From IMG/VR virus record IMGVR_UViG_3300033121_001571: a stretch of 64,000 nucleotides of DNA; one strand, written 5' to 3'. Both the position numbers and the translations under genes were made by a program. The notes beneath the pieces were generated by a model. It saw only the letters and a list, made by a program, of their open reading frames with translations. It was not told the DNA's origin and made no database searches. The stretch comes from a virus. Lineage: Duplodnaviria > Caudoviricetes. This document shows, piece after piece, positions 1 to 64,000 of the stretch (within the stretch, counting starts at the first letter, position 1; the number at the start of each line of letters is the position of its first letter).

Positions 1-77
1 ATCTAACTGATCTAACTGATCTAACTGATCTAACTGATCTAACTGATCTAACTGATCTAACTGATCTAACTGATCTA
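1..77. repeat. 9-bp tandem repeat (ATCTAACTG) x8+, truncated by window edge
   Basis: Eight exact copies at 1-72 plus a partial copy; degenerate CTAGAT/TAACT units continue to ~185. Confidence 0.95.
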
Positions 78-263
78 TAACTGATACAAATGCAGATCTA
101 TCTGTTACTAATAGTCTAAAATAGATACTAGATCTGATCTAAGATACTAGATTAACTAGATTAACTGAAATAACTAAATAACTAGCGGGTCGCGCGAGCG
201 CGCGCGCCCGAGATACTTGCTTCAAATTTGAACATTTGCATTTGTGTTAATAAACATTAGTTC

Positions 264-2156
264 ATGTTTAATGTGAAGATGTTTTCAAAAGAAGTTCAGA
301 TAAATGCTGATACGCAAATAGTATTTGTATCTGATTTCTTTGTAGACGATTATGTTGGAGGTGCAGAGTTAACTACACAAGCGCTTATTGATGAATGCAA
401 GTACAAGTATGTTAAAATTCGATCATCAGAAGTTACACTATCAACTATAGAAAGTGGAAAAAATTGTTACTGGATATTTGGAAATTTCACTCAACTCAAT
501 CCACAGATTATTCCAGCTATCGTAGCTAACTTGAACTATTCTGTCTTAGAATTTGATTTTAAGTTCTGTAAATTTAGACTACCAGAACTACACGTTAAAC
601 AAACAGGATTTTGTGACTGTGATCAACATGTTACTGGAAAGGTCATTTCTGCATTCCTGTATGGCGCAAGAAGTGTTTTTTGGATGTCAGAAAAACAGCA
701 AGAAATTTATATGCAACGTTTTCCGTTTCTTCTAGAGAAAGAAAATATTGTTATCTCAAGCATCTTTAGTAAAGATACTCTAAAGCTGATAAAGTCACTA
801 TCCAACAATCAAAAAAATGATACGTGGGTAGTTTTGGGATCAAATTCTTGGGTAAAAGGATTTGAAAACGCAGAAGAATATTGTAAAAAGAACAATCTTA
901 AGTATGAAGTTGTGTGGAACATTCCATATAACGATTTGCTTAAAAAATTAAGTCAGTCAAAAGGATTTGTCTATCTACCTAATGGTTCAGACACTTGCCC
1001 TAGAATGGTGATTGAAGCAAAATTACTTGGATGTGATCTAATTCTAAACGAGTTTGTTTTGCATTCAAATGAACAATGGTTTTCAAACAACGAACAAATC
1101 TATGATTATTTGTTTGCATCACCAAATTATTTTTGGACAATCATTGATTCAAATATGACTTACAAAGCAAGTATCAGCGGTTATACAACGGTTTTGAACT
1201 GTAACAACCAACAATATCCTTTCAAACAATGCATACAAAGCATGTTAGATTTTTGTGATGAAGTTTGTGTTGTTGACGGTGGTTCAACTGATGGAACTTA
1301 TGAAGAATTAGTTGAGTGGGCCAATAAAGAACCAAAAATCGTACTTAAACAAGTAACCAGAGATTGGTCATCTCCACGCTATGCTGTGTTTGATGGTATG
1401 CAAAAAGCAGAAGCAAGATCTATGTGTACAAAAGAATTTTGTTGGCAAATGGATTGTGACGAAATTGTGCACGAAAAGGACTATGCAAAGATATTTGACA
1501 TGTGTAAATCACTGCCTCACGACATCGATGTCATATCGCTACCTGTTGTAGAATATTGGGGGTCATACGAAAAAGTTAGAGTTGATATCCAGCCATGGAA
1601 ATGGAGACTGTCAAGAAACAATCCTGACATAACTCATGGTATTCCCTCAGAATTAAGAAAATACGACAAAGAAGGTAACTTGTTTGCTATGCCAGGAACA
1701 GACGGTTGTGATATGATTTCTAAATCTTCTGGGGAAAGAATTCCTCATCTTTCTTTCTATAGACAAGAAGTAGAAGAAGCAAGACACGCAGCGATGGACG
1801 GGAATCAAGCTGCACTTGGTGCTTATAATGCCTGGTTCAACGAAGTAATTAACAACCTCCCTAGCGTTTACCACTATAGTTGGTTTAACTTAGATAGAAA
1901 GATCAAGCTTTACAAAAATTATTGGACGAAACATTGGTTAAGTCTTTGGAATTGTGATCTCGGTGATACTTCTGAAAATAATATGTTTTTTGATATGCCA
2001 TGGGCTGAAGTAACTGATGATATGATAAGAGAAAAAGCAGAACAGTTAAAACAGATTGGTGGATGGATTTTCCACAAAAAGTGGGATGGTACTGTTACTC
2101 CACATATCAAAGTAAACGTAACTCCGCCAAAGCACGCACAGGAATTCTTCAAATGA
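264..2156 (+). CDS. Bifunctional glycosyltransferase (GT-B/GT4-like N-half + GT2 C-half)
   Basis: VGGAE and DTCPRMVIEAKLLGC (GT-B); VVDGGSTDGT and QMDCDE DxD motif (GT2). Confidence 0.85.
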   Translation: MFNVKMFSKEVQINADTQIVFVSDFFVDDYVGGAELTTQALIDECKYKYVKIRSSEVTLSTIESGKNCYWIFGNFTQLNPQIIPAIVANLNYSVLEFDFKFCKFRLPELHVKQTGFCDCDQHVTGKVISAFLYGARSVFWMSEKQQEIYMQRFPFLLEKENIVISSIFSKDTLKLIKSLSNNQKNDTWVVLGSNSWVKGFENAEEYCKKNNLKYEVVWNIPYNDLLKKLSQSKGFVYLPNGSDTCPRMVIEAKLLGCDLILNEFVLHSNEQWFSNNEQIYDYLFASPNYFWTIIDSNMTYKASISGYTTVLNCNNQQYPFKQCIQSMLDFCDEVCVVDGGSTDGTYEELVEWANKEPKIVLKQVTRDWSSPRYAVFDGMQKAEARSMCTKEFCWQMDCDEIVHEKDYAKIFDMCKSLPHDIDVISLPVVEYWGSYEKVRVDIQPWKWRLSRNNPDITHGIPSELRKYDKEGNLFAMPGTDGCDMISKSSGERIPHLSFYRQEVEEARHAAMDGNQAALGAYNAWFNEVINNLPSVYHYSWFNLDRKIKLYKNYWTKHWLSLWNCDLGDTSENNMFFDMPWAEVTDDMIREKAEQLKQIGGWIFHKKWDGTVTPHIKVNVTPPKHAQEFFK

Positions 2157-2380
2157 AAAGAAAAGTGTTTCTCATAACTCCAGGTAATCATAAAGACTTA
2201 ATTGAGAAAGATCTTTTTCGCAGAAATGAAGAATTATGTGATCAGATTTCACAAGCAATTTCTGCAGTTTACTACTCTGCGGGTAATTCACAATCTGAAG
2301 AGACAAAAAAAGTAATTCAGATGTGCATGCACAATGGTAAACTTGTTGAGTATAGAAAACTAAATAATGAAAACTGTTAA
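2153..2380 (+). CDS. Small hypothetical protein (MKRKVFLITPG...)
   Basis: ATG overlaps the upstream stop (ATGA); fills the gap in a tightly coupled operon. Confidence 0.6.
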   Translation: MKRKVFLITPGNHKDLIEKDLFRRNEELCDQISQAISAVYYSAGNSQSEETKKVIQMCMHNGKLVEYRKLNNENC

Positions 2381-3116
2381 CATCAATCAAAAACTCTCTG
2401 ACATTGGCATAATTGTTTCTGATATTTCTCTTGGTGAATTTGATTACTTTGGAGAGTTCACTGCTAAACGACAACGTGATCAAGGAAATAAAAACTTCAA
2501 AGATGGTGCATTTTATCGTTCAAATTATGAAAGAGGATTGTTGATCTATAACATCATTAGACAGTATGATTTGAAATCCTATCTTGAAATAGGATTTGGA
2601 CGAGGTTACAGCATGTTATGTGCCAAGAAAGCTTTTTATGATTCTGGAATTGACGGTAGAGTGGTAACAATAGATCCTGTCCTTGCTAAGGAATGGCTTG
2701 AAGGACTCACTACTGTTATTCCTCAACAATACATGAAAGACGTAGAATATTGCAAGGGCAAATCTTCAGAAGTTTTACCAAAACTTGGAGATGCAAAGTT
2801 TGATTTTGTGTATATTGATGGTGATCATTCTTATGATGGAACTAAGCTTGATTGGGAACTTGTAAAAGATAAAGCAAGCAAATTTGTGTTATTTGATGAT
2901 TATCATCTTCCATCCAAGACCGATCCAGGTATTCAGTGCCAGAAAGCAATTGATGAAATCAATTGGGATCAAGAAGGATTTGTTGAACCAGAATTAATCA
3001 TCTGTGATAGACAAATATTTCTTGATGACCGCGCAAGAGATTCTAACTTTAGACAAGATCTTGATTATGGAATGGTCCTAACTAACAGGATCGGAGTCAC
3101 TAGAGATGGGTGGTAA
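2367..3116 (+). CDS. Class I SAM-dependent methyltransferase (Methyltransf_24-like)
   Basis: YLEIGFGRGYS motif I; FVYIDGDHSY; VLFDDY. Confidence 0.85.
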   Translation: MKTVNINQKLSDIGIIVSDISLGEFDYFGEFTAKRQRDQGNKNFKDGAFYRSNYERGLLIYNIIRQYDLKSYLEIGFGRGYSMLCAKKAFYDSGIDGRVVTIDPVLAKEWLEGLTTVIPQQYMKDVEYCKGKSSEVLPKLGDAKFDFVYIDGDHSYDGTKLDWELVKDKASKFVLFDDYHLPSKTDPGIQCQKAIDEINWDQEGFVEPELIICDRQIFLDDRARDSNFRQDLDYGMVLTNRIGVTRDGW

Positions 3117-3897
3117 TCACTTTAGATTTGTTGCACCTATGTACAATGCTTCTTCATACCTAGCATCTATGTTAGCATCCATTGTAGCACAAAGTTATAG
3201 TGATTGGAGCCTTATTTTAATAGATGATTGTTCTTCTGAGACTGAGATTAAACAGTCTAAGTCAATAATTTCTGTGTTTAAAGAATTATTGAAGAACTTG
3301 GGTCACGATTCAAATAAAATAGAAGTACATTGGAACAGTGAAAATGGTAGAGGAAAACAGTGGGAAGTTTCTAATGTTCTTTATGGAATAAAGCGTTCAA
3401 AAAACGATGACATAATCTGTAGGATTGATGCCGATGACTGTTTAACAGACATAGATGCTTTACAAATTTTGAATAGTGTATATGATTCCAATTCCATGTA
3501 CGCAGTTTGGACTGCTCACAGATGGGGATTTTCAGATAAAAACATAAGTGGTCCATTGCCAAAAAATGCTGATGTGTACAGTTACCCTTGGGTAAGCAGT
3601 CACTTAAAAACATTTAGAAAATTTCTGATAAATAATGTTCCTATGGAAAATTTCACAAATCAACATAATGAAATTGTCAAGAGGTGCGGGGATCAAGCTA
3701 TCTATCTTCCAGTCTTACACATAGCACAAAGTGATAAAAGATCATTTATTCCTAGGTGTATGTACAGATACACAATAAATGATGTCCCAGAAACTTATCA
3801 GACTGATGATGCTCTTTTTCAAAGATTAGAAGCAGAATTTGTGAGAAGCAGAGGATTTATTTCTAGTGGCGTTCCTTGGGAGTCTGTAATACAGTGA
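3106..3897 (+). CDS. GT2 glycosyltransferase
   Basis: PMYNA...LIDDCS...RIDADD. Confidence 0.85.
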   Translation: MGGNHFRFVAPMYNASSYLASMLASIVAQSYSDWSLILIDDCSSETEIKQSKSIISVFKELLKNLGHDSNKIEVHWNSENGRGKQWEVSNVLYGIKRSKNDDIICRIDADDCLTDIDALQILNSVYDSNSMYAVWTAHRWGFSDKNISGPLPKNADVYSYPWVSSHLKTFRKFLINNVPMENFTNQHNEIVKRCGDQAIYLPVLHIAQSDKRSFIPRCMYRYTINDVPETYQTDDALFQRLEAEFVRSRGFISSGVPWESVIQ

Positions 3898-4781
3898 AAA
3901 TCTATCTTAACAGAAATACGATATTTGGCCCTTGGGGCGGTGGTGCAAAGTTCATAAATTCGTTGCATGAATTTCAGAGAAAGTTAAATTACCAAATCGT
4001 TTCACTTGAACAAAATCCCGACGTCATTTTTATAGCGGGCATGGATAGAGACGGTTCACATATTTCTTTAGAAGAAGCTGTTGAATATAAACGTCATTTT
4101 AAAGATGTGAAGCTAGTTTTTAGAATCAATGAAAATGATGCTAGGAAAAACACATTTCACGTTGATCAACGAATATTACAACACCTTCCCAAGATTGATA
4201 AAGTAGTTTATGTATCAACGTGGTTAAGTGATTATTTCAAATCACGAGGTGCACTTAATACGAATAACAAAGTGATCTTAAATGGTGTTGATAGATCTGT
4301 TTTCAAACCAAGCAACAAATTTGAAAATGGAAAAATAAATGTCATGACGTGTCACTGGTCTGACAATTATCTAAAAGGTCAAGATTATGTTGAATTTATG
4401 GATGATTTTGTTGCAACTAGTGACGAGTTTACTTTCACATACATCGGTAGAACAAAAGCTAACTTAAAACATTCTTCACTTGTTCAACCGCTGTTTGGGA
4501 AATTTTTAGCAGATGAAATTGCTAAATATGATTTGTGCATTAATGCATCTAGGTTTGATCCGGGGCCAAATAGCGTCATTGAACCAATATGTTGTGGGGT
4601 ACCAACGTATGTTCACGTTGACGGCGGCGGCGCAGTAGAGTTTGCTGGAGAAGATCATACATTTGCTTCTTTTGATGATTTGAGAAGTATCTTGAAAAAC
4701 AAGAAATACTCTTTAAACAAAGATTCATTTCTTGATTGGGAGTCATCAATCAAGTCATATATTAATTTCATGAGGGAATAA
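3894..4781 (+). CDS. GT4 (GT-B) glycosyltransferase
   Basis: PWGGG, ILNGVD, SRFDPGPNSVIEPICCGVP; GTG start overlaps upstream stop. Confidence 0.8.
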   Translation: MKIYLNRNTIFGPWGGGAKFINSLHEFQRKLNYQIVSLEQNPDVIFIAGMDRDGSHISLEEAVEYKRHFKDVKLVFRINENDARKNTFHVDQRILQHLPKIDKVVYVSTWLSDYFKSRGALNTNNKVILNGVDRSVFKPSNKFENGKINVMTCHWSDNYLKGQDYVEFMDDFVATSDEFTFTYIGRTKANLKHSSLVQPLFGKFLADEIAKYDLCINASRFDPGPNSVIEPICCGVPTYVHVDGGGAVEFAGEDHTFASFDDLRSILKNKKYSLNKDSFLDWESSIKSYINFMRE

Positions 4782-5152
4782 TGGCTAAATTCGTGACTTT
4801 GTTTGAATCATATATGTCAAGTACTTTGAGAAAAAGCTTTCTTAACAAAGAGATAACAGTTGACTCACTTCATGAAATCAAGGATGAAATATCTCGTGTT
4901 GTAAAACTTATCTTCGAAAAATCTTCTATGAATCTATCAGACACTACTATAAACTGGATCTCAGAGCAATATTTCAAAATCACAAAAATATCAAAAGATC
5001 TTCACGTAAAAGAGTTAGTAGTGATGAATGAACACCAAACGTCTGAAATTCCAGACACAGATCTGTTGTTACTGACTAACATTTTTGCAGGTACACAATT
5101 TTCTGTTATGTTAGAAAGCGAACTTCACAAGAGAAACATCAAAAATGACTGA
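4781..5152 (+). CDS. Hypothetical protein, paralog of 5145-5513
   Basis: Coupled ORF; LSDTTINWISEQYF resembles LSNESVNWIAQCYY in the next gene. Confidence 0.65.
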   Translation: MAKFVTLFESYMSSTLRKSFLNKEITVDSLHEIKDEISRVVKLIFEKSSMNLSDTTINWISEQYFKITKISKDLHVKELVVMNEHQTSEIPDTDLLLLTNIFAGTQFSVMLESELHKRNIKND

Positions 5153-5513
5153 TCAAATACCAGAATCAAAATTAGAAAAAGCGCTTGAAACACTTATTTT
5201 GACAAATGTCACTAATACGTTTATGTATGAAAAATTGAATAGAACTACTTGTCTTCAGATATATGGAATGATTTTTAACTTAGTTTCTGAAACAGTGCAA
5301 TCAGCTTCTTTAAGCAATGAATCAGTTAATTGGATAGCACAATGTTATTATGATTCAATCATTATTTCAAATAACACACCTTTAGATCCTCGCATCTTCA
5401 CACAAAGAGCGTTTCTTAAAAACATAGATACACAAGAATTGAAATTAATGTATCTTATGTTCAGAGGTTCAGAGATGGGAATTTCCATTGGCACTGAACT
5501 ACGTAATAGATGA
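5145..5513 (+). CDS. Hypothetical protein, paralog of 4781-5152
   Basis: Coupled ORF with the shared motif. Confidence 0.65.
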   Translation: MTDQIPESKLEKALETLILTNVTNTFMYEKLNRTTCLQIYGMIFNLVSETVQSASLSNESVNWIAQCYYDSIIISNNTPLDPRIFTQRAFLKNIDTQELKLMYLMFRGSEMGISIGTELRNR

Positions 5514-6445
5514 AGATTCATTTTGATAACGTTGATTGGTCAAGCACGACTGGTCCAAATTCTTTTGCATCTACGCTTGGAAAATGTTTAATCGACAAAG
5601 GGCATATTCTTGTAGACGATGGTCCGTCTGCTGACATATCACTAATTTTTATTGAAAAGTCTGGAAAAGCGTTAGCAAATAAAACAGTACAGAGATTAGA
5701 TGGATTTTGGTTTAAACCGTCTGACGTAAGTAAGAACATTAACATACTCAACACATATGTGAATGCTGATAAAGTTGTATTTCAATCTATGTTTGATCTG
5801 GAGTTTTTCCGAAAAGTATTTAAGGAATTTGATGTAACAAAGAGTACAGTGATCAGAAATGGTACATTTATCAAACGATTTTACGAATCAGAAACAATAC
5901 CTGAAATTTCTGAGTTAAGAAAAAAGTATAATCACATCTTTGTATCTTCTTCAAATTGGCACAGGCAAAAAAGACTTAAAGAAAATATGCAGTTATTTGA
6001 ACAACTAAAACACAGATATCACAATAGTTGTTTAGTTGTGTTAGGAAATAACATTGACGTAAGACCAACATCGGCAAATGTTTTACTCGCTGGTTCACAA
6101 TCTCAAGAAATTTGCATGCAGTTGTATGCTGCTGCTGATTGGATGATTCATCTAGCGTGGTTAGACCACTGTCCCAATGTGGTTGTTCACGCTTTATCTC
6201 AAGAAACCCCAGTCATATGTTCATCTTCTGGTGGTACTAAAGAGCTTGTGAAAAATTTTGGACACATATTGTTTGAAGAAGCTGAGTTTGATTTTCAACT
6301 TGTTGATTATGATAAACCACCAGAGATAGACTTAACACAAGTAGAATACTTGTCTGATGTATCTGGAAAAGATCATGAAAATGTTGATATAAGTGTTGTT
6401 ACTGATCGTTACATTTCTGTGTTTGAAAATACACTAAAACAATGA
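5510..6445 (+). CDS. GT4 glycosyltransferase
   Basis: TGPNSF, VIRNG, DHCPNVVVHALSQETPVICSSSGG. Confidence 0.8.
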   Translation: MKIHFDNVDWSSTTGPNSFASTLGKCLIDKGHILVDDGPSADISLIFIEKSGKALANKTVQRLDGFWFKPSDVSKNINILNTYVNADKVVFQSMFDLEFFRKVFKEFDVTKSTVIRNGTFIKRFYESETIPEISELRKKYNHIFVSSSNWHRQKRLKENMQLFEQLKHRYHNSCLVVLGNNIDVRPTSANVLLAGSQSQEICMQLYAAADWMIHLAWLDHCPNVVVHALSQETPVICSSSGGTKELVKNFGHILFEEAEFDFQLVDYDKPPEIDLTQVEYLSDVSGKDHENVDISVVTDRYISVFENTLKQ

Positions 6446-7353
6446 AAGTTTACGTTCTCCCGCCAAATGAGTCTTGGATAGTTGATAGATTTGTTAAAGA
6501 GTGGTATGAAGACAATTCTGATATTTCAACTCTAGATTTAGAGCAGGCTTCAGTGATATGGTTATTGAGTGATTGGTGTTGGAGACAAATCGATTATTCT
6601 TTGTTGAAGAGAAAGAAAGTACTCACAACAGTACATCACATAGTAAAAGAAAAATTTGGTGCTGCTGAGTTAAATGACTTCTTGGAAAGAGACAAGATCA
6701 CAACAGCATATCACGTGTATAATCAACACACAAAAGCGTTTGTTGAAAATTTAACTAAAAAACCTGTTCACTTAGTGAAGTATTGGGCCAACAACAAGAT
6801 TTGGAAAAAATCACATCTATCAATAGCAAATTTGAAATCTAAGTACAAACTTCCTGCGAATAAGTACTTGATTGGTTCTTTTCAAAGAGACACAGAAGGC
6901 GCTGGTATAAGCCGCGGTGTTTTTTTACCTAAGCTTGAAAAAGGGCCAGATCTTTTTGCGGATTATGTAGAGAACTTGGTAAAGACGCGAGAAGACACAC
7001 ACGTAATTCTTTGTGGGTGGCGTAGACAGTACCTAGTAAACAGACTAAAAGATATTTCTGTGCCATTCTCGTATTTAGAGTTACCGTCTCAAGACATAGT
7101 AAATGAATTGTACCAAACGCTGGATCTTTATGTTGTGTCTTCACGTTGTGAAGGCGGTCCACAAGCATTAATTGAATGTGGGTTATTGAATGTACCAACT
7201 ATATCACGAAATGTTGGAATAGCAACACAAGTATTAGAACAAGATTCTGTTAATGATGATCTGACGAAAGCTTTGCCTTCTGTACCAAATGTAGATGCAA
7301 TGAAATTACCTCATGGATATGTTCCATACAGAAAGTTGTTAGAGGCATTATGA
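6442..7353 (+). CDS. GT4 glycosyltransferase
   Basis: EKGPD; SRCEGGPQALIECGLLNVP (E-X7-E motif). Confidence 0.85.
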   Translation: MKVYVLPPNESWIVDRFVKEWYEDNSDISTLDLEQASVIWLLSDWCWRQIDYSLLKRKKVLTTVHHIVKEKFGAAELNDFLERDKITTAYHVYNQHTKAFVENLTKKPVHLVKYWANNKIWKKSHLSIANLKSKYKLPANKYLIGSFQRDTEGAGISRGVFLPKLEKGPDLFADYVENLVKTREDTHVILCGWRRQYLVNRLKDISVPFSYLELPSQDIVNELYQTLDLYVVSSRCEGGPQALIECGLLNVPTISRNVGIATQVLEQDSVNDDLTKALPSVPNVDAMKLPHGYVPYRKLLEAL

Positions 7354-8153
7354 TGTACGATAATATCTGTTTTTTGTTAGTCACTTGTTGTTTAGAGAAA
7401 ACTCGCTCTGATTTACTAAAAAAAGTAGTAGATAATCTTTTGTCAGAATTTCCAGAAGCTGTATCAAGAGTTTGTGTTTTTGATAATGCGTCTACGCAAG
7501 ATGTTAGTTGTTTAACGAAGTTTTCTAATTATTACAAGTGTGAAACAAATGTAGGATATTGGTCAGCTATTGATTGGTGGTTGAGATCAGGACTAGCTGA
7601 TAAACGTTACTCGTATATCATAGAATCAGATCTGATACATCATGATTTTTTCATGCTGAACAATTGTTCAGATCTTTTAGATCACAGAGATGACATAGGT
7701 GCAGTAAGAGTTCATGAATATTCTGTTGAAAACAAACATTTATACGACAAAGACAATCCAGTTAAAGGTTCTAAGAAAAACGCTTGGAGATCTCACACTA
7801 ACAAAGTAACAAATGAAAAAGTTACTTTAACACAAATTAAAGATAAGTTATTTGAATCTAATTTCTTAACACACCTGCCCGCGTTGAATAGAACAAGTTG
7901 TTTGCTTGATTGTTTTGATAAACTTAAGAATAAAGATTTTTGTGAACTAGATTTTCAAAAATTGTATCATGATCACTATCAAAAAATAGCAGTTTTAGAC
8001 GGTGGTATTTTTGTTGATAATGCTGGATTCGAATCTGGATTAATAACTGGTTCGTGGACATCTCAATCAACGCTTGATAAGATTGGGTACAAAAACACTC
8101 GATTTACTAGATTAGTTGACACCAGTGAAATTAAGGTTCAAAAGTTACACTGA
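7350..8153 (+). CDS. Putative GT-A glycosyltransferase
   Basis: VFDNAST, NVGYW, IIESD motifs. Confidence 0.6.
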   Translation: MMYDNICFLLVTCCLEKTRSDLLKKVVDNLLSEFPEAVSRVCVFDNASTQDVSCLTKFSNYYKCETNVGYWSAIDWWLRSGLADKRYSYIIESDLIHHDFFMLNNCSDLLDHRDDIGAVRVHEYSVENKHLYDKDNPVKGSKKNAWRSHTNKVTNEKVTLTQIKDKLFESNFLTHLPALNRTSCLLDCFDKLKNKDFCELDFQKLYHDHYQKIAVLDGGIFVDNAGFESGLITGSWTSQSTLDKIGYKNTRFTRLVDTSEIKVQKLH

Positions 8154-8196
8154 ACGTTCATTATACAAAATGCTTTGTTATGTGTAAGATACTTGA

Positions 8197-9267
8197 GTGA
8201 AATATCTGATTGTTGGTGGAACTGGGTCTCTGGGACAAAAACTTGTAAAAAAATTGATCAGCAATGATCAATATGTTTCTGTTTACTCTAGAGATGAAGC
8301 AAAACAGTGGACATTTCGAAATGAACTTAGAAATTCAGACTTATCAGAAAATGCTGATCTATATTACAGATCTCACATAGGTGACGTGAGAGATAAATCT
8401 AGACTACAAGAGGTTATCAGAAGATTTGAACCAAATGTGATAATTGTTGCTTCAGCTCTTAAGCACGTAGAGACTTGTGAATATGCTCCAGTTGAAAGCA
8501 TCAAAACTAACACTATAGGAGTTCAAAATGTCATTGACATAGTCAACGAAGAAGACACTAATGTTGAAAAAGTCTTATTAGTCAGCACTGACAAAGCGTG
8601 TTCTCCAATAAACGTTTACGGTATGTCAAAAGCAATATCAGAAAGATTGATCACAAGCCAGTGTATAGCTGGAAAACGATCTGTAAATTACCTTTGTGTG
8701 AGATATGGAAATGTGTTAGAAAGTAGAGGAAGTATAATTCCACTATTTAAACACCAAATTAAGAATTCAAGTGAACTAACTGTCACAGATCCTAATATGA
8801 CAAGATTCATAATGACGTTAGATCAAAGTGTAAACTTGATTCTTAACACGCTAAAACACGGCAATTCTGGTGAGACTTGGGTACCAAAGTTACCCTCTAT
8901 GAAAATCATAGATCTAGCTGAAATATTTTCTCAGATGTTTAACAAAAAAATCAAGATAGTCGGAATTAGACCTGGCGAAAAGATACATGAAGATCTATTG
9001 AATGATTCTGAGATCACAAGAACAAGATTAACAAATGTGTATGGAGATTACTATGTGTTAAATAGTTCTATTTTAGCAACGCAATCTTTCAAAGATTTGA
9101 ATAACGCTTATACTAGTAACAACAAAGAAAGTCTTCTTGACAAAGATCAACTTCACAGTTTACTAGTGAAATACGGTGTTTTAAACATGCAACTTGAAGA
9201 TTTTCATGGTAGAAAAATAGAAGAAATTTTAGATGCAAGCGTCGTCTCACTGGGAGAAAATAAGTGA
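8197..9267 (+). CDS. UDP-GlcNAc 4,6-dehydratase/epimerase (PseB/FnlA/CapD family)
   Basis: GGTGSLG, SRDEAKQ, ALKHV, STDKAC, YGMSK, RYGNVLESRGS, GIRPGEKIHE. Confidence 0.92.
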   Translation: MKYLIVGGTGSLGQKLVKKLISNDQYVSVYSRDEAKQWTFRNELRNSDLSENADLYYRSHIGDVRDKSRLQEVIRRFEPNVIIVASALKHVETCEYAPVESIKTNTIGVQNVIDIVNEEDTNVEKVLLVSTDKACSPINVYGMSKAISERLITSQCIAGKRSVNYLCVRYGNVLESRGSIIPLFKHQIKNSSELTVTDPNMTRFIMTLDQSVNLILNTLKHGNSGETWVPKLPSMKIIDLAEIFSQMFNKKIKIVGIRPGEKIHEDLLNDSEITRTRLTNVYGDYYVLNSSILATQSFKDLNNAYTSNNKESLLDKDQLHSLLVKYGVLNMQLEDFHGRKIEEILDASVVSLGENK

Positions 9268-10418
9268 AAATATATCCTCTGTTTAAGCCACACGTTGTAA
9301 CTCAAAGCGCGGTAGAAAAATTATCTAAAGTCTTAGATTCAGGTTATCTTAATGAAGGTGTGCAAGTCACTGAATTTAAAAAAGAACTTGCAAATTTATT
9401 CGGTCTTTCAACGAGGAAATTAACGTTAACAAACAGTTGCACTTCAGCACTTACTTTAGCGCTTAAAGCATCAGGAGTAGTACCAGGATCAAAAGTCATA
9501 ACAACAGCTATGACGTGCGTTGCAACAAATACACCTATTGTAACCGCTGGTGCTCGTCCAGTGTGGGCAGATGTTGATCCAGAAACTGGTATGTTAACTG
9601 TTGAAAGCATCAATAAAGTCTTAACTCCTGAAGTAAAAGCTGTCGTTGTTGTAGCGTGGGCAGGATCTCCTCCCGAGCTAGATGTTTTATATGACTTTTG
9701 TCAACGTAAGAATGTGAAACTAATATTAGACGCTGCACATGCTTTTGGTGCAAAGTATCACAATAAACAAATTCATCACTGGGCAGATATGACATGTTAT
9801 TCATTTCAAGCTATTAAACACATTACTACGGGAGACGGCGGCGCGATTGTTTGTAATTCAGAAGAATCTCAATCGTTAGTAGAACGATTAAAATGGTTTG
9901 GTTTAGACAGAGATTCATCAAAAGATGAAAAGGGAGATTGGAAAGGTCAACAATGGGACGTTGACATACTAGACGCTGGATACAAATTTAATATGAACAA
10001 CATTTCTGCAGCAATTGGGTTATCGCAGATACCTCACGTTGAAAGAATATTGAACACTCATAAAGCAAATGCAAAACAATATGATAAGTTGTTTGAAAAC
10101 GACAATGTCGTTCGTCCTCTTAAGCAATATAGAGGTGCTGAATCTAGTTATTGGGTTTATACTGTTAGGCTAAGGAAAACTTCTTCTAATATGACAAGAG
10201 ATCATTTAGTAAAAGTCTTGAACCAAGAAGGAGTCAATGCAGGATTGGTTCATGTTCCAAATCATGATTATACAACGTTCAAAGAATATTATAGATTTTT
10301 ACCTAAGTTGAAAGAGTTTTCAGATAGTCAATTTTCTATTCCGTGTGGATGGTGGTTAACTTCTGCAGATATCACAACAATTTACAACAAAATACAAGAT
10401 GTGTTAAGGTTAGCATGA
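9264..10418 (+). CDS. DegT/DnrJ/EryC1/StrS PLP-dependent sugar aminotransferase
   Basis: NSCTSAL, DAAHAFG, SFQAIKHITTGDGG. Confidence 0.92.
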   Translation: MKIYPLFKPHVVTQSAVEKLSKVLDSGYLNEGVQVTEFKKELANLFGLSTRKLTLTNSCTSALTLALKASGVVPGSKVITTAMTCVATNTPIVTAGARPVWADVDPETGMLTVESINKVLTPEVKAVVVVAWAGSPPELDVLYDFCQRKNVKLILDAAHAFGAKYHNKQIHHWADMTCYSFQAIKHITTGDGGAIVCNSEESQSLVERLKWFGLDRDSSKDEKGDWKGQQWDVDILDAGYKFNMNNISAAIGLSQIPHVERILNTHKANAKQYDKLFENDNVVRPLKQYRGAESSYWVYTVRLRKTSSNMTRDHLVKVLNQEGVNAGLVHVPNHDYTTFKEYYRFLPKLKEFSDSQFSIPCGWWLTSADITTIYNKIQDVLRLA

Positions 10419-11107
10419 ACAAGTTAAAAATACACTTTCTCTCTTACAGAGACTGGGCAGAACCAATTTTGCAATCAGTAAAGAGACATCCAAGAGTTGG
10501 ATACGTAGATCAATCAAAAACAATTAATGATTACTTAAGCAATGGAGTTAAACACTATGACATAGTGATGTTATGTGGGTGGTCAAATTGGGATTTTGAG
10601 TCAAAACTATATAGTTTTGATATCAAAACTATCATTAATGATAATCTCAATAAAACACTTCATGTTGGACTTCACTGTGCTGAAAGTGATCTGTTTCACA
10701 CTACACCACTTCAAAATCAAATCATCAATGGCGTAAAAGACTCTAAACACAGAGTATTCAAAGTGGGTCTACCCGAGTTAATTCATAGAGAGTACTCACA
10801 CGAAGTTGATTTGTCTTTAAGAGGAAATATTGAAGATGTTTTTAAACAGCTTACTTACACAGGAATTGTTCTCTACGATAGATTTTTAGATGATTATCCA
10901 AATATTGTTTGGAAGACATGGCCAGAAGAAAACAACAGATTTCAAAGTAGAACTCCCGCAGATTCTGAGATGAAAAACTTCAAAGATATGACATGTGAAC
11001 AGATGTATGATTTCATCAGATGTCTTGGTGATCCATACCCAAATGCTTTTGTGTCTGATGAAACGGGTGAACTTTATTTTGAAAAAGTGAGGTTCAAAAA
11101 GAAATGA
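10415..11107 (+). CDS. Divergent formyltransferase-like protein
   Basis: YRDW, GWS, PLQNQI, IRCLGDPYPNAF; paralog of the next gene; ATG 10415 overlaps upstream stop. Confidence 0.65.
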   Translation: MNKLKIHFLSYRDWAEPILQSVKRHPRVGYVDQSKTINDYLSNGVKHYDIVMLCGWSNWDFESKLYSFDIKTIINDNLNKTLHVGLHCAESDLFHTTPLQNQIINGVKDSKHRVFKVGLPELIHREYSHEVDLSLRGNIEDVFKQLTYTGIVLYDRFLDDYPNIVWKTWPEENNRFQSRTPADSEMKNFKDMTCEQMYDFIRCLGDPYPNAFVSDETGELYFEKVRFKKK

Positions 11108-11778
11108 ACGTACTGTTTTGTGCTTACAGAGACTGGGGATTGTCTGTTTATCAGAATTTTGTAGAGAAGAGATCTTATCTTTGGCACAAAGATTCTAAAA
11201 AGATTCACTGTAGTTTATGTTCTACAAAAGAATCTCTAGAAGAAATGGTAAAATCACAACATTATGATATAATCGTGTTGTTGGGATGGAGCTGGAAAGT
11301 ACCGAATCATATCGTAGATTCTCACTATGTCATAGGAATGCACCCATCAGATTTACCTGATTATGCAGGTGGTTCACCGTTACAAAACCAAATACTTGAC
11401 GGTTTAACTATGACTAAGGCAACGTTATTCAAGTTAGATAAAAATTTTGATTCTGGTCCAATACTTGGAAAAGTTGATCTGTCGTTAGAAGGTCACATAG
11501 AAGATATCTTTAAAAATCTTAGTGCTGCATCGAATATTTTGTTAGACTCATTTTTTCAGTCTTATCCCAACATAACTGAGATAGCACAGACAAAAACATT
11601 TTCTAAAAAGAGGTTGAAACCAGAAGACTCTTCTCTAACGAAAGAGAAATTATTAAACATGTCTGCTAAAAAACTTTATGATGAAATCAGGTGCAGAGAA
11701 GATCCTTACCCAAACGTAACACTTGAGGATGAAACTGGCACCCTAATCTTTAAAAGAGTGGAGTTCATTCCAAAATGA
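11104..11778 (+). CDS. Sugar N-formyltransferase (Fmt family)
   Basis: HPSDLPDYAGGSPLQNQI; FDSGPI. Confidence 0.82.
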   Translation: MNVLFCAYRDWGLSVYQNFVEKRSYLWHKDSKKIHCSLCSTKESLEEMVKSQHYDIIVLLGWSWKVPNHIVDSHYVIGMHPSDLPDYAGGSPLQNQILDGLTMTKATLFKLDKNFDSGPILGKVDLSLEGHIEDIFKNLSAASNILLDSFFQSYPNITEIAQTKTFSKKRLKPEDSSLTKEKLLNMSAKKLYDEIRCREDPYPNVTLEDETGTLIFKRVEFIPK

Positions 11779-12518
11779 AAAGTGTATTTGTTGGTACGAT
11801 GTTTTCGGGTGAAGGTGATTTCAAATACTGTTGTGATGCAATCAAAAAGCAGAGAAGTGTTGGAGTGACACATTGTGTCATAACAGATCTTTCTGAGATA
11901 GATGCCCACAATAAATTGTGGGAATCGTGGAACAACGTAAAACACTCTTACGATCTTTTCATAAAAGTTGATGCTGATACAGTTTTAAGTCACAACAATA
12001 TTATTGCAAATATTCTAAGTGTATTTGAAGCAAACCCAGATCTCACTGGGTTACAAGCGCCATTATACGATTACTACACTGATTCTATGATAAATGGATT
12101 GAACTGTTTTACAAAAGATGTTGTGTTTAATGTCACAAGCGATAAACTTTTCTGTGACAGAAATGTAGACACAAACCACAAACAAGTTTTCAAAGCAAAA
12201 GATCTAAAAAAAGAATGGAATATAACTCCAGCTGGTTTTCACTGTGTAAATGCTAATGAAAAACAATCATTTCATTACGGAGTGCACAGAAAACTTAAAA
12301 ATCAAGATGATATCATTTCTTTAGTGAATAATGCTTTTCAAAAACACAAAGATAAAAATAGAGCATACTGTCTTTTAGGAGCACACTTTGCACAAACGCT
12401 AGATAAACAACATAACTACACAGATGAAGCTTTCACAAAAGCTTTTACATCAACAAAGAAAAACTTCAAAAATCTGTGTAAAAACACTCTAAATGTTGAG
12501 GTAGTTGATGATTATTGA
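11775..12518 (+). CDS. Putative GT-A glycosyltransferase
   Basis: IKVDADTV DxD motif in a glycosylation operon. Confidence 0.55.
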   Translation: MKSVFVGTMFSGEGDFKYCCDAIKKQRSVGVTHCVITDLSEIDAHNKLWESWNNVKHSYDLFIKVDADTVLSHNNIIANILSVFEANPDLTGLQAPLYDYYTDSMINGLNCFTKDVVFNVTSDKLFCDRNVDTNHKQVFKAKDLKKEWNITPAGFHCVNANEKQSFHYGVHRKLKNQDDIISLVNNAFQKHKDKNRAYCLLGAHFAQTLDKQHNYTDEAFTKAFTSTKKNFKNLCKNTLNVEVVDDY

Positions 12519-13425
12519 TCTAGTAGACAGTTTAGAATACACAACAACTAATTGTTTTGCTCACCAGTTACACAAGAAATTATCGCAGTTTGCCAATGTT
12601 AAAACAGTTGAGTTAAAGAACTTATCCAACATAGATTTCAAAAATTGCGAATTAGTTGTTTCTCGCCTAAAACAAAGAACTCTTTTTAGAGAGTTGAGTA
12701 GAATTAGTGTCTTTTTGAAAGACACACCAATTGTGATTTATGATCAAGATCCTTGGGAAGCTTTTCGAAAAACTTCTCCATATCATGGAACGTATAAAGC
12801 ATGCAGAGACGGTCTAAACGTGCAATTTTTTGCAGTGACGACCAGATGGTGGCAAGAATATCTTTCTAAGTCTGGATATAGTTCCCAGTTTGTAAAAATG
12901 TGGGTGCTTCCTGAGTACACTCTAAGTGAAGTAACAACCGCTTCTAGAAGAACACAACTAGGCTTTCTTGGAACTTTACATTCACATAGAAAAAAGCTCT
13001 TTAATGAGCTTACAAATGATAACATAGATGTCATTTGTAAAACATCAACACTTGGCTACGCAGCATATCTACAGGCTCTTTCTAAGATAGAGTGTTTTAT
13101 TCATTCTGAAAATTCTCCAATTGAAATGTTTGATCAGAACGCTAATATGAATTATGGATTGTGGGTAAAAGAAATTGAGGCTATGTCACAAGGTTGTTTT
13201 TGTATCAGGGATAAAGGATTAGACTCTGAGTCTTATCTTGAGAACACAAAAACTGTATTTTTGTATGATAACGTATCAGAAGTTAAAGACATTGTCAAAA
13301 ATTTGAATAATCTCTCTGAAAAAGAGAAAATAGAGATGTTAAATGAATCTATTCAATTTGTTAGATCTAAAGACGTGTGGGGTGAAACTGCAAACATCTT
13401 ACTTCTGAACAAAGGTATAATTTGA
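12505..13425 (+). CDS. Putative GT-B (CgeB-like) glycosyltransferase
   Basis: DQDPWE, LGFLGTLHSHRK, KEIEAMSQGCF. Confidence 0.55.
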   Translation: MMIIDLVDSLEYTTTNCFAHQLHKKLSQFANVKTVELKNLSNIDFKNCELVVSRLKQRTLFRELSRISVFLKDTPIVIYDQDPWEAFRKTSPYHGTYKACRDGLNVQFFAVTTRWWQEYLSKSGYSSQFVKMWVLPEYTLSEVTTASRRTQLGFLGTLHSHRKKLFNELTNDNIDVICKTSTLGYAAYLQALSKIECFIHSENSPIEMFDQNANMNYGLWVKEIEAMSQGCFCIRDKGLDSESYLENTKTVFLYDNVSEVKDIVKNLNNLSEKEKIEMLNESIQFVRSKDVWGETANILLLNKGII

Positions 13426-13439
13426 CGTATTATTGATAT

Positions 13440-14579
13440 GTGAAAGTAATTCATAGCGTTTCAGTAATTGGTCAAGGATTTGTCGGTGGTTCACTATCTA
13501 AAGTCTTAATGGAGAAAGGTGTTGCTGTATGTGCATATGATATTGCAGGGAAATACGTTAGCGGCGTGTTTCAAGCACACGATTTTATTAGACACAATTC
13601 ATGTGTAGATCTTGAAGAAGCGATTGATTATTTACAGACACGAGATATGAAATTTTCAAACATTTATTTTGTGTGCTTACCAACACCAATGAATGCTGAC
13701 GGTAGTGCTGATCTCTCTATCATTGAGAGCACTCTTAAAGACTTAGCTTCTTCACCAAGAAAAAAAATAGTTGTTATCAAATCAACAGTTCCACCTGGTT
13801 CTACTGAACGTTGGAACAAAGAATACAAAGACTCGTCAATTAGAATCATATTCAATCCTGAATTTTTACGTGAAGCTTCTGCATTAGATGATATGAGAAA
13901 CCAAGACAGAATTGTTTTGGGTGGCCCTAGACCAGAGATAAATTCTGTCAAAAGATTTTATGAGTCTGTTTTTCCAAATGTACCCATCATCAAAACATCA
14001 TCAACAACTGCAGAGATGGTAAAATATGTGACTAACATTCATTTAGCAGTGAAAGTTTCACTAGCAAATGAATTCTATCAAATCTGTGAAGTTCTAGATA
14101 AAAGAGGATTAAACATTGACTATGATAAGGTCATTGAGTATGCAACAGTTGATAAGCGACTAGGCAATAGTCACTGGAAAGTTCCTGGCCCTATGCCAGC
14201 TGATGATACTGGTGATCCTGCGTTCGGGTTTGGCGGATCGTGTGTTATTGGTCAATCAAGTGTAAGACTAGGTTCAAATCGTTGTATCTCAGTAGAACAA
14301 ATGTATGAGATTCATCAATTTACTAATGACATGACATTGCTTAGTACAGATATGACTTGTAACAACTTACAGGTGAAATCAGTTTTGAAATCAACTAGAA
14401 AAAAATACAGTGGAAATGTAATAGAATTTAAGATTGGTGATAAAACAATAACAACAACGCCAGAACATTTTTTCCCAGTGATAAGAGAAGGAAAGTTATT
14501 ACTGCTTCAAGCTTGTGAAATTGTTAACACTGATGAATTATTTCTCCTTGAAGAAGATAAAGATGAAAAGAACAAATAA
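13440..14579 (+). CDS. ugd: UDP-glucose/GDP-mannose dehydrogenase N-extein (267 aa) fused to split intein N-half (14241-14576)
   Basis: GQGFVG, CLPTP, KSTVPPG, NPEFLRE, AEMVKY, GFGGS, then Cys1 (CVIGQS) and block-B TTPEH, then stop. Confidence 0.92.
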   Translation: MKVIHSVSVIGQGFVGGSLSKVLMEKGVAVCAYDIAGKYVSGVFQAHDFIRHNSCVDLEEAIDYLQTRDMKFSNIYFVCLPTPMNADGSADLSIIESTLKDLASSPRKKIVVIKSTVPPGSTERWNKEYKDSSIRIIFNPEFLREASALDDMRNQDRIVLGGPRPEINSVKRFYESVFPNVPIIKTSSTTAEMVKYVTNIHLAVKVSLANEFYQICEVLDKRGLNIDYDKVIEYATVDKRLGNSHWKVPGPMPADDTGDPAFGFGGSCVIGQSSVRLGSNRCISVEQMYEIHQFTNDMTLLSTDMTCNNLQVKSVLKSTRKKYSGNVIEFKIGDKTITTTPEHFFPVIREGKLLLLQACEIVNTDELFLLEEDKDEKNK

Positions 14580-15422
14580 AGTAAAAATTTCTTGTCAAGA
14601 GTGTGGCATTGAAATATTGGTGACTAAGCAGAAATCATTAAAGAAAAAATATTGCTCTAGAAATTGTCAAGCTAAACATTATCGTGAGAGTGGGATGTTT
14701 AGTGGAGTAAAAAATCCCTCTTACGGAAAAGTGTATAGAACAAAAATAACTCATCCTGAATGGGCTAAAAAAATTCGATCAAACACAAAAGGAATTAATT
14801 CTGGAAATAAGAATGGGATGAAAAATCCTGAAGTTGCCAAACGTATGAGTAAGACTCGCCGTGAAAAAGTTACTTCTTCTTTGGAATATAGAAAAAATTT
14901 AAGCAAAAAAATGATTGCTGCGTGGAAAGCTGGGAAGTATGAAAATGTAAATGTAGGAAGATGCAAATGGTACACTCTTCTTAAGAAGAATGGCTCAACT
15001 TGTAAAGTTCAAGGTAAGTGGGAACTTGCATATGCAAAATATTTAGATGATAATGATATTGAATTTTTAGCTCATCGAGGAAGAATATCTTATGTAGATG
15101 ATTTTGGAAATTCTAGATCATATTATCCTGATTTTTTTCTTGTGAAAAATAAAGTGTATGTAGAAATTAAAGCTGATTATTGGTTAAAATTGCAAGAAAA
15201 CAAATTTTCTCTGATTAAAAATCAGAATGTTAACATTAGTATCGAAATTCTCACAAAAAAAGAATTGAAAGAACTTGGTGTAATGTGAAAATTCAAGCAA
15301 AAAAAATTGATTCGATAACAGTAAAACACTACGATGGTTTCGTATATAACGTTGAAGTTAAATCTTTAGATCAAGAAAATGATGATTTATTTTGGATTGT
15401 TAATGATGTGTTAACACACAAT
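14241..15422 (+). mobile_element. Split intein with intervening homing endonuclease gene (fractured gene)
   Basis: IntN C1...TxxH; IntC VYNVEV...THN followed by Cys+1; out-of-frame endonuclease ORF between them. Confidence 0.92.
14563..15288 (+). CDS. Free-standing homing endonuclease (Zn-ribbon + NUMOD3-like + PD-(D/E)XK)
   Basis: CQECG...YCSRNC; NPSYGK and NGMKNPEV repeats; QGKWE...YYPDFFL...VEIK; likely ATG at 14563. Confidence 0.85.
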   Translation: MKRTNKVKISCQECGIEILVTKQKSLKKKYCSRNCQAKHYRESGMFSGVKNPSYGKVYRTKITHPEWAKKIRSNTKGINSGNKNGMKNPEVAKRMSKTRREKVTSSLEYRKNLSKKMIAAWKAGKYENVNVGRCKWYTLLKKNGSTCKVQGKWELAYAKYLDDNDIEFLAHRGRISYVDDFGNSRSYYPDFFLVKNKVYVEIKADYWLKLQENKFSLIKNQNVNISIEILTKKELKELGVM

Positions 15423-15575
15423 TGTTTCATCAAGGATCTTAATGCACTTATGTCACTATCGAAAACGCTGGGAATTAATCCATCAACTATGAATGGTGCT
15501 TGGGAAAAGAATTTAGAAGTTAGACCTCAAAGAGATTGGGAAAAATTGTTAGGTAGAGCCGTAAGCAAAAAATGA
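15285..15575 (+). CDS. ugd: Split intein C-half (46 aa) + dehydrogenase C-extein (CFIKD..., 50 aa)
   Basis: LTHN|CFIKDLNAL completes the GFGGS-CFxKD active-site motif. Confidence 0.92.
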   Translation: MKIQAKKIDSITVKHYDGFVYNVEVKSLDQENDDLFWIVNDVLTHNCFIKDLNALMSLSKTLGINPSTMNGAWEKNLEVRPQRDWEKLLGRAVSKK

Positions 15576-16396
15576 ACTTTAACAATTTACCTACGAATAA
15601 ACCTCATATCTCTTTCAGTGAAGCCAAAGTTTGGAAAGAGTGTGGTTGGCGTCACAGATTGAGATATATCAAAAACATTGATCTTGATAAGCCATCTGCT
15701 GCTTTAACGTTCGGTACTGCACAACACGCAGCAATTGAAAATCTGTTAACGACTGGTGATTCACAATTAGAATCACATATAGAATTTTTACGTACACAAT
15801 GGACTGAAAATCCTGATTTTGAAAAATCAGATCCTATTGAAAAAGTTGTTCTGCAATTGAAAACTATAACTTCTGAGTTTATTCCATTTTTAAATGAAAC
15901 GTTTCCCGGTTGGAAACATGAGCACTCAGAGTTTTTATTGTATGAACAGATAAGTGATAAACCACACGCGTTTAAAGGATTCATAGATCTTATCATATCT
16001 GTGCCTCATAAAAACAAAAGAAAATACTGGATCTTAGATCTTAAGACTACGACTTGGGGATGGACTTCAGAAAAAAAATCTGATGAGTCTATGAGATCAC
16101 AGTTGTTGTTATATAAGCATTTTTGGTGCACAAAACAAAACATACCTCTTAATGATGTGTTATGTGGATTTATTCTCTTAAAAAGAACTGTTGAAAAACA
16201 AAATAAACGATGTGAACTAGTCAAGGTTTCATCAGGTGATATCAGCATAGGTAGATCACTAAAGGTTGTTTCAAACATGTTGTATGCTGTAAACAACAAT
16301 AAAGTTTTCAAAAATTTTGATTCATGTCGTTGGTGTCCATACAGGGGTTCAGAACCAAATTGGTCTGTGTGGTCAAATTGCAAAACACACGATTAA
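15572..16396 (+). CDS. PD-(D/E)XK nuclease, Cas4/AddB/RecB-like
   Basis: ISFS...C; FGTAQH; GFIDL; ILDLKT; QLLLY; CRWCPY...C. Confidence 0.85.
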   Translation: MNFNNLPTNKPHISFSEAKVWKECGWRHRLRYIKNIDLDKPSAALTFGTAQHAAIENLLTTGDSQLESHIEFLRTQWTENPDFEKSDPIEKVVLQLKTITSEFIPFLNETFPGWKHEHSEFLLYEQISDKPHAFKGFIDLIISVPHKNKRKYWILDLKTTTWGWTSEKKSDESMRSQLLLYKHFWCTKQNIPLNDVLCGFILLKRTVEKQNKRCELVKVSSGDISIGRSLKVVSNMLYAVNNNKVFKNFDSCRWCPYRGSEPNWSVWSNCKTHD

Positions 16397-16436
16397 AGGA
16401 TTGTACTTGTGATTCGCGCAAAATATCTTGTTCTAA

Positions 16437-17714
16437 ATGGCTTTTCTGAATGCGCAATCAAAAAAACACAAGATTTTGATGTTAAGTGACCATCCGCTTA
16501 GCGTTAGCGGAGTTGGAGTACAATCAAGATATCTGATCAATGGTTTATTGAGCACAAATAAATATTCATTTAGGTGCTTCGGCGGAGCACTAAAGCATGA
16601 ATCTATGGAAACTATCACAGTTAATAGTGATTTTGTCATCAAGCCAACAAATGGATTTGGTGACAAAAATATGTTAAGACAAGCGCTGGTCGAGGTAAAA
16701 CCAGATGCACTTCTGTTGTTCACCGATCCTAGATTTTTTATCTGGGTATGGGAAATGGAAGATGAAGTTCACCAAGTTTGTCCTATTGTTTACAACCACA
16801 TTTGGGATAATCCTCCTTGGCCGGAGTACAACAGGGTGCTTTACGAAAGCACAGATTATTTGAATTGTATCAATCATCCAATCTATGAGATGGTCTCTCA
16901 AAGATTTCCAGAAAAATCATCTTATATACCACATGCAGTGCCGCCAGATCTTTTTTATCCCTTAACCCCAGATGCACAAGCAAAAAACAGAGTTGCATTA
17001 TATGGACCTTCAAGAGCAGATCACTTTATAGTACTCTTTGTTTCAAGAAATGCTATGAGAAAATCACCCGGCGATATCATAGTTGGATTCAAGATGTTTC
17101 TTGATGAACTAGAGAAAAAAGAAGGTCATAGAAAAGCTACGTTAGTTATGCACACAGATCCTCTTGATCAAGAGGGTCCAAATTTACATCACATCATTGA
17201 TGTATTTGGTGTTAAAGAAAATGTCTTCTTTTCAAGAGATAGAATTGGGTTCAATGAAATGAACTTACTCTATAACTCTGTAGATGCTGTGATTCAAGTT
17301 TCAAGAAATGAAGGATTTGGTCTGTCTTTGTTAGAGGCAAAGATGGCAGAAAAACCAATTATCTCTAGCATGACTGGTGGATGCACAAGACAAGTGTTAG
17401 ACCATGAAACAGGCGAAGAGTATGGTGCAGCACTAAAACCAGACGCAAGAATGTTAGTTGGAAACCAATTAACTCCGTACATCTATGAAGATGTGTGTTC
17501 TCATGAAACGATAAGCAATGGAATTATGAAAGTATACAACATGGGTCCAACTGGAAGAGCCGTTCTTGGAAAGAAAGCACGACAACATGCTATGAAACAC
17601 TACAACATGAATCACCTCATTTCAGAGTGGGATAGAACTCTAGAAGACACTATAAACAAATGGAAGAGTGGGTTGTTACCAAATAACAAGAGATGGGCAG
17701 TCAAGGAGCTGTGA
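16437..17714 (+). CDS. GT4 glycosyltransferase
   Basis: SGVG, RNAMRK, EGFGLSLLEA. Confidence 0.9.
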   Translation: MAFLNAQSKKHKILMLSDHPLSVSGVGVQSRYLINGLLSTNKYSFRCFGGALKHESMETITVNSDFVIKPTNGFGDKNMLRQALVEVKPDALLLFTDPRFFIWVWEMEDEVHQVCPIVYNHIWDNPPWPEYNRVLYESTDYLNCINHPIYEMVSQRFPEKSSYIPHAVPPDLFYPLTPDAQAKNRVALYGPSRADHFIVLFVSRNAMRKSPGDIIVGFKMFLDELEKKEGHRKATLVMHTDPLDQEGPNLHHIIDVFGVKENVFFSRDRIGFNEMNLLYNSVDAVIQVSRNEGFGLSLLEAKMAEKPIISSMTGGCTRQVLDHETGEEYGAALKPDARMLVGNQLTPYIYEDVCSHETISNGIMKVYNMGPTGRAVLGKKARQHAMKHYNMNHLISEWDRTLEDTINKWKSGLLPNNKRWAVKEL

Positions 17715-18871
17715 TGAATAAGAAATCTGTAGTACTACGTGCACCTGTGTTAACACAAAGTGGTTATGGAGTGCACTCACGTCAAGTTGCTTCTTGGCTT
17801 CTTTCTAGAAATGACGTAGATCTGAGTATCATTCCAACGCAATGGGGTGACACTCCATGGATTTTAAATGAGAAGTTTGAAAGTGGTTTAATTGGAAAGA
17901 TTCTAGAAAAGTGCACCTCACCCAAGCAAAAACCTGATTTTTCTTATCAACTTGTTTTACCCAATGAGTGGGATGCTTCTATGGCTAACAAAAATGTTGG
18001 GATGACAGCAGCAGTTGAAACAGATCGTTGTCATCCTTCGTGGCCATCGTTTTGTAACAAAATGGATGCAGTAATTTTTCCGTCTACTCACGCGTTGGCA
18101 AGCATCAATAACGTTGAAAAAATCAAAACTAAGACTTACGTTGTACCTGAATCTTATTCAGAGGTTTTTTTAAGTGATCCATTGAAAGTAGATTTTGGAT
18201 TTAAGACACCTTATAACTTTTTGATGGTTGGACAGTTAACTGGAAACAATCCTCACAATGACAGAAAGAACATATTCTACACTATTAAGTGGTTGTGTGA
18301 AGTTTTTAAGGATGATCCAAATGTTGGTGTTGTTATAAAGACAAATTCAGGTAGAAACACTTTAATCGATCGAAAAATAGTCACTAATTTATTTGAGCAG
18401 CTAATGCTCGAAGCTCGCAGAGGACCATATCCAAAGTTTTATTTGTTGCATGGCGATATGAGTGATTCTGAGATGTGTAGTTTGTACAAAGATTCATCTG
18501 TGAAAGCACTAGTAAATCTAGGACACGGTGAAGGATTCGGCCTTCCTATTCTTGAAGCAGCAGTTACTGGTCTTCCAATTATCGCAACTGGTTGGTCTGG
18601 TTACACAGATTTCTTAACAAAGAAAGACTACGTGAGCGTGAATTATCAGTTAGAACAGATTCCAAATTCTAGAGTTGATCAACAAATCTTTGTCAAAGAT
18701 GCTAGGTGGGCGGCGCCTTCGAGTGAAGACTTTAAGAGAAAAGTGAAGAAGTTTATGACATCAAATGAGCCTCTCCAGTGGGCAAACGATCTTAAAGTTA
18801 GAATAAGGGATTCGCACAGTGCTGAATCAATAAATCAGTTGTACAACATTGTTTTTGAGGAGTTGCAATAA
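17714..18871 (+). CDS. GT4 glycosyltransferase
   Basis: SGYGVHSR, DRKNI, HGEGFGLPILEA. Confidence 0.9.
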   Translation: MNKKSVVLRAPVLTQSGYGVHSRQVASWLLSRNDVDLSIIPTQWGDTPWILNEKFESGLIGKILEKCTSPKQKPDFSYQLVLPNEWDASMANKNVGMTAAVETDRCHPSWPSFCNKMDAVIFPSTHALASINNVEKIKTKTYVVPESYSEVFLSDPLKVDFGFKTPYNFLMVGQLTGNNPHNDRKNIFYTIKWLCEVFKDDPNVGVVIKTNSGRNTLIDRKIVTNLFEQLMLEARRGPYPKFYLLHGDMSDSEMCSLYKDSSVKALVNLGHGEGFGLPILEAAVTGLPIIATGWSGYTDFLTKKDYVSVNYQLEQIPNSRVDQQIFVKDARWAAPSSEDFKRKVKKFMTSNEPLQWANDLKVRIRDSHSAESINQLYNIVFEELQ

Positions 18872-18874
18872 CAC

Positions 18875-19180
18875 ATGAACTTTGTAATATTCGTAGTTTT
18901 TTTGTGTGTAGTCATTTGTTTGACAGTTTCAATTGCAATGAATGTGAGACTATATTCAAATTTAGACAAGCTAAGTGATTCTCATGAAATTCTTTTAGAG
19001 CTACACGAAAATACAAAAGAAAAATTTGTGTCCCTAAAAGAATCTCTCACTTCTCTTAACAATAAGGAAGTTTTTTTTGATGATCCTAAGTTGATTCCAT
19101 ATTATAAGAACGTAAATGAAATCATGGCTTTGTTAGAAAATATCAAAAATAGTTTAGAAGAAATTACAATCGATGAGTGA
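18875..19180 (+). CDS. Membrane-anchored coiled-coil hypothetical protein
   Basis: N-terminal hydrophobic helix followed by heptad pattern. Confidence 0.6.
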   Translation: MNFVIFVVFLCVVICLTVSIAMNVRLYSNLDKLSDSHEILLELHENTKEKFVSLKESLTSLNNKEVFFDDPKLIPYYKNVNEIMALLENIKNSLEEITIDE

Positions 19181-19913
19181 AACAAAAGTCAAAAAGAGGA
19201 TCAGAAGATCAAAGTCAGGATCCCCCACCAAACACTATTTTAACATAGATACACAAAATGCTATAATTGCATATCAAAAATTAGCACCAGATGCTAAATT
19301 AGAAAAAGATAAACTTTACACTAAAGAGATATTACCAGCTTTTTTGAAGCTCGTAGAAAATTTAGTCAATATTCATAAATTCACGTCTGCAAATCAGACA
19401 CAAGATGAACTTAAAAACGATTGTGTCAATTTTTTGTTTGAAACTATCAGAAAGTATGATGCGACACGAGGTACAGCTGCATTTTCTTATTTTAACGTTG
19501 TAGCAAAGAGGTACTTGATTATACAGACAAAGAACAGAATATCAAAAATGAAAAAAATAGTGAGTTTAGATGACTTTGACTCACTAAATCAATCTGACCA
19601 GAGAACAATTGAAGAATATTCTATGTTAGCATCGCAAGATCAAAGACTTGATATCGAAAACTCGAAGAATGAGTTAAGCTTAGCGCTTCTTAGGCTTAAG
19701 AACAGCGCGACGTCAGAAACTGAATTAAATGTTGTTAACGCTATCATCACAATTTTTGAAAATGCTGAGGATATTGACATCATCAATAGAAATGCAACGA
19801 TGTTATACTTAAAAGAGATGTCAGGCTTGCAACAAAAACAAATGACTGCTATAATGCAAGTTATAAAGAAAAAATTTAGAGCATTAAGAAAAGAGATGCA
19901 AAATGAAAGATAA
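19173..19913 (+). CDS. Phage sigma-factor-like protein (possible late sigma)
   Basis: DELKNDCVNFLFETIRKYDATRGTAAFSYFNVVAKRYL resembles sigma region 2; lies upstream of structural genes. Confidence 0.7.
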   Translation: MSETKVKKRIRRSKSGSPTKHYFNIDTQNAIIAYQKLAPDAKLEKDKLYTKEILPAFLKLVENLVNIHKFTSANQTQDELKNDCVNFLFETIRKYDATRGTAAFSYFNVVAKRYLIIQTKNRISKMKKIVSLDDFDSLNQSDQRTIEEYSMLASQDQRLDIENSKNELSLALLRLKNSATSETELNVVNAIITIFENAEDIDIINRNATMLYLKEMSGLQQKQMTAIMQVIKKKFRALRKEMQNER

Positions 19914-20256
19914 CCAAGAACTAGAAAAGTCTGTACAGGAAAGACTAAAAGATTTTGGTGATCTATTAAAGTCTTTGTCAAATGTAGACAGCAGATTAAA
20001 ATCTTTGTGGTTAGAAATCTATGATAACGCAATCTCAGACAGAGATAAAGCGCATAAAATGTTTGTTACAATGCTTGTCATATGTCAGACAAGTTCTTCA
20101 GAACACGCAATTCATGGTCGAAATATAACTTCTTACCTTGATAAAATGGCAAAAGCTAATGACCAGTTGTTAAAACTCTCAGAATTGATTGCAACATATT
20201 CTGAAAGTGATGATAATCTATCTGCAGATGACATTTATGCTGAATTGAAAAAATGA
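19903..20256 (+). CDS. Hypothetical helical protein
   Basis: Coupled ORF. Confidence 0.6.
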   Translation: MKDNQELEKSVQERLKDFGDLLKSLSNVDSRLKSLWLEIYDNAISDRDKAHKMFVTMLVICQTSSSEHAIHGRNITSYLDKMAKANDQLLKLSELIATYSESDDNLSADDIYAELKK

Positions 20257-21707
20257 ATACTGATTTCGACTACAATCAAATTGCACAACAACACGCAGAA
20301 GGAAAATCTGCACAAGCGCTTGATTTAAACGCAAGATATGGTTCGTTAAATAATCTTGGTTCAGCACCAATCTTTCAAAGATTTGTGGTTATTGATGTTA
20401 TTTCAGATCCTTCATCTATAGATGACACAAAATTAAATTTCTGGATCCATAACATGAATCTTATGAACCCAAAAGCAGGTGTGTCACCTCCTCGGAACTC
20501 TATTCTTGCTAAGAGAGTTCTTAATTCTGGTCTAGCTAGCGTAGACACAACTATGATCTTGTATCCATTTTTCCCTTCACACATAGCTTTACCCACAAAG
20601 CCGGGTGAACATGTCTGGGTTTTCTTTGAAAATCCTGATGCAAAACTAACAGAAATTGCATACTGGATGTGTAAAATATCGCTGCCTGCATTTGTAGAAG
20701 ATGTCAACTACACGCACGCAGATAGAACTATGGACCCGTCCTTTAATCCAGGTACTGCTGCTTTGCATAATGGATCTGCAAATCCAGTATATGAATATAG
20801 AAATGGTGCAGCAGATGAAAAAAATGGACAAAGGTTTTCTGTTGCTGATACTATCTCTATACTCGGAGATGAAAACGCTTACAAAGAACTCTTTGATAAC
20901 GCCGATGCAGAAAAAATTATCATCAAAGAACCAGTTCCTAGGTTTAAAAAAAGACCAGGCGATCTAGTACTTGAGGGTTCAAATAACTCTGTTATTGCTC
21001 TTGGCACACACAGAATTAACTCTATTGCTGATTTGACTTTTGATCAGACTAAGGGCAATATTCCTGCTTTGTCACAAACAGACAAGCAAGAAGGTTCTGC
21101 AATGATTGATATGATTGTTGGTCGCGGACAGACAACTCTCACCGGGGGATCGAAAGTAAACAACGCAACAACTTCAACATTTGAGATAGGAAAATCTAAA
21201 GATGAAGTTGTTGCAGGAGAGGGTGATCCTGATTTTGTAAATGACAAGAGCAGAATATTGTTGGGACAAAAACTTAAAGTTGATCAATTGTTTAAGCTAT
21301 CACAATTTAATTCGCAGTTTATCACTCAAGTAAGTGATTCGCAGAATGGAGATGCAGCAGTAGTACTAAAATCAGATAAAGTCAGATTGATAGCTAGATC
21401 TGACATAGAGATTCTTGTAACAAATTCAAGCGTACAAAATGGCGTCTTGACAGAATCACAAAATCCTGATGAATTTGCAGCAATAGTCATAAAAGCAAAC
21501 GGTGACATAGTTTTTAAGCCAGCTGCAAAAGGTGTTGTAAAACTTGGAGGAGATGATGCAAATCTTGCTGTTTTATGCACAAGCGTCAATAACACAGGTC
21601 AAGGCGGAATAGTCACTGCTTCTCCGATTATCGATAGCATGGCAGGAAGTCAAGGAGCTTCTGGCGGAGTTAATGGTACTTTTGCAACTAAGATTTTGTT
21701 AAAGTAA
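20253..21707 (+). CDS. Baseplate hub/spike (gp5/VgrG OB-fold-like) protein
   Basis: PTKPGEHVWVFFE, GDLVLEGSNNSVIALG; precedes gp25/gp6. Confidence 0.6.
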   Translation: MNTDFDYNQIAQQHAEGKSAQALDLNARYGSLNNLGSAPIFQRFVVIDVISDPSSIDDTKLNFWIHNMNLMNPKAGVSPPRNSILAKRVLNSGLASVDTTMILYPFFPSHIALPTKPGEHVWVFFENPDAKLTEIAYWMCKISLPAFVEDVNYTHADRTMDPSFNPGTAALHNGSANPVYEYRNGAADEKNGQRFSVADTISILGDENAYKELFDNADAEKIIIKEPVPRFKKRPGDLVLEGSNNSVIALGTHRINSIADLTFDQTKGNIPALSQTDKQEGSAMIDMIVGRGQTTLTGGSKVNNATTSTFEIGKSKDEVVAGEGDPDFVNDKSRILLGQKLKVDQLFKLSQFNSQFITQVSDSQNGDAAVVLKSDKVRLIARSDIEILVTNSSVQNGVLTESQNPDEFAAIVIKANGDIVFKPAAKGVVKLGGDDANLAVLCTSVNNTGQGGIVTASPIIDSMAGSQGASGGVNGTFATKILLK

Positions 21708-22609
21708 TGGCATCACCTTACGATAAATCACTTACATCTTTGGGTATAGTAGTGAATGGTGAGTTAGCTAAAAGCTTCAAAGATAAATTTGTAGAAGACG
21801 TTATATCTCTGTTGAAATCGGGAAATGAAGGTGGTAACGGTGGTTCTGATTCGCTAAAGATACTAAGTTCTGTTGTTCCTTTGCCACCGAGCGCGGGACC
21901 CCAGATTGGATTAGAAAACTTCTTTTGGTTTAAGCCAGATAAAAATTGGGAACTGACTGCTGAAAGATTACGTGATCCATCAAAAAGTAAGACATGGCAC
22001 GAAACGTATGTTGATTCTTTGTTAACTAAAACGACTTTATCTATGGACGTAAAGGGTTCTACACCGTTGTTTCCGATATTTGACACGTCTGTAGCATTTC
22101 CAAGTGTCAAAGGATTTCCATTGAGTATTGATGACATAGCTCTACAGCTAGACATACAACCAAGTTCTTTAGTTCTGTTAAAGCTGGCAGAGCTTAATAT
22201 CCAGATTGGATTGCCAAATATTCCTGTACCGCCTATACCCCCAGCACCTCCTAACATAGAATTAGATCCTAACGTAGAACTACCTTCATTAGTTGTGCCT
22301 AGCGTTTCACTTGAATTTATGAAACTTCCATTTTCAATATTGTCAGATCTTGTTTTCCCTCCAAACTTAAAACTTCTGACTGATTTGCCAAATCTTCCCA
22401 AGCTTGTGACAGAATTAGCATTTGACAGAGTGCTAGATATAACAGCTTCTCTAGGGCTCCAGAATGCCCTCTCAAAAACTTTTGCTGCTACAACAATAGC
22501 TTACATTAAGAATATTGTTGGGATGCTCTGTGTGAACGTGGTGAGCATGCTCGCTGGTTCTGGCGGCGCTATGGCAAACTCTGTTGCGTTAGCTACTGGT
22601 TTGTTGTGA
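21707..22609 (+). CDS. Pro-rich hypothetical protein, probably structural
   Basis: Located in the baseplate operon. Confidence 0.55.
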   Translation: MASPYDKSLTSLGIVVNGELAKSFKDKFVEDVISLLKSGNEGGNGGSDSLKILSSVVPLPPSAGPQIGLENFFWFKPDKNWELTAERLRDPSKSKTWHETYVDSLLTKTTLSMDVKGSTPLFPIFDTSVAFPSVKGFPLSIDDIALQLDIQPSSLVLLKLAELNIQIGLPNIPVPPIPPAPPNIELDPNVELPSLVVPSVSLEFMKLPFSILSDLVFPPNLKLLTDLPNLPKLVTELAFDRVLDITASLGLQNALSKTFAATTIAYIKNIVGMLCVNVVSMLAGSGGAMANSVALATGLL

Positions 22610-22628
22610 TAATCACATAGTTACAGTT

Positions 22629-23090
22629 GTGAGTTATTCATTTAAGAGTTCAGGAAAAACCGTAACAACAACTAACGATGAAAAGCTATCTGAAACAACA
22701 GTACCCGTAGGATTTGCTACTCCGTTATCTCTTGGTACAACAGCGCTATTTAAGATGAATTATACGCTTGCAGCGCAAGTACACGACAACTTAAAAAACT
22801 TATTGCTCACAAATTTTGGTGAAAGATTGTGTCAATATAACTTTGGCGCTAACTTGAAAGAATTAGTGTCAGAATACACGTCACAAGATGATTTTGATAC
22901 TGAAGCTATAAACAGAATCAAAACTGCAGTTTCTAGTTGGATGCCATATGTTGATCTTGAAAACTTTAGCTCTGATGTTGATAGATTCAACAACACAAAC
23001 ACTGCTATCATTACAATTACTATCACTTACAACGTACCTTCTTTGAACGTTTTTGGAAAGAAACTAGAGATAAACTTGTACGCTATGTAA
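22629..23090 (+). CDS. Baseplate wedge protein, gp25/GPW family
   Basis: NLKNLLLTNFGERLCQYNFGANL...AVSSWMPYV. Confidence 0.9.
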   Translation: MSYSFKSSGKTVTTTNDEKLSETTVPVGFATPLSLGTTALFKMNYTLAAQVHDNLKNLLLTNFGERLCQYNFGANLKELVSEYTSQDDFDTEAINRIKTAVSSWMPYVDLENFSSDVDRFNNTNTAIITITITYNVPSLNVFGKKLEINLYAM

Positions 23091-23110
23091 CGACATTTTA
23101 TTTAGACTCG

Positions 23111-24952
23111 ATGGTAGTCGCACGTGAAGATCTAAAGTTTGTACGTCAAAGGAGGTATCTGGCAAAAGATTTCAATTCTTTGAGATCTGTGTTATTAGAG
23201 TATGCTAGACAATACTATCCTGATAAAATTCGAGATTTTTCAGAATCATCAGTTGGTGGGTTGTTATTAGACCTCGCAGCAGCAGTTGGAGACAATTTAT
23301 CATTTTACTTAGACCACCAATTTGGTGAATTAGATCCTGACACTGCCGTCGAAACAAGTAACATAGAGAGATCTTTGATCGCTGAGGGTGTTAACATATC
23401 TGGTGCGGCGCCCGCAGTAGTAGCAGAAACATTTTACATAGAAGTACCTGCAGAAACTGTCAATGGTAAGATTTCGCCGTCGCCTAGTGCTTTACCGATC
23501 ATTCAATACGGAACAATTGTAACATCAGACAACGGTGTTCAATTTACGCTTGTAGAAGACGTTGATTTCAACAAAAAAAATGCAAGTGGTGAATATGTTG
23601 CAGAGACAAGAATTGCAACCAAGGCTTCAAATGTTCCAACTACATTTACGATGGCAGCTAGCGGTTTGTGTATATCTGGAAAAGAAATCACAGAAACATT
23701 TGTTATTGGATCAACATTTGTTCCATTTAGACAATTAACACTATCTAATCCAAACGTTTCTGAAATTATTTCTGTTACTGATTCTTATGGAAACACTTAC
23801 TACAACGTGTCTGCACTAACAGAAGATGTTGTGTATAGAAACGTACTTAACACTAACAAAGACTCTGATTTAGTGCGGGATGCAATCAAGGTTGTACCTG
23901 CACCATATCGTTACACTGCTAAAACAAATCTTTCTGATAGAAAAACTGTTTTAACATTTGGTGGTGGGTCGGCAAATTCTCTACAAGACGATATTATTCC
24001 CGATCCTTCTGATTTTGCAGTTTCATTTCCTTACTCTAGAACGTTTTCTAGATCTGCATTGAATCCAAACCAATTGCTTCAAACAAACACGCTTGGCATT
24101 GCAAGCGTAGACACAACAATCACTATAACATACAGATATGGCGGAGGATTAGACCACAACGTTCCAGCTGATACTATCAAATCTATCACAACGTTAAAGA
24201 TGTTTTTTCCAAATTCTCCATCGCAAGCGGTAGCTGCAACAGTTAAGAACAAATTAGAAGCAAACAACACTCTTAAATCTTATGGTGGTGATGATGCACT
24301 AGACGTTGATGGATTAAAAGCTCTGATCCCAGCAGCTAAAAATGCACAATCTAGAATTGTGTCAAAACCTGATGTTTTAGCTAGAATATACACGATGCCA
24401 TCTAATTTTGGAAGAGTGTTTCGCGCAAGCATTCGTTCAAATCCAAATAATCCTTTAGCAACTCAGCTTTATGTTTTGTCACGAGACGAAGATTCAAGAT
24501 TAATCACAAGTCCTGATACGTTAAAGAAAAATTTGAAAACATATCTTAACCCATATAGAATGATAAGTGATGCTATTGATATTCTTGATGGCAAGATCAT
24601 TAATTTACAACTTAACTTTGAAATAAACGTTGATCCAACAATCACAAAATCAACTGTGTTACAGACGTGTTTAGTCAGACTCAAAGATTATTTTGACATC
24701 AAAAAATTCAACATTGATCAACCAATAGTGATTGATGAAGTACAAAATTTACTTTATACTACGCCAGGCGTACTAGGAGTGACAAATATCAAGTTTGTGA
24801 ACTTGATGAATTCATACAATGGAAGATCTTACAGTGATATAAGTTATGATGTGACTTCAAACACCTACAAGAGAATGTTGTTACCACCCCCAGGTGCAAT
24901 ATTTGAAATCAAATATCCAGAATATGATATAATCGGTAGATCTACGATGTAA
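23111..24952 (+). CDS. Baseplate wedge subunit (T4 gp6 / baseplate J-like)
   Basis: YLAKDFNSLR...DFSESSVG..LDLAAAVGDNLSFYLD; ITYRYGGG; AQSRIVSKPD. Confidence 0.88.
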   Translation: MVVAREDLKFVRQRRYLAKDFNSLRSVLLEYARQYYPDKIRDFSESSVGGLLLDLAAAVGDNLSFYLDHQFGELDPDTAVETSNIERSLIAEGVNISGAAPAVVAETFYIEVPAETVNGKISPSPSALPIIQYGTIVTSDNGVQFTLVEDVDFNKKNASGEYVAETRIATKASNVPTTFTMAASGLCISGKEITETFVIGSTFVPFRQLTLSNPNVSEIISVTDSYGNTYYNVSALTEDVVYRNVLNTNKDSDLVRDAIKVVPAPYRYTAKTNLSDRKTVLTFGGGSANSLQDDIIPDPSDFAVSFPYSRTFSRSALNPNQLLQTNTLGIASVDTTITITYRYGGGLDHNVPADTIKSITTLKMFFPNSPSQAVAATVKNKLEANNTLKSYGGDDALDVDGLKALIPAAKNAQSRIVSKPDVLARIYTMPSNFGRVFRASIRSNPNNPLATQLYVLSRDEDSRLITSPDTLKKNLKTYLNPYRMISDAIDILDGKIINLQLNFEINVDPTITKSTVLQTCLVRLKDYFDIKKFNIDQPIVIDEVQNLLYTTPGVLGVTNIKFVNLMNSYNGRSYSDISYDVTSNTYKRMLLPPPGAIFEIKYPEYDIIGRSTM

Positions 24953-24963
24953 GGAAAGTAAAT

Positions 24964-26484
24964 TTGATCAAGGTAATTGGCGCAAACAAAGACTCTTATA
25001 TCACTGACAAATTTGTTAAAGGTACAAGGGTTACGGGATCTAACGTTGGTAACGCAGCAACTTTAGATCTGTTTAAACTTTATGATGTAACTTCTTCTGG
25101 TTCTACGGCTTTGACTGAGCTCTCAAGAATCTTGATCCATTTTGATCTTTCAACTATTGCATCTCTTTATGAGAGTAGGCAGATTGATATCACCAACGGC
25201 ACATTTAACGTTAAGTTAAAGTTGTTTGATGTCTATGGTGGACAACCAACACCAAATAACTTCGTAGTGAACTTATATCCACTGTCAAAATCATTTGACG
25301 AAGGTATTGGTAGAGATATTGCTTATTTCAGTGATAAAGATGTTTGTAATTTTATGAGTGCATCTAGAGTATCTGGATCTTGGTTTATGTCTGGCTGTGC
25401 AATGTCAGGTGGACTCCCTGGACAAAATGGTCTTATTGATTATATTACAGCTTCATCTTATGTAAATGGCGGACAATCTTTGCTTAAACAACAAACATTT
25501 GTTACTGGTGAAGAAGATCTAGAGTTAGATGTAACTCAGATCGTGTCTGCAACTCTTGTTGGTTTGCTACCTGATAGTGGATTTAGAATCTCGTATGCAG
25601 ATTCACATGAAACAGATCAGAGAACATACTTTGTGAAGAGATTTGCAGCAAAAAATGCTTATGATTATTCAAAACGCCCACAACTTATCATGAAGTACGA
25701 TGATTCAATACAAGATGACTCTTTATCACTTTCTACAGACATATCTGGTACATTGGTGTTTTACAACTATGGCGTAAGTGGTTTAGAAAACTTAATGTCT
25801 GGAACTTCTGTGATCACAGGTAGTAACTGCGTTCTTTTACACCTTCGAACAGAAGTATCAGGAGGTTATCAAGAGTATGTTTTCACTGGATCACAACACA
25901 AAACAGGACAATATTACGTTAGCGGAGTGTACTCTTCATCAGTTTATCTTTCATCATTGAATTCTTCAATACGAAGATTGTTAAATGAATCTGGTTCTGT
26001 CAAACTTACGCCAATCTGGAGCTCATTAGATAATACTGTACCTTTCTTGACTGCAAGTAAAGTGTACTTGTTTGACAACAAAAAATCTACAACTCTTATA
26101 TCGCAAAAAGCTTATGTTGTGAACGTTCACAACGTCAAAGAACGTTACAGTCCAGATGAACAAACTATTTTTAGAGTGAACGTTTTTGACAAATCATCAC
26201 CATCTTTGTTTTGGACTAAACTTCCAATAGAACACTCTGGAGTCTCTGTTAGAGACATGCATTATTGTATAAAGGATGCAACAACTAGAGAAACAATCAT
26301 ATCTTATGATACAGTCTACAACAGCACAAAATTGTCTAGCGACACCAAGGGCATGTTTTTCAAATTTGACATGTCTTCACTTCCTAAAAACAGAACATAT
26401 GTAATTGAATTAATGTCCGTTAGGGGTACAGAAAGAACTGTTTTCCAAGAAGTAGGACAGATCTTTAGAGTTTCAGAACAATAA
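24964..26484 (+). CDS. Putative virion structural (baseplate-associated) protein
   Basis: KDSYI, SRILIHFDL, RPQLIMKYDDS; gene context. Confidence 0.65.
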   Translation: MIKVIGANKDSYITDKFVKGTRVTGSNVGNAATLDLFKLYDVTSSGSTALTELSRILIHFDLSTIASLYESRQIDITNGTFNVKLKLFDVYGGQPTPNNFVVNLYPLSKSFDEGIGRDIAYFSDKDVCNFMSASRVSGSWFMSGCAMSGGLPGQNGLIDYITASSYVNGGQSLLKQQTFVTGEEDLELDVTQIVSATLVGLLPDSGFRISYADSHETDQRTYFVKRFAAKNAYDYSKRPQLIMKYDDSIQDDSLSLSTDISGTLVFYNYGVSGLENLMSGTSVITGSNCVLLHLRTEVSGGYQEYVFTGSQHKTGQYYVSGVYSSSVYLSSLNSSIRRLLNESGSVKLTPIWSSLDNTVPFLTASKVYLFDNKKSTTLISQKAYVVNVHNVKERYSPDEQTIFRVNVFDKSSPSLFWTKLPIEHSGVSVRDMHYCIKDATTRETIISYDTVYNSTKLSSDTKGMFFKFDMSSLPKNRTYVIELMSVRGTERTVFQEVGQIFRVSEQ

Positions 26485-29400
26485 TGGCAATTAAGAAAGT
26501 TAGTGAATTTGCGATTCCTTCGTTTTTACGCTCTGCGTTAAGCGAAAACAGAGCTATTCAGATGACATTGAAGGATATTGTGCGTACAAATGCTGAAAGT
26601 TCATCATCATTCATTTATGAACCCATTGATTATCCACTAAAATCAACTCAACAAGTCAATGTTGATTGGTCAAAATTTGAAAACCACACGTTTTTTATGT
26701 CTGCACAAGCAAAAACAAACATTGCTTTTGATCAGATCATTAACGGATATCCATTTGATGGCACACAAAAAGAAGTAGAAAGTTTCTATGATAGATTAAG
26801 TGGATTTGACAAGTGGGTTTATGATCAGTTTCCAAAATTCAAAGGACAACTGATGTTTTCTGGCACAACTTTATCAGAAACTAGTCCATCATATGGAACG
26901 TATATTTCAGTCAAAGATTATGCAGGTTCTCTATTCCCTGAATTATCAAAAAACAAGAGTGGTGACAGTGTTCTAAATCCAAAAGACACATCTATGAGCG
27001 TGGAAATGCAAATTTACGTTCCTCAGATCTATACCAGCGGTACGCAAGTAGTATTTCAAAAAATATCTGGAAGCACGCAAGGATTTTGTTATTATTTGTT
27101 GCCAACGTCATCTATAACGTCAGTAGACAGCAGGTTCAGCGTTTTTTCTAGTTCTTACAACATGAACGTGACTGCACAGTTAACAAAAGGTGCGTTTAAT
27201 CACGTTTGTTTAGTCTGGGACAGAGATAATCAACCAAACTCTTTGTTGTTTTATCTAAATGGAGAATTAGTTTCATCTTCAAGCACCAGTTCTCAACTTC
27301 AAAATTTATACATTGACAACGTAGATCTTGTTCTTGGTTCTGGTAGCAGTTTTACAACTGATTTAGTTGTGACTCCGTTGCAAACGTTATCTGCTACGCT
27401 TGATGAGTTTCGTTTGTGGCATTCATATCGACACTTGACACAAATTAAACAATACAGAAGAAGAAGTGTTTATGCAGATGATGATCTAAAACTCTATCTA
27501 AGATTTAACGAACCAAGACCTTTGTTGACTTCAAATTTATCTGACGCTATCAATTCAATCGTTATTGATAGTTCAGGTAACAGTCTTCACAGTTTGATCA
27601 CAAATTTTACAGGAACACTTAGACAAGATGCATCTATTGATGCAACATCACAATTAAATCTTGAAAGAGAAGACACCTGTCCAGTTTTGTTTCCTGCGCA
27701 CGAAGAAGTAGTTGATCTTAACTCAACACTGTTAACTTCAGCTTCTTTATATGATGATGCAAATCCAAATCTCATCACAAAATTAATACCACAACACTAC
27801 CTGTTAGAAGGTGCTGTTGCAGATGGATTTGAAAATATTGATGAGCAATCAGCTTATTCTGGTGAAGGCATACCTGGGCAGGGAAAAATTTCTAACGTTC
27901 AATTGTTACTATCTGTCATTTACACTTGGGCAAGGTTTTTTGATGACATCAAACTTTACGTTGATTCTTTCAGCACCTTAAAATCTGTTGGATATGACAC
28001 TAACAACACTATACCAGATAATTTCTTGCATTTCTTAATGAAAAATTTTGGGTTTAAATTTCCAGAGTTATTTAGAGATTCTACAATTTCACAATATGTT
28101 TATGGTGAAGACGTTGATTCTGATTACAGCCTTGATCAATATTCAACTAGATATGTTCACAGTCAACTAATACGTAGGATTCTGACAAATATCGGTGATA
28201 TCATCAGATCAAAAGGAACGTTACACAGCGTTAAAGCATTTTTACGTAGTGTAGGCGTCGATCCAGATAACACTCTAAGAATAAGAGAACACGGCGGCCC
28301 GACGTCTAGAGCACTAACGTATGCTAAAAATTTCAAACACGAAATTGGTTCTATGGTTAAGTTTGCAACATCATCGTTAGTAATTTCTCCATATCTGTCT
28401 TCTTCTAGAGTAGAACCGGGTGTTCCTTTGATTGCAGGAACATTTGTCAAACATTCACTTTTCCCGCCAGCTGGAGTTTCTAACAATATCTCTGATGGTT
28501 TATTAACATCTGGTTCTTGGACAATTGAAACAACTTTCAAATACACGCAAGAACAAGTTTATGCAATGACAAATACTACACAGAGTTTACTACGCACATG
28601 TGTCACGGGTTCTTCAACTAACGGTTTAGGATTAACGTCAAATGTGTTGTTAGTATCAGGAGCTCAGACTCCAAAAATCTGTCTGTGGTTACGCCCAGGT
28701 ACTTCTACAAATTCTCCGTTATTGAACATGACACTATCGTTACCAACATCTAGTGTTTTCAATAATGACAAATGGAGTGTTTGTTACGGTGTGCAAAGAG
28801 CAGATTCTTTAACGGCAAATTCTTCTTCTTATTTCTTGAGAATTGCATCACAGAACAACGGTGAAATTCAATATTATTCTTCAACATCTTCGTTCTTTAA
28901 CGAATTCAATTCATCAACTGATTTTAATGCTTTTAGAATTCTAAGCTCAACGTTTAACGCATCAGGAACATTTGTAGCAATTGGTTCAAATCAAACAGTG
29001 CCAGTAGGTTCGAACTATTTGTACTTAAATTCATCGTCTATATCTTCAGAAGCAAGAGTCACCACTTTTGATGGACACATGTCTAATTTACGTTTTTATT
29101 CCAAAGCTTTAACAGAAGATGAATGGAAAGCACACGTTCTTGATTTTAGATCAACAGGCGTTACAGATCCTCTAAAGAACTGGAATTATGGAAAAGCAGA
29201 GTCAGGTTCATACGAAAGATTACGAATAAACTCTCTAAATAAGCAGCAAACGCTTAGAGCAAATGCAACCGCTAGTTTAGGAACGTTAGGTTCTATTTTG
29301 TTTGTAGACCACAGTCAGAATGGGTTGCACTTAACAGGTAGCGGATTTCCAATTGAAGAAGACTGTGTGAAACCAGAGATATTTGATGTGAAATTTAATT

Positions 29401-29954
29401 CAGCCTTGTTTGATGAGAGCGCTACAGATGAAAAAATAAGAATTCGGTCTTTCTCTGACATTAGAAATATAAGTGAACATGATTGGGCAGTTGAAGCCCC
29501 CGTTCATGAAATTGTAAAGAGTGAAGAGCCAACTGATTCTATAGATTTTTCTATTGAGTTATCTCTAATTGAAACTCTTAACCGAGACATTATGACTGTG
29601 TTTTCAGAACTAGATGAATTAAGCAACATGATTGGAGATCCTGCATTATCATCATCACCTGATTATCCAGATTTAGAAAATCTTCGTAACATCTATTTTA
29701 ACAGAATAGGTGAGAAATTGAACTTTAAAGCATTTTTTGAATTCTACAAATGGATCACTATGTCTGTAAGCAGCTTCATTGATCAGTTGTTACCTCATAA
29801 AACAAATTACAGAGGAATTAACTCAGTGATAGAGTCGCACGTATTAGAGAGACACAAAATAACGTACACAAATGAATCGTTAGTATCAGAAAATGCAAGA
29901 GGTAGGTTGGACGCAATGTTGTTAACAACTATAGATGGTGCGGTGAATAAATGA
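26484..29954 (+). CDS. Large structural protein with LamG/ConA-like domains
   Basis: FNHVCLVWD...FYLNGEL...LDEFRLW; IIRSKGT baseplate-type motif. Confidence 0.7.
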   Translation: MAIKKVSEFAIPSFLRSALSENRAIQMTLKDIVRTNAESSSSFIYEPIDYPLKSTQQVNVDWSKFENHTFFMSAQAKTNIAFDQIINGYPFDGTQKEVESFYDRLSGFDKWVYDQFPKFKGQLMFSGTTLSETSPSYGTYISVKDYAGSLFPELSKNKSGDSVLNPKDTSMSVEMQIYVPQIYTSGTQVVFQKISGSTQGFCYYLLPTSSITSVDSRFSVFSSSYNMNVTAQLTKGAFNHVCLVWDRDNQPNSLLFYLNGELVSSSSTSSQLQNLYIDNVDLVLGSGSSFTTDLVVTPLQTLSATLDEFRLWHSYRHLTQIKQYRRRSVYADDDLKLYLRFNEPRPLLTSNLSDAINSIVIDSSGNSLHSLITNFTGTLRQDASIDATSQLNLEREDTCPVLFPAHEEVVDLNSTLLTSASLYDDANPNLITKLIPQHYLLEGAVADGFENIDEQSAYSGEGIPGQGKISNVQLLLSVIYTWARFFDDIKLYVDSFSTLKSVGYDTNNTIPDNFLHFLMKNFGFKFPELFRDSTISQYVYGEDVDSDYSLDQYSTRYVHSQLIRRILTNIGDIIRSKGTLHSVKAFLRSVGVDPDNTLRIREHGGPTSRALTYAKNFKHEIGSMVKFATSSLVISPYLSSSRVEPGVPLIAGTFVKHSLFPPAGVSNNISDGLLTSGSWTIETTFKYTQEQVYAMTNTTQSLLRTCVTGSSTNGLGLTSNVLLVSGAQTPKICLWLRPGTSTNSPLLNMTLSLPTSSVFNNDKWSVCYGVQRADSLTANSSSYFLRIASQNNGEIQYYSSTSSFFNEFNSSTDFNAFRILSSTFNASGTFVAIGSNQTVPVGSNYLYLNSSSISSEARVTTFDGHMSNLRFYSKALTEDEWKAHVLDFRSTGVTDPLKNWNYGKAESGSYERLRINSLNKQQTLRANATASLGTLGSILFVDHSQNGLHLTGSGFPIEEDCVKPEIFDVKFNSALFDESATDEKIRIRSFSDIRNISEHDWAVEAPVHEIVKSEEPTDSIDFSIELSLIETLNRDIMTVFSELDELSNMIGDPALSSSPDYPDLENLRNIYFNRIGEKLNFKAFFEFYKWITMSVSSFIDQLLPHKTNYRGINSVIESHVLERHKITYTNESLVSENARGRLDAMLLTTIDGAVNK

Positions 29955-30754
29955 GTGATTTTTTCTTTGATCATGCGACAAATGATGTCATTCCATATGT
30001 TGAATCTGAAAAAAGTATCTCTAGATCGATCTATTCTAGCAGCATTGACACTAGTGAAATCGATTCATATAGACAGGGTGTTGAGATCACTTCTGACAAG
30101 TATTCAAGAGGTAACGTAGTAAAAATTCACTCTGGTGAACCTGGGCACAGACTTAGTAATTCAAATTTAGGACAAGACACAAATGCAAACCATCAATTAG
30201 GAACAAGGTGGTTTGTTGATAATGAAAAATTTTCTGCCTCTAGTTACGTTGCTGGTTCTGGTAGTTTTTTAACTTACCCTTTTACACACTTAGATGGTGA
30301 GTGGGTTGATGATGGAATTATTGAACCCTTTATGATAAGAGACAAAATAACTATTTCATACATCGATAGTCCGTTTATTGCTAACGATGTAAAAGGTGCA
30401 GTGATGGATGGTAACGAAGATGTTTTCGGTAGAACAGATTCTGTTGTTATCTCTTATGTTATTGATACAAATAACGTCAATAAAGCATTTTTAGATGGAC
30501 AATTTCAAACGTATGGGTCAAGTTCGATGGGAGGTTATGTAAACAACGAGTATGCAAGTATTAAGTTTTTTAGTGATGCTAGATATGTAAGAAACATAGT
30601 GACTGGTTCAACGTATAGTTCAGATATGATATCAGCGTTAAGTCCAATGACTGGTTCTACAGAAAATGGTGTTCAAGGTAATGAGCGTTACGGTGCAACT
30701 GGTTGGAGTAACGTTGAAAGAACATCTGTTACGTATGAAGGATTGGTGTTCTAA
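29951..30754 (+). CDS. Hypothetical structural protein
   Basis: Coupled ORF in the structural operon. Confidence 0.6.
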   Translation: MSDFFFDHATNDVIPYVESEKSISRSIYSSSIDTSEIDSYRQGVEITSDKYSRGNVVKIHSGEPGHRLSNSNLGQDTNANHQLGTRWFVDNEKFSASSYVAGSGSFLTYPFTHLDGEWVDDGIIEPFMIRDKITISYIDSPFIANDVKGAVMDGNEDVFGRTDSVVISYVIDTNNVNKAFLDGQFQTYGSSSMGGYVNNEYASIKFFSDARYVRNIVTGSTYSSDMISALSPMTGSTENGVQGNERYGATGWSNVERTSVTYEGLVF

Positions 30755-33700
30755 TGTCTGATAAATCATCTAGACAACCTCCTACACAAGATTTTTCTCA
30801 ATACACAGTCACTAGATATTCAAATTCTGAATCTGGACTTTTGAAAGTTCCACAAAGAAACTTTCAGCAAATTACAGGGTCTGCAGGAGCAAGTTATGCC
30901 ATTGATCAGCTGTCGGGAATATATTCTATAGGATTTCCTTTTAAGTTCTTTGATAAGACATATTTGAAGTTTCACGTATCAACTGCTGGTTGGTTAGTCT
31001 TAGTGGATCCTCAATTTGGAACTATGAACGATAACTACACTAACGTTTTAGACTACAACATTGATGATCCTGAAGGGATCACATTCGGTTCAGTAAGTAG
31101 TTTTTACGTGATGTTAGCAGTATGGTTTGATAGTCTAAGAAATTTAGCAGAAAAAGCTAATGACGTATCACCAACGTTTGGTGCTACTAAAATTGCTAGA
31201 ATAAATGCAGGTCTCGAACCGGGAAATCAAAGAGTCAACGGTACAAGATATGGAATAAGTTACTGTGTTGAAGATTCTTCATTTGGTAGACGTTTGATTG
31301 TAAGATGGCGATCTGGCGCTTCTTCTTCATTAATGCGATCAAATCTTGAATTTGAGTGTGTTTTGTATGAAAATGGTACGATTGAATATCGATATCCTCC
31401 AAAAAGTTCTCTAACTTTAGCATCTACAGCAAATGAAAGTGCTTGCATTGGTATTTTCCCACAGTTTCAATATACATTTAGAGATCTTTCAGATGGCCTT
31501 GGTTACAAAGATAACCAAAGACAAATCTACAATAAAGGCGGGTACACATATACTTCATCTTATGGTGACGGTGGCACAGGTGTACCTTGGACTGTTTCGT
31601 TACAGTCGTACATTAATTGGCCTGGTGGAGAAAATTGGGGTACAACATACGTTATTTCTCCACAAAAACAAAGAAGAAAAATATTACCTCGCCTAGACAT
31701 CAAAAAACCTGAAGTAAATGTTAGACGTCTTGGAAAAAAGAAAGACATAACTGGTAAAATTTACGTTGATTCTATGTTTGATGACAGAACATCTGAGATA
31801 TTTTCAGGTGCAATAACCGTTGATCCAACGATTGGCTTTAATCGTTTAAAAGCAAATGCTACACATATCGATATATCACAAAATCAAAATCTGTTTTTGC
31901 ACAATGATTCTTTGTTTATCACACAATCAACGTCAAAATTTGCTCAAGAACAACTGATCTTTAACGAAAAATCTGGTAGAATTTCACCGTTTTCTGAAGT
32001 AAATCTTTATGAGAATTCTCCAAATTTTAGTTCTGGATCTTTCTTTGTTTCGGGCACACAAATAACTGAAGTTGGTGATGGGTTATCACAATCACTTAGA
32101 TCTAAATCAAAGATCAAAATCAACTTGTCAGTAGAAAACAACGTTGTTGTTTTACCAGAAACAGCATCAATGTACTACTATAACAGAAATATGCACACGT
32201 GGAACATACCCGTAAATTCTAGTTACACAATCACCAACACTAGCACAACAAACAACTCTGGAATTTCAAAGGGTGATCTTGCAAACCCAACCGTAGATTC
32301 TTCTAACATCAGATTGCTGGAAGATGCGAGAGGATGGGGACCAGTCGGTAACACGGTCACTTCTGGTACAGTTAGTCCTGGTTCAACTGAAGCTCAAACT
32401 GATGAAGTTATTAACTCAACATTTTCACTCAACAACGTTTCTATTGCGTTGACTCAAGAACTGAACAACTCTATCACAAAAAATGCAAATTACGAAGCAG
32501 CAAAACAAGAACTTATTCCTATAGACATTGATTATCCGTTTGTTGTAGAAAAAGCAACAATCGATATTCCACTTTGTTTTGGTTCAAGGTGGTTCTTAGA
32601 TAAGACTTCTACATTTATTCCTCTTGAAACTAGAACAGGAAATAACTTTGATTTTGGTGGTCCAGCACTTACTGTTGGTCTTATGTGTCAACACAAATTT
32701 GCAACAGGTTCTCTAAGAGACGTAATATTGACGGGCACTATCACACATGCAAATGATAACGTTTCTAACATTGTTTTCTCAAATTTCCCTGATATCACTC
32801 TGTCGCCAGAGTCTGGAACTTATCAGATTAGAAGAGAGGGATTTCTAGCATTTTCCTCTAATCCTTCAGCGGTAATTCCGTACACGGGTGGAGCATTTTC
32901 TGGTACTGTTTCTATGAACCTAGAAGCGCAAGTTTCAAATGGCGTTTCAACTGTGTTGAAGATGCGGATGAATAGTAGCAACACTGCGATAAACAGATCT
33001 GGTGTTTTAGATCTGTTTAATTTGCGTGAAATAGACCTTGCGTCATCTTATGCATCTTTAATCACTCAATCTGTAAGAATTGGTTATGTCAATAACTTTG
33101 GTAGAGCAGGCACTGGATTTGAACCATCATGTCGCTCTATATTTGGAAAAGAATTCACGACATATCAAAATTCAAGTAGTAAATCTAGAAATCCTTTCTT
33201 TTTGACTGAATCAAATGGCACTATGACATTTGGAAACCTTTTTAACACTATGCCATCTTATTACAGGCACTTTGCAAATAACATTTGTAGCGGTTCAAGA
33301 TTTATTGCACACACCGTTGTGCCGCTTCAGACAACAAAACCATCTCCTTATCTCTTGCTTCCAGGAGATAAACTTGTTCTTGCATTGTCAAAGACAAAAC
33401 CATTCATGTTTTCTAGTTTATCAAATTGGACATCAGGAACTGTAACCCACGATGTCACATTGATGACTGGAACAATATCAATCACTCTTTATGGATCATA
33501 TCTAAGAGAAAACAAAGAAATTTCTATAGAAACAGATAAAACATATCAAACAGATGATGTCTTCACGGTTATTGGTGATGAACCAGTTCTTGATGAATTT
33601 GATTTTAACTACAGTCTTGCGTATGCAAGTAGCACTTTTGACGATTACGTCGCTGGTGATATGATTTCTAGATACAGAACGCCTGATGGTTCTGTAAAAT

Positions 33701-34947
33701 TTGTAACTGGTTCAATACTTGGATTTGTAAATGGCTCACCAAACAGCTACGGTACAAGAGGAAGAGTCTTCGGCAAAAATTCTGCTAGGTATAGTTCTCA
33801 GCCTGGGACAACACTATTTGATTTTACACGCTCTAGAAGCTATAGAGCGCAACCTAATATCGAACGAGCAGGATATAGTAACATTTCTCAACACGATTGC
33901 ACGAGTGAAAGGTATTGGGACTCTTGTGTACCGTCATTCGATCAGTGCATGTCGAGAGATTCTACTGGAATATTTGTTTTCGCGTCACAGTCACAAGCAG
34001 GCGTGATTGGTGATCTAACAACAACTGATCAAGACTGTGGTTATCTTCTATTTGATTTTATCTTGTCTGGGTGGAATGACTCAATTCATCCAGTTGTTAA
34101 CTCCAACTGGACAAAAGCATATCCTTTTGAACCAAGATATTCAACGGTTATTCGTCAAGAGACTCCAAGTAAAATTTTCACAGCAAATTATTCTATGACA
34201 GTAGCAGGTACAAGTCCTAACTTTACTTACGCTCTGTCTTCTATTGCAAGAAAACAAGTCACTGGCCTTTTCTTTGGTCCTGTGGGAACTAGAAATCCAA
34301 GCGTCCCATCGATTGATCCTGTTGTTAACAACCCATCTTCATATAACCCAAGAAATTTGATTGTAAGTGATGCGTTTTTAGTTTCAGATGGTGCAACTAC
34401 AAATTTGACTACATCTGTTGGAAGTAACGATTTCTTGAAATGTGTGTATGGATTTGGTGATCTTAACACAATGATGTCAACAAGTCTTGGCACCGGAAAC
34501 ACAGTTATAGGAACAAATCACTTTGCAGATTTTAGAAATAAGTTTTTAGACACAAACAACTTTGGTACTAATTTTTCAGTATCGCCTGTCATAAGAGGAT
34601 GGAAATATGGTCTTGTTTCTGCAACTCCAACGTTCACTAAGTGTGTCTTCAGAAGAAATAAATTTGGACAATTTAGAGACATGCTTGAACAAAGAGTTTA
34701 CACTAGGTTCAACAATCCAAGTGAAAGCGATATATCAACATCACCAGTAACTATTCGATTTGTAAAACCTGATGGCACAACAACAGATCCAGAAAACACT
34801 TGGTCTCAAAATGTGAGCACAGAAGCTACGTCTTCTGTTCCTTATTTTGACGGAGAGACAAGAAACAGACAAGAAGTTAATCCTCAGATTGTCAATTCTT
34901 CGATAGTAACAGTCAAGTTAGCGACAAACAACTTAGTTGAGATATGA
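30754..34947 (+). CDS. Large Ser/Thr/Gly-rich structural protein (1397 aa)
   Basis: IGFPFKFF...STAGWL beta-rich N-terminus; GQFRDMLEQR near C-terminus. Confidence 0.65.
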   Translation: MSDKSSRQPPTQDFSQYTVTRYSNSESGLLKVPQRNFQQITGSAGASYAIDQLSGIYSIGFPFKFFDKTYLKFHVSTAGWLVLVDPQFGTMNDNYTNVLDYNIDDPEGITFGSVSSFYVMLAVWFDSLRNLAEKANDVSPTFGATKIARINAGLEPGNQRVNGTRYGISYCVEDSSFGRRLIVRWRSGASSSLMRSNLEFECVLYENGTIEYRYPPKSSLTLASTANESACIGIFPQFQYTFRDLSDGLGYKDNQRQIYNKGGYTYTSSYGDGGTGVPWTVSLQSYINWPGGENWGTTYVISPQKQRRKILPRLDIKKPEVNVRRLGKKKDITGKIYVDSMFDDRTSEIFSGAITVDPTIGFNRLKANATHIDISQNQNLFLHNDSLFITQSTSKFAQEQLIFNEKSGRISPFSEVNLYENSPNFSSGSFFVSGTQITEVGDGLSQSLRSKSKIKINLSVENNVVVLPETASMYYYNRNMHTWNIPVNSSYTITNTSTTNNSGISKGDLANPTVDSSNIRLLEDARGWGPVGNTVTSGTVSPGSTEAQTDEVINSTFSLNNVSIALTQELNNSITKNANYEAAKQELIPIDIDYPFVVEKATIDIPLCFGSRWFLDKTSTFIPLETRTGNNFDFGGPALTVGLMCQHKFATGSLRDVILTGTITHANDNVSNIVFSNFPDITLSPESGTYQIRREGFLAFSSNPSAVIPYTGGAFSGTVSMNLEAQVSNGVSTVLKMRMNSSNTAINRSGVLDLFNLREIDLASSYASLITQSVRIGYVNNFGRAGTGFEPSCRSIFGKEFTTYQNSSSKSRNPFFLTESNGTMTFGNLFNTMPSYYRHFANNICSGSRFIAHTVVPLQTTKPSPYLLLPGDKLVLALSKTKPFMFSSLSNWTSGTVTHDVTLMTGTISITLYGSYLRENKEISIETDKTYQTDDVFTVIGDEPVLDEFDFNYSLAYASSTFDDYVAGDMISRYRTPDGSVKFVTGSILGFVNGSPNSYGTRGRVFGKNSARYSSQPGTTLFDFTRSRSYRAQPNIERAGYSNISQHDCTSERYWDSCVPSFDQCMSRDSTGIFVFASQSQAGVIGDLTTTDQDCGYLLFDFILSGWNDSIHPVVNSNWTKAYPFEPRYSTVIRQETPSKIFTANYSMTVAGTSPNFTYALSSIARKQVTGLFFGPVGTRNPSVPSIDPVVNNPSSYNPRNLIVSDAFLVSDGATTNLTTSVGSNDFLKCVYGFGDLNTMMSTSLGTGNTVIGTNHFADFRNKFLDTNNFGTNFSVSPVIRGWKYGLVSATPTFTKCVFRRNKFGQFRDMLEQRVYTRFNNPSESDISTSPVTIRFVKPDGTTTDPENTWSQNVSTEATSSVPYFDGETRNRQEVNPQIVNSSIVTVKLATNNLVEI

Positions 34948-36185
34948 CCGTTAAGACACTAGACGTAAATGAGTCAATCTTTGTCGTAGTAAAAGACAAC
35001 ATTACTAACGAAATATCTAGAGTTGCAATCCAACATGACACTCAAGTTGGATTAAAAAATAAACCATCTGAATTATCTTTGCATGGTCGATTATCGTATA
35101 AAGTACGAGAATTTAAAACAGATAGCAAGAATGATGGCAATTGTTACGTTGATCCAAATGATTGCGTCATACTCGTGTATGTTGATAAAGTTCCTGTTTC
35201 TAGTAAAGTAAATGTTTATCTTCCAGAGTCTTGTCGCAATGGACAAACTATTACTATTAAAGATTCATCATTTACAGCAAATGTTTATCCCATAAATGTT
35301 TATGCTAAAGACTCACAAATTGATCAATTTAGTTCACACACTGTATCTGACGTTGGGTCAACTTGTACTTTTGTTTTTTATGATACAAGATGGTATATCA
35401 TCAATTCTGGAATAGCTACGTATTTAACTGGTACAAGTGGAGGCAGCGGAGCACCAACAAATGCTTCTTATTTAGTTCTTGGCACTAATGCTTCTCTCAC
35501 GAATGAGAGATTATTTTCAGCAAGCAACGGATTAATTGGCACAGATTACGGAGCAAATGTTAGATACGCTCTTGAAATAAACCAAAGCATTGTTCCAACG
35601 TTCACAGCTTCTATTAACAGTTTTACTGGAATTTTGTCTGCTGAAAATGGATTTTCTGGATCATTAACGAGATTAACAAGTGGAATTTCATATATCCAAG
35701 CTGGTACTGGTATCTCTGTTGTATCACAAAGTAATGGTTCAATCACAATATCATCGACGGTGTCAGGAAGTCAGTTAAATCCTGTGCCTTTCATAGTACC
35801 CATATTGAATAGCAGAACAACAGTGTCTACTAACGTTTTTGATGATGTTGCAGCATTTGAATTTAATCCAACAGGAATAGAGACTATGGCTCCCAGTGGT
35901 AGCACTAGATGGTCAGCATTCTTTAGACCGATTGTAGAGGTTTATCCAACTGGATCTGTTGTAGAAACTCGCTTGTATAACGTCACCGCAAGCCGAGTTG
36001 TTACGAATTCTTTGTTGTCTAGTTCTGCAATGACTGTGACTCGGTTGTCAAGTAGAGATCTAACAGGAAGTCTAGCAAATGGAACAAATTTATACACGAT
36101 GCAGATGCGTCTTCAGTCTGGCGGACAAAATGTTTTTGCAACTGCAAAAGGCGCGTCTTTGTTTGTAACTTGGTTTTTTTCATAA
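34944..36185 (+). CDS. Tail-fibre-like protein
   Basis: LP...GQTITIKD module; GAPTNASYLVL...LTNER; AGTGISV. Confidence 0.6.
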   Translation: MTVKTLDVNESIFVVVKDNITNEISRVAIQHDTQVGLKNKPSELSLHGRLSYKVREFKTDSKNDGNCYVDPNDCVILVYVDKVPVSSKVNVYLPESCRNGQTITIKDSSFTANVYPINVYAKDSQIDQFSSHTVSDVGSTCTFVFYDTRWYIINSGIATYLTGTSGGSGAPTNASYLVLGTNASLTNERLFSASNGLIGTDYGANVRYALEINQSIVPTFTASINSFTGILSAENGFSGSLTRLTSGISYIQAGTGISVVSQSNGSITISSTVSGSQLNPVPFIVPILNSRTTVSTNVFDDVAAFEFNPTGIETMAPSGSTRWSAFFRPIVEVYPTGSVVETRLYNVTASRVVTNSLLSSSAMTVTRLSSRDLTGSLANGTNLYTMQMRLQSGGQNVFATAKGASLFVTWFFS

Positions 36186-36204
36186 TTAGATTAGAAGGGT
36201 TTAG

Positions 36205-37353
36205 ATGGCAGGTCCAATAGTCGGCACGATTGAACACTACTTTGCAGGTGCGGGTTTAACTACGGCATCAGTGCAGACGTTTTTTGTCAACTGTTACAAC
36301 TTTTTAAATAACAACACGGGATCACTTGGTGTTCAGAGAATTGCTTTTAACACTGGTTCACAAGACACTGGTATGACGTTGACAAGAGGTATGAATTTTT
36401 ATGATCAATCAAATCCTGCAGGTCAGAACGCATTTGCTTGTTTTAGATTCTTAAGCGCATCAGTACCGTTTGATGTGCTAATTCAGTGGACGGGTGGATC
36501 TGCGGCAGGAACAGCCCCAGGTGCACCAGCACAAATAAATGGATCTACGCCAACAAACACATTTGGCATTGCTTTTGCACAAAGATCTGGAAGTACAGCT
36601 TGGGGTGGTACAACTGGAAATGCTGGGTCTGATGCAAAATCAACACCAGTTTGGACATCTGGTGCTGTTGAACAAGCGTACTATCCAAGAAGTAATGATG
36701 GCGTTAGAGCTGGAACTCACGCTGCATCAAGACAAAACATGATGGGTTTCAGCGTTGGTTCTTCAACTGATTATAGAGCACATTTCATAGCTGATTATGA
36801 TCACTTAGCTATACTTTATGACGCTGGTGCAGATGGAACATATGATATGATATTTTTTGGAACTTACACGCCTATGTCAGGATTGAGTCCAACTATTCCA
36901 TACTTTGCATTCCATGCAAATGCATCTATAGCCCCTGCAGCCGCGACAGCATATGGAACAACAGTGGGAAACGTTCCAAATGGTGCTGTGCCGTATCCTA
37001 ACACAGCAGTATCTGGCACTTGTTCTGTTGGATTTGATCGTTTAGGTACTGGGTTTTTACAAAACTCAAACGCTCAAGCAAATAAAGCATTTGCAACTCC
37101 ACGTTGGGATGAGTTTCCTGTCGTTGTTGGCATATTTGAGTCGCCTTCACAAGTTGGAATGTTGGGACAACACAACACTTTTCTTAGAGAAGTCTATAAC
37201 ATAGCAGTGCATGACACAAATGGTGATGGTTCTAGAGCGGTGTTTGGATCGTCACTGACATTAGCAACTGTCAAGATGACACTGCCATTTCACACTGGCA
37301 CGACGCCAGGTTCAGGTGTCACAAGAACTGGTGTTCGTTTTAGCGTACCTTGA
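36205..37353 (+). CDS. Gly/Ala/Thr-rich putative virion protein
   Basis: Composition and context. Confidence 0.55.
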   Translation: MAGPIVGTIEHYFAGAGLTTASVQTFFVNCYNFLNNNTGSLGVQRIAFNTGSQDTGMTLTRGMNFYDQSNPAGQNAFACFRFLSASVPFDVLIQWTGGSAAGTAPGAPAQINGSTPTNTFGIAFAQRSGSTAWGGTTGNAGSDAKSTPVWTSGAVEQAYYPRSNDGVRAGTHAASRQNMMGFSVGSSTDYRAHFIADYDHLAILYDAGADGTYDMIFFGTYTPMSGLSPTIPYFAFHANASIAPAAATAYGTTVGNVPNGAVPYPNTAVSGTCSVGFDRLGTGFLQNSNAQANKAFATPRWDEFPVVVGIFESPSQVGMLGQHNTFLREVYNIAVHDTNGDGSRAVFGSSLTLATVKMTLPFHTGTTPGSGVTRTGVRFSVP

Positions 37354-37363
37354 TTGGAACAAA

Positions 37364-37600
37364 ATGGCAGCTAGAAACACCGGTTCAATAGGAACACTTA
37401 ACATCACAAATGTTAATAACCTTGGTGATAGAAACTTTAATATCGTGCAGACAACTGTACAAAGTGTATTGTATAAGATGAGAGGTTATAACGCTAGCAC
37501 AACTCAATTTGAACATTGGGTCTCATATTCACCAACAACTCCGCCACCGTCTGGTGCAAGTCTTCAGAACATAGCAATTGCAGTTATTTTGACTATTTGA
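37364..37600 (+). CDS. Small putative virion protein
   Basis: ATG 37364 after GGA; last gene of the + strand block. Confidence 0.5.
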   Translation: MAARNTGSIGTLNITNVNNLGDRNFNIVQTTVQSVLYKMRGYNASTTQFEHWVSYSPTTPPPSGASLQNIAIAVILTI

Positions 37601-37733
37601 TCTCAACTTCAACTAATTGAAGTTGTAAGTCAAGAAGTCTGAAATTTTCGATCTTTTCTTCTTCAGAAGATTTTGGTTCTTGGTTTACAACAATCACATC
37701 ATCTTGGTCGTTAAAAAGATCAATGATCACCAT
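37593..37733 (-). CDS. Small acidic ORF (46 aa, MVIIDLFND...)
   Basis: Read manually; ATACTTA lies 5 nt upstream of the ATG. Confidence 0.35.
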   Translation of the reverse strand: MVIIDLFNDQDDVIVVNQEPKSSEEEKIENFRLLDLQLQLVEVEIK

Positions 37734-37793
37734 GTTTTTAAGTATCTCCTTAATTCCTCTCAGTGACACACAGAATATTCATTACACTTGGCT

Positions 37794-38996
37794 TTAGGTA
37801 CCCTCACCCACCGCTCGAAGAATATTCTGTGCCGCCCCTGAGGGGAGGCAACCGTCCTTTAACAGGCTCTGGATATACTCTGAACTCGAGGTGAACTTCT
37901 TGTCATACATCAAGAACATTGGTGTAGTCCACACTCCGCTTTTGAGAACCAGTTCTGCAAAGTGTTTCTTGCTGACGGCTTCAGCTCGAAATTCGTGAAA
38001 CAAATGATCGATTTCTAGAAGAGTCTTTGCAAGTTTTGCTCTGATTCTGTTGATGTTGTTAACGGTTTCTGAATCTAGAAGAGGAATAACATCATCAATT
38101 GTGTTGTTAACGATAGCTTCAATCAAGTTTTTCTTCGAAGCACACACGTTACTCTTTGCTCTAGACAGCAAATTCCACGATGGGTGTTTGATCTTCAGTC
38201 TGTTGAAGTTTTTGTCTACGACAACAACGCCTTCGAATTTAGAAGGATCATTTGAATTGACGTAGTCAATGATCTCTTTCGTGAAACGAAGATTCCAACT
38301 ACGTGGAATTGGAATCATATCAGATAGTTTTTCGATGTTTTCTTCTTTTCCGTCAGAATTTCTGATAGCTAGAAGCGTCACTCTAGTGTCTGGGTAGAAC
38401 ACTACTACTTGATTGTAGGGCGATGTCAGTTCGAATACGTAAGTTTTTTCTTTGTCAAAGTTTGACATCCACTCTTCGTAAGAAAGAGTCAACTTCAAAG
38501 ATTCGAATGTGTTTTGTAATCCCTTGAAGAACAGATCACTAAAAGTGATATCTTGATCATTGATTGGAAGATCTGCTTCCGAAATCGATCTTGTGGCTAC
38601 GAACCATTTGTTCGTATCGAAATACATTGAACACATAGTGCCGTCAAGTTTTTCGAAAACTTTAGAAGAATTCCAATCAATTTGTGCCGCTGCAGGGTCA
38701 CCATAGTTAAAAAATCGGTTCAATGGCCAATTGATCACGTAACCGTCAATATTGATATTTTGCCAACTTGAGGGATTTTCTTTGATTCTTTTGCAAGAAT
38801 CATCAGATAGTTTGATAACAACGCCTCGACACGAGGATGCAATATTGTCTTCATTTTTAGCAGTGAGCATGTCATAATTTAAAGACACTTTTGTCTTGTC
38901 GTTTGATAGTTTTGCACACACTCCATGGTTTTCCTCTAGAGAATTTAGAGTGTTACAACGAAGAAAATCAAGCACAATGTGATTTGTGTTTTTCAC
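37794..38996 (-). CDS. RNA ligase, T4 Rnl1 family
   Basis: CRG, RFFNYG, EKLDGT (motif I), FELTSPYN, EGVVV, RLKIK; likely GTG start at 38996. Confidence 0.88.
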   Translation of the reverse strand: MKNTNHIVLDFLRCNTLNSLEENHGVCAKLSNDKTKVSLNYDMLTAKNEDNIASSCRGVVIKLSDDSCKRIKENPSSWQNINIDGYVINWPLNRFFNYGDPAAAQIDWNSSKVFEKLDGTMCSMYFDTNKWFVATRSISEADLPINDQDITFSDLFFKGLQNTFESLKLTLSYEEWMSNFDKEKTYVFELTSPYNQVVVFYPDTRVTLLAIRNSDGKEENIEKLSDMIPIPRSWNLRFTKEIIDYVNSNDPSKFEGVVVVDKNFNRLKIKHPSWNLLSRAKSNVCASKKNLIEAIVNNTIDDVIPLLDSETVNNINRIRAKLAKTLLEIDHLFHEFRAEAVSKKHFAELVLKSGVWTTPMFLMYDKKFTSSSEYIQSLLKDGCLPSGAAQNILRAVGEGT

Positions 38997-39420
38997 GTGT
39001 CTTCTTTTTGCAGATTGTCTTACGACAGATAGCACCTTTTGCCGTAATACCACACAGGGTTTTAAGGTTCACTTGAAAAGTACGGTGTGTTGTCTTCTTG
39101 TGAGTGTCGTGTGTTAAGACAAATTCAACAAAAGAATCTTTTTCTCGAGAAACATAGATCAACTTAGCGATATCATTAGCTTTTTTGTAATCTAGATCTT
39201 GGATCTCTACACAATATAGGTTTTGTTTTTTATCAGTGCTGTTGTGTACACACCAAGTTCCGTTTTTTGTATCATATACTTTTGCTATGTCTTCTAATAA
39301 AATTCTGATTTTTCTGACAGAAAGTCTGTAAGCATTGTGAGAAAAATAGAAACACAGTAACCTCAGTTTTGAGGTTGTTTTTCTTACGAAGACTTTGTTT
39401 AAGTTTGTTCTATACGCCAT
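38968..39420 (-). CDS. Hypothetical protein
   Basis: ORF track, co-oriented. Confidence 0.45.
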   Translation of the reverse strand: MAYRTNLNKVFVRKTTSKLRLLCFYFSHNAYRLSVRKIRILLEDIAKVYDTKNGTWCVHNSTDKKQNLYCVEIQDLDYKKANDIAKLIYVSREKDSFVEFVLTHDTHKKTTHRTFQVNLKTLCGITAKGAICRKTICKKKTREKHKSHCA

Positions 39421-39443
39421 AGATGTTTTTGAGTGATTAGAGA

Positions 39444-39755
39444 TCAGTTTTTTTCTATTGTTGAAAACAATTCGTGCATTGAAGCCAAATAACGAACTTC
39501 TTCAGCGCAATCTAATTCTTCATAATCACCTTCTGAATTTCTCTTTTTGACTATATTTTCAGCAGCACACTTGTCACAAGTGTGTGTCTTGTCAATTTTG
39601 TTGATCAATGTGGAAACTGACTCGTTGCAATACAAACACTGATCTAGTTTTACCATAATGACTTTAATGAGTTTTATCATAGTAGAAGCAAACACCTTGA
39701 TTGATTCTTGGTTCTTTAGGAGAAGATCTAATACTTTCTTAGTATCATCATTCAT
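39444..39755 (-). CDS. Hypothetical Zn-binding protein (MNDDTKK...)
   Basis: CxxC...CxxC; ORF-track start lies inside tRNA-Gly, so trimmed. Confidence 0.5.
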   Translation of the reverse strand: MNDDTKKVLDLLLKNQESIKVFASTMIKLIKVIMVKLDQCLYCNESVSTLINKIDKTHTCDKCAAENIVKKRNSEGDYEELDCAEEVRYLASMHELFSTIEKN

Positions 39756-39830
39756 GGAGCAGACGATCGGACTTGAACCGACACCATGCAGCTTGGAAGG
39801 CTGCAGCCCTACCAATTAGACCACGTCTGC
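39755..39830 (-). tRNA. tRNA-Gly(TCC)
   Basis: Cloverleaf, loop CT-TCC-AA, encoded CCA. Confidence 0.92.
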
Positions 39831-39831
39831 G

Positions 39832-39906
39832 TGGAGCAGGTGAAGGGAATCGAACCCTTGAAGTTCTCCCTGGCAAGGAGATGCACTACCATTATGCGAC
39901 ACCTGC
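39832..39906 (-). tRNA. tRNA-Gly(GCC)
   Basis: Loop TT-GCC-AG, CCA. Confidence 0.92.
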
Positions 39907-40317
39907 TTGTGTCTTATAGAATAACTAATACTTTCTAGATAGAGTGTATTGCTCTTCTTTGAGCAATGAAACGATAAATTCCCCTGTCTTACAAGCACTC
40001 TTGTCTTTGACGTACTGATCAACAGAATCAAGTGCTTCTTTGAGAAGTTTCATCTTTTCTTTTTCAGAAGCACCTGCCTCTAAGTGTTCATTGATGTTGC
40101 TGATCGGATTAATCTGACAGATGTAACACATTAGCAGTAAATTTCCTGTACGTTGAAGATTGTTTGTTGACGACAACTTGGGCACGTGTGAACATGCACG
40201 CCTGGACGATAGACCATAAATTGAGGTGGATTATGACTTGGATCATGACATAAATTTTTCCATGTATTTTCTTTTTCTGAATTTTTCAATTTGTTATCTT
40301 TGTTCACAAACACTTTG

Positions 40318-40402
40318 CGGTAACTACAGGATTTGAACCTGTGGACCCTTTCGGATCGCCTGTTTAGCAAACAGGTGCCTTAAGCCTCTCGGCCAAGTTA
40401 CC
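40318..40402 (-). tRNA. tRNA-Ser(GCT)
   Basis: Loop TT-GCT-AA, long variable arm. Confidence 0.92.
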
Positions 40403-40424
40403 AACTTAAATTTCCAACATTTAG

Positions 40425-40510
40425 TGGAAATGGAGGGAGTCGAACCTTCAAGGGCTTTTGACCTCAACTGTTTTCTAGACAGCTGCCATCACCAATTGGC
40501 TTGCACTTCC
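40425..40510 (-). tRNA. tRNA-Ser(AGA), A34
   Basis: Stem GCTGT/ACAGT, loop CT-AGA-AA, long variable arm. Confidence 0.8.
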
Positions 40511-40511
40511 T

Positions 40512-40600
40512 TGGAGGAAACGGTGAGATTCGAACTCACGGATGTTTTTAGCATCTGCGGTTTTCAAGACCGCCGCCTTAAACCACTCGGCCACGTTTCC
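40512..40600 (-). tRNA. tRNA-Ser(TGA)
   Basis: Loop CT-TGA-AA, long variable arm, CCA. Confidence 0.92.
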
Positions 40601-40726
40601 ATTAACTTCAATGATTTTCTGCAGTGTGAGACCAATAACACCAAACACAGATCAACTCTTTGCAGAAGAGGCACTTCCAAACGTCTTTTTCAAAGACATT
40701 TTTTCCGCAGCTGCACTGAACGTATT

Positions 40727-41038
40727 TCAAATGACCTCTTCAAAAACTTCCTCTAGAGAGAGCTCGTATTTGTCGTCATCATTGACTGGAGGTGCATCAT
40801 CTGCTGACGGATCACACAGTCCCGGCGTGATGACGACAAATACGTTATCTTTCACAGTGATGACAACTTCTTGCTGCCCCTGCCTACAAGTGTCGTCCTC
40901 TTTCACAGAATCTGTCTCTACCGCTGACGGTTCTTCTTCGTAGACTACGACATCGTCTACTTTCTTCTTACTAGAGAAACTGTGTGAATTTTCACATGCA
41001 CTCAAGAGAAGAGTAAGTAGAACAATCAGCTTCTTCAT
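40727..41038 (-). CDS. Putative lipoprotein
   Basis: MKKLIVLLTLLLSAC signal peptide II/lipobox. Confidence 0.6.
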   Translation of the reverse strand: MKKLIVLLTLLLSACENSHSFSSKKKVDDVVVYEEEPSAVETDSVKEDDTCRQGQQEVVITVKDNVFVVITPGLCDPSADDAPPVNDDDKYELSLEEVFEEVI

Positions 41039-41059
41039 ATGGATATATTAACACGTTGA

Positions 41060-41320
41060 TCAGCGTTTTTCACTCCTGCGGGAGCTTTTTATTTCTTTTG
41101 CTTCGATTAGCTTCAGAAGTCTTGCTCTCTGTTTTTTTGCACCGACTCCTACTCCGAGCCTGACGTCCAGTTGCTCCAACTGTTGTTCAGCGGAAAGTGA
41201 TCTCCACGCAGCATCTCTCTCTATAGCTTCTTTTCGCTTTAGATCAGTAAGATCTGGTCGAGGACCTCCACCCTTGTACTTTCTATAGTTGTTTTTCTTG
41301 CCACTCTTCAGTATGTCCAT
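41060..41320 (-). CDS. Basic hypothetical protein
   Basis: ATG directly follows the tRNA-Arg 3' end. Confidence 0.55.
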   Translation of the reverse strand: MDILKSGKKNNYRKYKGGGPRPDLTDLKRKEAIERDAAWRSLSAEQQLEQLDVRLGVGVGAKKQRARLLKLIEAKEIKSSRRSEKR

Positions 41321-41322
41321 CG

Positions 41323-41394
41323 CGCTTCCGGCCTGAATTGAACAGGCACACCCAGCTTAGGAGGCTAGTGTTCTCTCCGTTAAACTACGGAAGC
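41323..41394 (-). tRNA. tRNA-Arg(CCT)
   Basis: Loop CT-CCT-AA. Confidence 0.88.
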
Positions 41395-41399
41395 ATCTT

Positions 41400-42197
41400 T
41401 TAGTCGCAGTCTTCAGCAACAATTTCTGCTCTTATCTTCATAAGAATCTTACCCAGATGATTCTGACCCTCACCTTTACAGACACCCCAGAAGTTATCTC
41501 CCCACCAATTACCTTCAATTATTCGAGCGTCTCCAGTCTGGAGAAGAAGCTCTCTTAGCATTGGATTTTTGAACTTTTCTCTTACTAGATCTTCCATAAT
41601 GCTAAGCTTTTTAGCATCCCAATCACTTGGTAACTTAGCAGCTGCACCAAGTTTTTTAGCTACATAAGGACTTTGTTGTTCTCTTATCAGATTAATTGTT
41701 TCTTCGTCTGAAAACTTTGATGCTTGGTATGCGTGCTCTACAGAGCGCCAGAGTTTACCGTTGTACTTGATGTTACAAGCATACATGTTAGATAAAAATC
41801 TATAGTTGTCTTTAAATACAGATATCACAGAAGGAGTACATGGTTTTCCTATGTAAATTTGGATGTCAAGGTTAGAGACAGTCTCTATGATGAATTCAGT
41901 TTTCTGAATATCAGAATAAAAAAGCGCAATATCGGTGATTGGTTCGTGTTTTTCGTTCTCTGCGTCTAAAAACTCTATTAAAGCATTTTTTGTGAATGCA
42001 GAAGTTTCTGCAAAACGTTCGGAACGAAATCGACGTGATTTAAGCTTGTATCTAGCACATAGATCTACAACTATGTCTTGAAAACCAAATCCTGCTCTAA
42101 CTAAGCATATAGTGTCATTGGGAAGAGTCTTAACATAAGATTCTATAGATTCAATATCCCTCCACGATCTCTGCCCAAGGAACATTATTTTTTTCAC
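41400..42197 (-). CDS. SLOG(DUF2493-like)-NADAR fusion
   Basis: C-half FLSNMY, SVEHAYQASKF, LLLQTGD, DNFWG, GQNHLGKILM (NADAR/YbiA); N-half MKKIMFLGQRSWRD; GTG start at 42197. Confidence 0.85.
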   Translation of the reverse strand: MKKIMFLGQRSWRDIESIESYVKTLPNDTICLVRAGFGFQDIVVDLCARYKLKSRRFRSERFAETSAFTKNALIEFLDAENEKHEPITDIALFYSDIQKTEFIIETVSNLDIQIYIGKPCTPSVISVFKDNYRFLSNMYACNIKYNGKLWRSVEHAYQASKFSDEETINLIREQQSPYVAKKLGAAAKLPSDWDAKKLSIMEDLVREKFKNPMLRELLLQTGDARIIEGNWWGDNFWGVCKGEGQNHLGKILMKIRAEIVAEDCD

Positions 42198-42199
42198 AG

Positions 42200-42269
42200 T
42201 GCCAGTTAAGAGAATCGAACTCTTCACGAGGTGTTTATGATACACCTTCTCAGACCACTGAAAACTGGC
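42200..42269 (-). tRNA. tRNA-CAT (Met or Ile2), short D-arm
   Basis: Stem GGTGT/ACACC, loop AT-CAT-AA. Confidence 0.75.
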
Positions 42270-42275
42270 TTATTG

Positions 42276-42347
42276 TGATCCCAGTGGGATTTGAACCCTA
42301 CAACTCCTGTTTGAGGGACAGGTGACTTACCATTTGTCGATGGGACC
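42276..42347 (-). tRNA. tRNA-Glu(CTC)
   Basis: Glu-type body, loop CC-CTC-AA. Confidence 0.85.
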
Positions 42348-42353
42348 TCACTG

Positions 42354-43020
42354 TTACCAAGTACCTCGCAACCAGTCAGAAAGTCTCCAAGAGTTTCCTG
42401 TGCGATGGTCTTTTACTTGGTCTTCTTGTGTTCTGTAGGTTCTAATCTTGTCGCCTCGCATCCCAGAACCCACTTGATCTTTTCTGTCTTTTTCTTTTTC
42501 TTTTCTAGATCTCTCTAGTTCTTGTTCACTAAGTTTTGCAGCAAGGATCTTGTATGCTGTTGCTTTGTTTTGGTGCTGAGATCGTTCGTTATCAATTCTA
42601 ACTTGAAGTCCTGTTGGTTTGTGAGTCGCTATTACGCAACTCTCAGTTTTATTTCTGTTTTGACCACCAGGTCCCGAACCTCTCGCTGTTGTGATCTCTA
42701 CATCTCTATAATCGAGAGAAAAGTTTGTTTCATCTGAATCTAAGATAGCAACAGTGACTGTAGATGTATGAACTCTACCACGTTTTTCATTTGGTGGAAT
42801 CCTCTGCCAACGGTGTCCACCAGACTCATTTTTAAATATTTCTTTTACGTTTTTGCCGCTTATAAAAAGCTGTACATAACCCGGTCTTGAATCAACGACT
42901 TGACAGTCAAAGACACCTCTTGACAGAGATGTTTGTGTAAGCTTTCATCTGTTCAGACACAAGTGACTTTGCATCATCGCCGCCTTCAGCAGCTCTTATT
43001 TCTAAGATTATTGTTTCCAT
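42354..43020 (-). CDS. RF1-like class-I peptide chain release factor lacking domain 1, expressed by programmed +1 frameshift (~221 aa)
   Basis: Frame 0 METIILEIRAAEGGDDAK...KRCL*; +1 frame D...ESGGHRWQRIPPNEKRGRVHTS...GSGPGGQNRN...RSQHQNK...IRTY...DHR; GGAG RBS upstream. Confidence 0.9.
42906..42921 (-). promoter_or_regulatory. prfB-type +1 frameshift cassette AAGAGG-TGT-CTT-TGA-C
   Basis: Internal SD, 3-nt spacer, CTT-TGA-C; same architecture as E. coli prfB AGGGGG-TAT-CTT-TGA-C. Confidence 0.88.
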
Positions 43021-43062
43021 TAGTTTTCAACTCCAACTCTCAGAGTTATGTATTAAAAATTT

Positions 43063-43172
43063 GTAGTTGTGACTAGGTTCGAACTAGTAACTAGAGTCCT
43101 TTCAACTCTAACTCTACCTTGCTTTGTTACACAAGACGTCACGTGAACAAAGACTTGAGTTTACACAACTAC
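43063..43172 (-). ncRNA. tRNA-like RNA with a hairpin inserted in the D-loop
   Basis: Acceptor AGTTGTG/CACAACT; T-arm ACTAG-TTCGAAC-CTAGT; D-loop insert CTTTGTT...AACAAAG; anticodon loop TGAAAGG. Confidence 0.6.
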
Positions 43173-43174
43173 AG

Positions 43175-43255
43175 TGCCAGAAGAGGGACTTGAACCCTCA
43201 AGCCTTTCGGCGCCGGCTTCTAAGACCGGTGTGTATGCCGTTCCACCATTCTGGC
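43175..43255 (-). tRNA. tRNA-Leu(TAG)
   Basis: Loop CT-TAG-AA, variable arm. Confidence 0.92.
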
Positions 43256-43375
43256 GTTGAAAAAAAATTCAATTCATAGCTGGCATAGTGCAGATCTATG
43301 CTGTGACTACAGGTCGACTGGGGTTCGGTAACCAGAACACAAACTGACTAAGGGACAGCTTTCCCAACCGACTAG

Positions 43376-43458
43376 TGTCATCGGAGGGAGTCGAACCCTC
43401 ACGTTCTTTCGAACACATGCACCTCAAGCATGTGCGGCTGCCGTTACGCCACGATGAC
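43376..43458 (-). tRNA. tRNA-Leu(GAG)
   Basis: Loop TT-GAG-GT, variable arm. Confidence 0.92.
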
Positions 43459-43464
43459 ATTGAA

Positions 43465-43582
43465 AACGTAATTTTGGGACTCGAACCCATCTCCCCTCGC
43501 AACCGAGATCCGTCTCATGCACGAGTCGAACGTGCCAGTTACTACTCCGTCGAGGCGTAGCGCCAACCTACCCAATTACGTT
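43465..43582 (-). ncRNA. tRNA-like RNA with two T-arms (anticodon loop replaced by a structured domain)
   Basis: Closing stem AACGTAATT/AATTACGTT; T-arms GCACG-TTCGACT-CGTGC and TGGG-TTCGAGT-CCCA. Confidence 0.6.
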
Positions 43583-43584
43583 AG

Positions 43585-43652
43585 AGCCCAATCAAGGAAT
43601 TGAACCTTGTCTCTGCTTATGATCGCAGTGTGTTTCCGTACACTAGTCGGGC
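43585..43652 (-). tRNA. Atypical tRNA-CAT-like (8-nt anticodon loop GATCATAA)
   Basis: D and T arms present; 4-bp anticodon stem CTGC/GCAG. Confidence 0.45.
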
Positions 43653-43739
43653 ACTTGAATTTGTCTCTACTCACTGTTGAAGTGAGCTAACACGCCACGT
43701 TACTGGAACTTCTTCGTTTTGTAAGCGACGTAGAGAAAA

Positions 43740-44047
43740 CTGTTGATTGCTTGATCACTCGGCAGAGATCTCACTCTCTGCACCTCAACAACAAAGTCAC
43801 GTTGTTCTGTCACAGAACTCAGTCGCTAGCTAAGCGACATCAACATTCTGGTGAGAATTTACTCACATGCACCCAAGTTCTGAGTCCATTGTCGGTGCAC
43901 TAGTTACGATAGTGAATAAGGAACTGCCTGATCACTTCGTAACTGACATTACGCTTCCTCATTGTATTAGACCTGACCAGTTCCTGGCGTCAGTGCTTTA
44001 CTCCGAACAGAGTTAAGTTCAGCCACGAGTGATCAAGCAATCAACAG
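43740..44047 (-). ncRNA. Candidate ~308-nt structured ncRNA closed by a perfect 22-bp stem
   Basis: CTGTTGATTGCTTGATCACTCG (43740-61) is the exact reverse complement of 44026-47; many internal hairpins; no ORF; strand inferred from flanking tRNAs. Confidence 0.7.
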
Positions 44048-44121
44048 AGTCGAGAGTGAGAATCGAACTCACATGTTCACGGAGTTTGCAGTTCCGCCGC
44101 TGGCCTTTGGCGTTTCTCGAC
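44048..44121 (-). tRNA. tRNA-Cys(GCA)
   Basis: Loop CT-GCA-AA, U73. Confidence 0.88.
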
Positions 44122-44196
44122 AAAAATCGATAAAACACTTTTCATTCAGTGTCAATCGATTAGCGTGAATCTCAAATTTTAACTTGAGATTCACAG

Positions 44197-44268
44197 TCAG
44201 GAAGGAGGGACTCGAACCCCCGCCCACCGGTTTCCAGAACCGGGAGTCTGCCGCTGACGTACTTCCTG
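44197..44268 (-). tRNA. tRNA-Pro(TGG)-like, atypical loop TC-TGG-AA
   Basis: C1-G72/A73 Pro-type acceptor; stem CCGGT/ACCGG. Confidence 0.65.
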
Positions 44269-44273
44269 ATTGT

Positions 44274-44355
44274 AGTTAACGACAGGATTTAACCTGTATG
44301 CTTTTCAGCGTCCCCTCGCACTTGAAGAGATGTGTCTACTTTCCACCACGTTAAC
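44274..44355 (-). tRNA. Atypical Leu-type tRNA with enlarged anticodon loop (TTCAAGTGC)
   Basis: Leu-like D-loop and variable arm; irregular anticodon arm. Confidence 0.45.
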
Positions 44356-44358
44356 AAG

Positions 44359-44432
44359 CGCTCTCGGTAGGATTCGAACCTACGACCTCACCGTTCGAAG
44401 CGGTGCACTCTATTCCACTAAGTTACGAGAGC
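44359..44432 (-). tRNA. tRNA-Arg(TCG)
   Basis: Loop CT-TCG-AA. Confidence 0.92.
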
Positions 44433-44437
44433 AATTG

Positions 44438-44508
44438 TAACCGCAGTTAGACTCGAACTAACACTTTTACCGTGTCGAGGTAATGTTCTACCTTTGAACT
44501 ATGCAGTC
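44438..44508 (-). tRNA. tRNA-Val(GAC)
   Basis: Loop TC-GAC-AC. Confidence 0.82.
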
Positions 44509-44510
44509 AT

Positions 44511-44585
44511 TGGTGGGAGTGCTTGGAGTTGAACCAAGCTACTCGAGCTTATAAGGCTCGATGGGTCGACCGGTCCCACACTCCC
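44511..44585 (-). tRNA. tRNA-Ile(TAT)
   Basis: Loop CT-TAT-AA, A73, CCA. Confidence 0.85.
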
Positions 44586-44593
44586 AAACTAAC

Positions 44594-44669
44594 TGGTGAC
44601 CTTGACGGGATTCGAACCCGTGTAAAGACATTGAAAGCGTCTTGTCCTGGACCGCTAGACGACAAGGCC
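44594..44669 (-). tRNA. tRNA-Glu(TTC)
   Basis: Loop CT-TTC-AA, CCA. Confidence 0.92.
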
Positions 44670-44677
44670 AAACTAAC

Positions 44678-44754
44678 TGGTGCCACAGGTGAGATTCGAA
44701 CTCACAACAAATCGTTTTTGAGACGATCACCTCTGCCGATTGGGTCACTGTGGC
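44678..44754 (-). tRNA. tRNA-Leu(CAA), no long variable arm
   Basis: Loop CT-CAA-AA, CCA. Confidence 0.85.
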
Positions 44755-44757
44755 AAT

Positions 44758-44833
44758 TGGAGCTAGCGAAGGGAGTCGAACCCTCAACCTACTGCTTACA
44801 AGGCAGGTGCTCTGCCGGTTGAGCTACGCTAGC
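44758..44833 (-). tRNA. tRNA-Thr(TGT)
   Basis: Loop CT-TGT-AA, CCA. Confidence 0.92.
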
Positions 44834-44943
44834 AAACCCATCTCTTGTTGAAAACCAACATCTCCCTTTTGGTGTGTGAGGGTGTTTTTTCTTAAACTAA
44901 AGAGATGGTAAGTAAAGCAAAGACACACGTCTTTTACGTTACT

Positions 44944-45029
44944 TGGTAGCCCTGGTCGGACTTGAACCGACACGTCCTTACGAACAGAGGATTTTAAATC
45001 CTCGGCGTCTGCCTTTCCGCCACAGGGCC
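44944..45029 (-). tRNA. tRNA-Leu(TAA)
   Basis: Loop TT-TAA-AA, variable arm, CCA. Confidence 0.92.
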
Positions 45030-45038
45030 ATGTATCAG

Positions 45039-45111
45039 AGCTACACGTGAGAGTCGAACTCACCGCACCTTGCTTACCATGCAAGGATTTCCCCACGGAA
45101 ATCTGTGTAGC
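45039..45111 (-). tRNA. tRNA-Thr(GGT)
   Basis: Loop AT-GGT-AA. Confidence 0.85.
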
Positions 45112-45116
45112 ATTTG

Positions 45117-45190
45117 AGCTAACAGCGAGATTCGAACTCGCTCAATCTCACTTACGAAATGAGTACTCTGTCCTTACGAGCATTGTTAGC
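45117..45190 (-). tRNA. tRNA-Thr(CGT)
   Basis: Loop TT-CGT-AA. Confidence 0.85.
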
Positions 45191-45195
45191 ACTTG

Positions 45196-45270
45196 GGTGA
45201 AGATCGGGAATCGAACCCTGAACCGACTGGGTCACAACCAGTCATGCAGAACCACTACAACATCTCCACC
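45196..45270 (-). tRNA. tRNA-His(GTG)
   Basis: Loop TT-GTG-AC, G-1/C73. Confidence 0.88.
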
Positions 45271-45317
45271 ATGTTAGAAGACTATAACACCCTTAGAACC
45301 GTGTTACACTCCGCCGG

Positions 45318-45389
45318 CGCCCAAGAAGAGATTCGAACTCTTGCTTTTGGTTTCGTAGACCAATGTTCTATCCACTAAACTACAAGGGC
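45318..45389 (-). tRNA. tRNA-Arg(ACG)
   Basis: Loop CT-ACG-AA. Confidence 0.9.
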
Positions 45390-45394
45390 ATTAG

Positions 45395-45467
45395 TGTTGG
45401 AAGTCAGAATCGAACTGACCTATTCTGGGCTTCAACCAGACGCTTTCACCAGTACAGCTTTTCCAAC
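45395..45467 (-). tRNA. tRNA-Phe(GAA)
   Basis: Loop TT-GAA-GC. Confidence 0.85.
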
Positions 45468-45535
45468 ATTTCAGAGTCTCTCCTCTGTGTCACGTTTTGA
45501 AGCCAACGTTGTGCCCAGCGTAAAGCTGGCCTTCG

Positions 45536-45608
45536 TCGGCCCGGCAGGATTCGAACCTGCGACATCTGCTTTGTAGGAGCAGCGTTACTACCGCTGAACT
45601 ACGGGCCG
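45536..45608 (-). tRNA. tRNA-Val(TAC)
   Basis: Loop CC-TAC-AA. Confidence 0.85.
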
Positions 45609-45631
45609 TGAAGACACAAATTTTCAAAGAC

Positions 45632-45708
45632 TGGTCTGGGTGGCAGGATTTGAACCTGCGGCCCCGAGCTCCCAAGGCTCGTGCGCTACCAGACTACGCT
45701 ACACCCAG
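45632..45708 (-). tRNA. tRNA-Pro(TGG)
   Basis: Loop CT-TGG-GA, CCA. Confidence 0.92.
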
Positions 45709-45888
45709 TCAACTTACTTTTTTCTTTTTCTGACTGTCTCTGTCAGAGAGCCGATTTCAAACTCTTTTGAGTCACGGCTTGTTATGTTCGGTTGGAAGAA
45801 ACAGCTCACTAGGGACTAAAAATCCCGTTAGAACTGTACGTGTTATTTCCAACATCAACATCTGAAGAACCGAAGTGCTTGTAATGAT

Positions 45889-45916
45889 AAGATATACCAC
45901 ACAGAGCTTTTGTGCA
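45889..45916 (-). promoter_or_regulatory. Putative promoter of tRNA array 1 (TGCACA-N16-TATCTT)
   Basis: Matches a motif recurring at about 10 sites in the window. Confidence 0.6.
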
Positions 45917-45949
45917 CTCAGAGTGTGCACTTTTTCACTTTTTTATTTT

Positions 45950-46720
45950 TTATGACTTTGGTTGTCTTGAAACGTTCAAAACACCCTCTGAAGAAATTGC
46001 GTGACAAAATCTTTCGTCTCGAAGTAAATCGAGAATATCCATTCTGTTGTTGTCAAGTAAACACTCTCTAGCAACTAACCTAATCCCGTGTGAATAGTCT
46101 GCATAAGTTGATTCGTGACCCAAGTACAAAGGTTGTATATTTTTTCCTGTAGATCTGTGCCACCCATATATTGCAACCTGATCTGGGTGTTTTGATAACA
46201 GATTGGTCAGTACAACATCTTTTTTGTGTCCAACTATAAGAGACTTAGGATCAAAACCTAAATTTTTGATCTGGTTGTTTATCCTAGAATTGTGTTCTTT
46301 GTAACGATATGAACTCATCATAGACGCGTCGTAAGGTGCTCCCCACGGCATTGGTTCTAATTTTTGATCCGTCGCGCGCCAGATCAGTGATACGATCGAA
46401 CTTGTGGGTAGCGTGCAATTATATGCATCCATCACTTGTTGTGCTGATAGTGGAGACATTGGTATTCTTACGTAATCATCATCAGTACCGATACAAAGAT
46501 AATCTTTTGCTACACTTAAAGTCAACTTCGAAGCTTCTTTAGAGTCTTTTGGCAAAAAGAACAACGATATGTCTTCTAATTCTTTTAGAAATTCAGGAAC
46601 ACACCCGTCTAACAGGTGTTCTACTATAAGTTTTTCTCTTATATTTCTTTTCACAGACCAAATTTTGTTCATAAATTCAGTGCCAGTGACAACCTTTTTT
46701 GTCTTGATCTCAAGTTTCAT
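45950..46720 (-). CDS. Conserved-looking hypothetical protein (possible enzyme)
   Basis: DYLCIGTDDDYVRIPM, GHKKDVV, IYGWH, YADYSHGIR. Confidence 0.65.
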   Translation of the reverse strand: MKLEIKTKKVVTGTEFMNKIWSVKRNIREKLIVEHLLDGCVPEFLKELEDISLFFLPKDSKEASKLTLSVAKDYLCIGTDDDYVRIPMSPLSAQQVMDAYNCTLPTSSIVSLIWRATDQKLEPMPWGAPYDASMMSSYRYKEHNSRINNQIKNLGFDPKSLIVGHKKDVVLTNLLSKHPDQVAIYGWHRSTGKNIQPLYLGHESTYADYSHGIRLVARECLLDNNRMDILDLLRDERFCHAISSEGVLNVSRQPKS

Positions 46721-48354
46721 TAAAGTTTTAACGGTTCTACGTTCAAGTCTTCAAAAAACTCTGGGAAAAATTCAGAGTTCTGTTTTAACAGATCTATGAA
46801 GCACTCGTCTAATATGTATGTCTTCGTCCAATCTTGGTGATTTCTAACGCACCTTCCGACTGTCTGCACTAAAGTTCTGACGGTATTCCAGGTGTACCAC
46901 TCTGGAGATTTTGCCATTTTTATTTTTGTGACTTCATCTCCTATGTAAGGAAATGGAATTTTGCAGATAACTTGAAATCTACCCAAATCATCTTTTAGAT
47001 CTAGCCCTTCCATCATTGCTGGTGAAACTATGACTGTTGGTTCTTTTGAAGAAAAGTGATTCTTAAGAATCAGATCTCTATCATTAGATGATTTTTGTAC
47101 TAACAATCTTGGGTCTTTGATCTTTGATATTTCATCTGTGATATTGTATGTCACAGTGTGAATTACACCCTTTTCATTTTTGTGATTTTGCAAGATCTGC
47201 TTGATAGCTTTAGCAATTTTTGGAGATGTGTTTTGAATGTCTTTTTTTGCCATAGAGCCAACAGGAATGTATGTTAGCCCGTATGAGCTAGACTTAAAAG
47301 GACTCTGTATACTGATGAAATCTGTTTTGCTGTCATCTAAACCACAAGATTTATAGAATATGTCCTTTTTCAAAACCGTAGCAGACAAGAATAACTTCTT
47401 CTTACCCATAACGTATAGTAACTTGTTTGCACCTTCTCCAACTTCAATCGGTTTTACTGTGCATTCTCTAGCGTTCTTATTGTAGTCGTTATAAACACAC
47501 ACATAGTTGTCTTTAGACGATGTTTTATCTAACAAAAAACGATTGAGTTGACACAAGTGTTTGTCTAACATCTCGTTTTTCTTTGCAAGAGAAAGAAATA
47601 AAACATCATTCACGCTGTTCTTTTTCACTGCTTTGACAAGCTTCTTGCTAGTTTTCTCTAACAATTCTTTTAAAGCAGGAGCATATTCGTTTTCTAACCA
47701 CCACATAAAATTTTCTCTTTGTCCAAAACTGATCTTCAGTTCTTTATTACAAAATTTCTCTTCTATAAGAGTTGAAGACCACTTTCTAGTTTCATTTTCA
47801 ATGCAGTGTGCTTCATCAAAAACAACTAGCTCTCTTGGTTGAAGAGCACCAGCATACACAGTCTCAGACAGAAGATAGGAGTAATTTGTGATTCCAACAC
47901 ACGCTGCTATGAAACTTTTTTTGCACTGTTTATAAGCACAGTCAGAATCTTTTTTTGCACATGGAATTACTCTGTGAGCTTTTTCACCAAATAAACCTAT
48001 GATCCTAGAAGTTTCTGCACAACTCTGTTTAGAATTCCAAGAACAAGTAAAATTTGAAGAAGAACGTATGTCTCTGACTACGTCACTAAAATCCTTGATA
48101 TATTGATCTTGAAGAGATTTCTGTGAAGTCAATACATACGCAGAACCAATTTCATCACTAGATGAAAATTGTTCTGACATCTTACCCAAAGTAACCGCTA
48201 TTGCAGATTTTCCAATCCCAGTACCAAGTTCAGCGACTACGTAATCTTTTTGTTTGACGTAAAAACTGTCAACAATAAAATCAAGTGCTCGAGCTTGTTC
48301 ATCTCTGACCTTATCAAATGGAAAATGCGGCCGCCAGTCAAGACTTTTGCTCAT
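46720..48354 (-). CDS. DinG/YoaA/Rad3-like SF2 helicase
   Basis: Q-motif, GTGIGKS, DEAH, SAT, EGLDL, QTVGRCVR. Confidence 0.9.
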   Translation of the reverse strand: MSKSLDWRPHFPFDKVRDEQARALDFIVDSFYVKQKDYVVAELGTGIGKSAIAVTLGKMSEQFSSSDEIGSAYVLTSQKSLQDQYIKDFSDVVRDIRSSSNFTCSWNSKQSCAETSRIIGLFGEKAHRVIPCAKKDSDCAYKQCKKSFIAACVGITNYSYLLSETVYAGALQPRELVVFDEAHCIENETRKWSSTLIEEKFCNKELKISFGQRENFMWWLENEYAPALKELLEKTSKKLVKAVKKNSVNDVLFLSLAKKNEMLDKHLCQLNRFLLDKTSSKDNYVCVYNDYNKNARECTVKPIEVGEGANKLLYVMGKKKLFLSATVLKKDIFYKSCGLDDSKTDFISIQSPFKSSSYGLTYIPVGSMAKKDIQNTSPKIAKAIKQILQNHKNEKGVIHTVTYNITDEISKIKDPRLLVQKSSNDRDLILKNHFSSKEPTVIVSPAMMEGLDLKDDLGRFQVICKIPFPYIGDEVTKIKMAKSPEWYTWNTVRTLVQTVGRCVRNHQDWTKTYILDECFIDLLKQNSEFFPEFFEDLNVEPLKL

Positions 48355-48403
48355 CAATATTTTGTACAAAATACTGAAGCTGTGTATTGTTTAAAGTTCT
48401 TAT

Positions 48404-49555
48404 ATGTTGGATATGTATGCAAGTCTAATGTTAAATGACAAGAACAGATTAAGAAAGACGTATCCAAGTATAAGACAAAAAGAACTTAATCTAGATGAAC
48501 AATATACGTTAAATTTTGACAGAAATCGACTTAGAAAAATATACAGTAATTTACGAATTCGACCACCCGTATCACTTTTATCAACAGAAATAAATTATCT
48601 TGATTTACGTGCAGCAATTATTACTGAAAATTGGGGAAGTTCTCTTCCAACTAGTACGCCTTCTGTAGTCACAAATCAAACTGGTGTTGGTAACGCAAAA
48701 GACACATGGCCATCAGATTGTTCTCGTGTTGATCAAATTACTGTATCAACGCAAAGAGGCGGCGTAAGTAGAGTTCATTTATGTTACCCTGCGGCTTCGC
48801 CTGCTCTTCACGCTGTACGTAATCGTTTAATTTTAATGCACAATGGACACTCAGAATCATATCTTTCTGATAGAAATCCTGGCACTGGTAGTGCATACCT
48901 AATGTATAGATTATTACGACAAGGATACCACGTACTATCACCATGTATGCCAACAGATGGGTGGAACGCAAGTCAAAGTTTCACTAAACTTGACTCTACA
49001 CCAGTAACAATATCAAATCACGATTTTTCTGTCTTAGAGACTGACGGTGCAAAACCTCTAAGATTTTTTGTTGATGGCTCTTTAGTAGCAATAAATTATG
49101 TTCTTAACCTGTTTGGTTGGACGTATGTTGATGCAGTAGGAATATCAGGCGGAGGATGGACCATTGATTTTATTTCTTCACTTGATACTAGAATTCGTAG
49201 ATCTATACCTGTATTTGGTTCATTGCCTTTTTACCTCAGACAGGCCGCGGGGGGTCCAGGTGATAATGGCGACTGGGAACAATCATCTAATAGACCGTGG
49301 TGGACTATATTAGGTGATTATGAGTCAACATGCATTCTAAATTGTATTGATAATGGAAGAAAAAGAATTCAGTGTTTAGGTATGACAGATACCATCTTTC
49401 CAGCAGCTACAATTTTACCACAGATAAGTGCTTATCAAGCATTTGTAGATTCAAAAGTTCCAGTCGGACAACACGTTATTTGGATTGATTCTACAGCCGC
49501 TGGGCATTGGTACACTGAATCAATGATTGATCAAATTGTCAATTATCTAGAGTAG
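48404..49555 (+). CDS. Alpha/beta hydrolase
   Basis: HNGH; GISGGG nucleophile elbow; D..F; C-terminal GH. Confidence 0.7.
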   Translation: MLDMYASLMLNDKNRLRKTYPSIRQKELNLDEQYTLNFDRNRLRKIYSNLRIRPPVSLLSTEINYLDLRAAIITENWGSSLPTSTPSVVTNQTGVGNAKDTWPSDCSRVDQITVSTQRGGVSRVHLCYPAASPALHAVRNRLILMHNGHSESYLSDRNPGTGSAYLMYRLLRQGYHVLSPCMPTDGWNASQSFTKLDSTPVTISNHDFSVLETDGAKPLRFFVDGSLVAINYVLNLFGWTYVDAVGISGGGWTIDFISSLDTRIRRSIPVFGSLPFYLRQAAGGPGDNGDWEQSSNRPWWTILGDYESTCILNCIDNGRKRIQCLGMTDTIFPAATILPQISAYQAFVDSKVPVGQHVIWIDSTAAGHWYTESMIDQIVNYLE

Positions 49556-49561
49556 ATAATC

Positions 49562-49864
49562 CTATTTTATGGGAGTTAGAAGCCAAGAAGATTTATCGCT
49601 TTTGGAGTGCATAATCATTAACAATTCGTTAGAATCGATCGAAAAACAAAGCAACATATAGGTTGATCTAGCGTAAAAAATATGATCACTCAAATTTCCA
49701 AGATCAACGTAACCAATCACTAGCAACTTCGTGTTTGGTTTAATGATCTTTTTGATGGGTGGAACATGAGCTGTTTTTCTAAAAGTGTTTAACTCATTTA
49801 TGTCATAAGAGATAGTGTCATAATCTTTTAAGATGATTATCTTGCCAAGAAGATTATTTTTCAT
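49562..49864 (-). CDS. Hypothetical protein
   Basis: ORF track. Confidence 0.45.
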   Translation of the reverse strand: MKNNLLGKIIILKDYDTISYDINELNTFRKTAHVPPIKKIIKPNTKLLVIGYVDLGNLSDHIFYARSTYMLLCFSIDSNELLMIMHSKSDKSSWLLTPIK

Positions 49865-50045
49865 CTTTTCTCACGCCCAAAGTCTCAATAGCTTTTGAGA
49901 CTATATGCACTAACACGTAACTGTTCAAAACGAAAAAGGTTGGATCGTAACTGTCAACTTTCTTTGAAACAAAGAAAGAAAACACTACAACGACCAACCA
50001 CAACACGTCAAAAATTGAACTTGAGTTTTTCATATTCTAAATAAA

Positions 50046-50077
50046 GCAAAAGCTGGCTCAAAAGAGCCAGCTTTTGC
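50046..50077. terminator. Intrinsic terminator hairpin
   Basis: GCAAAAGCTGGCTC-AAAA-GAGCCAGCTTTTGC just downstream of the vWA gene. Confidence 0.75.
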
Positions 50078-50089
50078 GCTAAAGATCAC

Positions 50090-51751
50090 TCAGCGCCAAG
50101 CGCCCTTGAGGATCTTGTTTTTGTCAACGCAGATCTGCAACTCAGATGATTCGAAGTTCAACTTGCATCCACTTCCCAGTACCCAACCACGTCGACCACG
50201 GCATGCACCGGGTGCAGGAGCGATACCGTCAGTCATGATCAATAAACCGTCCCACATACCACGGTTAACCGGATCATTAAAGACATTAGTTGGAGCATCG
50301 AAGTCCGTACCTCCCATCTTGTCTCTACGAGGGTTCAACTTCTGCCCTCGCTTCCACTCGTAGACGTCTTTAACGTCCGCGGCACAGTCAAATGGCAGGA
50401 TCGAGATGTTGACTTTCTTAGTCAACGTTGCCAGCTCAGCAAAGAACTGAACGAGCATCTCATCACCAACCGATCCACTCTGATCAATGGCAATCAACAG
50501 CTTTGCGACTCTCGCTCTCTTCATCCCGGGATGAATGTAGGGGAATCGTCTGTTGATTCGTTTGATCGAAGTAGTGCGACCAGCGGGATTCAAGTTCCCA
50601 ACGAACTGTCGCAAGACCATTCGCCAGTCAATCTGATTGCTGACGCTCCTGCGGATTTCATCACGGACAGACGCTGGGATGCTTCCCCATCCGTCAGAAC
50701 TCTGATCTGCCGCAGCGACCGCTGCAGCGACGATCGAGTTGATCTTTGCTTCGATTGCATCACGTTTCTCATCGGGAATGTTGTCCCACACGTCGTGGTT
50801 ATCGAGCGTCTCGATACCGACGTCTTTCAGACCGTAAGGATCGTCGCCAGTGTGACCCTCGTCACAGTCTTCTTCGTGATCACACGGATTTCCTTGCCCG
50901 TGAGTGTGATTGGGATCGTTCTCGTCTCCATTTTCACCCTCACCGTCCGAGCCGTTGTCAGACGGGTTTTCGCCAGGCGAAGAGCCCTTCTCGCCCTTAC
51001 CCTTCTGACCCTTGTCTTTCTGACCCTCGGGCTTGTCGCTCGGATCGTTACCGTTGTCGCCTTGAGTGCCGTCTTTTCCGTCACTCTGAGAGTTCGACGG
51101 ATCACTTTCACTCTGGCTCTGACTTCCCGAGCCAGAACTCTTCTGAGTGATCTTCCCGGGAGGACCAGACATGGGATTGCCACACTTCGAACAGAACTCC
51201 TCCTTCTGCCAGAAGCCGAGAATACTACCGTAGTAGTACTCCGATGCTTCGAGCGTGGGCATCTTTTCAATGTGTTTCGCGAACTTCGTTGCTCCGTTCT
51301 CAGTCTTGGTAGCTTTCCGATCCTTGGGAGGAGTGGGAAGCTTTCCAGGGACAAGAACACAAGAGGGCAGGTGGTTCTTCTCGTTAGAAGTAGCGTTCTT
51401 GTCGAGAATAACGCTGTTGATAGCCAAGTCAGTACTGATGTTCCACGCGACGGGCGGGAACTTTCTACGAGTAGTGAGATGACCGAAAATAGCGTGGTAA
51501 AACTCGTGCTTCACCACACCCACAAGCTCGTTGTCTGACAGACCATCGAGAAACTTGGGATTGTAGTACATGACGAGTTCGTCATCACTCGATTCAAACG
51601 TGATAGCTGCGGTTGGAATGTCGTCTGTGGCAATCTTTCGCGTTCTACGCGAAATCTCAGCCCAGAATGGAGTCTGGAAAATTTCCGACTTGATGATCTT
51701 TCGATCGAGGACCTCTGGGTCCGAGTCGGTTGGTCTAAAGGTTCTTGCCAT
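50090..51751 (-). CDS. Metallopeptidase (HExxH) + vWA protein (DUF2201-like)
   Basis: HEFYH; acidic Gly/Ser linker; MIDAS DQSGS; GGTDF; MTDG. Confidence 0.88.
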   Translation of the reverse strand: MARTFRPTDSDPEVLDRKIIKSEIFQTPFWAEISRRTRKIATDDIPTAAITFESSDDELVMYYNPKFLDGLSDNELVGVVKHEFYHAIFGHLTTRRKFPPVAWNISTDLAINSVILDKNATSNEKNHLPSCVLVPGKLPTPPKDRKATKTENGATKFAKHIEKMPTLEASEYYYGSILGFWQKEEFCSKCGNPMSGPPGKITQKSSGSGSQSQSESDPSNSQSDGKDGTQGDNGNDPSDKPEGQKDKGQKGKGEKGSSPGENPSDNGSDGEGENGDENDPNHTHGQGNPCDHEEDCDEGHTGDDPYGLKDVGIETLDNHDVWDNIPDEKRDAIEAKINSIVAAAVAAADQSSDGWGSIPASVRDEIRRSVSNQIDWRMVLRQFVGNLNPAGRTTSIKRINRRFPYIHPGMKRARVAKLLIAIDQSGSVGDEMLVQFFAELATLTKKVNISILPFDCAADVKDVYEWKRGQKLNPRRDKMGGTDFDAPTNVFNDPVNRGMWDGLLIMTDGIAPAPGACRGRRGWVLGSGCKLNFESSELQICVDKNKILKGAWR

Positions 51752-51844
51752 GGCTGCACTCTATTCTAGGCAAAGATTCTTTGCACTGTGTGCGCTTTCT
51801 CTGACGCACCACACGCCTCCTTTGGACACCGTCTTTGCTCAGTG

Positions 51845-51954
51845 ACTGCTTCAGCCCACCGTGGGCCCACGGTGGGCTTTGTAACGCACTATAACAGTTA
51901 CCCCTTACTAGAAATAAAAAAGCCCACCGTGGGCCCACGGTGGGCTGAAGCAGT
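51845..51954. repeat. 36-bp inverted repeat, each arm holding a perfect 26-bp palindrome
   Basis: AGCCCACCGTGGGCCCACGGTGGGCT at 51853-78 and 51921-46. Confidence 0.92.
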
Positions 51955-51964
51955 GAGCTGGAAA

Positions 51965-52357
51965 TTATTGATTCAATCTTTCATAGATGTCTTTCATAAG
52001 TTTGAAAGATAACACGCTGATTTCTTTTGAAAGTTGAAAAAGGTACACAAGTTTAGGAACGTGTTTGACTGGAATAAGCAAGCGTTCATAATATGAACTT
52101 TCAGGTATGATTGCTACAGACCCATCATTCAACACAACTGTGAACGTGTTTTGAAACATATCATCTTTGTAAGAGTGATCAATGACCACACACACTGTGT
52201 ATGCTGTACGTTGATCGCTTGGATCACCAAAGTAAACATTCGTGAGATTTTGAAAATTAGAGTGTTTATTTTGCGACACATCAGCAGTGTGTTGCAAAGC
52301 ACAAAGACATTGTACATAAACAAGATCTCCAACTTTTATCTTATATCTGTCTAACAT
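51965..52357 (-). CDS. Hypothetical protein (paralog of 52362-52766)
   Basis: MLDRYKIKVGDLV vs MLDKYKIKAGDLV. Confidence 0.6.
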   Translation of the reverse strand: MLDRYKIKVGDLVYVQCLCALQHTADVSQNKHSNFQNLTNVYFGDPSDQRTAYTVCVVIDHSYKDDMFQNTFTVVLNDGSVAIIPESSYYERLLIPVKHVPKLVYLFQLSKEISVLSFKLMKDIYERLNQ

Positions 52358-52361
52358 TAGA

Positions 52362-52766
52362 TCATCTTTGTGATCTACGTTTTAGTAGATTTTTACATTC
52401 AAATTTTAACGTCTTATAGAGACAACTCAACGTCTGTTCTAAAAGCAGCACGAACACTAACTTGTCTGATATGGGTTCTAACGGCAACAGTGAATTGTCA
52501 AAACGAAATTCATTCACAGAAAGCTTGACACCAGTGCCAGACAACACTAGATCATAGCAACAATTTTCAGGATTTTCATCATCAACGTGTTTGATGATCA
52601 AACACAAAAGATACTTCTCGTGGATTTGAGATGTTTCATTGAAGAACATACAAGATCTTGTGTTCTTAAGAGAAACATTTATGTTATTTTTGAAAAAATC
52701 ACTCAATACAGTGTTGAAATTTACCCAGACAAGATCACCAGCTTTTATCTTGTACTTGTCTAACAT
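52362..52766 (-). CDS. Hypothetical protein (paralog of 51965-52357)
   Basis: Shared N-terminus. Confidence 0.6.
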   Translation of the reverse strand: MLDKYKIKAGDLVWVNFNTVLSDFFKNNINVSLKNTRSCMFFNETSQIHEKYLLCLIIKHVDDENPENCCYDLVLSGTGVKLSVNEFRFDNSLLPLEPISDKLVFVLLLEQTLSCLYKTLKFECKNLLKRRSQR

Positions 52767-53025
52767 TAGAACTCACGTGCCATCCCACGGAAACCACGCG
52801 TTTTTACTTATGTCATATTCTTTTGTTTTGACAAGCCATGAAAAAAGAGAGATAAAGTAAAGTGCTAATTTCACTTGATCGACTTGAAGTACGCTTGTAC
52901 AGTTATGTACCTAGCTTCATAGCGTGGTATTTTACAGTGCTTTACTATCTCAGACATCACAGATTTTGGTGAATACCCTTGTGATATCATCTTTTTTGCA
53001 AAAAGCACAATTGTAGTGTCGTAAA

Positions 53026-53232
53026 TCATTGAAATGTTCTGTTGAACTCTGAAAGAAGAGTGTTTATTTCGTTGTTTAAGGATGTCAGTATTGACATAAT
53101 CTGAGTGCGAGTTTTTGGATCACTTGTCTGTGCGGATAGAGACTGTAATTCGCACTTCAGATTATCTAGCAACCTTATTCCCTTATAGATCCCAGTAGCG
53201 TGGGATCTTTCTTCACTGTGGGAGTACTTCAT
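53026..53232 (-). CDS. Hypothetical protein
   Basis: Coupled operon. Confidence 0.5.
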   Translation of the reverse strand: MKYSHSEERSHATGIYKGIRLLDNLKCELQSLSAQTSDPKTRTQIMSILTSLNNEINTLLSEFNRTFQ

Positions 53233-53516
53233 AGTGAATTTAATTTTGTTCTTTTTACTCGCTTTTTTGAGAAGATCTGAAGATCTTCGTCAGGCGTTGA
53301 CTCTTTGTCTTCTGGTGTTTGAACTTCTGCTTCAATTTGTTGAGACTTCTTTTGAAAGAAGTCTCCGTTCAATACATCGTTCACAACAGAATTCAGAAAA
53401 CAACTTGATTCTAACTGTTCTAAAGTCAGAATCTCATTCTCTTGAAGATAATCTTCTATTGACATATTTCTACGCATTAAGAACTTGCTTAATGGAGTCT
53501 TGTTTTTGTTCATCAA
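53229..53516 (-). CDS. Hypothetical protein
   Basis: Coupled operon. Confidence 0.55.
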   Translation of the reverse strand: MMNKNKTPLSKFLMRRNMSIEDYLQENEILTLEQLESSCFLNSVVNDVLNGDFFQKKSQQIEAEVQTPEDKESTPDEDLQIFSKKRVKRTKLNSL

Positions 53517-53776
53517 ATTTCTTTCAAGAGGTGTAATTTTGTCAGAATTTCTGACACAACAGATTGAAATTTTGGAGACCTAGCAAGCGCTTCTGCTTGT
53601 TCTTTGGTCATACATAAATTATTCGCTGCTGATAGTTCTGATACAAATTTTCTCATAACACGAAGAACATAATTTCTAGCAGAACTGTGGTTCATTTCAA
53701 AACCAATTATTGTCATAGCTTTAGCGATATCTCTATAGTTGACGCCATCATCATCATTTACTGTTGCGTATTTCAT
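53513..53776 (-). CDS. Small HTH protein resembling sigma region 4.2
   Basis: GVNYRDIAKAM...NHSSARNYVLRVMRKF. Confidence 0.55.
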   Translation of the reverse strand: MKYATVNDDDGVNYRDIAKAMTIIGFEMNHSSARNYVLRVMRKFVSELSAANNLCMTKEQAEALARSPKFQSVVSEILTKLHLLKEI

Positions 53777-53982
53777 CAGTAAATTTTTCTCTTTCTATTT
53801 GTTGACTGTTTGTGAGACACGAATGTTAACTTTGGTAACGGTTGGTTTGTGATATAGATCCAGTCTGGAATTTGACCGTCATACAGACTTGTGAGAATTT
53901 TATTCACAAAATCGCTGTTTGATGGTACAGTAAACAGTGGCTCATCCATGACTGTGCGTCTGTCGTACACGTAGTATGTCAT
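53776..53982 (-). CDS. Hypothetical protein
   Basis: Coupled operon. Confidence 0.5.
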   Translation of the reverse strand: MTYYVYDRRTVMDEPLFTVPSNSDFVNKILTSLYDGQIPDWIYITNQPLPKLTFVSHKQSTNRKRKIY

Positions 53983-54215
53983 TTTGTCTTCTCAACAAGA
54001 TTTTTACCCGCATTGTTCATATCAATGAATCGTTGCATCAACTGCGCACTCAAGTCTTCTGTCATATCTTTTTTTCTTGGAGAAGTCTGTTCTCTTTTTA
54101 AGAGAGACAACATCTCTGATAGGTTTTTAACATTCATGATTAACACGATGTTTGTCACTAAAGTCGCAGCTGACACAATCATCAAAAACATAAGCATGAA
54201 AATTTCAGTGTTCAC
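53979..54215 (-). CDS. Small membrane protein
   Basis: N-terminal transmembrane helix. Confidence 0.55.
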   Translation of the reverse strand: MNTEIFMLMFLMIVSAATLVTNIVLIMNVKNLSEMLSLLKREQTSPRKKDMTEDLSAQLMQRFIDMNNAGKNLVEKTK

Positions 54216-54904
54216 AGTAAGTTGAACCTTAGCTTTAAGACTGCGAGCTCTTTTGGAGTCAAAGTCTTAAGTGCTGCTGCGATAGTTCTTTCAGCTTCTT
54301 TTGAAACTAACATATCGTATGGATCAGAGTGTTCAGATTCATCAACTAACCGATCTATTTCAGATCTCTTGTCTGGAGATGAATCGCTAAGAGAAACAAC
54401 GTTCTCTTTGATGAGCATAGCAGCTTTTAACACTTTTTCGCTGACGTCAAGAGTAGAAGCAAGTTCCTCAACAGTCGGTTCTTGATCTTCTTCTAAGTGA
54501 AGACGATCTTGAACGTTCTGAGCAGCACGCTTCTGCACGTTATCAGCGTGAGCTGGCAATCTGATCAGACGTTTGTTATTCAACAGGTGTGTACCTATTG
54601 CTTGTCTGATCCACCAGACTGCATAAGTTTTGAATTGAAATCCCTTTGTTGGATCAAATTTTTCAATAGCTTTTAGTAAACCAATATTTCCTTCTTGGAC
54701 TAGGTCGTCCAGAGGAATTCCCTTAGACTTGTACGCCAAAGCAAGTTTATACACTAAACGTAAGTTTGATTTTACAAGTTTATCTCTTGCAGAAGAGACA
54801 TCTTTACCTGATCTAAGCCTAGAAAATAGCTCGTTTGTTTCTTCTTTTGAAAGAACGTTGTTTTTTGAGATAGTTTCAGATAAAAAGCTTTTGATTTTCT
54901 TCAA
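54212..54904 (-). CDS. Sigma-70 family factor (RpoD/RpoS-like) ending before region 4.2
   Basis: NLRLV, DLVQEGNIGLLKAIEKFDPTKGFQFKTYAVWWIRQAI, IRLP; ends LTPKELAVLKLRFNLL*. Confidence 0.9.
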   Translation of the reverse strand: MKKIKSFLSETISKNNVLSKEETNELFSRLRSGKDVSSARDKLVKSNLRLVYKLALAYKSKGIPLDDLVQEGNIGLLKAIEKFDPTKGFQFKTYAVWWIRQAIGTHLLNNKRLIRLPAHADNVQKRAAQNVQDRLHLEEDQEPTVEELASTLDVSEKVLKAAMLIKENVVSLSDSSPDKRSEIDRLVDESEHSDPYDMLVSKEAERTIAAALKTLTPKELAVLKLRFNLL

Positions 54905-54914
54905 AAGAAAAACC

Positions 54915-55157
54915 TCAGTAGTCTACTTGGTTGTTTTGAAGCCACGTTTTGTGATATTCTGCTCTTTGAGCTCTCATAGAAAGCTCACGTTGAACATAAC
55001 ACAAATACTCTTCAATATCTTTTGACTTTTGTTTTGTCTTATAAGACCGCACGATATCACTCTTCACAGCTTTTTCTTCTGCAAAGAGTTCATCATCAGT
55101 CAGTAATGCGAGGTGTTCAGCCCACGAGATCTCAGTCACAGACTCTGTCTTCTTCAT
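54915..55157 (-). CDS. Hypothetical protein
   Basis: ORF between tRNA array 2 and the sigma gene. Confidence 0.55.
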   Translation of the reverse strand: MKKTESVTEISWAEHLALLTDDELFAEEKAVKSDIVRSYKTKQKSKDIEEYLCYVQRELSMRAQRAEYHKTWLQNNQVDY

Positions 55158-55195
55158 CTATTCTATTGTTGATTGAAACGCACTTAATTGTGCAG

Positions 55196-55266
55196 CTGGT
55201 GGACAAGGATTCGAACCTTGATTCAGCGGGTCAAAGCCGCTCGTCCTGCCGTTGAACGATCCACCA
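55196..55266 (-). tRNA. tRNA-Gln(TTG)
   Basis: Loop CT-TTG-AC. Confidence 0.9.
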
Positions 55267-55302
55267 ATGAATTGTAACAGATGTAAGTTACATCAAACTA
55301 AG

Positions 55303-55370
55303 CGTGCACAGATAGAATCGAACTATCTTCGAGAGTTTTGGAGGCTCTCTCGTCACCTTGACGTGTGCAC
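55303..55370 (-). tRNA. tRNA-Trp(CCA), short D-arm
   Basis: Loop CT-CCA-AA, G73. Confidence 0.78.
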
Positions 55371-55375
55371 ATTTG

Positions 55376-55449
55376 TGGATCCGACGAGATTTGAACTCGT
55401 AACCTCCTGAGTGCAAAACAGGCGTTCTCCCAGTTAGAACTACAGACCC
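55376..55449 (-). tRNA. tRNA-Ala(TGC)
   Basis: Loop TT-TGC-AC, G3:U70. Confidence 0.9.
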
Positions 55450-55450
55450 G

Positions 55451-55522
55451 TAACAGCGGTGGGACTCGAACCCACGACCTCCGGGTTATGAACCCGGCAA
55501 GCTGCCACTGCTCCACGCTGCT
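55451..55522 (-). tRNA. tRNA-fMet(CAT)
   Basis: GGG/CCC anticodon stem, loop TT-CAT-AA. Confidence 0.88.
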
Positions 55523-55524
55523 AG

Positions 55525-55595
55525 CAGTTCTTGAAGGATTCGAACCTTCATTCTCTGGGTCAGAGCCAGGCGTCCTGCCGTTGGACGAAAGAACT
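55525..55595 (-). tRNA. tRNA-Gln(CTG)
   Basis: Loop CT-CTG-AC. Confidence 0.88.
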
Positions 55596-55648
55596 GTGTT
55601 GTTAGTAACTATACACTACTTGTTTCTGTGTACATCATGAAAATCACT

Positions 55649-55724
55649 TGGTGGGTGCGGAGGGAGTCGAACCCGCAACCTACTGGTTAAAAGCCAGCTG
55701 CTCTGCCGATTGAGCTACACACCC
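55649..55724 (-). tRNA. tRNA-Lys(TTT)
   Basis: Loop CT-TTT-AA, CCA. Confidence 0.92.
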
Positions 55725-55729
55725 GTTTG

Positions 55730-55806
55730 TCGGTCTGAAGGGATTCGAACCCTTATCTGTCTCCTTAAGAGGGAGCTATGTTAAGTACCATTAACACCAC
55801 AGACCG
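55730..55806 (-). tRNA. tRNA-Lys(CTT)
   Basis: Loop CT-CTT-AA. Confidence 0.85.
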
Positions 55807-55810
55807 TTAG

Positions 55811-55882
55811 CTTACGGGGTGGGAATCGAACCCACGTTGGACAAGTTAACAGCTTGTTGCCTGGCCTCTAGGCTACCCGTAA
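55811..55882 (-). tRNA. tRNA-Asn(GTT)
   Basis: Loop CT-GTT-AA. Confidence 0.9.
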
Positions 55883-55889
55883 ATGATTG

Positions 55890-55969
55890 CTGGCATGACT
55901 GGATTCGAACCAGTATCTTCTTGGTTAACAGCCAAGCGCACTTCCTGCTTTCGTTTGTGCTACACGCCA
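55890..55969 (-). tRNA. tRNA-Asn(GTT), enlarged D-loop
   Basis: Loop CT-GTT-AA; ~15-nt D-loop. Confidence 0.82.
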
Positions 55970-55978
55970 ATGATTAAG

Positions 55979-56050
55979 CGCTTCGTATGGGATTTGAACC
56001 CATCTCACGTGATCGACAGTCACGCAGCATCACCAGATGCTTTACGAAGC
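55979..56050 (-). tRNA. tRNA-Asp(GTC)
   Basis: Loop CT-GTC-GA. Confidence 0.85.
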
Positions 56051-56078
56051 AAAAACACCTCTCTAAATTTTCAATCAG

Positions 56079-56160
56079 TGCAGTGTCTGAGAGTCGAACT
56101 CAGTTGGCCAGCGACAGATGATTTACAGTCATCCCCCGAACCCTACGGGACTACCACTGC
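56079..56160 (-). tRNA. tRNA-Tyr(GTA)
   Basis: Loop CT-GTA-AA, variable arm. Confidence 0.82.
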
Positions 56161-56330
56161 AGACTCAGGATTTATTTTTTTTTCACCCCGAGTTGATCTC
56201 GAGGTTGACTCGAGATCAAAAGTTCTGCCAATAATCTTGGCAAGCATACGCTTGCTTTTTATTTTTGAACTTGTTATTCATGATCTCTCTCGTAAGTATA
56301 CAACAATGCGTAATTATTTACATAATTTTG

Positions 56331-56403
56331 TGAGCTGAAGAAGAATTGAACTTCACTCAAGATGTTTATCAGACATCTTAGGTCAACCTGACCGTCTCAG
56401 CCC
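56331..56403 (-). tRNA. tRNA-Ile(GAT)
   Basis: Loop CT-GAT-AA. Confidence 0.82.
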
Positions 56404-56409
56404 ATTCTA

Positions 56410-56437
56410 AGTATAACTACTCTTTGTGAGGTGTTCA
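56410..56437 (-). promoter_or_regulatory. Putative promoter TGAACA-N16-TATACT upstream of tRNA-Ile
   Basis: Recurring motif; -10 ends 6 nt before the tRNA 5' end. Confidence 0.65.
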
Positions 56438-56677
56438 CTCTGCGGTTTTTAAATTCACTAACACTCTGAGCGTGCAATTGCACTGTGACTCAACAACTTT
56501 AGATTCTAACCAAAAAACAACAGTCTCTTTTTTGCACTCTTCGCAAGAACCAGGATGATTTGATATCACTATGAACTGTGTTAATCCTCGAACGTCGAAT
56601 CCTATGTAGAGTTGTCCAACAACTGGTGGAGGTTTTTTATACCAGTTTTCCCACCTGTTGCGGGAATTTTGTTTCAC
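56435..56677 (-). CDS. Hypothetical protein
   Basis: Coupled ORF. Confidence 0.45.
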   Translation of the reverse strand: MKQNSRNRWENWYKKPPPVVGQLYIGFDVRGLTQFIVISNHPGSCEECKKETVVFWLESKVVESQCNCTLRVLVNLKTAE

Positions 56678-56907
56678 GTAGTGTCCTCTTCAGAAGTAGA
56701 AGACACTTCACCCTCTTGTGAACTGTTAGAATTTGTGTCACCAGTCAAGGCTGGATGTGCCATTGGCAGTCCAGCCCTGGGTCTCATTCCCAAGTAATCA
56801 TATGGATCTTGCGGTCTGCCAGGATTATCTGACGGATCTGTGTTTATTTCAAACAGAAACTTTCTGATTTGAGTCTTCAATTCTCTTACAGAGAGAACTA
56901 ACTTCAC
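56674..56907 (-). CDS. Hypothetical protein
   Basis: ORF track. Confidence 0.45.
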   Translation of the reverse strand: MKLVLSVRELKTQIRKFLFEINTDPSDNPGRPQDPYDYLGMRPRAGLPMAHPALTGDTNSNSSQEGEVSSTSEEDTT

Positions 56908-57856
56908 ATACTAAATATTCGTATCTCTTGTCTGAAAAGAAAACACGAACTATTTCCTCCGCTGGACCAGCGTTGATCTTACCTTCATTTAGATCTAACT
57001 CTAGAGTGTTTCTTATATTTTCAAATGCTTTGTACAGTGCCATGCTGTTTGGATGTGTTTTTAGATCTGATACTTCAAATGATTCGATGATCTTTCCCAT
57101 TGTGTATTTGGGCAATTTTTTCATAGCATCAAGTGCTAAGACACGCTCTACTTCAAGTTCAAGTGCATCTGTTGCTTTTTTAAACTTGATTCTCTTGTGT
57201 TCGTGCTTTGTTGTTGTGTCTGCTCTTGACAGAGCAATCAACATACGAAAATTTTCAATTCCTTCGACATCTTTCAACAAACGTCTACAAGATGATTCTG
57301 TCAAATTTTTTGACAACTGCGCAGGTCTCAAGTGATTCAGAACTAAAATTGAGACTGTTTTTCTAAGAGACTCTCTGCCAATAAACAGACCTGACCGATC
57401 GTCCATGTTAGAAACCATGTGATATCCGACGATATCGTGGTTGTGAAACGTCACTCTTCCACGGTTGATTTTTCGTGTCTTTGCTTTGCCAATGTCATGA
57501 CAAAGTGCAGACCAACGCAACTCTAAAGTGTTAGGTGCATTATTTATGACGTGAAGAGTGTGTTGCCACACGTCTTTGTGTAAACCATCAGCATCACCAA
57601 GATTTTTGATAAATTCAAATTCTGGAAGAACTGCACCAAAAAATCCGGACTCCATCAACACGTGAAGTCCATTTATAGGATTCAATGATGTTATGATTTG
57701 ATCGATGTAATCAGTGAAAGCTTTTCTGTCTTTCACCCAAGCTCTAGTGAAATCTTCCCTCGGAAGTCTTATAGGCACATACAACTTATCAGACTTTCGT
57801 TCTGTTGCAACTTTTGTTGCTATATCAAACACATCTTTAACTGTTAACTCAGACAT
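56849..57856 (-). CDS. HD-domain phosphoesterase related to the C-terminal half of CCA-adding enzymes
   Basis: LPEF...HKDVWQHTL...ALCHDIGK...FHNHD...HLRP...AD; no nucleotidyltransferase head motif seen. Confidence 0.8.
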   Translation of the reverse strand: MSELTVKDVFDIATKVATERKSDKLYVPIRLPREDFTRAWVKDRKAFTDYIDQIITSLNPINGLHVLMESGFFGAVLPEFEFIKNLGDADGLHKDVWQHTLHVINNAPNTLELRWSALCHDIGKAKTRKINRGRVTFHNHDIVGYHMVSNMDDRSGLFIGRESLRKTVSILVLNHLRPAQLSKNLTESSCRRLLKDVEGIENFRMLIALSRADTTTKHEHKRIKFKKATDALELEVERVLALDAMKKLPKYTMGKIIESFEVSDLKTHPNSMALYKAFENIRNTLELDLNEGKINAGPAEEIVRVFFSDKRYEYLVCEVSSLCKRIEDSNQKVSV

Positions 57857-57858
57857 GT

Positions 57859-58152
57859 TTATGTGTCCACGTTTTGGAGGTTATCTACTATAATGTAGAG
57901 TTCTTTTTCTGTTTTTTCATAATTAAAACCTGCATCAAATGTCATCCACCATAAATTATCCATTGTTTCTTGAGAGAAAAAGCCAGGTATAGATCTGTAC
58001 AACGCGTATTTTCCGTTACATAACGTGACAAAAATAGAACCATACAGACTGGAAGTGGGATGAAATCCGACGTACCCTTTGTACGTCTGATCACCAACTG
58101 TCACAACAGTGACAGGAACACCATTTCTATACCAAAATGAGATCTTATCCAC
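57859..58152 (-). CDS. Hypothetical protein
   Basis: ORF track. Confidence 0.45.
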   Translation of the reverse strand: MDKISFWYRNGVPVTVVTVGDQTYKGYVGFHPTSSLYGSIFVTLCNGKYALYRSIPGFFSQETMDNLWWMTFDAGFNYEKTEKELYIIVDNLQNVDT

Positions 58153-58245
58153 TTCAGCTTTTGTCTCTGTTCCTCACTAACACATCAACGATAAAAACAA
58201 CAGCAAAAGTTATAACGCCCCACAGTATGCCGCTGATGATTTCAG

Positions 58246-58569
58246 TCATTCTTTCTTGCTCTTTTCCTTCGAACGCTTCGAAAGCTCTTCTTTGACTCTC
58301 TCGTTGATCGTCTTTTCCACTCGCTTTCGAGCTCCTACACGCTCGGGATCCAGCGAGTCTCGAATCTGCATCAAGACCCCCGCGCTGAAGACAGCTGCTT
58401 CTTTTTTCTTGGGATCTTCTTCACACGTTGCTTCACGTGTAGTCAAAGACAAACAGTACGACAAAACTTTCTCAATGATATCTTTTTCATCGTTAGGCAT
58501 GAACACCATAGCACCATTCGGATTAAAACTGACAAAAAGCTTCTTCAGGATCGTAGGGTCAATTTTCAT
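58246..58569 (-). CDS. Hypothetical protein
   Basis: Coupled ORF. Confidence 0.5.
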   Translation of the reverse strand: MKIDPTILKKLFVSFNPNGAMVFMPNDEKDIIEKVLSYCLSLTTREATCEEDPKKKEAAVFSAGVLMQIRDSLDPERVGARKRVEKTINERVKEELSKRSKEKSKKE

Positions 58570-58772
58570 TTGAGATCTCCAGGTATTATTTCCAAGTACA
58601 CCAACAGTTCTTTAGCGTACTGGCACTCTTCTGCTTCAGTTGAAGTTTCATGTACGTCACACGTACATGCTGCAAAACCTGATTTATCGCTGTCAGAAAA
58701 GACGTACAGTTTGTACGTCCCGTCTTGTTTTCTTTGTAGACGAACTTTGTCTACTTTCAGTTTACCTGACAC
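58566..58772 (-). CDS. Hypothetical protein
   Basis: Coupled ORF. Confidence 0.45.
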   Translation of the reverse strand: MSGKLKVDKVRLQRKQDGTYKLYVFSDSDKSGFAACTCDVHETSTEAEECQYAKELLVYLEIIPGDLK

Positions 58773-58801
58773 AGTTTAATCCACTCAGCAAACAGTTGCA
58801 C

Positions 58802-59149
58802 TTAAAACAAATCTTTCACATATGAAGCATCAAAGTTATGAATCATAGTGTAAAACTTACAATTTGAAAGCTCAAACAACAGTTGTTCTTTGTACGTAAG
58901 GTTAAAAGTGTCTCTCATATCATTGATTAGATCTGGCTTTATTTTGTTCAGCTCTTTGAACGAGATTGGTTTCTCATTTAAAAATGAGACAATGTTACCT
59001 GGTTTAACAAACAACGTTCGAGACGTTGCTATCTGTGCAACTTGATTCATCTCTGACACAGAGACGTAGATCAGATCATAACCATACGATTTCGCAATTT
59101 CATGATCAAATAAAGTTAAAAACCTGGGTTTGTTGACTATTGTTGCCAA
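58802..59149 (-). CDS. Hypothetical protein
   Basis: ORF track. Confidence 0.45.
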   Translation of the reverse strand: MATIVNKPRFLTLFDHEIAKSYGYDLIYVSVSEMNQVAQIATSRTLFVKPGNIVSFLNEKPISFKELNKIKPDLINDMRDTFNLTYKEQLLFELSNCKFYTMIHNFDASYVKDLF

Positions 59150-59155
59150 TTGTAC

Positions 59156-59425
59156 CTAGACAATTTTGCAGTTTTCAAGTGACTCTAGCCAACTGCAATT
59201 TTTACTCCAAAGCATCAGACCTGAATCTGATTTGCAGTTGACTATTCCTATGTAAGAATAAAGTATGCTAGAGATCGCGTGTGCGTCTTGCAAACTGATC
59301 TCAGTAAAGATAAATGTGAATTCACGGTTTTTATGTATCGAAAAATATTCTGACCACGCACCGTTATTTGGTGGTGATATGATTATTCTTCCGATGAGGC
59401 TTTGGAGTTTTTTATGATCGTACAT
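59156..59425 (-). CDS. Hypothetical protein
   Basis: ORF track. Confidence 0.45.
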   Translation of the reverse strand: MYDHKKLQSLIGRIIISPPNNGAWSEYFSIHKNREFTFIFTEISLQDAHAISSILYSYIGIVNCKSDSGLMLWSKNCSWLESLENCKIV

Positions 59426-59943
59426 GCTTCTTGCAAGTAATCATCGTATTTATAGTTGTCTAGAATACCTGCTTCAGCGTCCCAACACGCTGCTACAATC
59501 TTATTTTCAAACAAGAAAAAATATCTCTTTCTTGAGACAACGTTCCACAAACCAGCGTTTGAAAACGCTTCTGTGACATTTTCTTCTGAAAGAAAAAGAA
59601 ACGGTGTAATTTTACCGTTGCTGCGGTTATCTTTACCCATGATGTGCACATAATTAACACCATTGTACGTCTGGTTGTCAGATATAGTCTTGATCTTAGA
59701 TTCCATGATCAAAGGATCTCTCACCAACAATAGATCACCCGGCGACAAATCATTATCATCAAAGTAACTTGTGAATTTATCTCGTTTATAACGAGGATAT
59801 TCAGAGAATGTTAGCGTGTGAGGGTTGTTCACAACGCTATAAGCATTAGTGAATCGTGATCTTGTCTGATTCAGAGAGCCGTGCAAAACTTTGATATTTT
59901 TGCGAGATTTCTTGTTTGGAAGAGAACCACTCAAGATCTTCAT
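59383..59943 (-). CDS. Hypothetical protein
   Basis: GGGAG RBS and promoter motif upstream. Confidence 0.55.
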   Translation of the reverse strand: MKILSGSLPNKKSRKNIKVLHGSLNQTRSRFTNAYSVVNNPHTLTFSEYPRYKRDKFTSYFDDNDLSPGDLLLVRDPLIMESKIKTISDNQTYNGVNYVHIMGKDNRSNGKITPFLFLSEENVTEAFSNAGLWNVVSRKRYFFLFENKIVAACWDAEAGILDNYKYDDYLQEACTIIKNSKASSEE

Positions 59944-59986
59944 GTTACACTCCCTCTAACATAGAGATACCACGCAAGAAAGCGTG

Positions 59987-60244
59987 TTACACAAGGACAA
60001 AAACATCTTTTTCACTATAATATGGGAGTGCTAAAACTCTAGCACAAAATCTGTTTTTATCTAGTTTCAGTGTTACAAGTTCAAACAAATAAGACGACGG
60101 TTCTTCAAACATATTGATCTTTAGAAGCAATTCTAGCGTATTTGATAGCAAATACAAATTATTTTCAGAAAATTGAAAAAATGTGAACATATTTCCAGGA
60201 CGAAGTGAAATACATTTCACTTTTTGCATTCTTTGCAAGCACAT
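59987..60244 (-). CDS. Hypothetical protein
   Basis: Promoter motif directly upstream. Confidence 0.45.
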   Translation of the reverse strand: MCLQRMQKVKCISLRPGNMFTFFQFSENNLYLLSNTLELLLKINMFEEPSSYLFELVTLKLDKNRFCARVLALPYYSEKDVFVLV

Positions 60245-60289
60245 AGTTAATCATACCACAGAAAAAAAACTATTACACTGCCCTTACAC

Positions 60290-60841
60290 TTACTTTAGCG
60301 TCTGTAGCTCTTGCAATAGCATCAACTTAATAGCATCAACTTCTTCTCTCTCTTTTTGCCGTCGGAGTTCATTCTTTTCCATTATATCCATAGCTTCTAA
60401 TATCAAATCGGGATTTTGGTGCCAGTTGTCATCATCGTAAGAGATCTGCAAGAACGGTTCAGCGTCTTTGTCGTCTTTCGTACATGCTACATACTTTTCA
60501 AAATCAACTTCATTTTTAAACTCGATGTAAGATCTTTTTTTCCACTCAATCTTAAATCCAGAGTCATCTAACAGATAGTTGGAAACAAAAAACGTTAACC
60601 AACCAATAAATCCAACGTGTGACATTTTAAATCCGTTGAATTCACGCGTAAATTCCCACAACAACTGTTGATTGTTGATCCTCCAATCAAGAAACTTGAA
60701 TATGACTCTTGAAATATTCGTGTCAGCATTTTCTTCACACTGCTGTTTTAATCTAACGATCTGTCCTTCTAACTCGTTAACAGCATACGTTATCAAGAGA
60801 TCTATGTTTTTTTGTATCAGATCTGACTCAAGTTGGTTCAT
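60290..60841 (-). CDS. Hypothetical protein
   Basis: Coupled ORF. Confidence 0.55.
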   Translation of the reverse strand: MNQLESDLIQKNIDLLITYAVNELEGQIVRLKQQCEENADTNISRVIFKFLDWRINNQQLLWEFTREFNGFKMSHVGFIGWLTFFVSNYLLDDSGFKIEWKKRSYIEFKNEVDFEKYVACTKDDKDAEPFLQISYDDDNWHQNPDLILEAMDIMEKNELRRQKEREEVDAIKLMLLQELQTLK

Positions 60842-61368
60842 TATTTCTCGTCAGTTGAGTTGAGTTTGTTTTCGACTGCTGGCAGAAGATCTTTGTTTCG
60901 TTCATCGTGAAAAGCGCCTTCAACATATGAAGCATCAACGTTTTTCCTGCGCTCAAGTTCTAGTTTTATCTTGTCATAAGATGAACTCTTCTGTAGGTTA
61001 TTCTCGTGCTTGTAAGCCATGACCATAAGATCTGGCGTAGAACAATTTGCAATCACTTTATCTATGCTCCAATTAGGGAATAGACTGTCAAGTTCTTCAC
61101 GTGACAATTTCGTAAGATCTTCCCGACCGTATTTTTTCATGTCAAGAATATCAGAATCTTCTGGGAATAAGTAGTTACCAATTCTGGCGTTCAACTTGAA
61201 CGTTGCAAACAACGCAACAAGACATTGCTCACACATTGAAAAACGATACACGTCACCGTCAATAAAATCTGCAGAACAATAACCACCCGACACTTCACAA
61301 TCAACTAACCCATATCCATCTTGGATGTGCCTACCACACTTGTTACAAAACTTGTCTGTTTCTTTCAT
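60841..61368 (-). CDS. Zn-ribbon hypothetical protein
   Basis: CNKCG...GGYCS...CEQC. Confidence 0.6.
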   Translation of the reverse strand: MKETDKFCNKCGRHIQDGYGLVDCEVSGGYCSADFIDGDVYRFSMCEQCLVALFATFKLNARIGNYLFPEDSDILDMKKYGREDLTKLSREELDSLFPNWSIDKVIANCSTPDLMVMAYKHENNLQKSSSYDKIKLELERRKNVDASYVEGAFHDERNKDLLPAVENKLNSTDEK

Positions 61369-61382
61369 TTGCGTTTTTTCTG

Positions 61383-61574
61383 TTAGTATCCAACTAGGTT
61401 TTTGTCGTGTCTAAACTCTGTGATCACAGATGATAATAACTTAAAAAAAGAATGTTCAATGTGTAGATAACATCCGTCATACACACACACCCAAACTGGA
61501 TCATCGAAAGACGTAGTATCACGCTTGATATTCACTGTAGCAAGAAACAAAAACAACCCTCTGATCTTATTCAC
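61383..61574 (-). CDS. Hypothetical protein
   Basis: ORF track. Confidence 0.4.
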   Translation of the reverse strand: MNKIRGLFLFLATVNIKRDTTSFDDPVWVCVYDGCYLHIEHSFFKLLSSVITEFRHDKNLVGY

Positions 61575-61766
61575 TGTTTTCCTCGATCTTTCGTTTGTTC
61601 AACTTAGTAAGAACACTCAAGACACACAGAATAATTTCTGAATTTAGTCTCAGTAACCATCACCCACCAGACAAAGAATATTCTTAAGTCACTCAGTGGG
61701 CTCTACAGAGGCTCTAAAAGAATAGAGGGCGTAGTACCAACTATGCTAGTTGGAAAAATTAGAGAT

Positions 61767-62177
61767 TTAAGGGTTTGACTCAGATCTGTGTAAAAAGTTA
61801 TTCACCATCTGACGAGCTTCATCATTGATTTGTTTCTCTTCGTTGCTTTTGATCATGCGCTTAGCGTGTTCTAAAGCTTTACGATCATAAAATTCATGTA
61901 AGTTTGTTACCTCTTGCAACGCACGGTCAACAGACAAGTTTTCTACTTGACGATCATACCAATCTCCGTTGTGTCCTGATTCCATGTAAGACAGTAACTG
62001 TACCGTACTAGTCAAAAAGTTGATAATCAAATACGCATCGTCACGGTCTTTTGCTTTCCATGGAAAGGAAATACATCCGTTTATGTCAGGTGAAGGCATG
62101 TGTTCTCCACAAAACCTTTTTAGTAAAAGTACCGACGATACAAGTGAAAACACTTTTGCTAATTTTTCATTTGTCAT
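61767..62177 (-). CDS. Hypothetical protein
   Basis: ORF track. Confidence 0.5.
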   Translation of the reverse strand: MTNEKLAKVFSLVSSVLLLKRFCGEHMPSPDINGCISFPWKAKDRDDAYLIINFLTSTVQLLSYMESGHNGDWYDRQVENLSVDRALQEVTNLHEFYDRKALEHAKRMIKSNEEKQINDEARQMVNNFLHRSESNP

Positions 62178-62190
62178 GTTTGAACCTTTG

Positions 62191-62481
62191 TTAAGAAAGA
62201 AATGTTACTGTATTTTCTGTCCTAGAGCCCACCATGTGACAGTTTAACACACTTGACTTTGCATAACGAGAATAAGGTTTTACGTTTAATGATATCATCA
62301 CAAACTTATCTTTTCTGTCACCTTGATCAATACACCACAGTATGTCCAATACAAAGATTGGAATTTTACTAGTAGTGTCTGCGTATACATACGGTTCTTG
62401 TCTTCTGTTTAAGACAACACCATAATAGTCATCTTGATCAACAGTTACAGTGACAAGTTTACCAATAACGTTCATGTGCAC
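62191..62481 (-). CDS. Hypothetical protein
   Basis: ORF track. Confidence 0.45.
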   Translation of the reverse strand: MHMNVIGKLVTVTVDQDDYYGVVLNRRQEPYVYADTTSKIPIFVLDILWCIDQGDRKDKFVMISLNVKPYSRYAKSSVLNCHMVGSRTENTVTFLS

Positions 62482-62741
62482 TGCCTTATTGTGTTATACT
62501 TTGTATATTTTTTGTTGATCCAACAACAAAAATTGTCTTCAATGACAAAGATCTTTATCACGTCTCTTGCTGTTCTTAGCACAAGAGCAATCTTGCTATT
62601 TGGAAACATATATGCTTTTGAAAATCTGTTTGAACTCGATACTCGCGCCGCGTCTTCTCTATTTTTGAAATATGTAACAAAACCTTCGGGTGAATTCACC
62701 CTGATCAAGTTTCCTTTCTTGATTTTTTTAGCGAATTTCAC
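62472..62741 (-). CDS. Hypothetical protein
   Basis: ORF track. Confidence 0.45.
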   Translation of the reverse strand: MKFAKKIKKGNLIRVNSPEGFVTYFKNREDAARVSSSNRFSKAYMFPNSKIALVLRTARDVIKIFVIEDNFCCWINKKYTKYNTIRQCT

Positions 62742-62746
62742 AAATC

Positions 62747-63010
62747 TTAAAGTTCTTTGAAAGTTTCTTCACCAACAACAACCCAGCCAACAAGATTTTT
62801 ATTGACTGAAACAATCAACGCTGATTTTGTCACTATGTGTTCGTTAACAGCTAACAAAAGAACAATATCACCTTCATAAGAAATAGTTGGTGTTATACTA
62901 GACGAATATCTCTCGTTTGTATGCGCAGTGATCACATCTTGTGGTTGTATCATAAAATCAGTGATCGCTCGATAAAGTTTTCCACGAGTGAGTTTTACTT
63001 CATTACTCAA
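62747..63010 (-). CDS. Hypothetical protein
   Basis: ORF track. Confidence 0.45.
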   Translation of the reverse strand: MSNEVKLTRGKLYRAITDFMIQPQDVITAHTNERYSSSITPTISYEGDIVLLLAVNEHIVTKSALIVSVNKNLVGWVVVGEETFKEL

Positions 63011-63362
63011 GTTTACCCTTGTGGTTTGTTGGATTGTGTGCTACAATCGTGTTAAACTTGACTCCGGGTGTAGTTGACAGGTGTGTTCCAAGCTGACAGG
63101 ATTTTCCCTTGTTAAACCCACTGTTGTTTTTCCAGAACTTAGCATATTGTTCTCTTTCTGCTTGAGAAGAAAATTGCAAAACAGTCACTTGTGACTGTTT
63201 GCCATCAGCAGCAGATGCTCCAAAATACTTTACAGTGTTTTCTTCTGCGCACAAGTGACACTCAGTGATTCTACCGCCTGCTCTGATCTTTTCAGTTGAA
63301 TACAGATCAAATTCACAATCACACTTCTCACAGATTCTGATTCTAGAAGAACGTGTTGTCAT
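63003..63362 (-). CDS. Zn-ribbon hypothetical protein
   Basis: CEKC...CHLC; likely start MTTRSS. Confidence 0.5.
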   Translation of the reverse strand: MTTRSSRIRICEKCDCEFDLYSTEKIRAGGRITECHLCAEENTVKYFGASAADGKQSQVTVLQFSSQAEREQYAKFWKNNSGFNKGKSCQLGTHLSTTPGVKFNTIVAHNPTNHKGKLE

Positions 63363-63750
63363 CTGCAACTTTCTTGTTTCTGAACCAAGCACTTGCAACA
63401 TAGTTGTATGCCCAGTAAGAAACGCTGGGATTCGTGATCTCTGACCAATTTACCCACTTCACCACAGCATTTGATCCAGGCTCCTGACGAAGTTCTCCTG
63501 AAAATTCTTTTGCAGTGAAGCAGCCAACTTCTCTTAGTTTAGATCCTGCCGGACCTACGTAGATTGGCTGCTCCTCAAGAACAACAGTCAGACCAGTCTC
63601 TTCAAAGACTTCACGTGTTGCTGCATCAATTGGAGTTTCACCCTCGTCGATCTTACCGCCAGGAAGTCCTAGATCACTAGGATCATCTTTCCTAGAGACA
63701 GCCAAAACTTGACCAGATGGGTTAGTGATGATTGTTACGACGGCGTACAT
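63343..63750 (-). CDS. NUDIX hydrolase
   Basis: GGKIDEGETPIDAATREVFEETGL Nudix box. Confidence 0.92.
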   Translation of the reverse strand: MYAVVTIITNPSGQVLAVSRKDDPSDLGLPGGKIDEGETPIDAATREVFEETGLTVVLEEQPIYVGPAGSKLREVGCFTAKEFSGELRQEPGSNAVVKWVNWSEITNPSVSYWAYNYVASAWFRNKKVADDNTFF

Positions 63751-64000
63751 TTGTTTTTCCTCGAGTAAAAGATTCTCTCTGCGGAGATCATTCCCAAGAC
63801 CATGTTTTTCCGACCAACGGGATTAGCAGAGTGAATTTCCCACGCTGGGCAATCAATCTTACCTTCAAAGACAAGTTTCTCAATAAAACGAACAACAGTG
63901 TAACCATTTCCAAGCACGTTTTCACCCAAATCATGGTCTAGCGAGATAGCAGTCACTTTACCTTGTTTGATAAGACGGCACGCCTGCATTGCAGTCGAAC
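63735..64000 (-). CDS. Cyclic-phosphate-processing receiver-like domain protein (5' end likely beyond window)
   Basis: ISLDHDLGE...GY...IHSANPVG signature. Confidence 0.75.
   Translation of the reverse strand, partial: STAMQACRLIKQGKVTAISLDHDLGENVLGNGYTVVRFIEKLVFEGKIDCPAWEIHSANPVGRKNMVLGMISAERIFYSRKNKCTPS

What the first reader, a model, noticed from the sequence alone, without database searches (positions are those of the whole stretch)
13440..15575. UDP-glucose dehydrogenase fractured at its catalytic Cys by a naturally split intein
Seen: gene 1 ends GFGGS|CVIGQS...TTPEH...stop (IntN, 112 aa, 14241-14576). Gene 3 starts with GTG and reads MKIQAKKI...VYNVEV...LTHN|CFIKDLNAL (IntC, 46 aa). 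Splicing restores GFGGS-CFIKD, with Cys+1 being the UGDH catalytic nucleophile. Known: natural split inteins (cyanobacterial DnaE; phage gp41, NrdJ, IMPDH fractured genes) mostly occupy replication or nucleotide enzymes, and contiguous inteins exist in UDP-glucose dehydrogenases. Inference: the enzyme depends on protein trans-splicing. A split intein in a sugar-nucleotide enzyme is unusual to my knowledge and is a candidate new orthogonal pair with native Cys1/Cys+1.
Basis: partly seen in the sequence, partly recalled or inferred. Interest (0 to 1): 0.88.

Follow-up and report, generated by a model that had tools for sequence, protein, structure and literature searches.

The report
Split-intein-fractured phage sugar dehydrogenase gene
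An uncultured large phage carries a UDP-glucose-dehydrogenase-like gene in two pieces that a naturally split intein must join as proteins, with a selfish DNA-cutting enzyme gene between them; the layout is a known kind, but this host enzyme and this endonuclease type were not found described for it.

Summary
Gene 1 (13440-14579) is a 267-aa N-extein ending GFGGS plus a 112-aa IntN. Gene 3 (15285-15575) is a 46-aa IntC ending HN plus a 50-aa C-extein starting CFIKD. A 241-aa endonuclease ORF (14563-15288) lies between them and overlaps both.

Intein-free homologues (~310-335 aa) are colinear with the predicted 317-aa spliced product. Other relatives carry a contiguous ~150-aa mini-intein at the same site, which IntN and IntC tile end to end. 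All splicing residues are invariant across 13 IntN and 12 IntC clusters.

The halves are predicted to dock (0.82 against 0.00 for the best control). No intron signal was found.

The endonuclease is a zinc ribbon, NUMOD3-like helices and a T7-endonuclease-I-like PD-(D/E)xK domain. It is not the GIY-YIG or Vsr-like type of the published fractured genes. In relatives the same family also sits free-standing just downstream of intein-free alleles.

This is a new member of the 'fractured gene' class (Dassa 2009), not a new kind. This scan had already noted the same layout on other DNA.

Caveat: the enzyme lacks the UDP-binding C-terminal domain, so its substrate is uncertain.

The parts
13440..14240 (+). 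N-extein, 267 aa: NAD-binding domain and most of the central domain of a UGDH-like dehydrogenase. Ends GFGGS.
   Evidence: PF03721 E=1.2e-28 and PF00984 E=1e-12. 63-69% identical to the intein-free homologues listed.
14241..14579 (+). IntN, 112 aa (14241-14576) plus TAA stop. Has Cys1 and block B T73-x-x-H76. The last 17 nt overlap the endonuclease ORF.
   Evidence: PF14890 E=3e-5, below the Pfam cutoff. Cys1 and the block-B His are invariant in 13 clusters. hhalign to the contiguous mini-intein profile, positions 1-108: prob 99.9, E=2.9e-35.
14563..15288 (+). Free-standing homing-endonuclease-like ORF, 241 aa. Parts: 4-Cys zinc ribbon, NUMOD3-like helical repeats, and a C-terminal T7-endonuclease-I-like PD-(D/E)xK nuclease (E154, D190, E201, K203).
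   Evidence: Family profile against T7 endonuclease I (1m0d): E=3.4e-10, with the PDF...ExK motifs aligned.
15285..15422 (+). IntC, 46 aa, with a GTG start inside the endonuclease stop (GTGA overlap). Block F is VYNVEV; block G is THN.
   Evidence: His45, Asn46 and Cys+1 are invariant in 12 clusters. hhalign to the contiguous mini-intein profile (match spans 91-152; the window's IntC itself starts at about 108): prob 99.8, E=1.2e-27.
15423..15575 (+). C-extein, 50 aa plus stop. Starts with the catalytic Cys (CFIKD), carries the rest of the central domain, and ends GRAVSKK.
   Evidence: Colinear with the C-termini of intein-free homologues. 64-70% identical to the C-exteins of other split alleles.

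Best explanation
This is a 'fractured gene'. A mobile mini-intein sits immediately before the catalytic cysteine of a short phage UGDH-like dehydrogenase. It has been cut in two at the canonical endonuclease-insertion loop by a free-standing homing endonuclease gene.

The three ORFs overlap: 17 nt at the first junction and 4 nt at the second. They are probably translated from one message (inferred).

IntN and IntC would then dock and carry out class-1 protein trans-splicing: N-S acyl shift at Cys1, trans-thioesterification to Cys+1, Asn46 cyclisation, then S-N shift. This would join GFGGS to CFIKD and yield a 317-aa enzyme whose active-site nucleophile is the +1 Cys.

The endonuclease is expected to cut endonuclease-less alleles in co-infecting phages and to spread the element by recombinational repair.

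Shown here: the anatomy, the homology, the conserved splicing residues, the allele series and the predicted docking.
Inferred: splicing, endonuclease activity and target, and co-transcription.
For: - Exact motifs and coordinates.
- Intein-free, contiguous-intein and other split alleles all align at one site.
- IntN and IntC tile the contiguous mini-intein.
- The contiguous-intein profile hits solved inteins: Mja KlbA 2jmz E=1.9e-12, PI-PkoII, the NrdJ-1 intein and Hedgehog Hint.
- Cys1, the block-B His, His-Asn and Cys+1 are invariant although the IntN sequences are only 28-42% identical.
- Complex prediction: score 0.82, best of 3 controls 0.00. That mark was reached by 58 of 80 solved complexes and 2 of 110 mismatched pairs. 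The runs agree in at least 94% of contacts and the partner pLDDT is at least 80. My own alignments were used, so the counts hold only roughly. Split-intein complexes have been solved, so the pass may reflect likeness to them.
- The same three-gene layout occurs in the same synteny (UGDH-like, PDDEXK_1, GT1) in diverged contigs L005, L006/L007, L010, L011 and one NCBI assembly.
- The endonuclease keeps all nuclease motif residues.
- Intein-bearing alleles are scattered among intein-free ones on the extein tree: 9 changes, at least 3 forced by well-supported branches.
Against: - No experimental splicing or cleavage data exist.
- The window's own IntN and IntC score below Pfam's gathering threshold for PF14890 (24.3 and 10.8 bits against 35.8).
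- Synonymous sites are saturated, so the pN/pS values of 0.25-0.74 show only weak constraint.
- The complex pass may be recall of solved split inteins.
- The product lacks the UDP-binding domain of canonical UGDH, so the activity of even the spliced product is unproven.
Confidence: 0.9

Rival explanations
1. Dead gene. The endonuclease insertion broke the intein, the halves no longer splice, and the phage has lost this enzyme.
For: No direct evidence of splicing. Many related phages make do with other alleles. pN/pS for IntN reaches 0.74 in one comparison.
Against: There are no frameshifts or internal stops. Every splicing residue is invariant in 13 and 12 diverged clusters. Both exteins stay 56-70% identical to relatives. 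One clade of 8 split alleles has persisted through substantial divergence.
Confidence: 0.05
2. The halves assemble without covalent joining. The intein pieces act only as docking modules and no splicing occurs.
For: Docking is predicted.
Against: All catalytic residues are kept. An unspliced complex would leave a 158-aa domain inserted between GFGGS and the catalytic Cys of the active-site loop.
Confidence: 0.03
3. RNA-level removal. The middle ORF lies in a self-splicing intron, and its excision recreates a contiguous intein.
For: Endonuclease ORFs often live in group I introns of phage genes.
Against: No Rfam match at E<=1 in 13300-15800. The endonuclease ORF overlaps both neighbours, so no non-coding core is left. 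Junction spacing differs between related loci: overlap in L005, a 12-nt gap in L006. IntC has its own start codon at the position expected for a split intein.
Confidence: 0.02

Closest known systems
Fractured genes of Dassa, London, Stoddard, Schueler-Furman and Pietrokovski 2009 (PMC2677866): gp41-1, NrdJ-1, IMPDH-1, NrdA-2, TerL and others
   Same: Extein-IntN gene, then a free-standing endonuclease gene, then an IntC-extein gene. Found in phage-like environmental DNA. The endonuclease 3' end overlaps the IntC start. The split lies at the canonical endonuclease-insertion loop.
   Different: The host there is always a DNA synthesis or repair enzyme; here it is a sugar-nucleotide-type dehydrogenase in a glycan gene cluster. 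The endonucleases there are GIY-YIG or Vsr-like; here the nuclease is T7-endonuclease-I-like PD-(D/E)xK with a zinc ribbon. The overlap here is 4 nt, against 6-69 bp reported there.
'udp' / UDP-GlcDH intein allele of archaea and a few bacteria (PMC4071816; PMC4760082, 10 euryarchaeal cases)
   Same: An intein in the same enzyme family.
   Different: In those papers they are treated as ordinary inteins of cellular genomes; neither passage read says they are split. Here the intein is split, the endonuclease is a separate gene of another fold, the host is a phage, and the enzyme is a short two-domain form. That the insertion site is identical to the archaeal allele rests on earlier scan notes and memory. 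It was not tested here.
Cyanobacterial DnaE split intein (Npu, Ssp)
   Same: A natural split at the canonical site with Cys1 and Cys+1.
   Different: From my own knowledge, not checked here: the DnaE halves lie far apart in the genome with no endonuclease between them, and in a cellular replication enzyme.
Collaborative homing of a cyanophage psbA intron with an adjacent free-standing endonuclease (recalled from memory, Zeng, Bonocora and Shub 2009; not checked here)
   Same: A free-standing endonuclease sits next to the target gene and an endonuclease-less intervening element lies in the gene. This resembles the alleles with the endonuclease downstream (L012, L014) together with the contiguous mini-intein alleles (L008).
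   Different: That case is an intron, not an intein. Cooperation here is only inferred.
T7 endonuclease I (PDB 1m0d, 2pfj; PF05367)
   Same: The nuclease core aligns, including the PD...ExK active-site motifs (E=3.4e-10).
   Different: T7 endonuclease I is a junction-resolving enzyme without a zinc ribbon or NUMOD3-like region. A homing role for this fold was not found in the papers searched.

Membership tests
Class 1 intein (HINT superfamily) | Cys or Ser at intein position 1 | tested here: met
   Cys at 14241-14243. Invariant in 13 of 13 IntN clusters.
Class 1 intein (HINT superfamily) | Block B TxxH | tested here: met
   T73-P-E-H76 at 14457-14468. His is invariant; Thr is invariant in the 13-row alignment.
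Class 1 intein (HINT superfamily) | Block G penultimate His, terminal Asn, and a Cys/Ser/Thr at +1 | tested here: met
   H45-N46 | C47, invariant in 12 of 12 IntC clusters.
Class 1 intein (HINT superfamily) | Sequence or profile homology to known Hint domains | tested here: met
   Direct Pfam hits are below threshold. However, the profile of contiguous alleles hits solved inteins (2jmz E=1.9e-12, NrdJ-1, Hedgehog), and that profile aligns to IntN and IntC at prob 99.9 and 99.8.
Class 1 intein (HINT superfamily) | Removal restores a host protein colinear with intein-free homologues | tested here: met
   Alignment A1. L012 and L014 carry intein-free alleles.
Class 1 intein (HINT superfamily) | Protein splicing activity | not testable with these tools
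   Needs an expression test.
Fractured gene / naturally split intein (Dassa 2009) | [quoted passage not shown] | tested here: met
   Found on at least 10 contigs.
Fractured gene / naturally split intein (Dassa 2009) | A free-standing homing endonuclease gene lies between the halves, with its 3' end overlapping the IntC gene | tested here: met
   ORF 14563-15288 has intact nuclease motifs. The GTGA overlap is at 15285-15288. Cleavage activity was not tested.
Fractured gene / naturally split intein (Dassa 2009) | The halves associate | tested here: met
   Prediction only. Score 0.82 against a best control of 0.00. The mark was reached by 58 of 80 solved complexes and 2 of 110 mismatched pairs. 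At least 94% contact agreement; partner pLDDT at least 80. The pass may reflect likeness to solved split inteins.
Vsr-like / EDxHD homing endonucleases (I-Bth0305I) | Vsr-type active site with a histidine general base (conserved Asp/His/Asp rather than the canonical PD-(D/E)xK motif) and sequence similarity to Vsr | tested here: not met
   The family's invariant residues are E154, P189, D190 and K203, with D or E at 201. This is a canonical PD-(D/E)xK motif. The profile hits T7 endonuclease I but neither Vsr nor I-Bth0305I at E<=10. Only the general fold is shared: Z 7.2 (rmsd 2.9 A, 80 aligned) and Z 6.7 (rmsd 3.0 A, 90 aligned).
T7 endonuclease I family (PF05367) | Homology of the nuclease core, including the active-site Asp, Glu and Lys | tested here: met
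   Profile A4 against 1m0d: E=3.4e-10 with YxPDF and VExK aligned. Several homologues carry precomputed PF05367 hits. The window's own protein alone gives no PF05367 hit at E<=1.
UDP-glucose/GDP-mannose dehydrogenase family | NAD-binding N domain, central domain and the catalytic Cys in GGxCxxKD | tested here: met
   PF03721 and PF00984. GFGGS+CFIKD aligns with GFGGSCFPKD of PDB 3vtf through the intein-free homologue.
UDP-glucose/GDP-mannose dehydrogenase family | C-terminal UDP-sugar-binding domain (PF03720) | tested here: not met
   The product ends 50 aa after the Cys. All close homologues carry only PF03721 and PF00984. The intein-free homologue aligns to residues 6-307 of the 494-aa human enzyme.

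The most novel reading that the evidence does not exclude
The zinc-ribbon, T7-endonuclease-I-like proteins may be an undescribed homing endonuclease family dedicated to this one phage gene, and the public data may hold the stages of how an endonuclease joins an intein.

The allele forms seen are:
1. Intein-free gene.
2. Intein-free gene with the endonuclease just downstream.
3. Contiguous mini-intein.
4. Split intein with the endonuclease inside.

A single transition between 'beside the gene' and 'inside the intein' is enough on the endonuclease tree. As a by-product, the family would offer a dozen or more diverged natural Cys1/Cys+1 split-intein pairs.
Probability: 0.4. Interest if true: 0.65.

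Novelty: new member of a known kind. Interest (0 to 1): 0.5.

Why it matters
Natural split inteins are few and are valuable protein-ligation tools. The fractured-gene loci of the 2009 survey all sit in DNA synthesis or repair enzymes.

This locus extends the class to a sugar-metabolism enzyme, with the splice junction exactly at the catalytic nucleophile. The enzyme should therefore be inactive until spliced.

Public metagenomes hold a diverged series of such pairs, together with their contiguous and intein-free alleles. This gives material both for testing orthogonal pairs and for studying how endonucleases and inteins come together.

The endonuclease would add a T7-endonuclease-I-like fold to the known homing endonuclease types, if its activity is shown.

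Tried and rejected
- blastn of the locus against cultured phage records: no match.
- No whole genome is held for this window, so a separate UDP-binding domain elsewhere in the genome could not be sought.
- Rfam at E<=1 over 13300-15800: nothing.
- Promoter and terminator scan: no more sites than in shuffled sequence.
- Single-sequence search of the endonuclease against PDB: only a chance hit.
- Foldseek with the full-length endonuclease model: no match at E<=0.001. The wide structural search and the family profile were needed.
- pN/pS between split alleles: synonymous sites are saturated, so it is uninformative beyond pN<pS.
- HMMs of IntN, IntC and the endonuclease against all window ORFs: no second copy in the window.
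- Literature searches for a split intein in UDP-glucose dehydrogenase found none, and none pairing a T7-endonuclease-I-like endonuclease with a split intein. The library is incomplete, so this is not proof of absence.

Full report
**1. Observation**

The three plus-strand ORFs are exactly as described.

- **Gene 1 (13440-14579, 379 aa).** It matches the NAD-binding domain (PF03721, E=1.2e-28) and positions 2-64 of the 94-position central domain (PF00984, E=1e-12) of the UDP-glucose/GDP-mannose dehydrogenase family. It reads GFGGS and then CVIGQ... through T-P-E-H to a TAA stop.
- **Gene 3 (15285-15575, 96 aa, GTG start).** It reads a block-F-like VYNVEV, then VLTHN, then CFIKDLNAL..., and ends GRAVSKK.
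- **Middle ORF.** A 241-aa ORF starts at ATG 14563, 17 nt before the IntN stop. It ends with TGA 15286-15288, which overlaps the GTG start of gene 3.

An identical gene 1 product, in the same three-gene layout, is on at least 10 contigs; the four places read come from four JGI samples. The arrangement is therefore real and not a mis-assembly.

**2. Both halves belong to one protein**

A search of 5.8 billion proteins and alignment A1 show three kinds of relatives.

- About 100 of the best 120 clusters are intein-free proteins of 308-346 aa. They run GFGGSCF(V/I)KD without interruption and end GRAVSKK-like. They are 57-69% identical over the N-extein part, and the window's C-extein aligns with their last 50 residues.
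- Five clusters of 465-486 aa carry a contiguous insert of 147-153 aa at precisely this point.
- Twelve further clusters of 364-379 aa stop, like gene 1, after an IntN.

Eleven further clusters of about 94-114 aa pair an IntC with the C-extein. The predicted spliced product is 317 aa.

**3. It is an intein**

- The window's own halves score below Pfam's threshold for PF14890.
- A profile of seven contiguous alleles (A5) hits solved inteins and Hint domains by sequence: Mja KlbA 2jmz (E=1.9e-12), PI-PkoII, the Pab PolC intein, the NrdJ-1 intein and Hedgehog.
- The same profile aligns to the IntN family over its positions 1-108 (prob 99.9, E=2.9e-35). It aligns to the IntC family over 91-152, with the window's IntC itself starting at about 108 (prob 99.8, E=1.2e-27).
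- The two halves therefore tile a mini-intein and are split in the loop where endonuclease domains normally nest.
- Cys1, the block-B His, His-Asn and Cys+1 are invariant in 13 IntN and 12 IntC clusters, although the IntN sequences are only 28-42% identical to the window's.
- A complex prediction of IntN with IntC scored 0.82, against 0.00 for the best of three controls. That mark was reached by 58 of 80 solved complexes and 2 of 110 mismatched pairs. The runs agree in at least 94% of contacts and the partner pLDDT is at least 80. My own alignments were used, so the counts hold only roughly. Split-intein complexes have been solved, so this shows likeness rather than proof of binding.
- A search of 1.84 billion representatives with IntN alone found 33 relatives. 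Nine of the ten examined are UGDH-like proteins with the intein at the same site; the tenth is a pretoxin-Hint protein. This is a site-specific intein lineage.

**4. Rivals**

- **RNA-level removal.** It has no support. There is no Rfam match at E<=1. No non-coding space is left, because the endonuclease ORF overlaps both neighbours. Junction spacing also varies between related loci.
- **Decay.** It is unlikely, given intact frames, invariant catalytic residues and a clade of eight split alleles that has persisted through considerable divergence.
- **pN/pS.** The value is below 1 in every segment, but synonymous sites are saturated.

**5. The middle gene**

- It has 66 homologues. Alignment A4 shows four invariant Cys in a zinc-ribbon pattern, a G-x-K-N-G-M-K repeat region that resembles NUMOD3, and an invariant E154, P189-D190 and K203 with D or E at 201.
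- The AlphaFold model has mean pLDDT 87. Its residues 130-241 form a restriction-endonuclease-like domain. The best structural matches are TnsA (Z 9.2, rmsd 2.7 A, 107 aligned), the I-Bth0305I catalytic domain (Z 7.2, rmsd 2.9 A, 80 aligned) and Vsr (Z 6.7, rmsd 3.0 A, 90 aligned).
- By sequence profile, the only significant solved relative is T7 endonuclease I (E=3.4e-10), with YxPDF and VExK aligned.
- It is therefore a canonical PD-(D/E)xK nuclease of the T7-endonuclease-I kind. It is not the Vsr-like or GIY-YIG type reported for fractured genes.

**6. Allele series and mobility**

In every one of the 11 contexts read, this endonuclease family lies in or beside the UGDH-like gene. Eight of them are followed, directly or a few genes on, by the PDDEXK_1 gene and a group-1 glycosyltransferase; the P0130 and L014 loci are not.

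- **Inside a split intein:** the window, L005, L006/L007, L010, L011 and an NCBI assembly.
- **Free-standing, roughly 20-50 nt downstream of an intein-free gene:** L012, L014 and two loci without DNA.
- **Contiguous mini-intein with no endonuclease:** L008/L009.

On a quick tree of the endonucleases, the 8 in-intein and 4 downstream members of known context need only one change of state. Two of the eight in-intein labels rest only on a shared contig length with a split fragment, not on a locus read. The in-intein group ends within 0-2 residues of the point where IntC starts, whereas the downstream group carries tails of 9-34 residues. The supporting branches are at 87-89, not starred.

On a quick tree of the N-exteins, intein-bearing alleles are scattered among intein-free ones: 9 changes, at least 3 forced by starred branches. 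This is what a homing element predicts.

The intein and endonuclease stretch is also lower in G+C (26-31%) than the exteins (34-38%).

**7. Host and enzyme**

- The window is from an uncultured large phage; the longest contig carrying the gene is 284 kb.
- It has a T4-type baseplate wedge and an RNA-ligase/tail-fibre-attachment gene. The closest cultured baseplate relatives are about 30% identical. ARAGORN tRNA genes, one with an unreadable anticodon.
- The fractured gene sits in a glycan-synthesis cluster of about 19 kb.
- The enzyme is a short form. It ends 50 residues after the catalytic Cys and has no PF03720 domain. Its intein-free homologue aligns only to residues 6-307 of the 494-aa human UGDH. 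Its substrate is therefore uncertain.

**8. Comparison and novelty**

- The layout is the 'fractured gene' class of Dassa et al. 2009. Their 26 loci were in DNA helicase, IMPDH, DnaE, NrdA, NrdJ, ligase and terminase genes, with GIY-YIG or Vsr-like endonucleases and a 3' overlap with the IntC gene.
- Contiguous inteins in cellular UGDH genes are catalogued.
- No paper in the searchable library reports a split intein in this enzyme, or this endonuclease type in such a locus.
- This scan had already noted the same layout on other DNA, including one followed-up case with the same verdict. An unverified note reports further split inteins in dnaE of this same genome.
- Verdict: a real and well-supported new member of a known kind, of moderate interest.

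Noticed in passing
window 39755-45708 and 55195-56403, minus strand: ARAGORN tRNA genes in two arrays that read nearly all amino acids. One of them, at 43584-43652, has an unreadable anticodon. This is typical of very large phages.
   Followed up: partly
window 264-18871: A glycan-synthesis cluster of about 19 kb lies upstream of the baseplate and tail-fibre genes. It holds GT2 and GT1 glycosyltransferases, a methyltransferase, a Polysacc_synt_2 dehydratase, a DegT aminotransferase and a formyltransferase.
   Followed up: partly
window 13440-14240 with 15423-15572; homologues P0008-P0120: This is a large family of two-domain UGDH-like proteins of about 310-335 aa. They keep all catalytic motifs but lack the UDP-binding C-terminal domain. 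The substrate is unknown, and a partner that supplies nucleotide binding was not sought.
   Followed up: partly
window 15572-16396: A PD-(D/E)XK (PDDEXK_1, Cas4/exonuclease-like) gene starts inside the stop codon of the C-extein gene. It is a conserved neighbour of the UGDH-like gene in eight of the ten related loci read (not the P0130 or L014 loci), whatever the intein state.
   Followed up: partly
L006 1773-2534 (also L007): A NUMOD3-containing ORF sits between two adjacent epimerase/dehydratase-like genes of 327 and 326 aa. It may be another free-standing endonuclease insertion.
   Followed up: no
L012 2052-2786; L014 2501-3259: The same endonuclease family is free-standing 31-46 nt downstream of intein-free UGDH-like genes. 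These members have longer C-terminal tails than the in-intein members.
   Followed up: yes
same genome, about 104-114 kb beyond the window's end: Unverified first-reader notes report a dnaE gene in five pieces with three split inteins, plus dead intein remnants. If true, this phage carries several fractured genes.
   Followed up: no
window 14250-15450: G+C drops to 26-31% across the IntN, endonuclease and IntC stretch, against 34-38% in the flanking exteins.
   Followed up: no

Follow-up and report, generated by a model that had tools for sequence, protein, structure and literature searches.

A split release factor gene within a phage tRNA array

The window (i.e., the whole 64-kb stretch of giant-phage DNA analyzed here) carries on its minus strand a release factor gene that is distributed over two reading frames and is absent from the ORF track. 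The initial annotation had drawn attention to this omission, which was borne out by the sequence, by the presence of both frames, and by the conservation of both halves. The features of the locus, from upstream to downstream, are as follows.

43375 to 43458, minus strand: tRNA-Leu(GAG) in the same array, with synteny kept in the closest phage relatives
43174 to 43255, minus strand: tRNA-Leu(TAG), directly upstream of the release factor gene (tRNA prediction)
43031 to 43034, minus strand: Shine-Dalgarno (SD) sequence GGAG for initiation of ORF0, with a 10-nt spacer to the ATG (read off the sequence)
42910 to 43020, minus strand: ORF0, starting at ATG (43020 to 43018) and consisting of 37 sense codons, METIILEIRAAEGGDDAKSLVSEQMKAYTNISVKRCL (translation and match to the prfA model)
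42913 to 42921, minus strand: SD-like stimulator AAGAGG and 3-nt spacer TGT (read off the sequence)
42906 to 42912, minus strand: shift heptamer CTT TGA C with a weak +4 C (CTT, 42912 to 42910; TGA, 42909 to 42907; C, 42906)
42354 to 42908, minus strand: +1 frame of 184 codons, ending in TAA at 42356 to 42354 (translation and RF1 model)
42275 to 42347, minus strand: tRNA-Glu(CTC), beginning 7 nt past the TAA of the release factor gene (tRNA prediction)

The 3' end of ORF0 reads AAG AGG TGT CTT TGA C, in which CTT is the P-site Leu codon and TGA the sensor stop. Reading TGAC as one step joins ORF0 and the +1 frame into a fused 221-aa protein. The +1 frame contributes the rest of domain 2 together with domains 3 and 4, and contains the motifs HRWQRIPPNEKRGRVHTS (PPN at 42797 to 42789), GPGGQ (GGQ at 42668 to 42660), RSQHQNK, IRTY, and DHR.

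The location of the gene inside a tRNA operon, as initially described, was confirmed: tRNA-Leu(TAG) and tRNA-Glu(CTC) flank it, all three genes are on the minus strand, and no promoter-like or terminator-like site was found between them on that strand. The array around the gene consists of 26 tRNA genes on the minus strand (39755 to 45708), and the whole window contains 37 tRNA genes in two arrays. An Rfam scan of the region around the release factor gene returned tRNAs only, and neither ARAGORN nor Rfam reported anything over 43063 to 43172 (minus strand), within the 150-nt leader upstream of the release factor start. At 43584 to 43652 (minus strand), ARAGORN called a tRNA with a two-base anticodon (ca), for which the Rfam score was 28.1 bits against a tRNA threshold of 29. 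Just downstream of tRNA-Glu, a 281-aa ORF (41400 to 42245, minus strand) carries a YbiA/NADAR-like motif (…WRSVEHAYQASKF…), as judged by eye.

Placement of the short release factor gene in a tRNA array was observed in 33 of 58 related phage loci. The tRNA-Leu(GAG) isoacceptor type is the one that reads CUU and slips in prfB; by analogy, we infer that the tRNA-Leu(GAG) of the window would be the slipping tRNA at the shift. In two huge-phage loci, tmRNA genes (L056:3169-3520 and L066:1718-2076) lie directly beside the short release factor gene, an arrangement that suggests a combined module for termination and rescue.

An RF1-lineage protein without domain 1

The two halves of the gene match consecutive parts of the RF1 model (prfA profile), with residues 3 to 32 of the first half aligned to model positions 113 to 142 and residues 12 to 181 of the second half aligned to positions 165 to 336; the fused 221-aa protein covers positions 113 to 336 in one collinear stretch. 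The fused protein scored 208.8 bits against prfA, 146.7 against prfB, and 92 against prfH, all of which are under the curated cutoffs (e.g., 423.25 bits for prfA [TIGR00019] and 166.65 bits for PrfH [TIGR03072]); the controls, E. coli RF1 and E. coli PrfH (329.7 bits), passed their own cutoffs. The ranking against PDB sequences was RF1 (161 bits), followed by RF2 (105) and PrfH (59). An AF2 model of the fused protein (pLDDT, 84.5) had ribosome-bound Thermus thermophilus RF1 as its best match (TM score, 0.90; rmsd, 2.2 Å). In this model, ORF0 forms a strand (residues 2 to 12) and a helix (residues 15 to 34), which correspond to the opening strand of domain 2 and its helix alpha5 with the GG..DA tip. 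Neither ORF0 nor the +1 piece could fold alone.

Domains 2, 3 (GGQ), and 4 are present in the fused protein, domain 1 and the C-terminal helix are absent, and the start and end alignment columns coincide with those of E. coli PrfH. The gene is an RF1-lineage class-I release factor without domain 1, which is how the initial annotation had described it. Membership in PrfH was considered and dropped, given the score below the PrfH cutoff and the lack of RtcB.

The reading loop of the window protein is PPN, and that of most relatives is PPT (i.e., the canonical PxT form). RF1-type reading-head residues (Q before the loop, P-x-T/N, and H/Q-T-S) are retained in most family members. The proposal that PPN denotes a changed specificity was not supported: PPT is the commonest tripeptide, PPN is a recurrent and common variant, and there was no association of PPN with the sensor codon, so that the idea of a new specificity tied to UGA was dropped. 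In several lineages (L001, L008, L082, and L024), a 4-residue deletion removes the PxT tripeptide (e.g., QRTSNGRIHSS), while GGQ and the frameshift cassette are retained. Stop codon reading may be changed or lost in these members, and the absence of the PxT loop from some lineages (L001, L008, and L082) implies that not every member can read stops in the manner of RF1.

Conservation of the frameshift cassette

Two IMG/VR scans yielded 327 relatives, which were reduced to 79 distinct phage loci (from IMG/VR or GenBank, and including the window). In 59 of the 79, the full protein requires a +1 shift; without exception, these 59 have a stop directly after CTT, at a fixed distance of 32 codons past the IEIRAAEGG motif. 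The cassette consensus of the phage loci is CGG AGG GGT CTT TGA C. Among loci from bacterial genomes, CTT plus a stop was found in 73 of the 78 that could be analyzed (TGA, 49; TAG, 22; TAA, 2), at the same codon in 66 of the 73. The seven others have a greater distance from the N-terminal motif: the site is ten codons downstream in L146, L147, and L177 (including Thiobacillus denitrificans), and the distance is larger still in L141, L143, L157, and L168, at least partly from inserted residues. Altogether, CTT plus a stop was counted in 132 of about 150 distinct loci of relatives. The codon at the site is always CTT in the frameshift genes and is CTC, CTA, or TTT in the in-frame relatives.

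In most of the 59 phage and 73 bacterial cassettes, a run of 4 nt or more resembles an SD sequence and is spaced 3 nt from CTT. Such a run was present in 48 of the 59 phage cassettes; about 11 of the 59 had no clear run, and the stimulator is therefore not universal. The base after the stop was C in 41, G in 12, A in 5, and T in 1 of the 59 phage loci and C in 62 of the 73 bacterial loci, with T occurring only once across both sets. The prfB-type cassette recognized in the initial annotation (SD-like element, 3 nt, CUU, UGA, and C) is thus present in all its parts in the window, its CTT plus stop is kept in 132 loci, and the homolog search that the annotation had called for recovered the CTT-plus-stop arrangement in most of the phage and nearly all of the bacterial loci.

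The best tblastn match to the window gene was in a 485-kb uncultured phage, which is 46% identical over two aligned pieces and carries CGG AGG GGT CTT TGA C at the corresponding codon; a megablast search of GenBank phages with this region returned no match. Five complete or nearly complete huge-phage genomes (309 to 619 kb) each contain exactly one split gene, and no class-I factor other than the split gene was found in these five genomes. Of the top 120 clusters in the protein database, most start with GGVF[DE], which is the +1-frame reading of GG GGT CTT TGA C/G. These entries, labeled "peptide chain release factor 1," are truncated gene calls.

A 1-nt assembly error or a decaying gene would also leave a frame break, and the break itself is all that speaks for such an artifact. 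The same break, codon, and heptamer recur in more than 130 independent assemblies at 45 to 70% protein identity, among them complete genomes of phages and finished chromosomes of bacteria, with conservation of both halves. Retention of CTT plus a stop at the same codon in so many assemblies is far beyond chance. The comparative data refute assembly error and pseudogenization, the probability of which we regard as negligible, and on this evidence the frameshift is to be regarded as programmed.

Several in-frame relatives (L024, L039, and L031 [at about 2597 to 2599 in each of these three loci], L034, L051, L062, L084, L087, L150, and L153) have an in-frame stop at the place where the cassette sits in other genes. 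L024 and L039 read CTC/CTA TGA CTG, L031 reads TAT TAG ATG, and a further in-frame subgroup shows G-TGA-CT at a site ten codons downstream, which is occupied by CAT CTT TGA C in L146, L147, and L177. Such genes could be versions gated by readthrough, or else the cassettes could be fossils in phages whose stops have been reassigned. Four low-G+C phage copies (L002 [LR756504.1], L075, L081, and L086) contain one or two in-frame TGA codons. Treating TGA as a sense codon hardly improved the ORF coverage of their flanks, and no in-frame TGA occurs in the RNR gene of LR756504.1; the use of genetic code 4 is therefore doubtful for these copies, and programmed UGA readthrough is possible.

Exchange of the sensor stop among TGA, TAG, and TAA

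The sensor stop of the 132 cassettes is TGA in 98, TAG in 30, and TAA in 4. It changes at least 23 times on the tree described below and differs even within near-identical pairs (L134/L155, L152/L158, and L033/L040). No significant link was found between the sensor stop and the loop tripeptide (PPT or PPN), the H/Q position, or the SD-like run. Sensing of UGA had been put forward as the defining feature of the system, a view that these counts do not sustain: the stop flips freely among the three codons, and sensing of RF2 is accordingly not the conserved essence. What is conserved is a weak stop read by a single factor and not UGA as such.

Within the window, real stops comprise 21 TGA, 19 TAA, and 1 TAG. 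Among the 21 TGA stops, just 2 have C as their +4 base, and the context of the cassette is thus unusually weak for this phage.

A third class-I paralogue in Myxococcota

A scan of one genome per prokaryotic species identified 294 relatives, and the best 80 of these 294 were analyzed. These 80 were mostly from Myxococcota and included finished chromosomes of Archangium gephyra, Minicystis rosea, and a Polyangiales bacterium. The initial annotation spoke of a phage release factor; the family is in addition a chromosomal paralogue in Myxococcota and some other bacteria, and the copies in finished myxobacterial genomes rule out a phage-only origin. Thiobacillus denitrificans and four of the myxobacterial genomes possess, next to the short factor, a canonical RF1 as well as a canonical prfB, the latter with its own CTT TGA C at codon 23 to 31. 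The short factor is therefore a third paralogue in these genomes. A profile search of 151 genomes from the phylum of Archangium gave scores that did not separate the short factor from canonical RF1.

RtcB was absent among ten ORFs flanking the gene in four or five myxobacterial loci (including L115, L118, L122, and L172), and no conserved gene neighbor was found among the selected flanking ORFs scanned in the myxobacterial loci. The window likewise contains no RtcB, and the neighbors of the gene there are tRNA genes and the NADAR-like ORF.

Phylogeny and origin of the cassette

In a FastTree phylogeny of 169 rows with only six RF1 references, the short factors formed one clade (support, 99) that was sister to RF1 (support, 96), with RF2 and PrfH outside. 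The phylogeny suggested in the initial annotation thus placed the family beside RF1 and apart from RF2 and PrfH. Its deepest branches consist of phage genes without a frame break, in which the site has CTC GAA or TTT GAG. Rows from phages and from bacteria are intermixed, an indication of either repeated transfer or the binning of phage contigs into metagenome-assembled genomes.

The shift site aligns to AEARRW|RVE of E. coli RF1, i.e., to the end of helix alpha5 in domain 2, and the prfB site is at codon 23 to 31 in domain 1; the nonhomology of the two positions, noted from the outset, is therefore upheld. Insertion of a single T into CTT GAN, after Arg-Arg-Gly codons that resemble an SD sequence, would create the cassette. 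An origin independent of prfB, as proposed initially, is plausible given that the deepest branches are in frame and that the site differs in position from that of prfB.

Comparison with known systems

Programmed +1 frameshifting at CUU-UGA is a textbook peculiarity of RF2. The window cassette and that of prfB are alike in heptamer, SD-like stimulator, spacing, and weak +4 C (E. coli, AGGGGG TAT CTT TGA C; window, AAGAGG TGT CTT TGA C), and both genes encode class-I release factors. They differ in that the window factor belongs to the RF1 lineage, that its site is at codon 37/38 in domain 2 and not at codon 23 to 31 in domain 1, and that a UGA sensor coupled to an RF1-type product would not be self-regulatory. 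In addition, TAG is the sensor in 23% of the cassettes described here and in none of 8,164 prfB genes (PMC12421855).

RF1 (prfA) is the best match in sequence, profile, and fold, and the two share GGQ and RF1-type third-base residues; the loop is of the PxT type, with Asn as its third residue in the window. In contrast to RF1, the window factor is missing domain 1 (about 110 residues) as well as the C-terminal helix, carries a deletion of 7 residues within domain 2, reaches about half of the prfA cutoff (209 versus 423 bits) with partial model coverage, and needs a frameshift for its synthesis. PrfH resembles the window factor in its N- and C-terminal boundaries and in its size of about 200 to 220 aa with GGQ. 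The identity to PrfH is 28%, however, the reading loop is RF1-like and not of the PrfH form, and there is no adjacent RtcB, which adjoins prfH in E. coli, as checked for comparison. We know of no frameshift in prfH.

The class-I factors of recoded phages (Lak, Agate, and Jade) are similar in being phage factors located in translation or code change modules; unlike those phages, the window phage follows the standard genetic code, and half of its genes end at a TGA that is a real stop. Borges et al. (preprint 10.1101/2021.08.26.457843) described RF1 or RF2 in phages with reassigned stops and mentioned no frameshift. A 2025 survey of >12,000 genomes reported frameshifting for prfB and none for prfA (PMC12421855), and the RF1 family was also described without frameshifting elsewhere (PMC1586002). 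Our search of the literature outside subscription journals found no published description of the family. In bacteria, the CUU-UGA +1 switch is known only from RF2; here it occurs in an RF1-derived factor and at another site.

Proposed mechanism and alternatives

The reading that we favor, with a probability of roughly 0.6, is that this stretch of the window encodes one 221-aa RF1-lineage factor that is gated by a frameshift and likely acts as a backup terminator. Ribosomes would start at the ATG at 43020, read 37 codons, and reach CUU-UGA-C. Termination by RF2 at the UGA would leave only the 37-aa fragment. If the UGA stayed unread for long, peptidyl-tRNA-Leu would re-pair from CUU to UUU, a slip helped by the SD-like AGAGG three bases upstream, and translation of the +1 frame would then give the full factor. 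By analogy with prfB, such a slip, and an output that rises with slow termination at the sensor stop, are most likely.

The product would end translation at UAA and UAG as RF1 does, but lacking the domain for contacts with RF3 and the L11 stalk, and would serve as a backup terminator working without RF3. Specificity for UAA and UAG is the simplest expectation and is probably correct, judging from the conserved Gln, Pro, and Thr/Ser of the reading head. In the window phage, in which TGA and TAA are about equally frequent as gene ends, the factor could relieve host RF2 of work at UAA when RF2 is limiting. A product restricted to UAA and UAG combined with a UGA sensor would amount to cross-regulation by host RF2 and not to self-regulation of the prfB type. 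The free interchange of TGA, TAG, and TAA sensors is not an obvious consequence of such a restricted factor and counts against this reading.

That interchange is easiest to understand for a factor with broad or changed specificity, which would read UGA or all three stops and shut off its own synthesis as RF2 does, because any stop then works for feedback. The sensor has switched at least 23 times without a matching change in the reading loop, even in near-identical genes, and replacement of Thr by Asn, Ser, or Gly at the third loop position is frequent. On the other hand, Pro is kept as the first residue of the loop, an SPF loop like that of RF2 occurs in no member, and conservation extends to the RF1-type third-base residues (Gln and Thr); in RF1, such residues exclude G at position 2. 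A factor accepting G at positions 2 and 3 would read UGG as well, and TAA, which every factor can read, is the rarest sensor (4 of 132). We consider self-regulation of this kind unlikely. Somewhat less probable again is a rescue factor in the manner of PrfH or ArfB, which would free peptides from stalled or damaged ribosomes and be switched on by frameshifting when ribosomes queue at stops. The shared boundaries with E. coli PrfH (i.e., neither domain 1 nor the C-terminal helix), the loss of the PxT loop in several lineages, and the phage tmRNA genes adjoining the gene in L056 and L066 are in line with rescue; the score below the PrfH cutoff (92 versus 166.65 bits) and far higher against RF1, the absence of an RtcB partner from the window and about five myxobacterial loci, and the conservation in most members of decoding residues that a codon-independent factor would not need argue against it.

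A frameshift could also occur at a fixed low rate that senses nothing and merely keeps a potentially toxic factor scarce. Overexpressed release factors are harmful in Bacillus subtilis (PMC12421855), some cassettes have no SD-like element, and the choice of stop looks nearly neutral. Yet all 132 cassettes have a stop codon and never a rare sense codon at the site, and a weak +4 base, with the strong +4 T almost absent, is the signature of competition with termination; a constitutive set point is thus improbable, and more so than either self-regulation or rescue.

Implications for phage and myxobacterial translation

The short factor adds a third type to the class-I factors of Myxococcota and is the sole class-I factor in five huge-phage genomes, and it is relevant to the question of how phages ensure that translation terminates. 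Hundreds of database entries (170- to 195-aa "RF1" fragments) are misannotated. The natural UGA, UAG, and UAA versions constitute a built-in experiment on what the sensor measures, and carriers available in culture (Archangium gephyra, Pyxidicoccus fallax DSM 14698, Minicystis rosea DSM 24000, and Thiobacillus denitrificans DSM 12475) make the idea testable.

More tentatively, and with considerably less confidence than in the reading favored above, the family may constitute an undescribed class of stop-gated emergency release factors, i.e., minimal RF1 derivatives that are independent of RF3 and made only when ribosomes linger at a sensor stop, gated by +1 frameshifting in the majority of the family and perhaps by UGA readthrough in some of the in-frame genes. 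Such factors, which would perhaps read all three stops, might allow huge phages and myxobacteria to sustain termination under depletion, trapping, or inhibition of the normal factors. The presence of a second, independently placed cassette in an RF1-derived family would mean, if its independent origin (plausible as judged above) is accepted, that feedback of termination efficiency on release factor synthesis evolved more than once.

Follow-up and report, generated by a model that had tools for sequence, protein, structure and literature searches.

The tRNA array of a huge-phage DNA stretch from metagenomes (64,000 nt; referred to as the window) raises the question of what is encoded by a 308-nt element on the minus strand (43740..44047) that is closed by an exact 22-nt inverted repeat. 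A preliminary description, made from the sequence alone, had interpreted it as a possibly new large non-coding RNA (ncRNA) released by tRNA processing and had named a MITE-like element as the alternative. According to the analyses presented here, it is highly probable that the element is the gene of a new family of structured ncRNAs of about 310 nt, which belongs to one clade of huge tailed phages; the RNA is rather likely excised from a tRNA precursor. The window has a G + C content of about 35% outside its RNA genes and contains 37 tRNA genes predicted by ARAGORN, all of which are located on the minus strand in two blocks (39.7–45.7 kb and 55.2–56.4 kb). It also encodes a baseplate-wedge homolog, a helicase, a DUF2201 metallopeptidase, a NADAR protein, and a short RF1-like protein. 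A 256-aa protein whose gene adjoins the array was used as marker. The family of this protein has more than 2,800 members, many of them on contigs of 100–440 kb that include IMG/VR viral records (one of these complete with terminal repeats), and the window is therefore part of a huge tailed phage known from metagenomes only. Near-identical DNA was present in river, wastewater, and sludge runs of several studies.

The arms of the inverted repeat are 100% complementary, exactly as first described, and enclose 264 nt; the arm sequence is unique in the 64 kb even with three mismatches allowed, and no match to it is expected by chance. ARAGORN placed the preceding tRNA-Cys(gca) at 44121..44047 on the minus strand. 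When read by eye, the 3′ strand of its acceptor stem ends at 44049 and is followed by the discriminator U44048 (...UCUCGAC-U on the minus strand, CCA not encoded) and then by C44047, the first base of the closing stem, which thus directly adjoins the discriminator as had been proposed. Compared to shuffled sequences, the element folds with z-scores of −7.5 on the minus strand and −8.3 on the plus strand. A conserved ORF was not found in it, since the longest stop-free stretch, which measures 53 aa in the window, differs in length among the homologs (53–104 aa). A coding sequence was rejected as explanation.

The search for homologs started from the loci of the closest relatives of the marker protein, which are about 50% identical to the protein of the window. 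A first homolog was detected by nhmmer on a 157-kb Logan contig (L007:11338-11651; E = 2e-28). A covariance model built from the window and L007 sequences (R1) recovered the element in L027/L028 and L025 among 45 IMG/VR loci, and a pattern of two invariant blocks led to L068 and L071. The family hence comprises six distinct members of 308–315 nt, that is, the window and five homologs of 313–315 nt in related huge-phage contigs, and the full-length matches obtained with nhmmer and covariance models (L007, L027/L028, L025, L068, and L071) score 229–364 bits. The window itself scores 351 bits with R1 and 308 bits with the model of all six sequences (R2). The traits that define the family are all found in the window, namely a length of about 310 nt, a closing helix (P1) of 22–23 bp, a 5′ end at a tRNA discriminator, and a covarying loop–loop helix. 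The blocks GUGGCUGAA, GGAAGCGUAA, GUGCACCGAC, and UAGCUA are invariant and define the family as well.

The distribution of the element is narrow. The marker proteins of L007, L025, and L027 are 47–53% identical to that of the window, and the four members for which the marker gene was recovered fall into one well-supported clade of 17 rows in the marker tree, inside which the occurrence of the element is patchy. It is absent from a complete 435-kb relative. Blastn against GenBank phages yielded no match for the element or for a 6-kb neighboring stretch, and no match to the exact arm or to a first gapped pattern was obtained in IMG/VR. A scan of JGI metagenomes with the 256-aa marker retrieved relatives of about 50% identity only, none of which carries the element. 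Two more IMG/VR scans, a metagenome scan, and a genome scan revealed no further members, and neither did R2 when applied to the loci of 44 relatives and to six further loci with an RF1-like gene. Eight pattern matches in bacterial genomes were rejected as chance matches, because none was confirmed by R1 and no Rfam family was found at these sites; moreover, eight matches lie within a rough estimate of what chance would give for 20 specified bases and a gap of 31 possible values. L082, which was found in a later IMG/VR scan, was likewise a chance match. Since only six members are known, with a patchy occurrence in one phage clade and close relatives that do without it, the element is dispensable or replaceable.

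Covariation was analyzed in an alignment of all six sequences, which contains 532 pair cells including those of the loop–loop helix. Standard pairs occupy 97.2% of these cells, and both sides have changed in 48 of the 89 pairs, a strong signal that none of 500 shuffles reached. Controls in which the pairing partners were slid by 1–3 columns gave only 2–14 double-change pairs and 33–45% pairing. An alignment of four sequences showed the same tendency (98.8% of cells paired; double changes in 35 of 84 pairs versus at most 10 in slid controls). RNAalifold predicted 93 pairs, 42 of them compensatory, from the six sequences, and 84 pairs from a two-sequence MAFFT alignment, with 22 double-changed pairs and none broken except at gaps. 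One caveat is that the six-sequence alignment was fitted to the covariance model, which favors the pairing of that model. However, the same compensatory changes are visible by eye in an independent MAFFT alignment, and the 22 double changes had already been obtained with the two-sequence MAFFT alignment. The aligned sequences show a fold that is maintained by compensatory evolution.

In the consensus fold, a closing helix of 22–23 bp leads into a five-way junction; an inner domain with several hairpins and a loop–loop pairing of 8 bp complete the structure (Table 1). From the 5′ end, P1 (22 bp in the window) is followed by the invariant junction GUGGCUGAA, the small hairpin Ha, hairpin H2, the inner domain, a junction containing an invariant AGGU, and the last hairpin, which stacks directly on P1. 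All six members have a P1 of 22–23 bp, with double changes in 12 of 22 pairs and one paired 1-nt insertion. The inner domain is closed by a pair of helices (96–100% paired; four double-change pairs), is bordered by GGAAGCGUAA and UGACnGAAnnACG, two invariant strands, and encloses four hairpins. Double changes affect five of six pairs in the helix CAGAAU/GUUCUG and four of five pairs in the hairpin GUCGC/GCGAC within it. Long single-stranded blocks are also invariant across the six members. In the last hairpin the loop core GUGA is invariant, and three of the six members have GUGAGA. The preliminary description had named six helices (CUGAC/GUCAG, AGUUACGA/UCGUAACU, UGCACC/GGUGCA, GUGAG/CUCAC, GUCGCU/AGCGAC, and GCAGAGA/UCUCUGC), all of which recur in the consensus. 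Five of them covary, whereas UGCACC/GGUGCA is invariant and thus neither supported nor refuted by the data: all seven pairs of the extended helix GUGCACC/GGUGCAU are identical in the six sequences, so that its pairing is uninformative. The block as a whole nevertheless shows strong purifying selection.

Table 1. Positions of the RNA features discussed in the text. Coordinates refer to the window unless a relative is named.
Feature	Position	Strand	Basis or remark
Upstream tRNA-Cys(gca), CCA not encoded	44047..44121	−	A cut at its 3′ end would make the 5′ end of the element
Whole structured RNA gene (~308 nt)	43740..44047	− (tRNA strand)	Model R1 and six-sequence covariation
Closing helix P1, 5′ strand (22 bp)	44026..44047	−	Begins with the first base after discriminator U44048
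Invariant junction GUGGCUGAA between P1 and Ha	44017-44025	−	
Small variable hairpin Ha (UCUG/GGAG in the window)	44001..44011	−	RNAalifold, six sequences; one double change
Hairpin H2 (CUGAC/GUCAG)	43969..43997	−	7 pairs, 100% paired
Inner domain, helices AUGAGG..GCGU / ACGU..UUGU and UGUC/GACA	43791..43962	−	Flanked by GGAAGCGUAA and UGACnGAAnnACG
Hairpin H5 (AGUUACGA/UCGUAACU), variable stem, conserved 17-nt loop	43902..43944	−	Double changes in 9 of 10 pairs
CAGUUCCU in the H5 loop	43919..43926	−	Pairs with AGGAACUG of the H2 loop, 8 bp
Hairpin GUGCACC/GGUGCAU, conserved loop ..UCAGAnCUn	43867..43900	−	Most conserved block
Hairpin GUGAG/CUCAC, loop UAAAUU	43851..43866	−	Double changes in 4 of 5 pairs
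Helix CAGAAU/GUUCUG around hairpin GUCGC/GCGAC, invariant loop UAGCUA	43813..43850	−	Covariation
Hairpin GCAGAG/CUCUGC, adjoins the P1 3′ strand	43762..43781	−	Double changes in 5 of 6 pairs
Closing helix P1, 3′ strand	43740..43761	−	Inverted repeat and covariation
Putative downstream tRNA-like fold (acceptor-like UCUCU/AGAGA and T-arm-like hairpin)	43653..43736	−	3–4 nt after the element
RNase P RNA of relatives	L007:14818-15177	+	
RNase P RNA of relatives	L068:7367-7724	+	
RNase P RNA of relatives	L071:6330-6684	−	
RNase P RNA of relatives	L014:16568-16927	+	

The contact beyond the nested helices differs from the one first suggested. The 11-nt loop of H2 contains AGGAACUG (43978-43985), which pairs over 8 bp with CAGUUCCU in the loop of H5, either as kissing loops or as a pseudoknot. 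Both sides have changed in four of these eight pairs, the variants being GGAGAUUG/CAAUCUCC in L068 and GGAAACUG/CAGUUUCC in L071. The pseudoknot GGACUCAG/CUGAGUUC that had been considered possible was not supported: its invariant core comprises UCAG/CUGA only, its 5′ strand is affected by indels in both L007 and a natural variant of the window sequence, and the bases flanking its 3′ strand belong to covarying nested helices.

The position of the element relative to tRNA genes is conserved too. In all six members it lies on the tRNA strand, and its first base directly follows the discriminator of a tRNA, which is tRNA-Cys in the window, tRNA-Val(tac) in one homolog, tRNA-Val(cac) in two, and tRNA-Pro(ggg) in two. 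The 5′ junction reads A-CC... in five members and U-CU... in the window (the hyphen marks the boundary). Five of the six also have a tRNA or tRNA-like fold that starts 2–6 nt beyond the element. In L025 and L071 this is a tRNA-Pro(cgg) at a distance of 3 nt, L007 has a degenerate copy of it about 6 nt downstream, and in L027 a long tRNA-like fold starts after 4 nt; nothing tRNA-like was recognized downstream of the element in L068. The corresponding structure of the window (z = −3.1 for its minimum free energy fold) was called neither by ARAGORN nor by the Rfam tRNA model (E ≤ 10), and its designation as tRNA-like is our own, putative reading of that fold. Also the region 43459-43583 on the minus strand folds in a tRNA-like manner, with an acceptor-like stem and a T-arm-like hairpin, and was likewise not called by ARAGORN or the Rfam tRNA model (E ≤ 10). 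Relatives lacking the element encode a full CCA on the corresponding tRNA-Val (L018:10030-10039 and L024:12070-12078), in contrast to the tRNA-Val in front of the element, which ends in ...GA-CC-G (L007:11331-11341). At the site that is occupied by the element in L007, L024 has tRNA-Val-CCA, 20 nt, and tRNA-Pro(cgg), and L018 has 142 nt of unrelated sequence. Neither strand of 42300-46000 contains a promoter-like site.

Precursor tRNAs without an encoded CCA are cleaved by RNase Z behind the discriminator, and RNase P produces the 5′ ends of tRNAs. Judging from the junctions, it is rather likely that the element is co-transcribed within a polycistronic tRNA precursor and excised from it by tRNA-processing enzymes. 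In such a pathway, the 5′ end of the element would arise when an RNase Z-type enzyme cleaves the upstream CCA-less tRNA behind its discriminator, and the 3′ end of the element when RNase P cleaves at the 5′ boundary of the tRNA or tRNA-like structure 2–6 nt downstream. Both cuts together would release exactly the modeled RNA plus a tail of 2–6 nt, and the long terminal helix would protect both ends so that the RNA could accumulate. The window encodes a tRNA-nucleotidyltransferase-like protein of the CCA-adding type, and RNase P RNA is encoded in the arrays of relatives. This tRNA-punctuated release would resemble other systems in which RNase P and RNase Z set the ends of a non-tRNA RNA at adjoining tRNAs or tRNA-like structures, as is the case for MALAT1/mascRNA and for mitochondrial transcripts. 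It differs from them in that the presumed cuts lie in a phage tRNA array and the product is a closed multi-helix RNA.

In each of three metatranscriptomic runs from three studies, one contig of 272–319 nt matched the element with 100% identity (43746-44017, 43742-44029, and 43789-44107), and the last of these contigs (X19) joins the element to tRNA-Cys. The ends at 43742 and 43746 are near the predicted 3′ end, which the DNA contig continues past, and can be regarded as a weak hint of the 3′ end of the RNA. The ends at 44017 and 44029 fall 18–30 nt short of the predicted 5′ end and are not accounted for by the release model. The flanks of the element are almost uncovered in the three runs, and this missing cover was not counted as evidence. 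A back-joint as expected of a circular RNA was not seen in the RNA contigs. These contigs are a hint that the RNA accumulates, with the reservation that they give no information on strand, ends, or level and that RNA libraries can contain DNA.

The same junctions would be compatible with a purely cis-acting structured spacer, which would serve folding, processing order, stability, or termination of the precursor and have no function after release. The adjoining tRNA that is always found on the 5′ side and usually on the 3′ side as well, the UUUU that follows the closing stem in the window, and the 20-nt and unrelated 142-nt spacers of the close relatives L024 and L018 could all be explained in this way. 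However, an RNA of about 310 nt in which some 90 pairs are conserved, a loop–loop contact covaries, and long single-stranded blocks are invariant far exceeds the needs of a spacer or terminator, and the RNA-library contigs, which represent the element alone, argue weakly in the same direction. The U-tract, moreover, is not conserved, as the 3′ flanks of the homologs (UUCCAC, CUUUGU, UAUCAG, CUUCGG, and UGAUGC) are not U-rich. Given that UUUU occurs in the window only and that a terminator scan gave no call here, an intrinsic terminator was rejected, and the spacer interpretation as a whole appears unlikely to us.

The next question was whether the ncRNA gene proposed here represents a known family. 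No Rfam 15 family matched at the gathering score, and relaxed thresholds (E ≤ 10 for 43400-44400; E ≤ 1 for the homolog loci L007, L027, and L068) gave no match either. The specific RNase P models (RF00010, RF00011, RF00373, and others) gave no match at E ≤ 10. The preliminary description had likewise recognized no RNase P, tmRNA, SRP, or intron motifs. We regard it as very unlikely that the element is a highly diverged copy of RNase P RNA, tmRNA, SRP RNA, or 6S RNA. A similar size and paired ends are shared with such RNAs, and the phage clade carries translation-related genes and RNAs. By eye, GGAA-GCGU and ACAGAAcA-ACGC also recall the CR-I and CR-V motifs of RNase P RNA, and GGUCAGGUCCG recalls 4.5S RNA; these look-alikes received no support from any model. 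Against this stand the missing matches to any of these Rfam families at the E values given above, the lack of an ARAGORN tmRNA call and of a conserved tag ORF, and the ends, which form a 22-bp helix. Type-A RNase P RNA (RF00010) is similar to the element in size, in its paired ends, in its occurrence in tRNA arrays of the same clade, and in the short motifs seen by eye. It differs in that the model is not matched and that the central GCGU/ACGy helix is nested here, whereas the corresponding P4 of RNase P RNA is a pseudoknot. Since L007, L068, and L071 hold a separate canonical full-length type-A RNase P RNA besides the element, the latter is not RNase P RNA. The RNase P RNAs in the tRNA arrays of relatives are an observation in their own right (241–277 bits; model positions 1–367; Table 1). 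None was found in the 64 kb of the window, and a full-text literature search retrieved no report of such RNAs in huge or jumbo phages.

Which strand carries the structured RNA can be read from the pairs themselves. On the minus strand 47 pair cells are G·U and would have to be read as A·C on the plus strand, and R1 assigns 351 bits to the minus strand versus 26 bits to the plus strand. The near-identical natural variant, contained in a 6.4-kb DNA contig (run X14), has five differences within the element. Two of these are stem changes (43767 and 44029, both G>A) that convert G-C into G·U on the minus strand only, and the remaining three sit in one loop. A MITE-like or otherwise mobile DNA element, whose 22-bp repeats would be transposase sites and whose internal structure would be incidental, would fit the perfect terminal inverted repeats in the window, the occurrence as a discrete presence/absence module (the element of L007 corresponds to 20 nt in L024), and the different preceding tRNAs in different phages, but this alternative is rejected as hardly credible because the G·U pairs, which preserve the pairing of the no longer exactly repeated arms of the homologs, fit the tRNA strand only, because the window and a 309-kb record (91% complete) contain one copy each, and because no target-site duplications or flanking direct repeats were found at the junctions, to which are added the covariation of nine internal helices and of the loop–loop contact and the lack of a transposase gene nearby.

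The proposal that this phage tRNA array encodes a new large structured ncRNA has thus survived comparison with Rfam, analysis of covariation, and the search for dispersed copies. The ncRNA is best read as being of the same kind as GOLLD and ROOL, unrelated to either of them, and hence as a new class within a known kind. Covariance models of ROOL (RF03087) and GOLLD (RF01998) were not matched at the gathering score or at relaxed E values. Like these large structured ncRNAs of phages and prophages, which are of unknown function, often lie near tRNA islands, and were found by covariation, it resides in tRNA arrays (of six phage contigs), a resemblance of kind and not of family. ROOL and GOLLD have lengths of about 580 nt and more than 800 nt, respectively, whereas the RNA of the window measures about 310 nt, possesses a 22-bp terminal helix, adjoins tRNAs on both sides, and is found in six huge-phage contigs only. 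Another comparison is offered by the stable RNAs of the T4 tRNA cluster (species 1 and 2, rnaC/rnaD), which have no known function, are co-transcribed with the tRNAs, and are matured by host tRNA-processing enzymes. They also are stable RNAs inside a phage tRNA cluster, but at about 120–140 nt are much shorter, and we know of no resemblance to the element in sequence or fold.

ROOL and GOLLD form RNA-only cages in which kissing loops are key contacts (PMC12286853). In ROOL, a kissing loop that covariation had initially suggested to be a tertiary contact proved to be quaternary (PMC12286853). The contact between AGGAACUG and CAGUUCCU could be of either type, as covariation cannot separate intramolecular from intermolecular pairing. 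Based on the likeness to ROOL and GOLLD, we rate as the most likely mode of action, if only tentatively, that the RNA may function in trans in the course of infection, as a self-contained RNA or RNA–protein particle of the GOLLD/ROOL kind, in which case it would probably participate in the takeover of tRNA and translation functions by the phage. Somewhat more doubtful is a new class of autonomous phage RNA machine, which would be either a homo-oligomeric RNA-only assembly held together by the loop–loop pairing or a ribozyme or RNA decoy directed at the tRNA/translation apparatus, with tRNA-punctuated excision as its dedicated route of release.

Large intricate RNAs without known function are rare in bacteria and phages, and those found so far (GOLLD, ROOL, OLE, and raiA) have repeatedly led to new structural biology. 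The family described here is a compact, well-defined class with unusually clean covariation for only six sequences, and its length of about 310 nt is small enough for chemical probing, cryo-EM, and mutational work. Its biogenesis by excision between tRNAs and the tertiary or quaternary nature of the loop–loop contact are both open to experimental testing. It also illustrates that the tRNA arrays of huge phages accommodate further RNA genes, among them the full RNase P RNA of relatives.

Several neighboring features deserve mention. The RF1-like release-factor gene of the window (42354-43020, minus strand) encodes PCRF and RF-1 domains and a GGQ motif, is missing domain 1, and contains an in-frame TGA within CTT TGA C, which corresponds to the classical prfB +1 frameshift site. 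Its homologs have about 195 aa, comprise more than 2,500 proteins, and are very common in the phage group. An RF1-like gene is located near all six RNA-bearing loci versus one of 11 RNA-free loci. As a partner of the RNA it was nevertheless dropped, because its family has more than 2,500 members and the gene occurs without the RNA in L018, L086, and L089.

Outside the element, the X14 variant carries 410 other letters in place of 51 bases at 44435-44485 (the spacer between tRNA-Arg(tcg) and tRNA-Val(gac) and most of tRNA-Val(gac)), which could be an intron-like or mobile insertion. ARAGORN further reported abnormal anticodon loops, namely an “anticodon (ca)” at 43584-43652 (minus strand) in the window and at L027:12972-13042, and a four-base “gttc” anticodon at L025:11252-11347, so that oddities of the anticodon loop recur in separate phages. 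Finally, a perfect inverted repeat (arms of 36 bp; 38-bp spacer) is located at 51845-51954, just upstream of the DUF2201 metallopeptidase gene (minus strand, start at 51751), and each of its arms is palindromic and rich in G + C.
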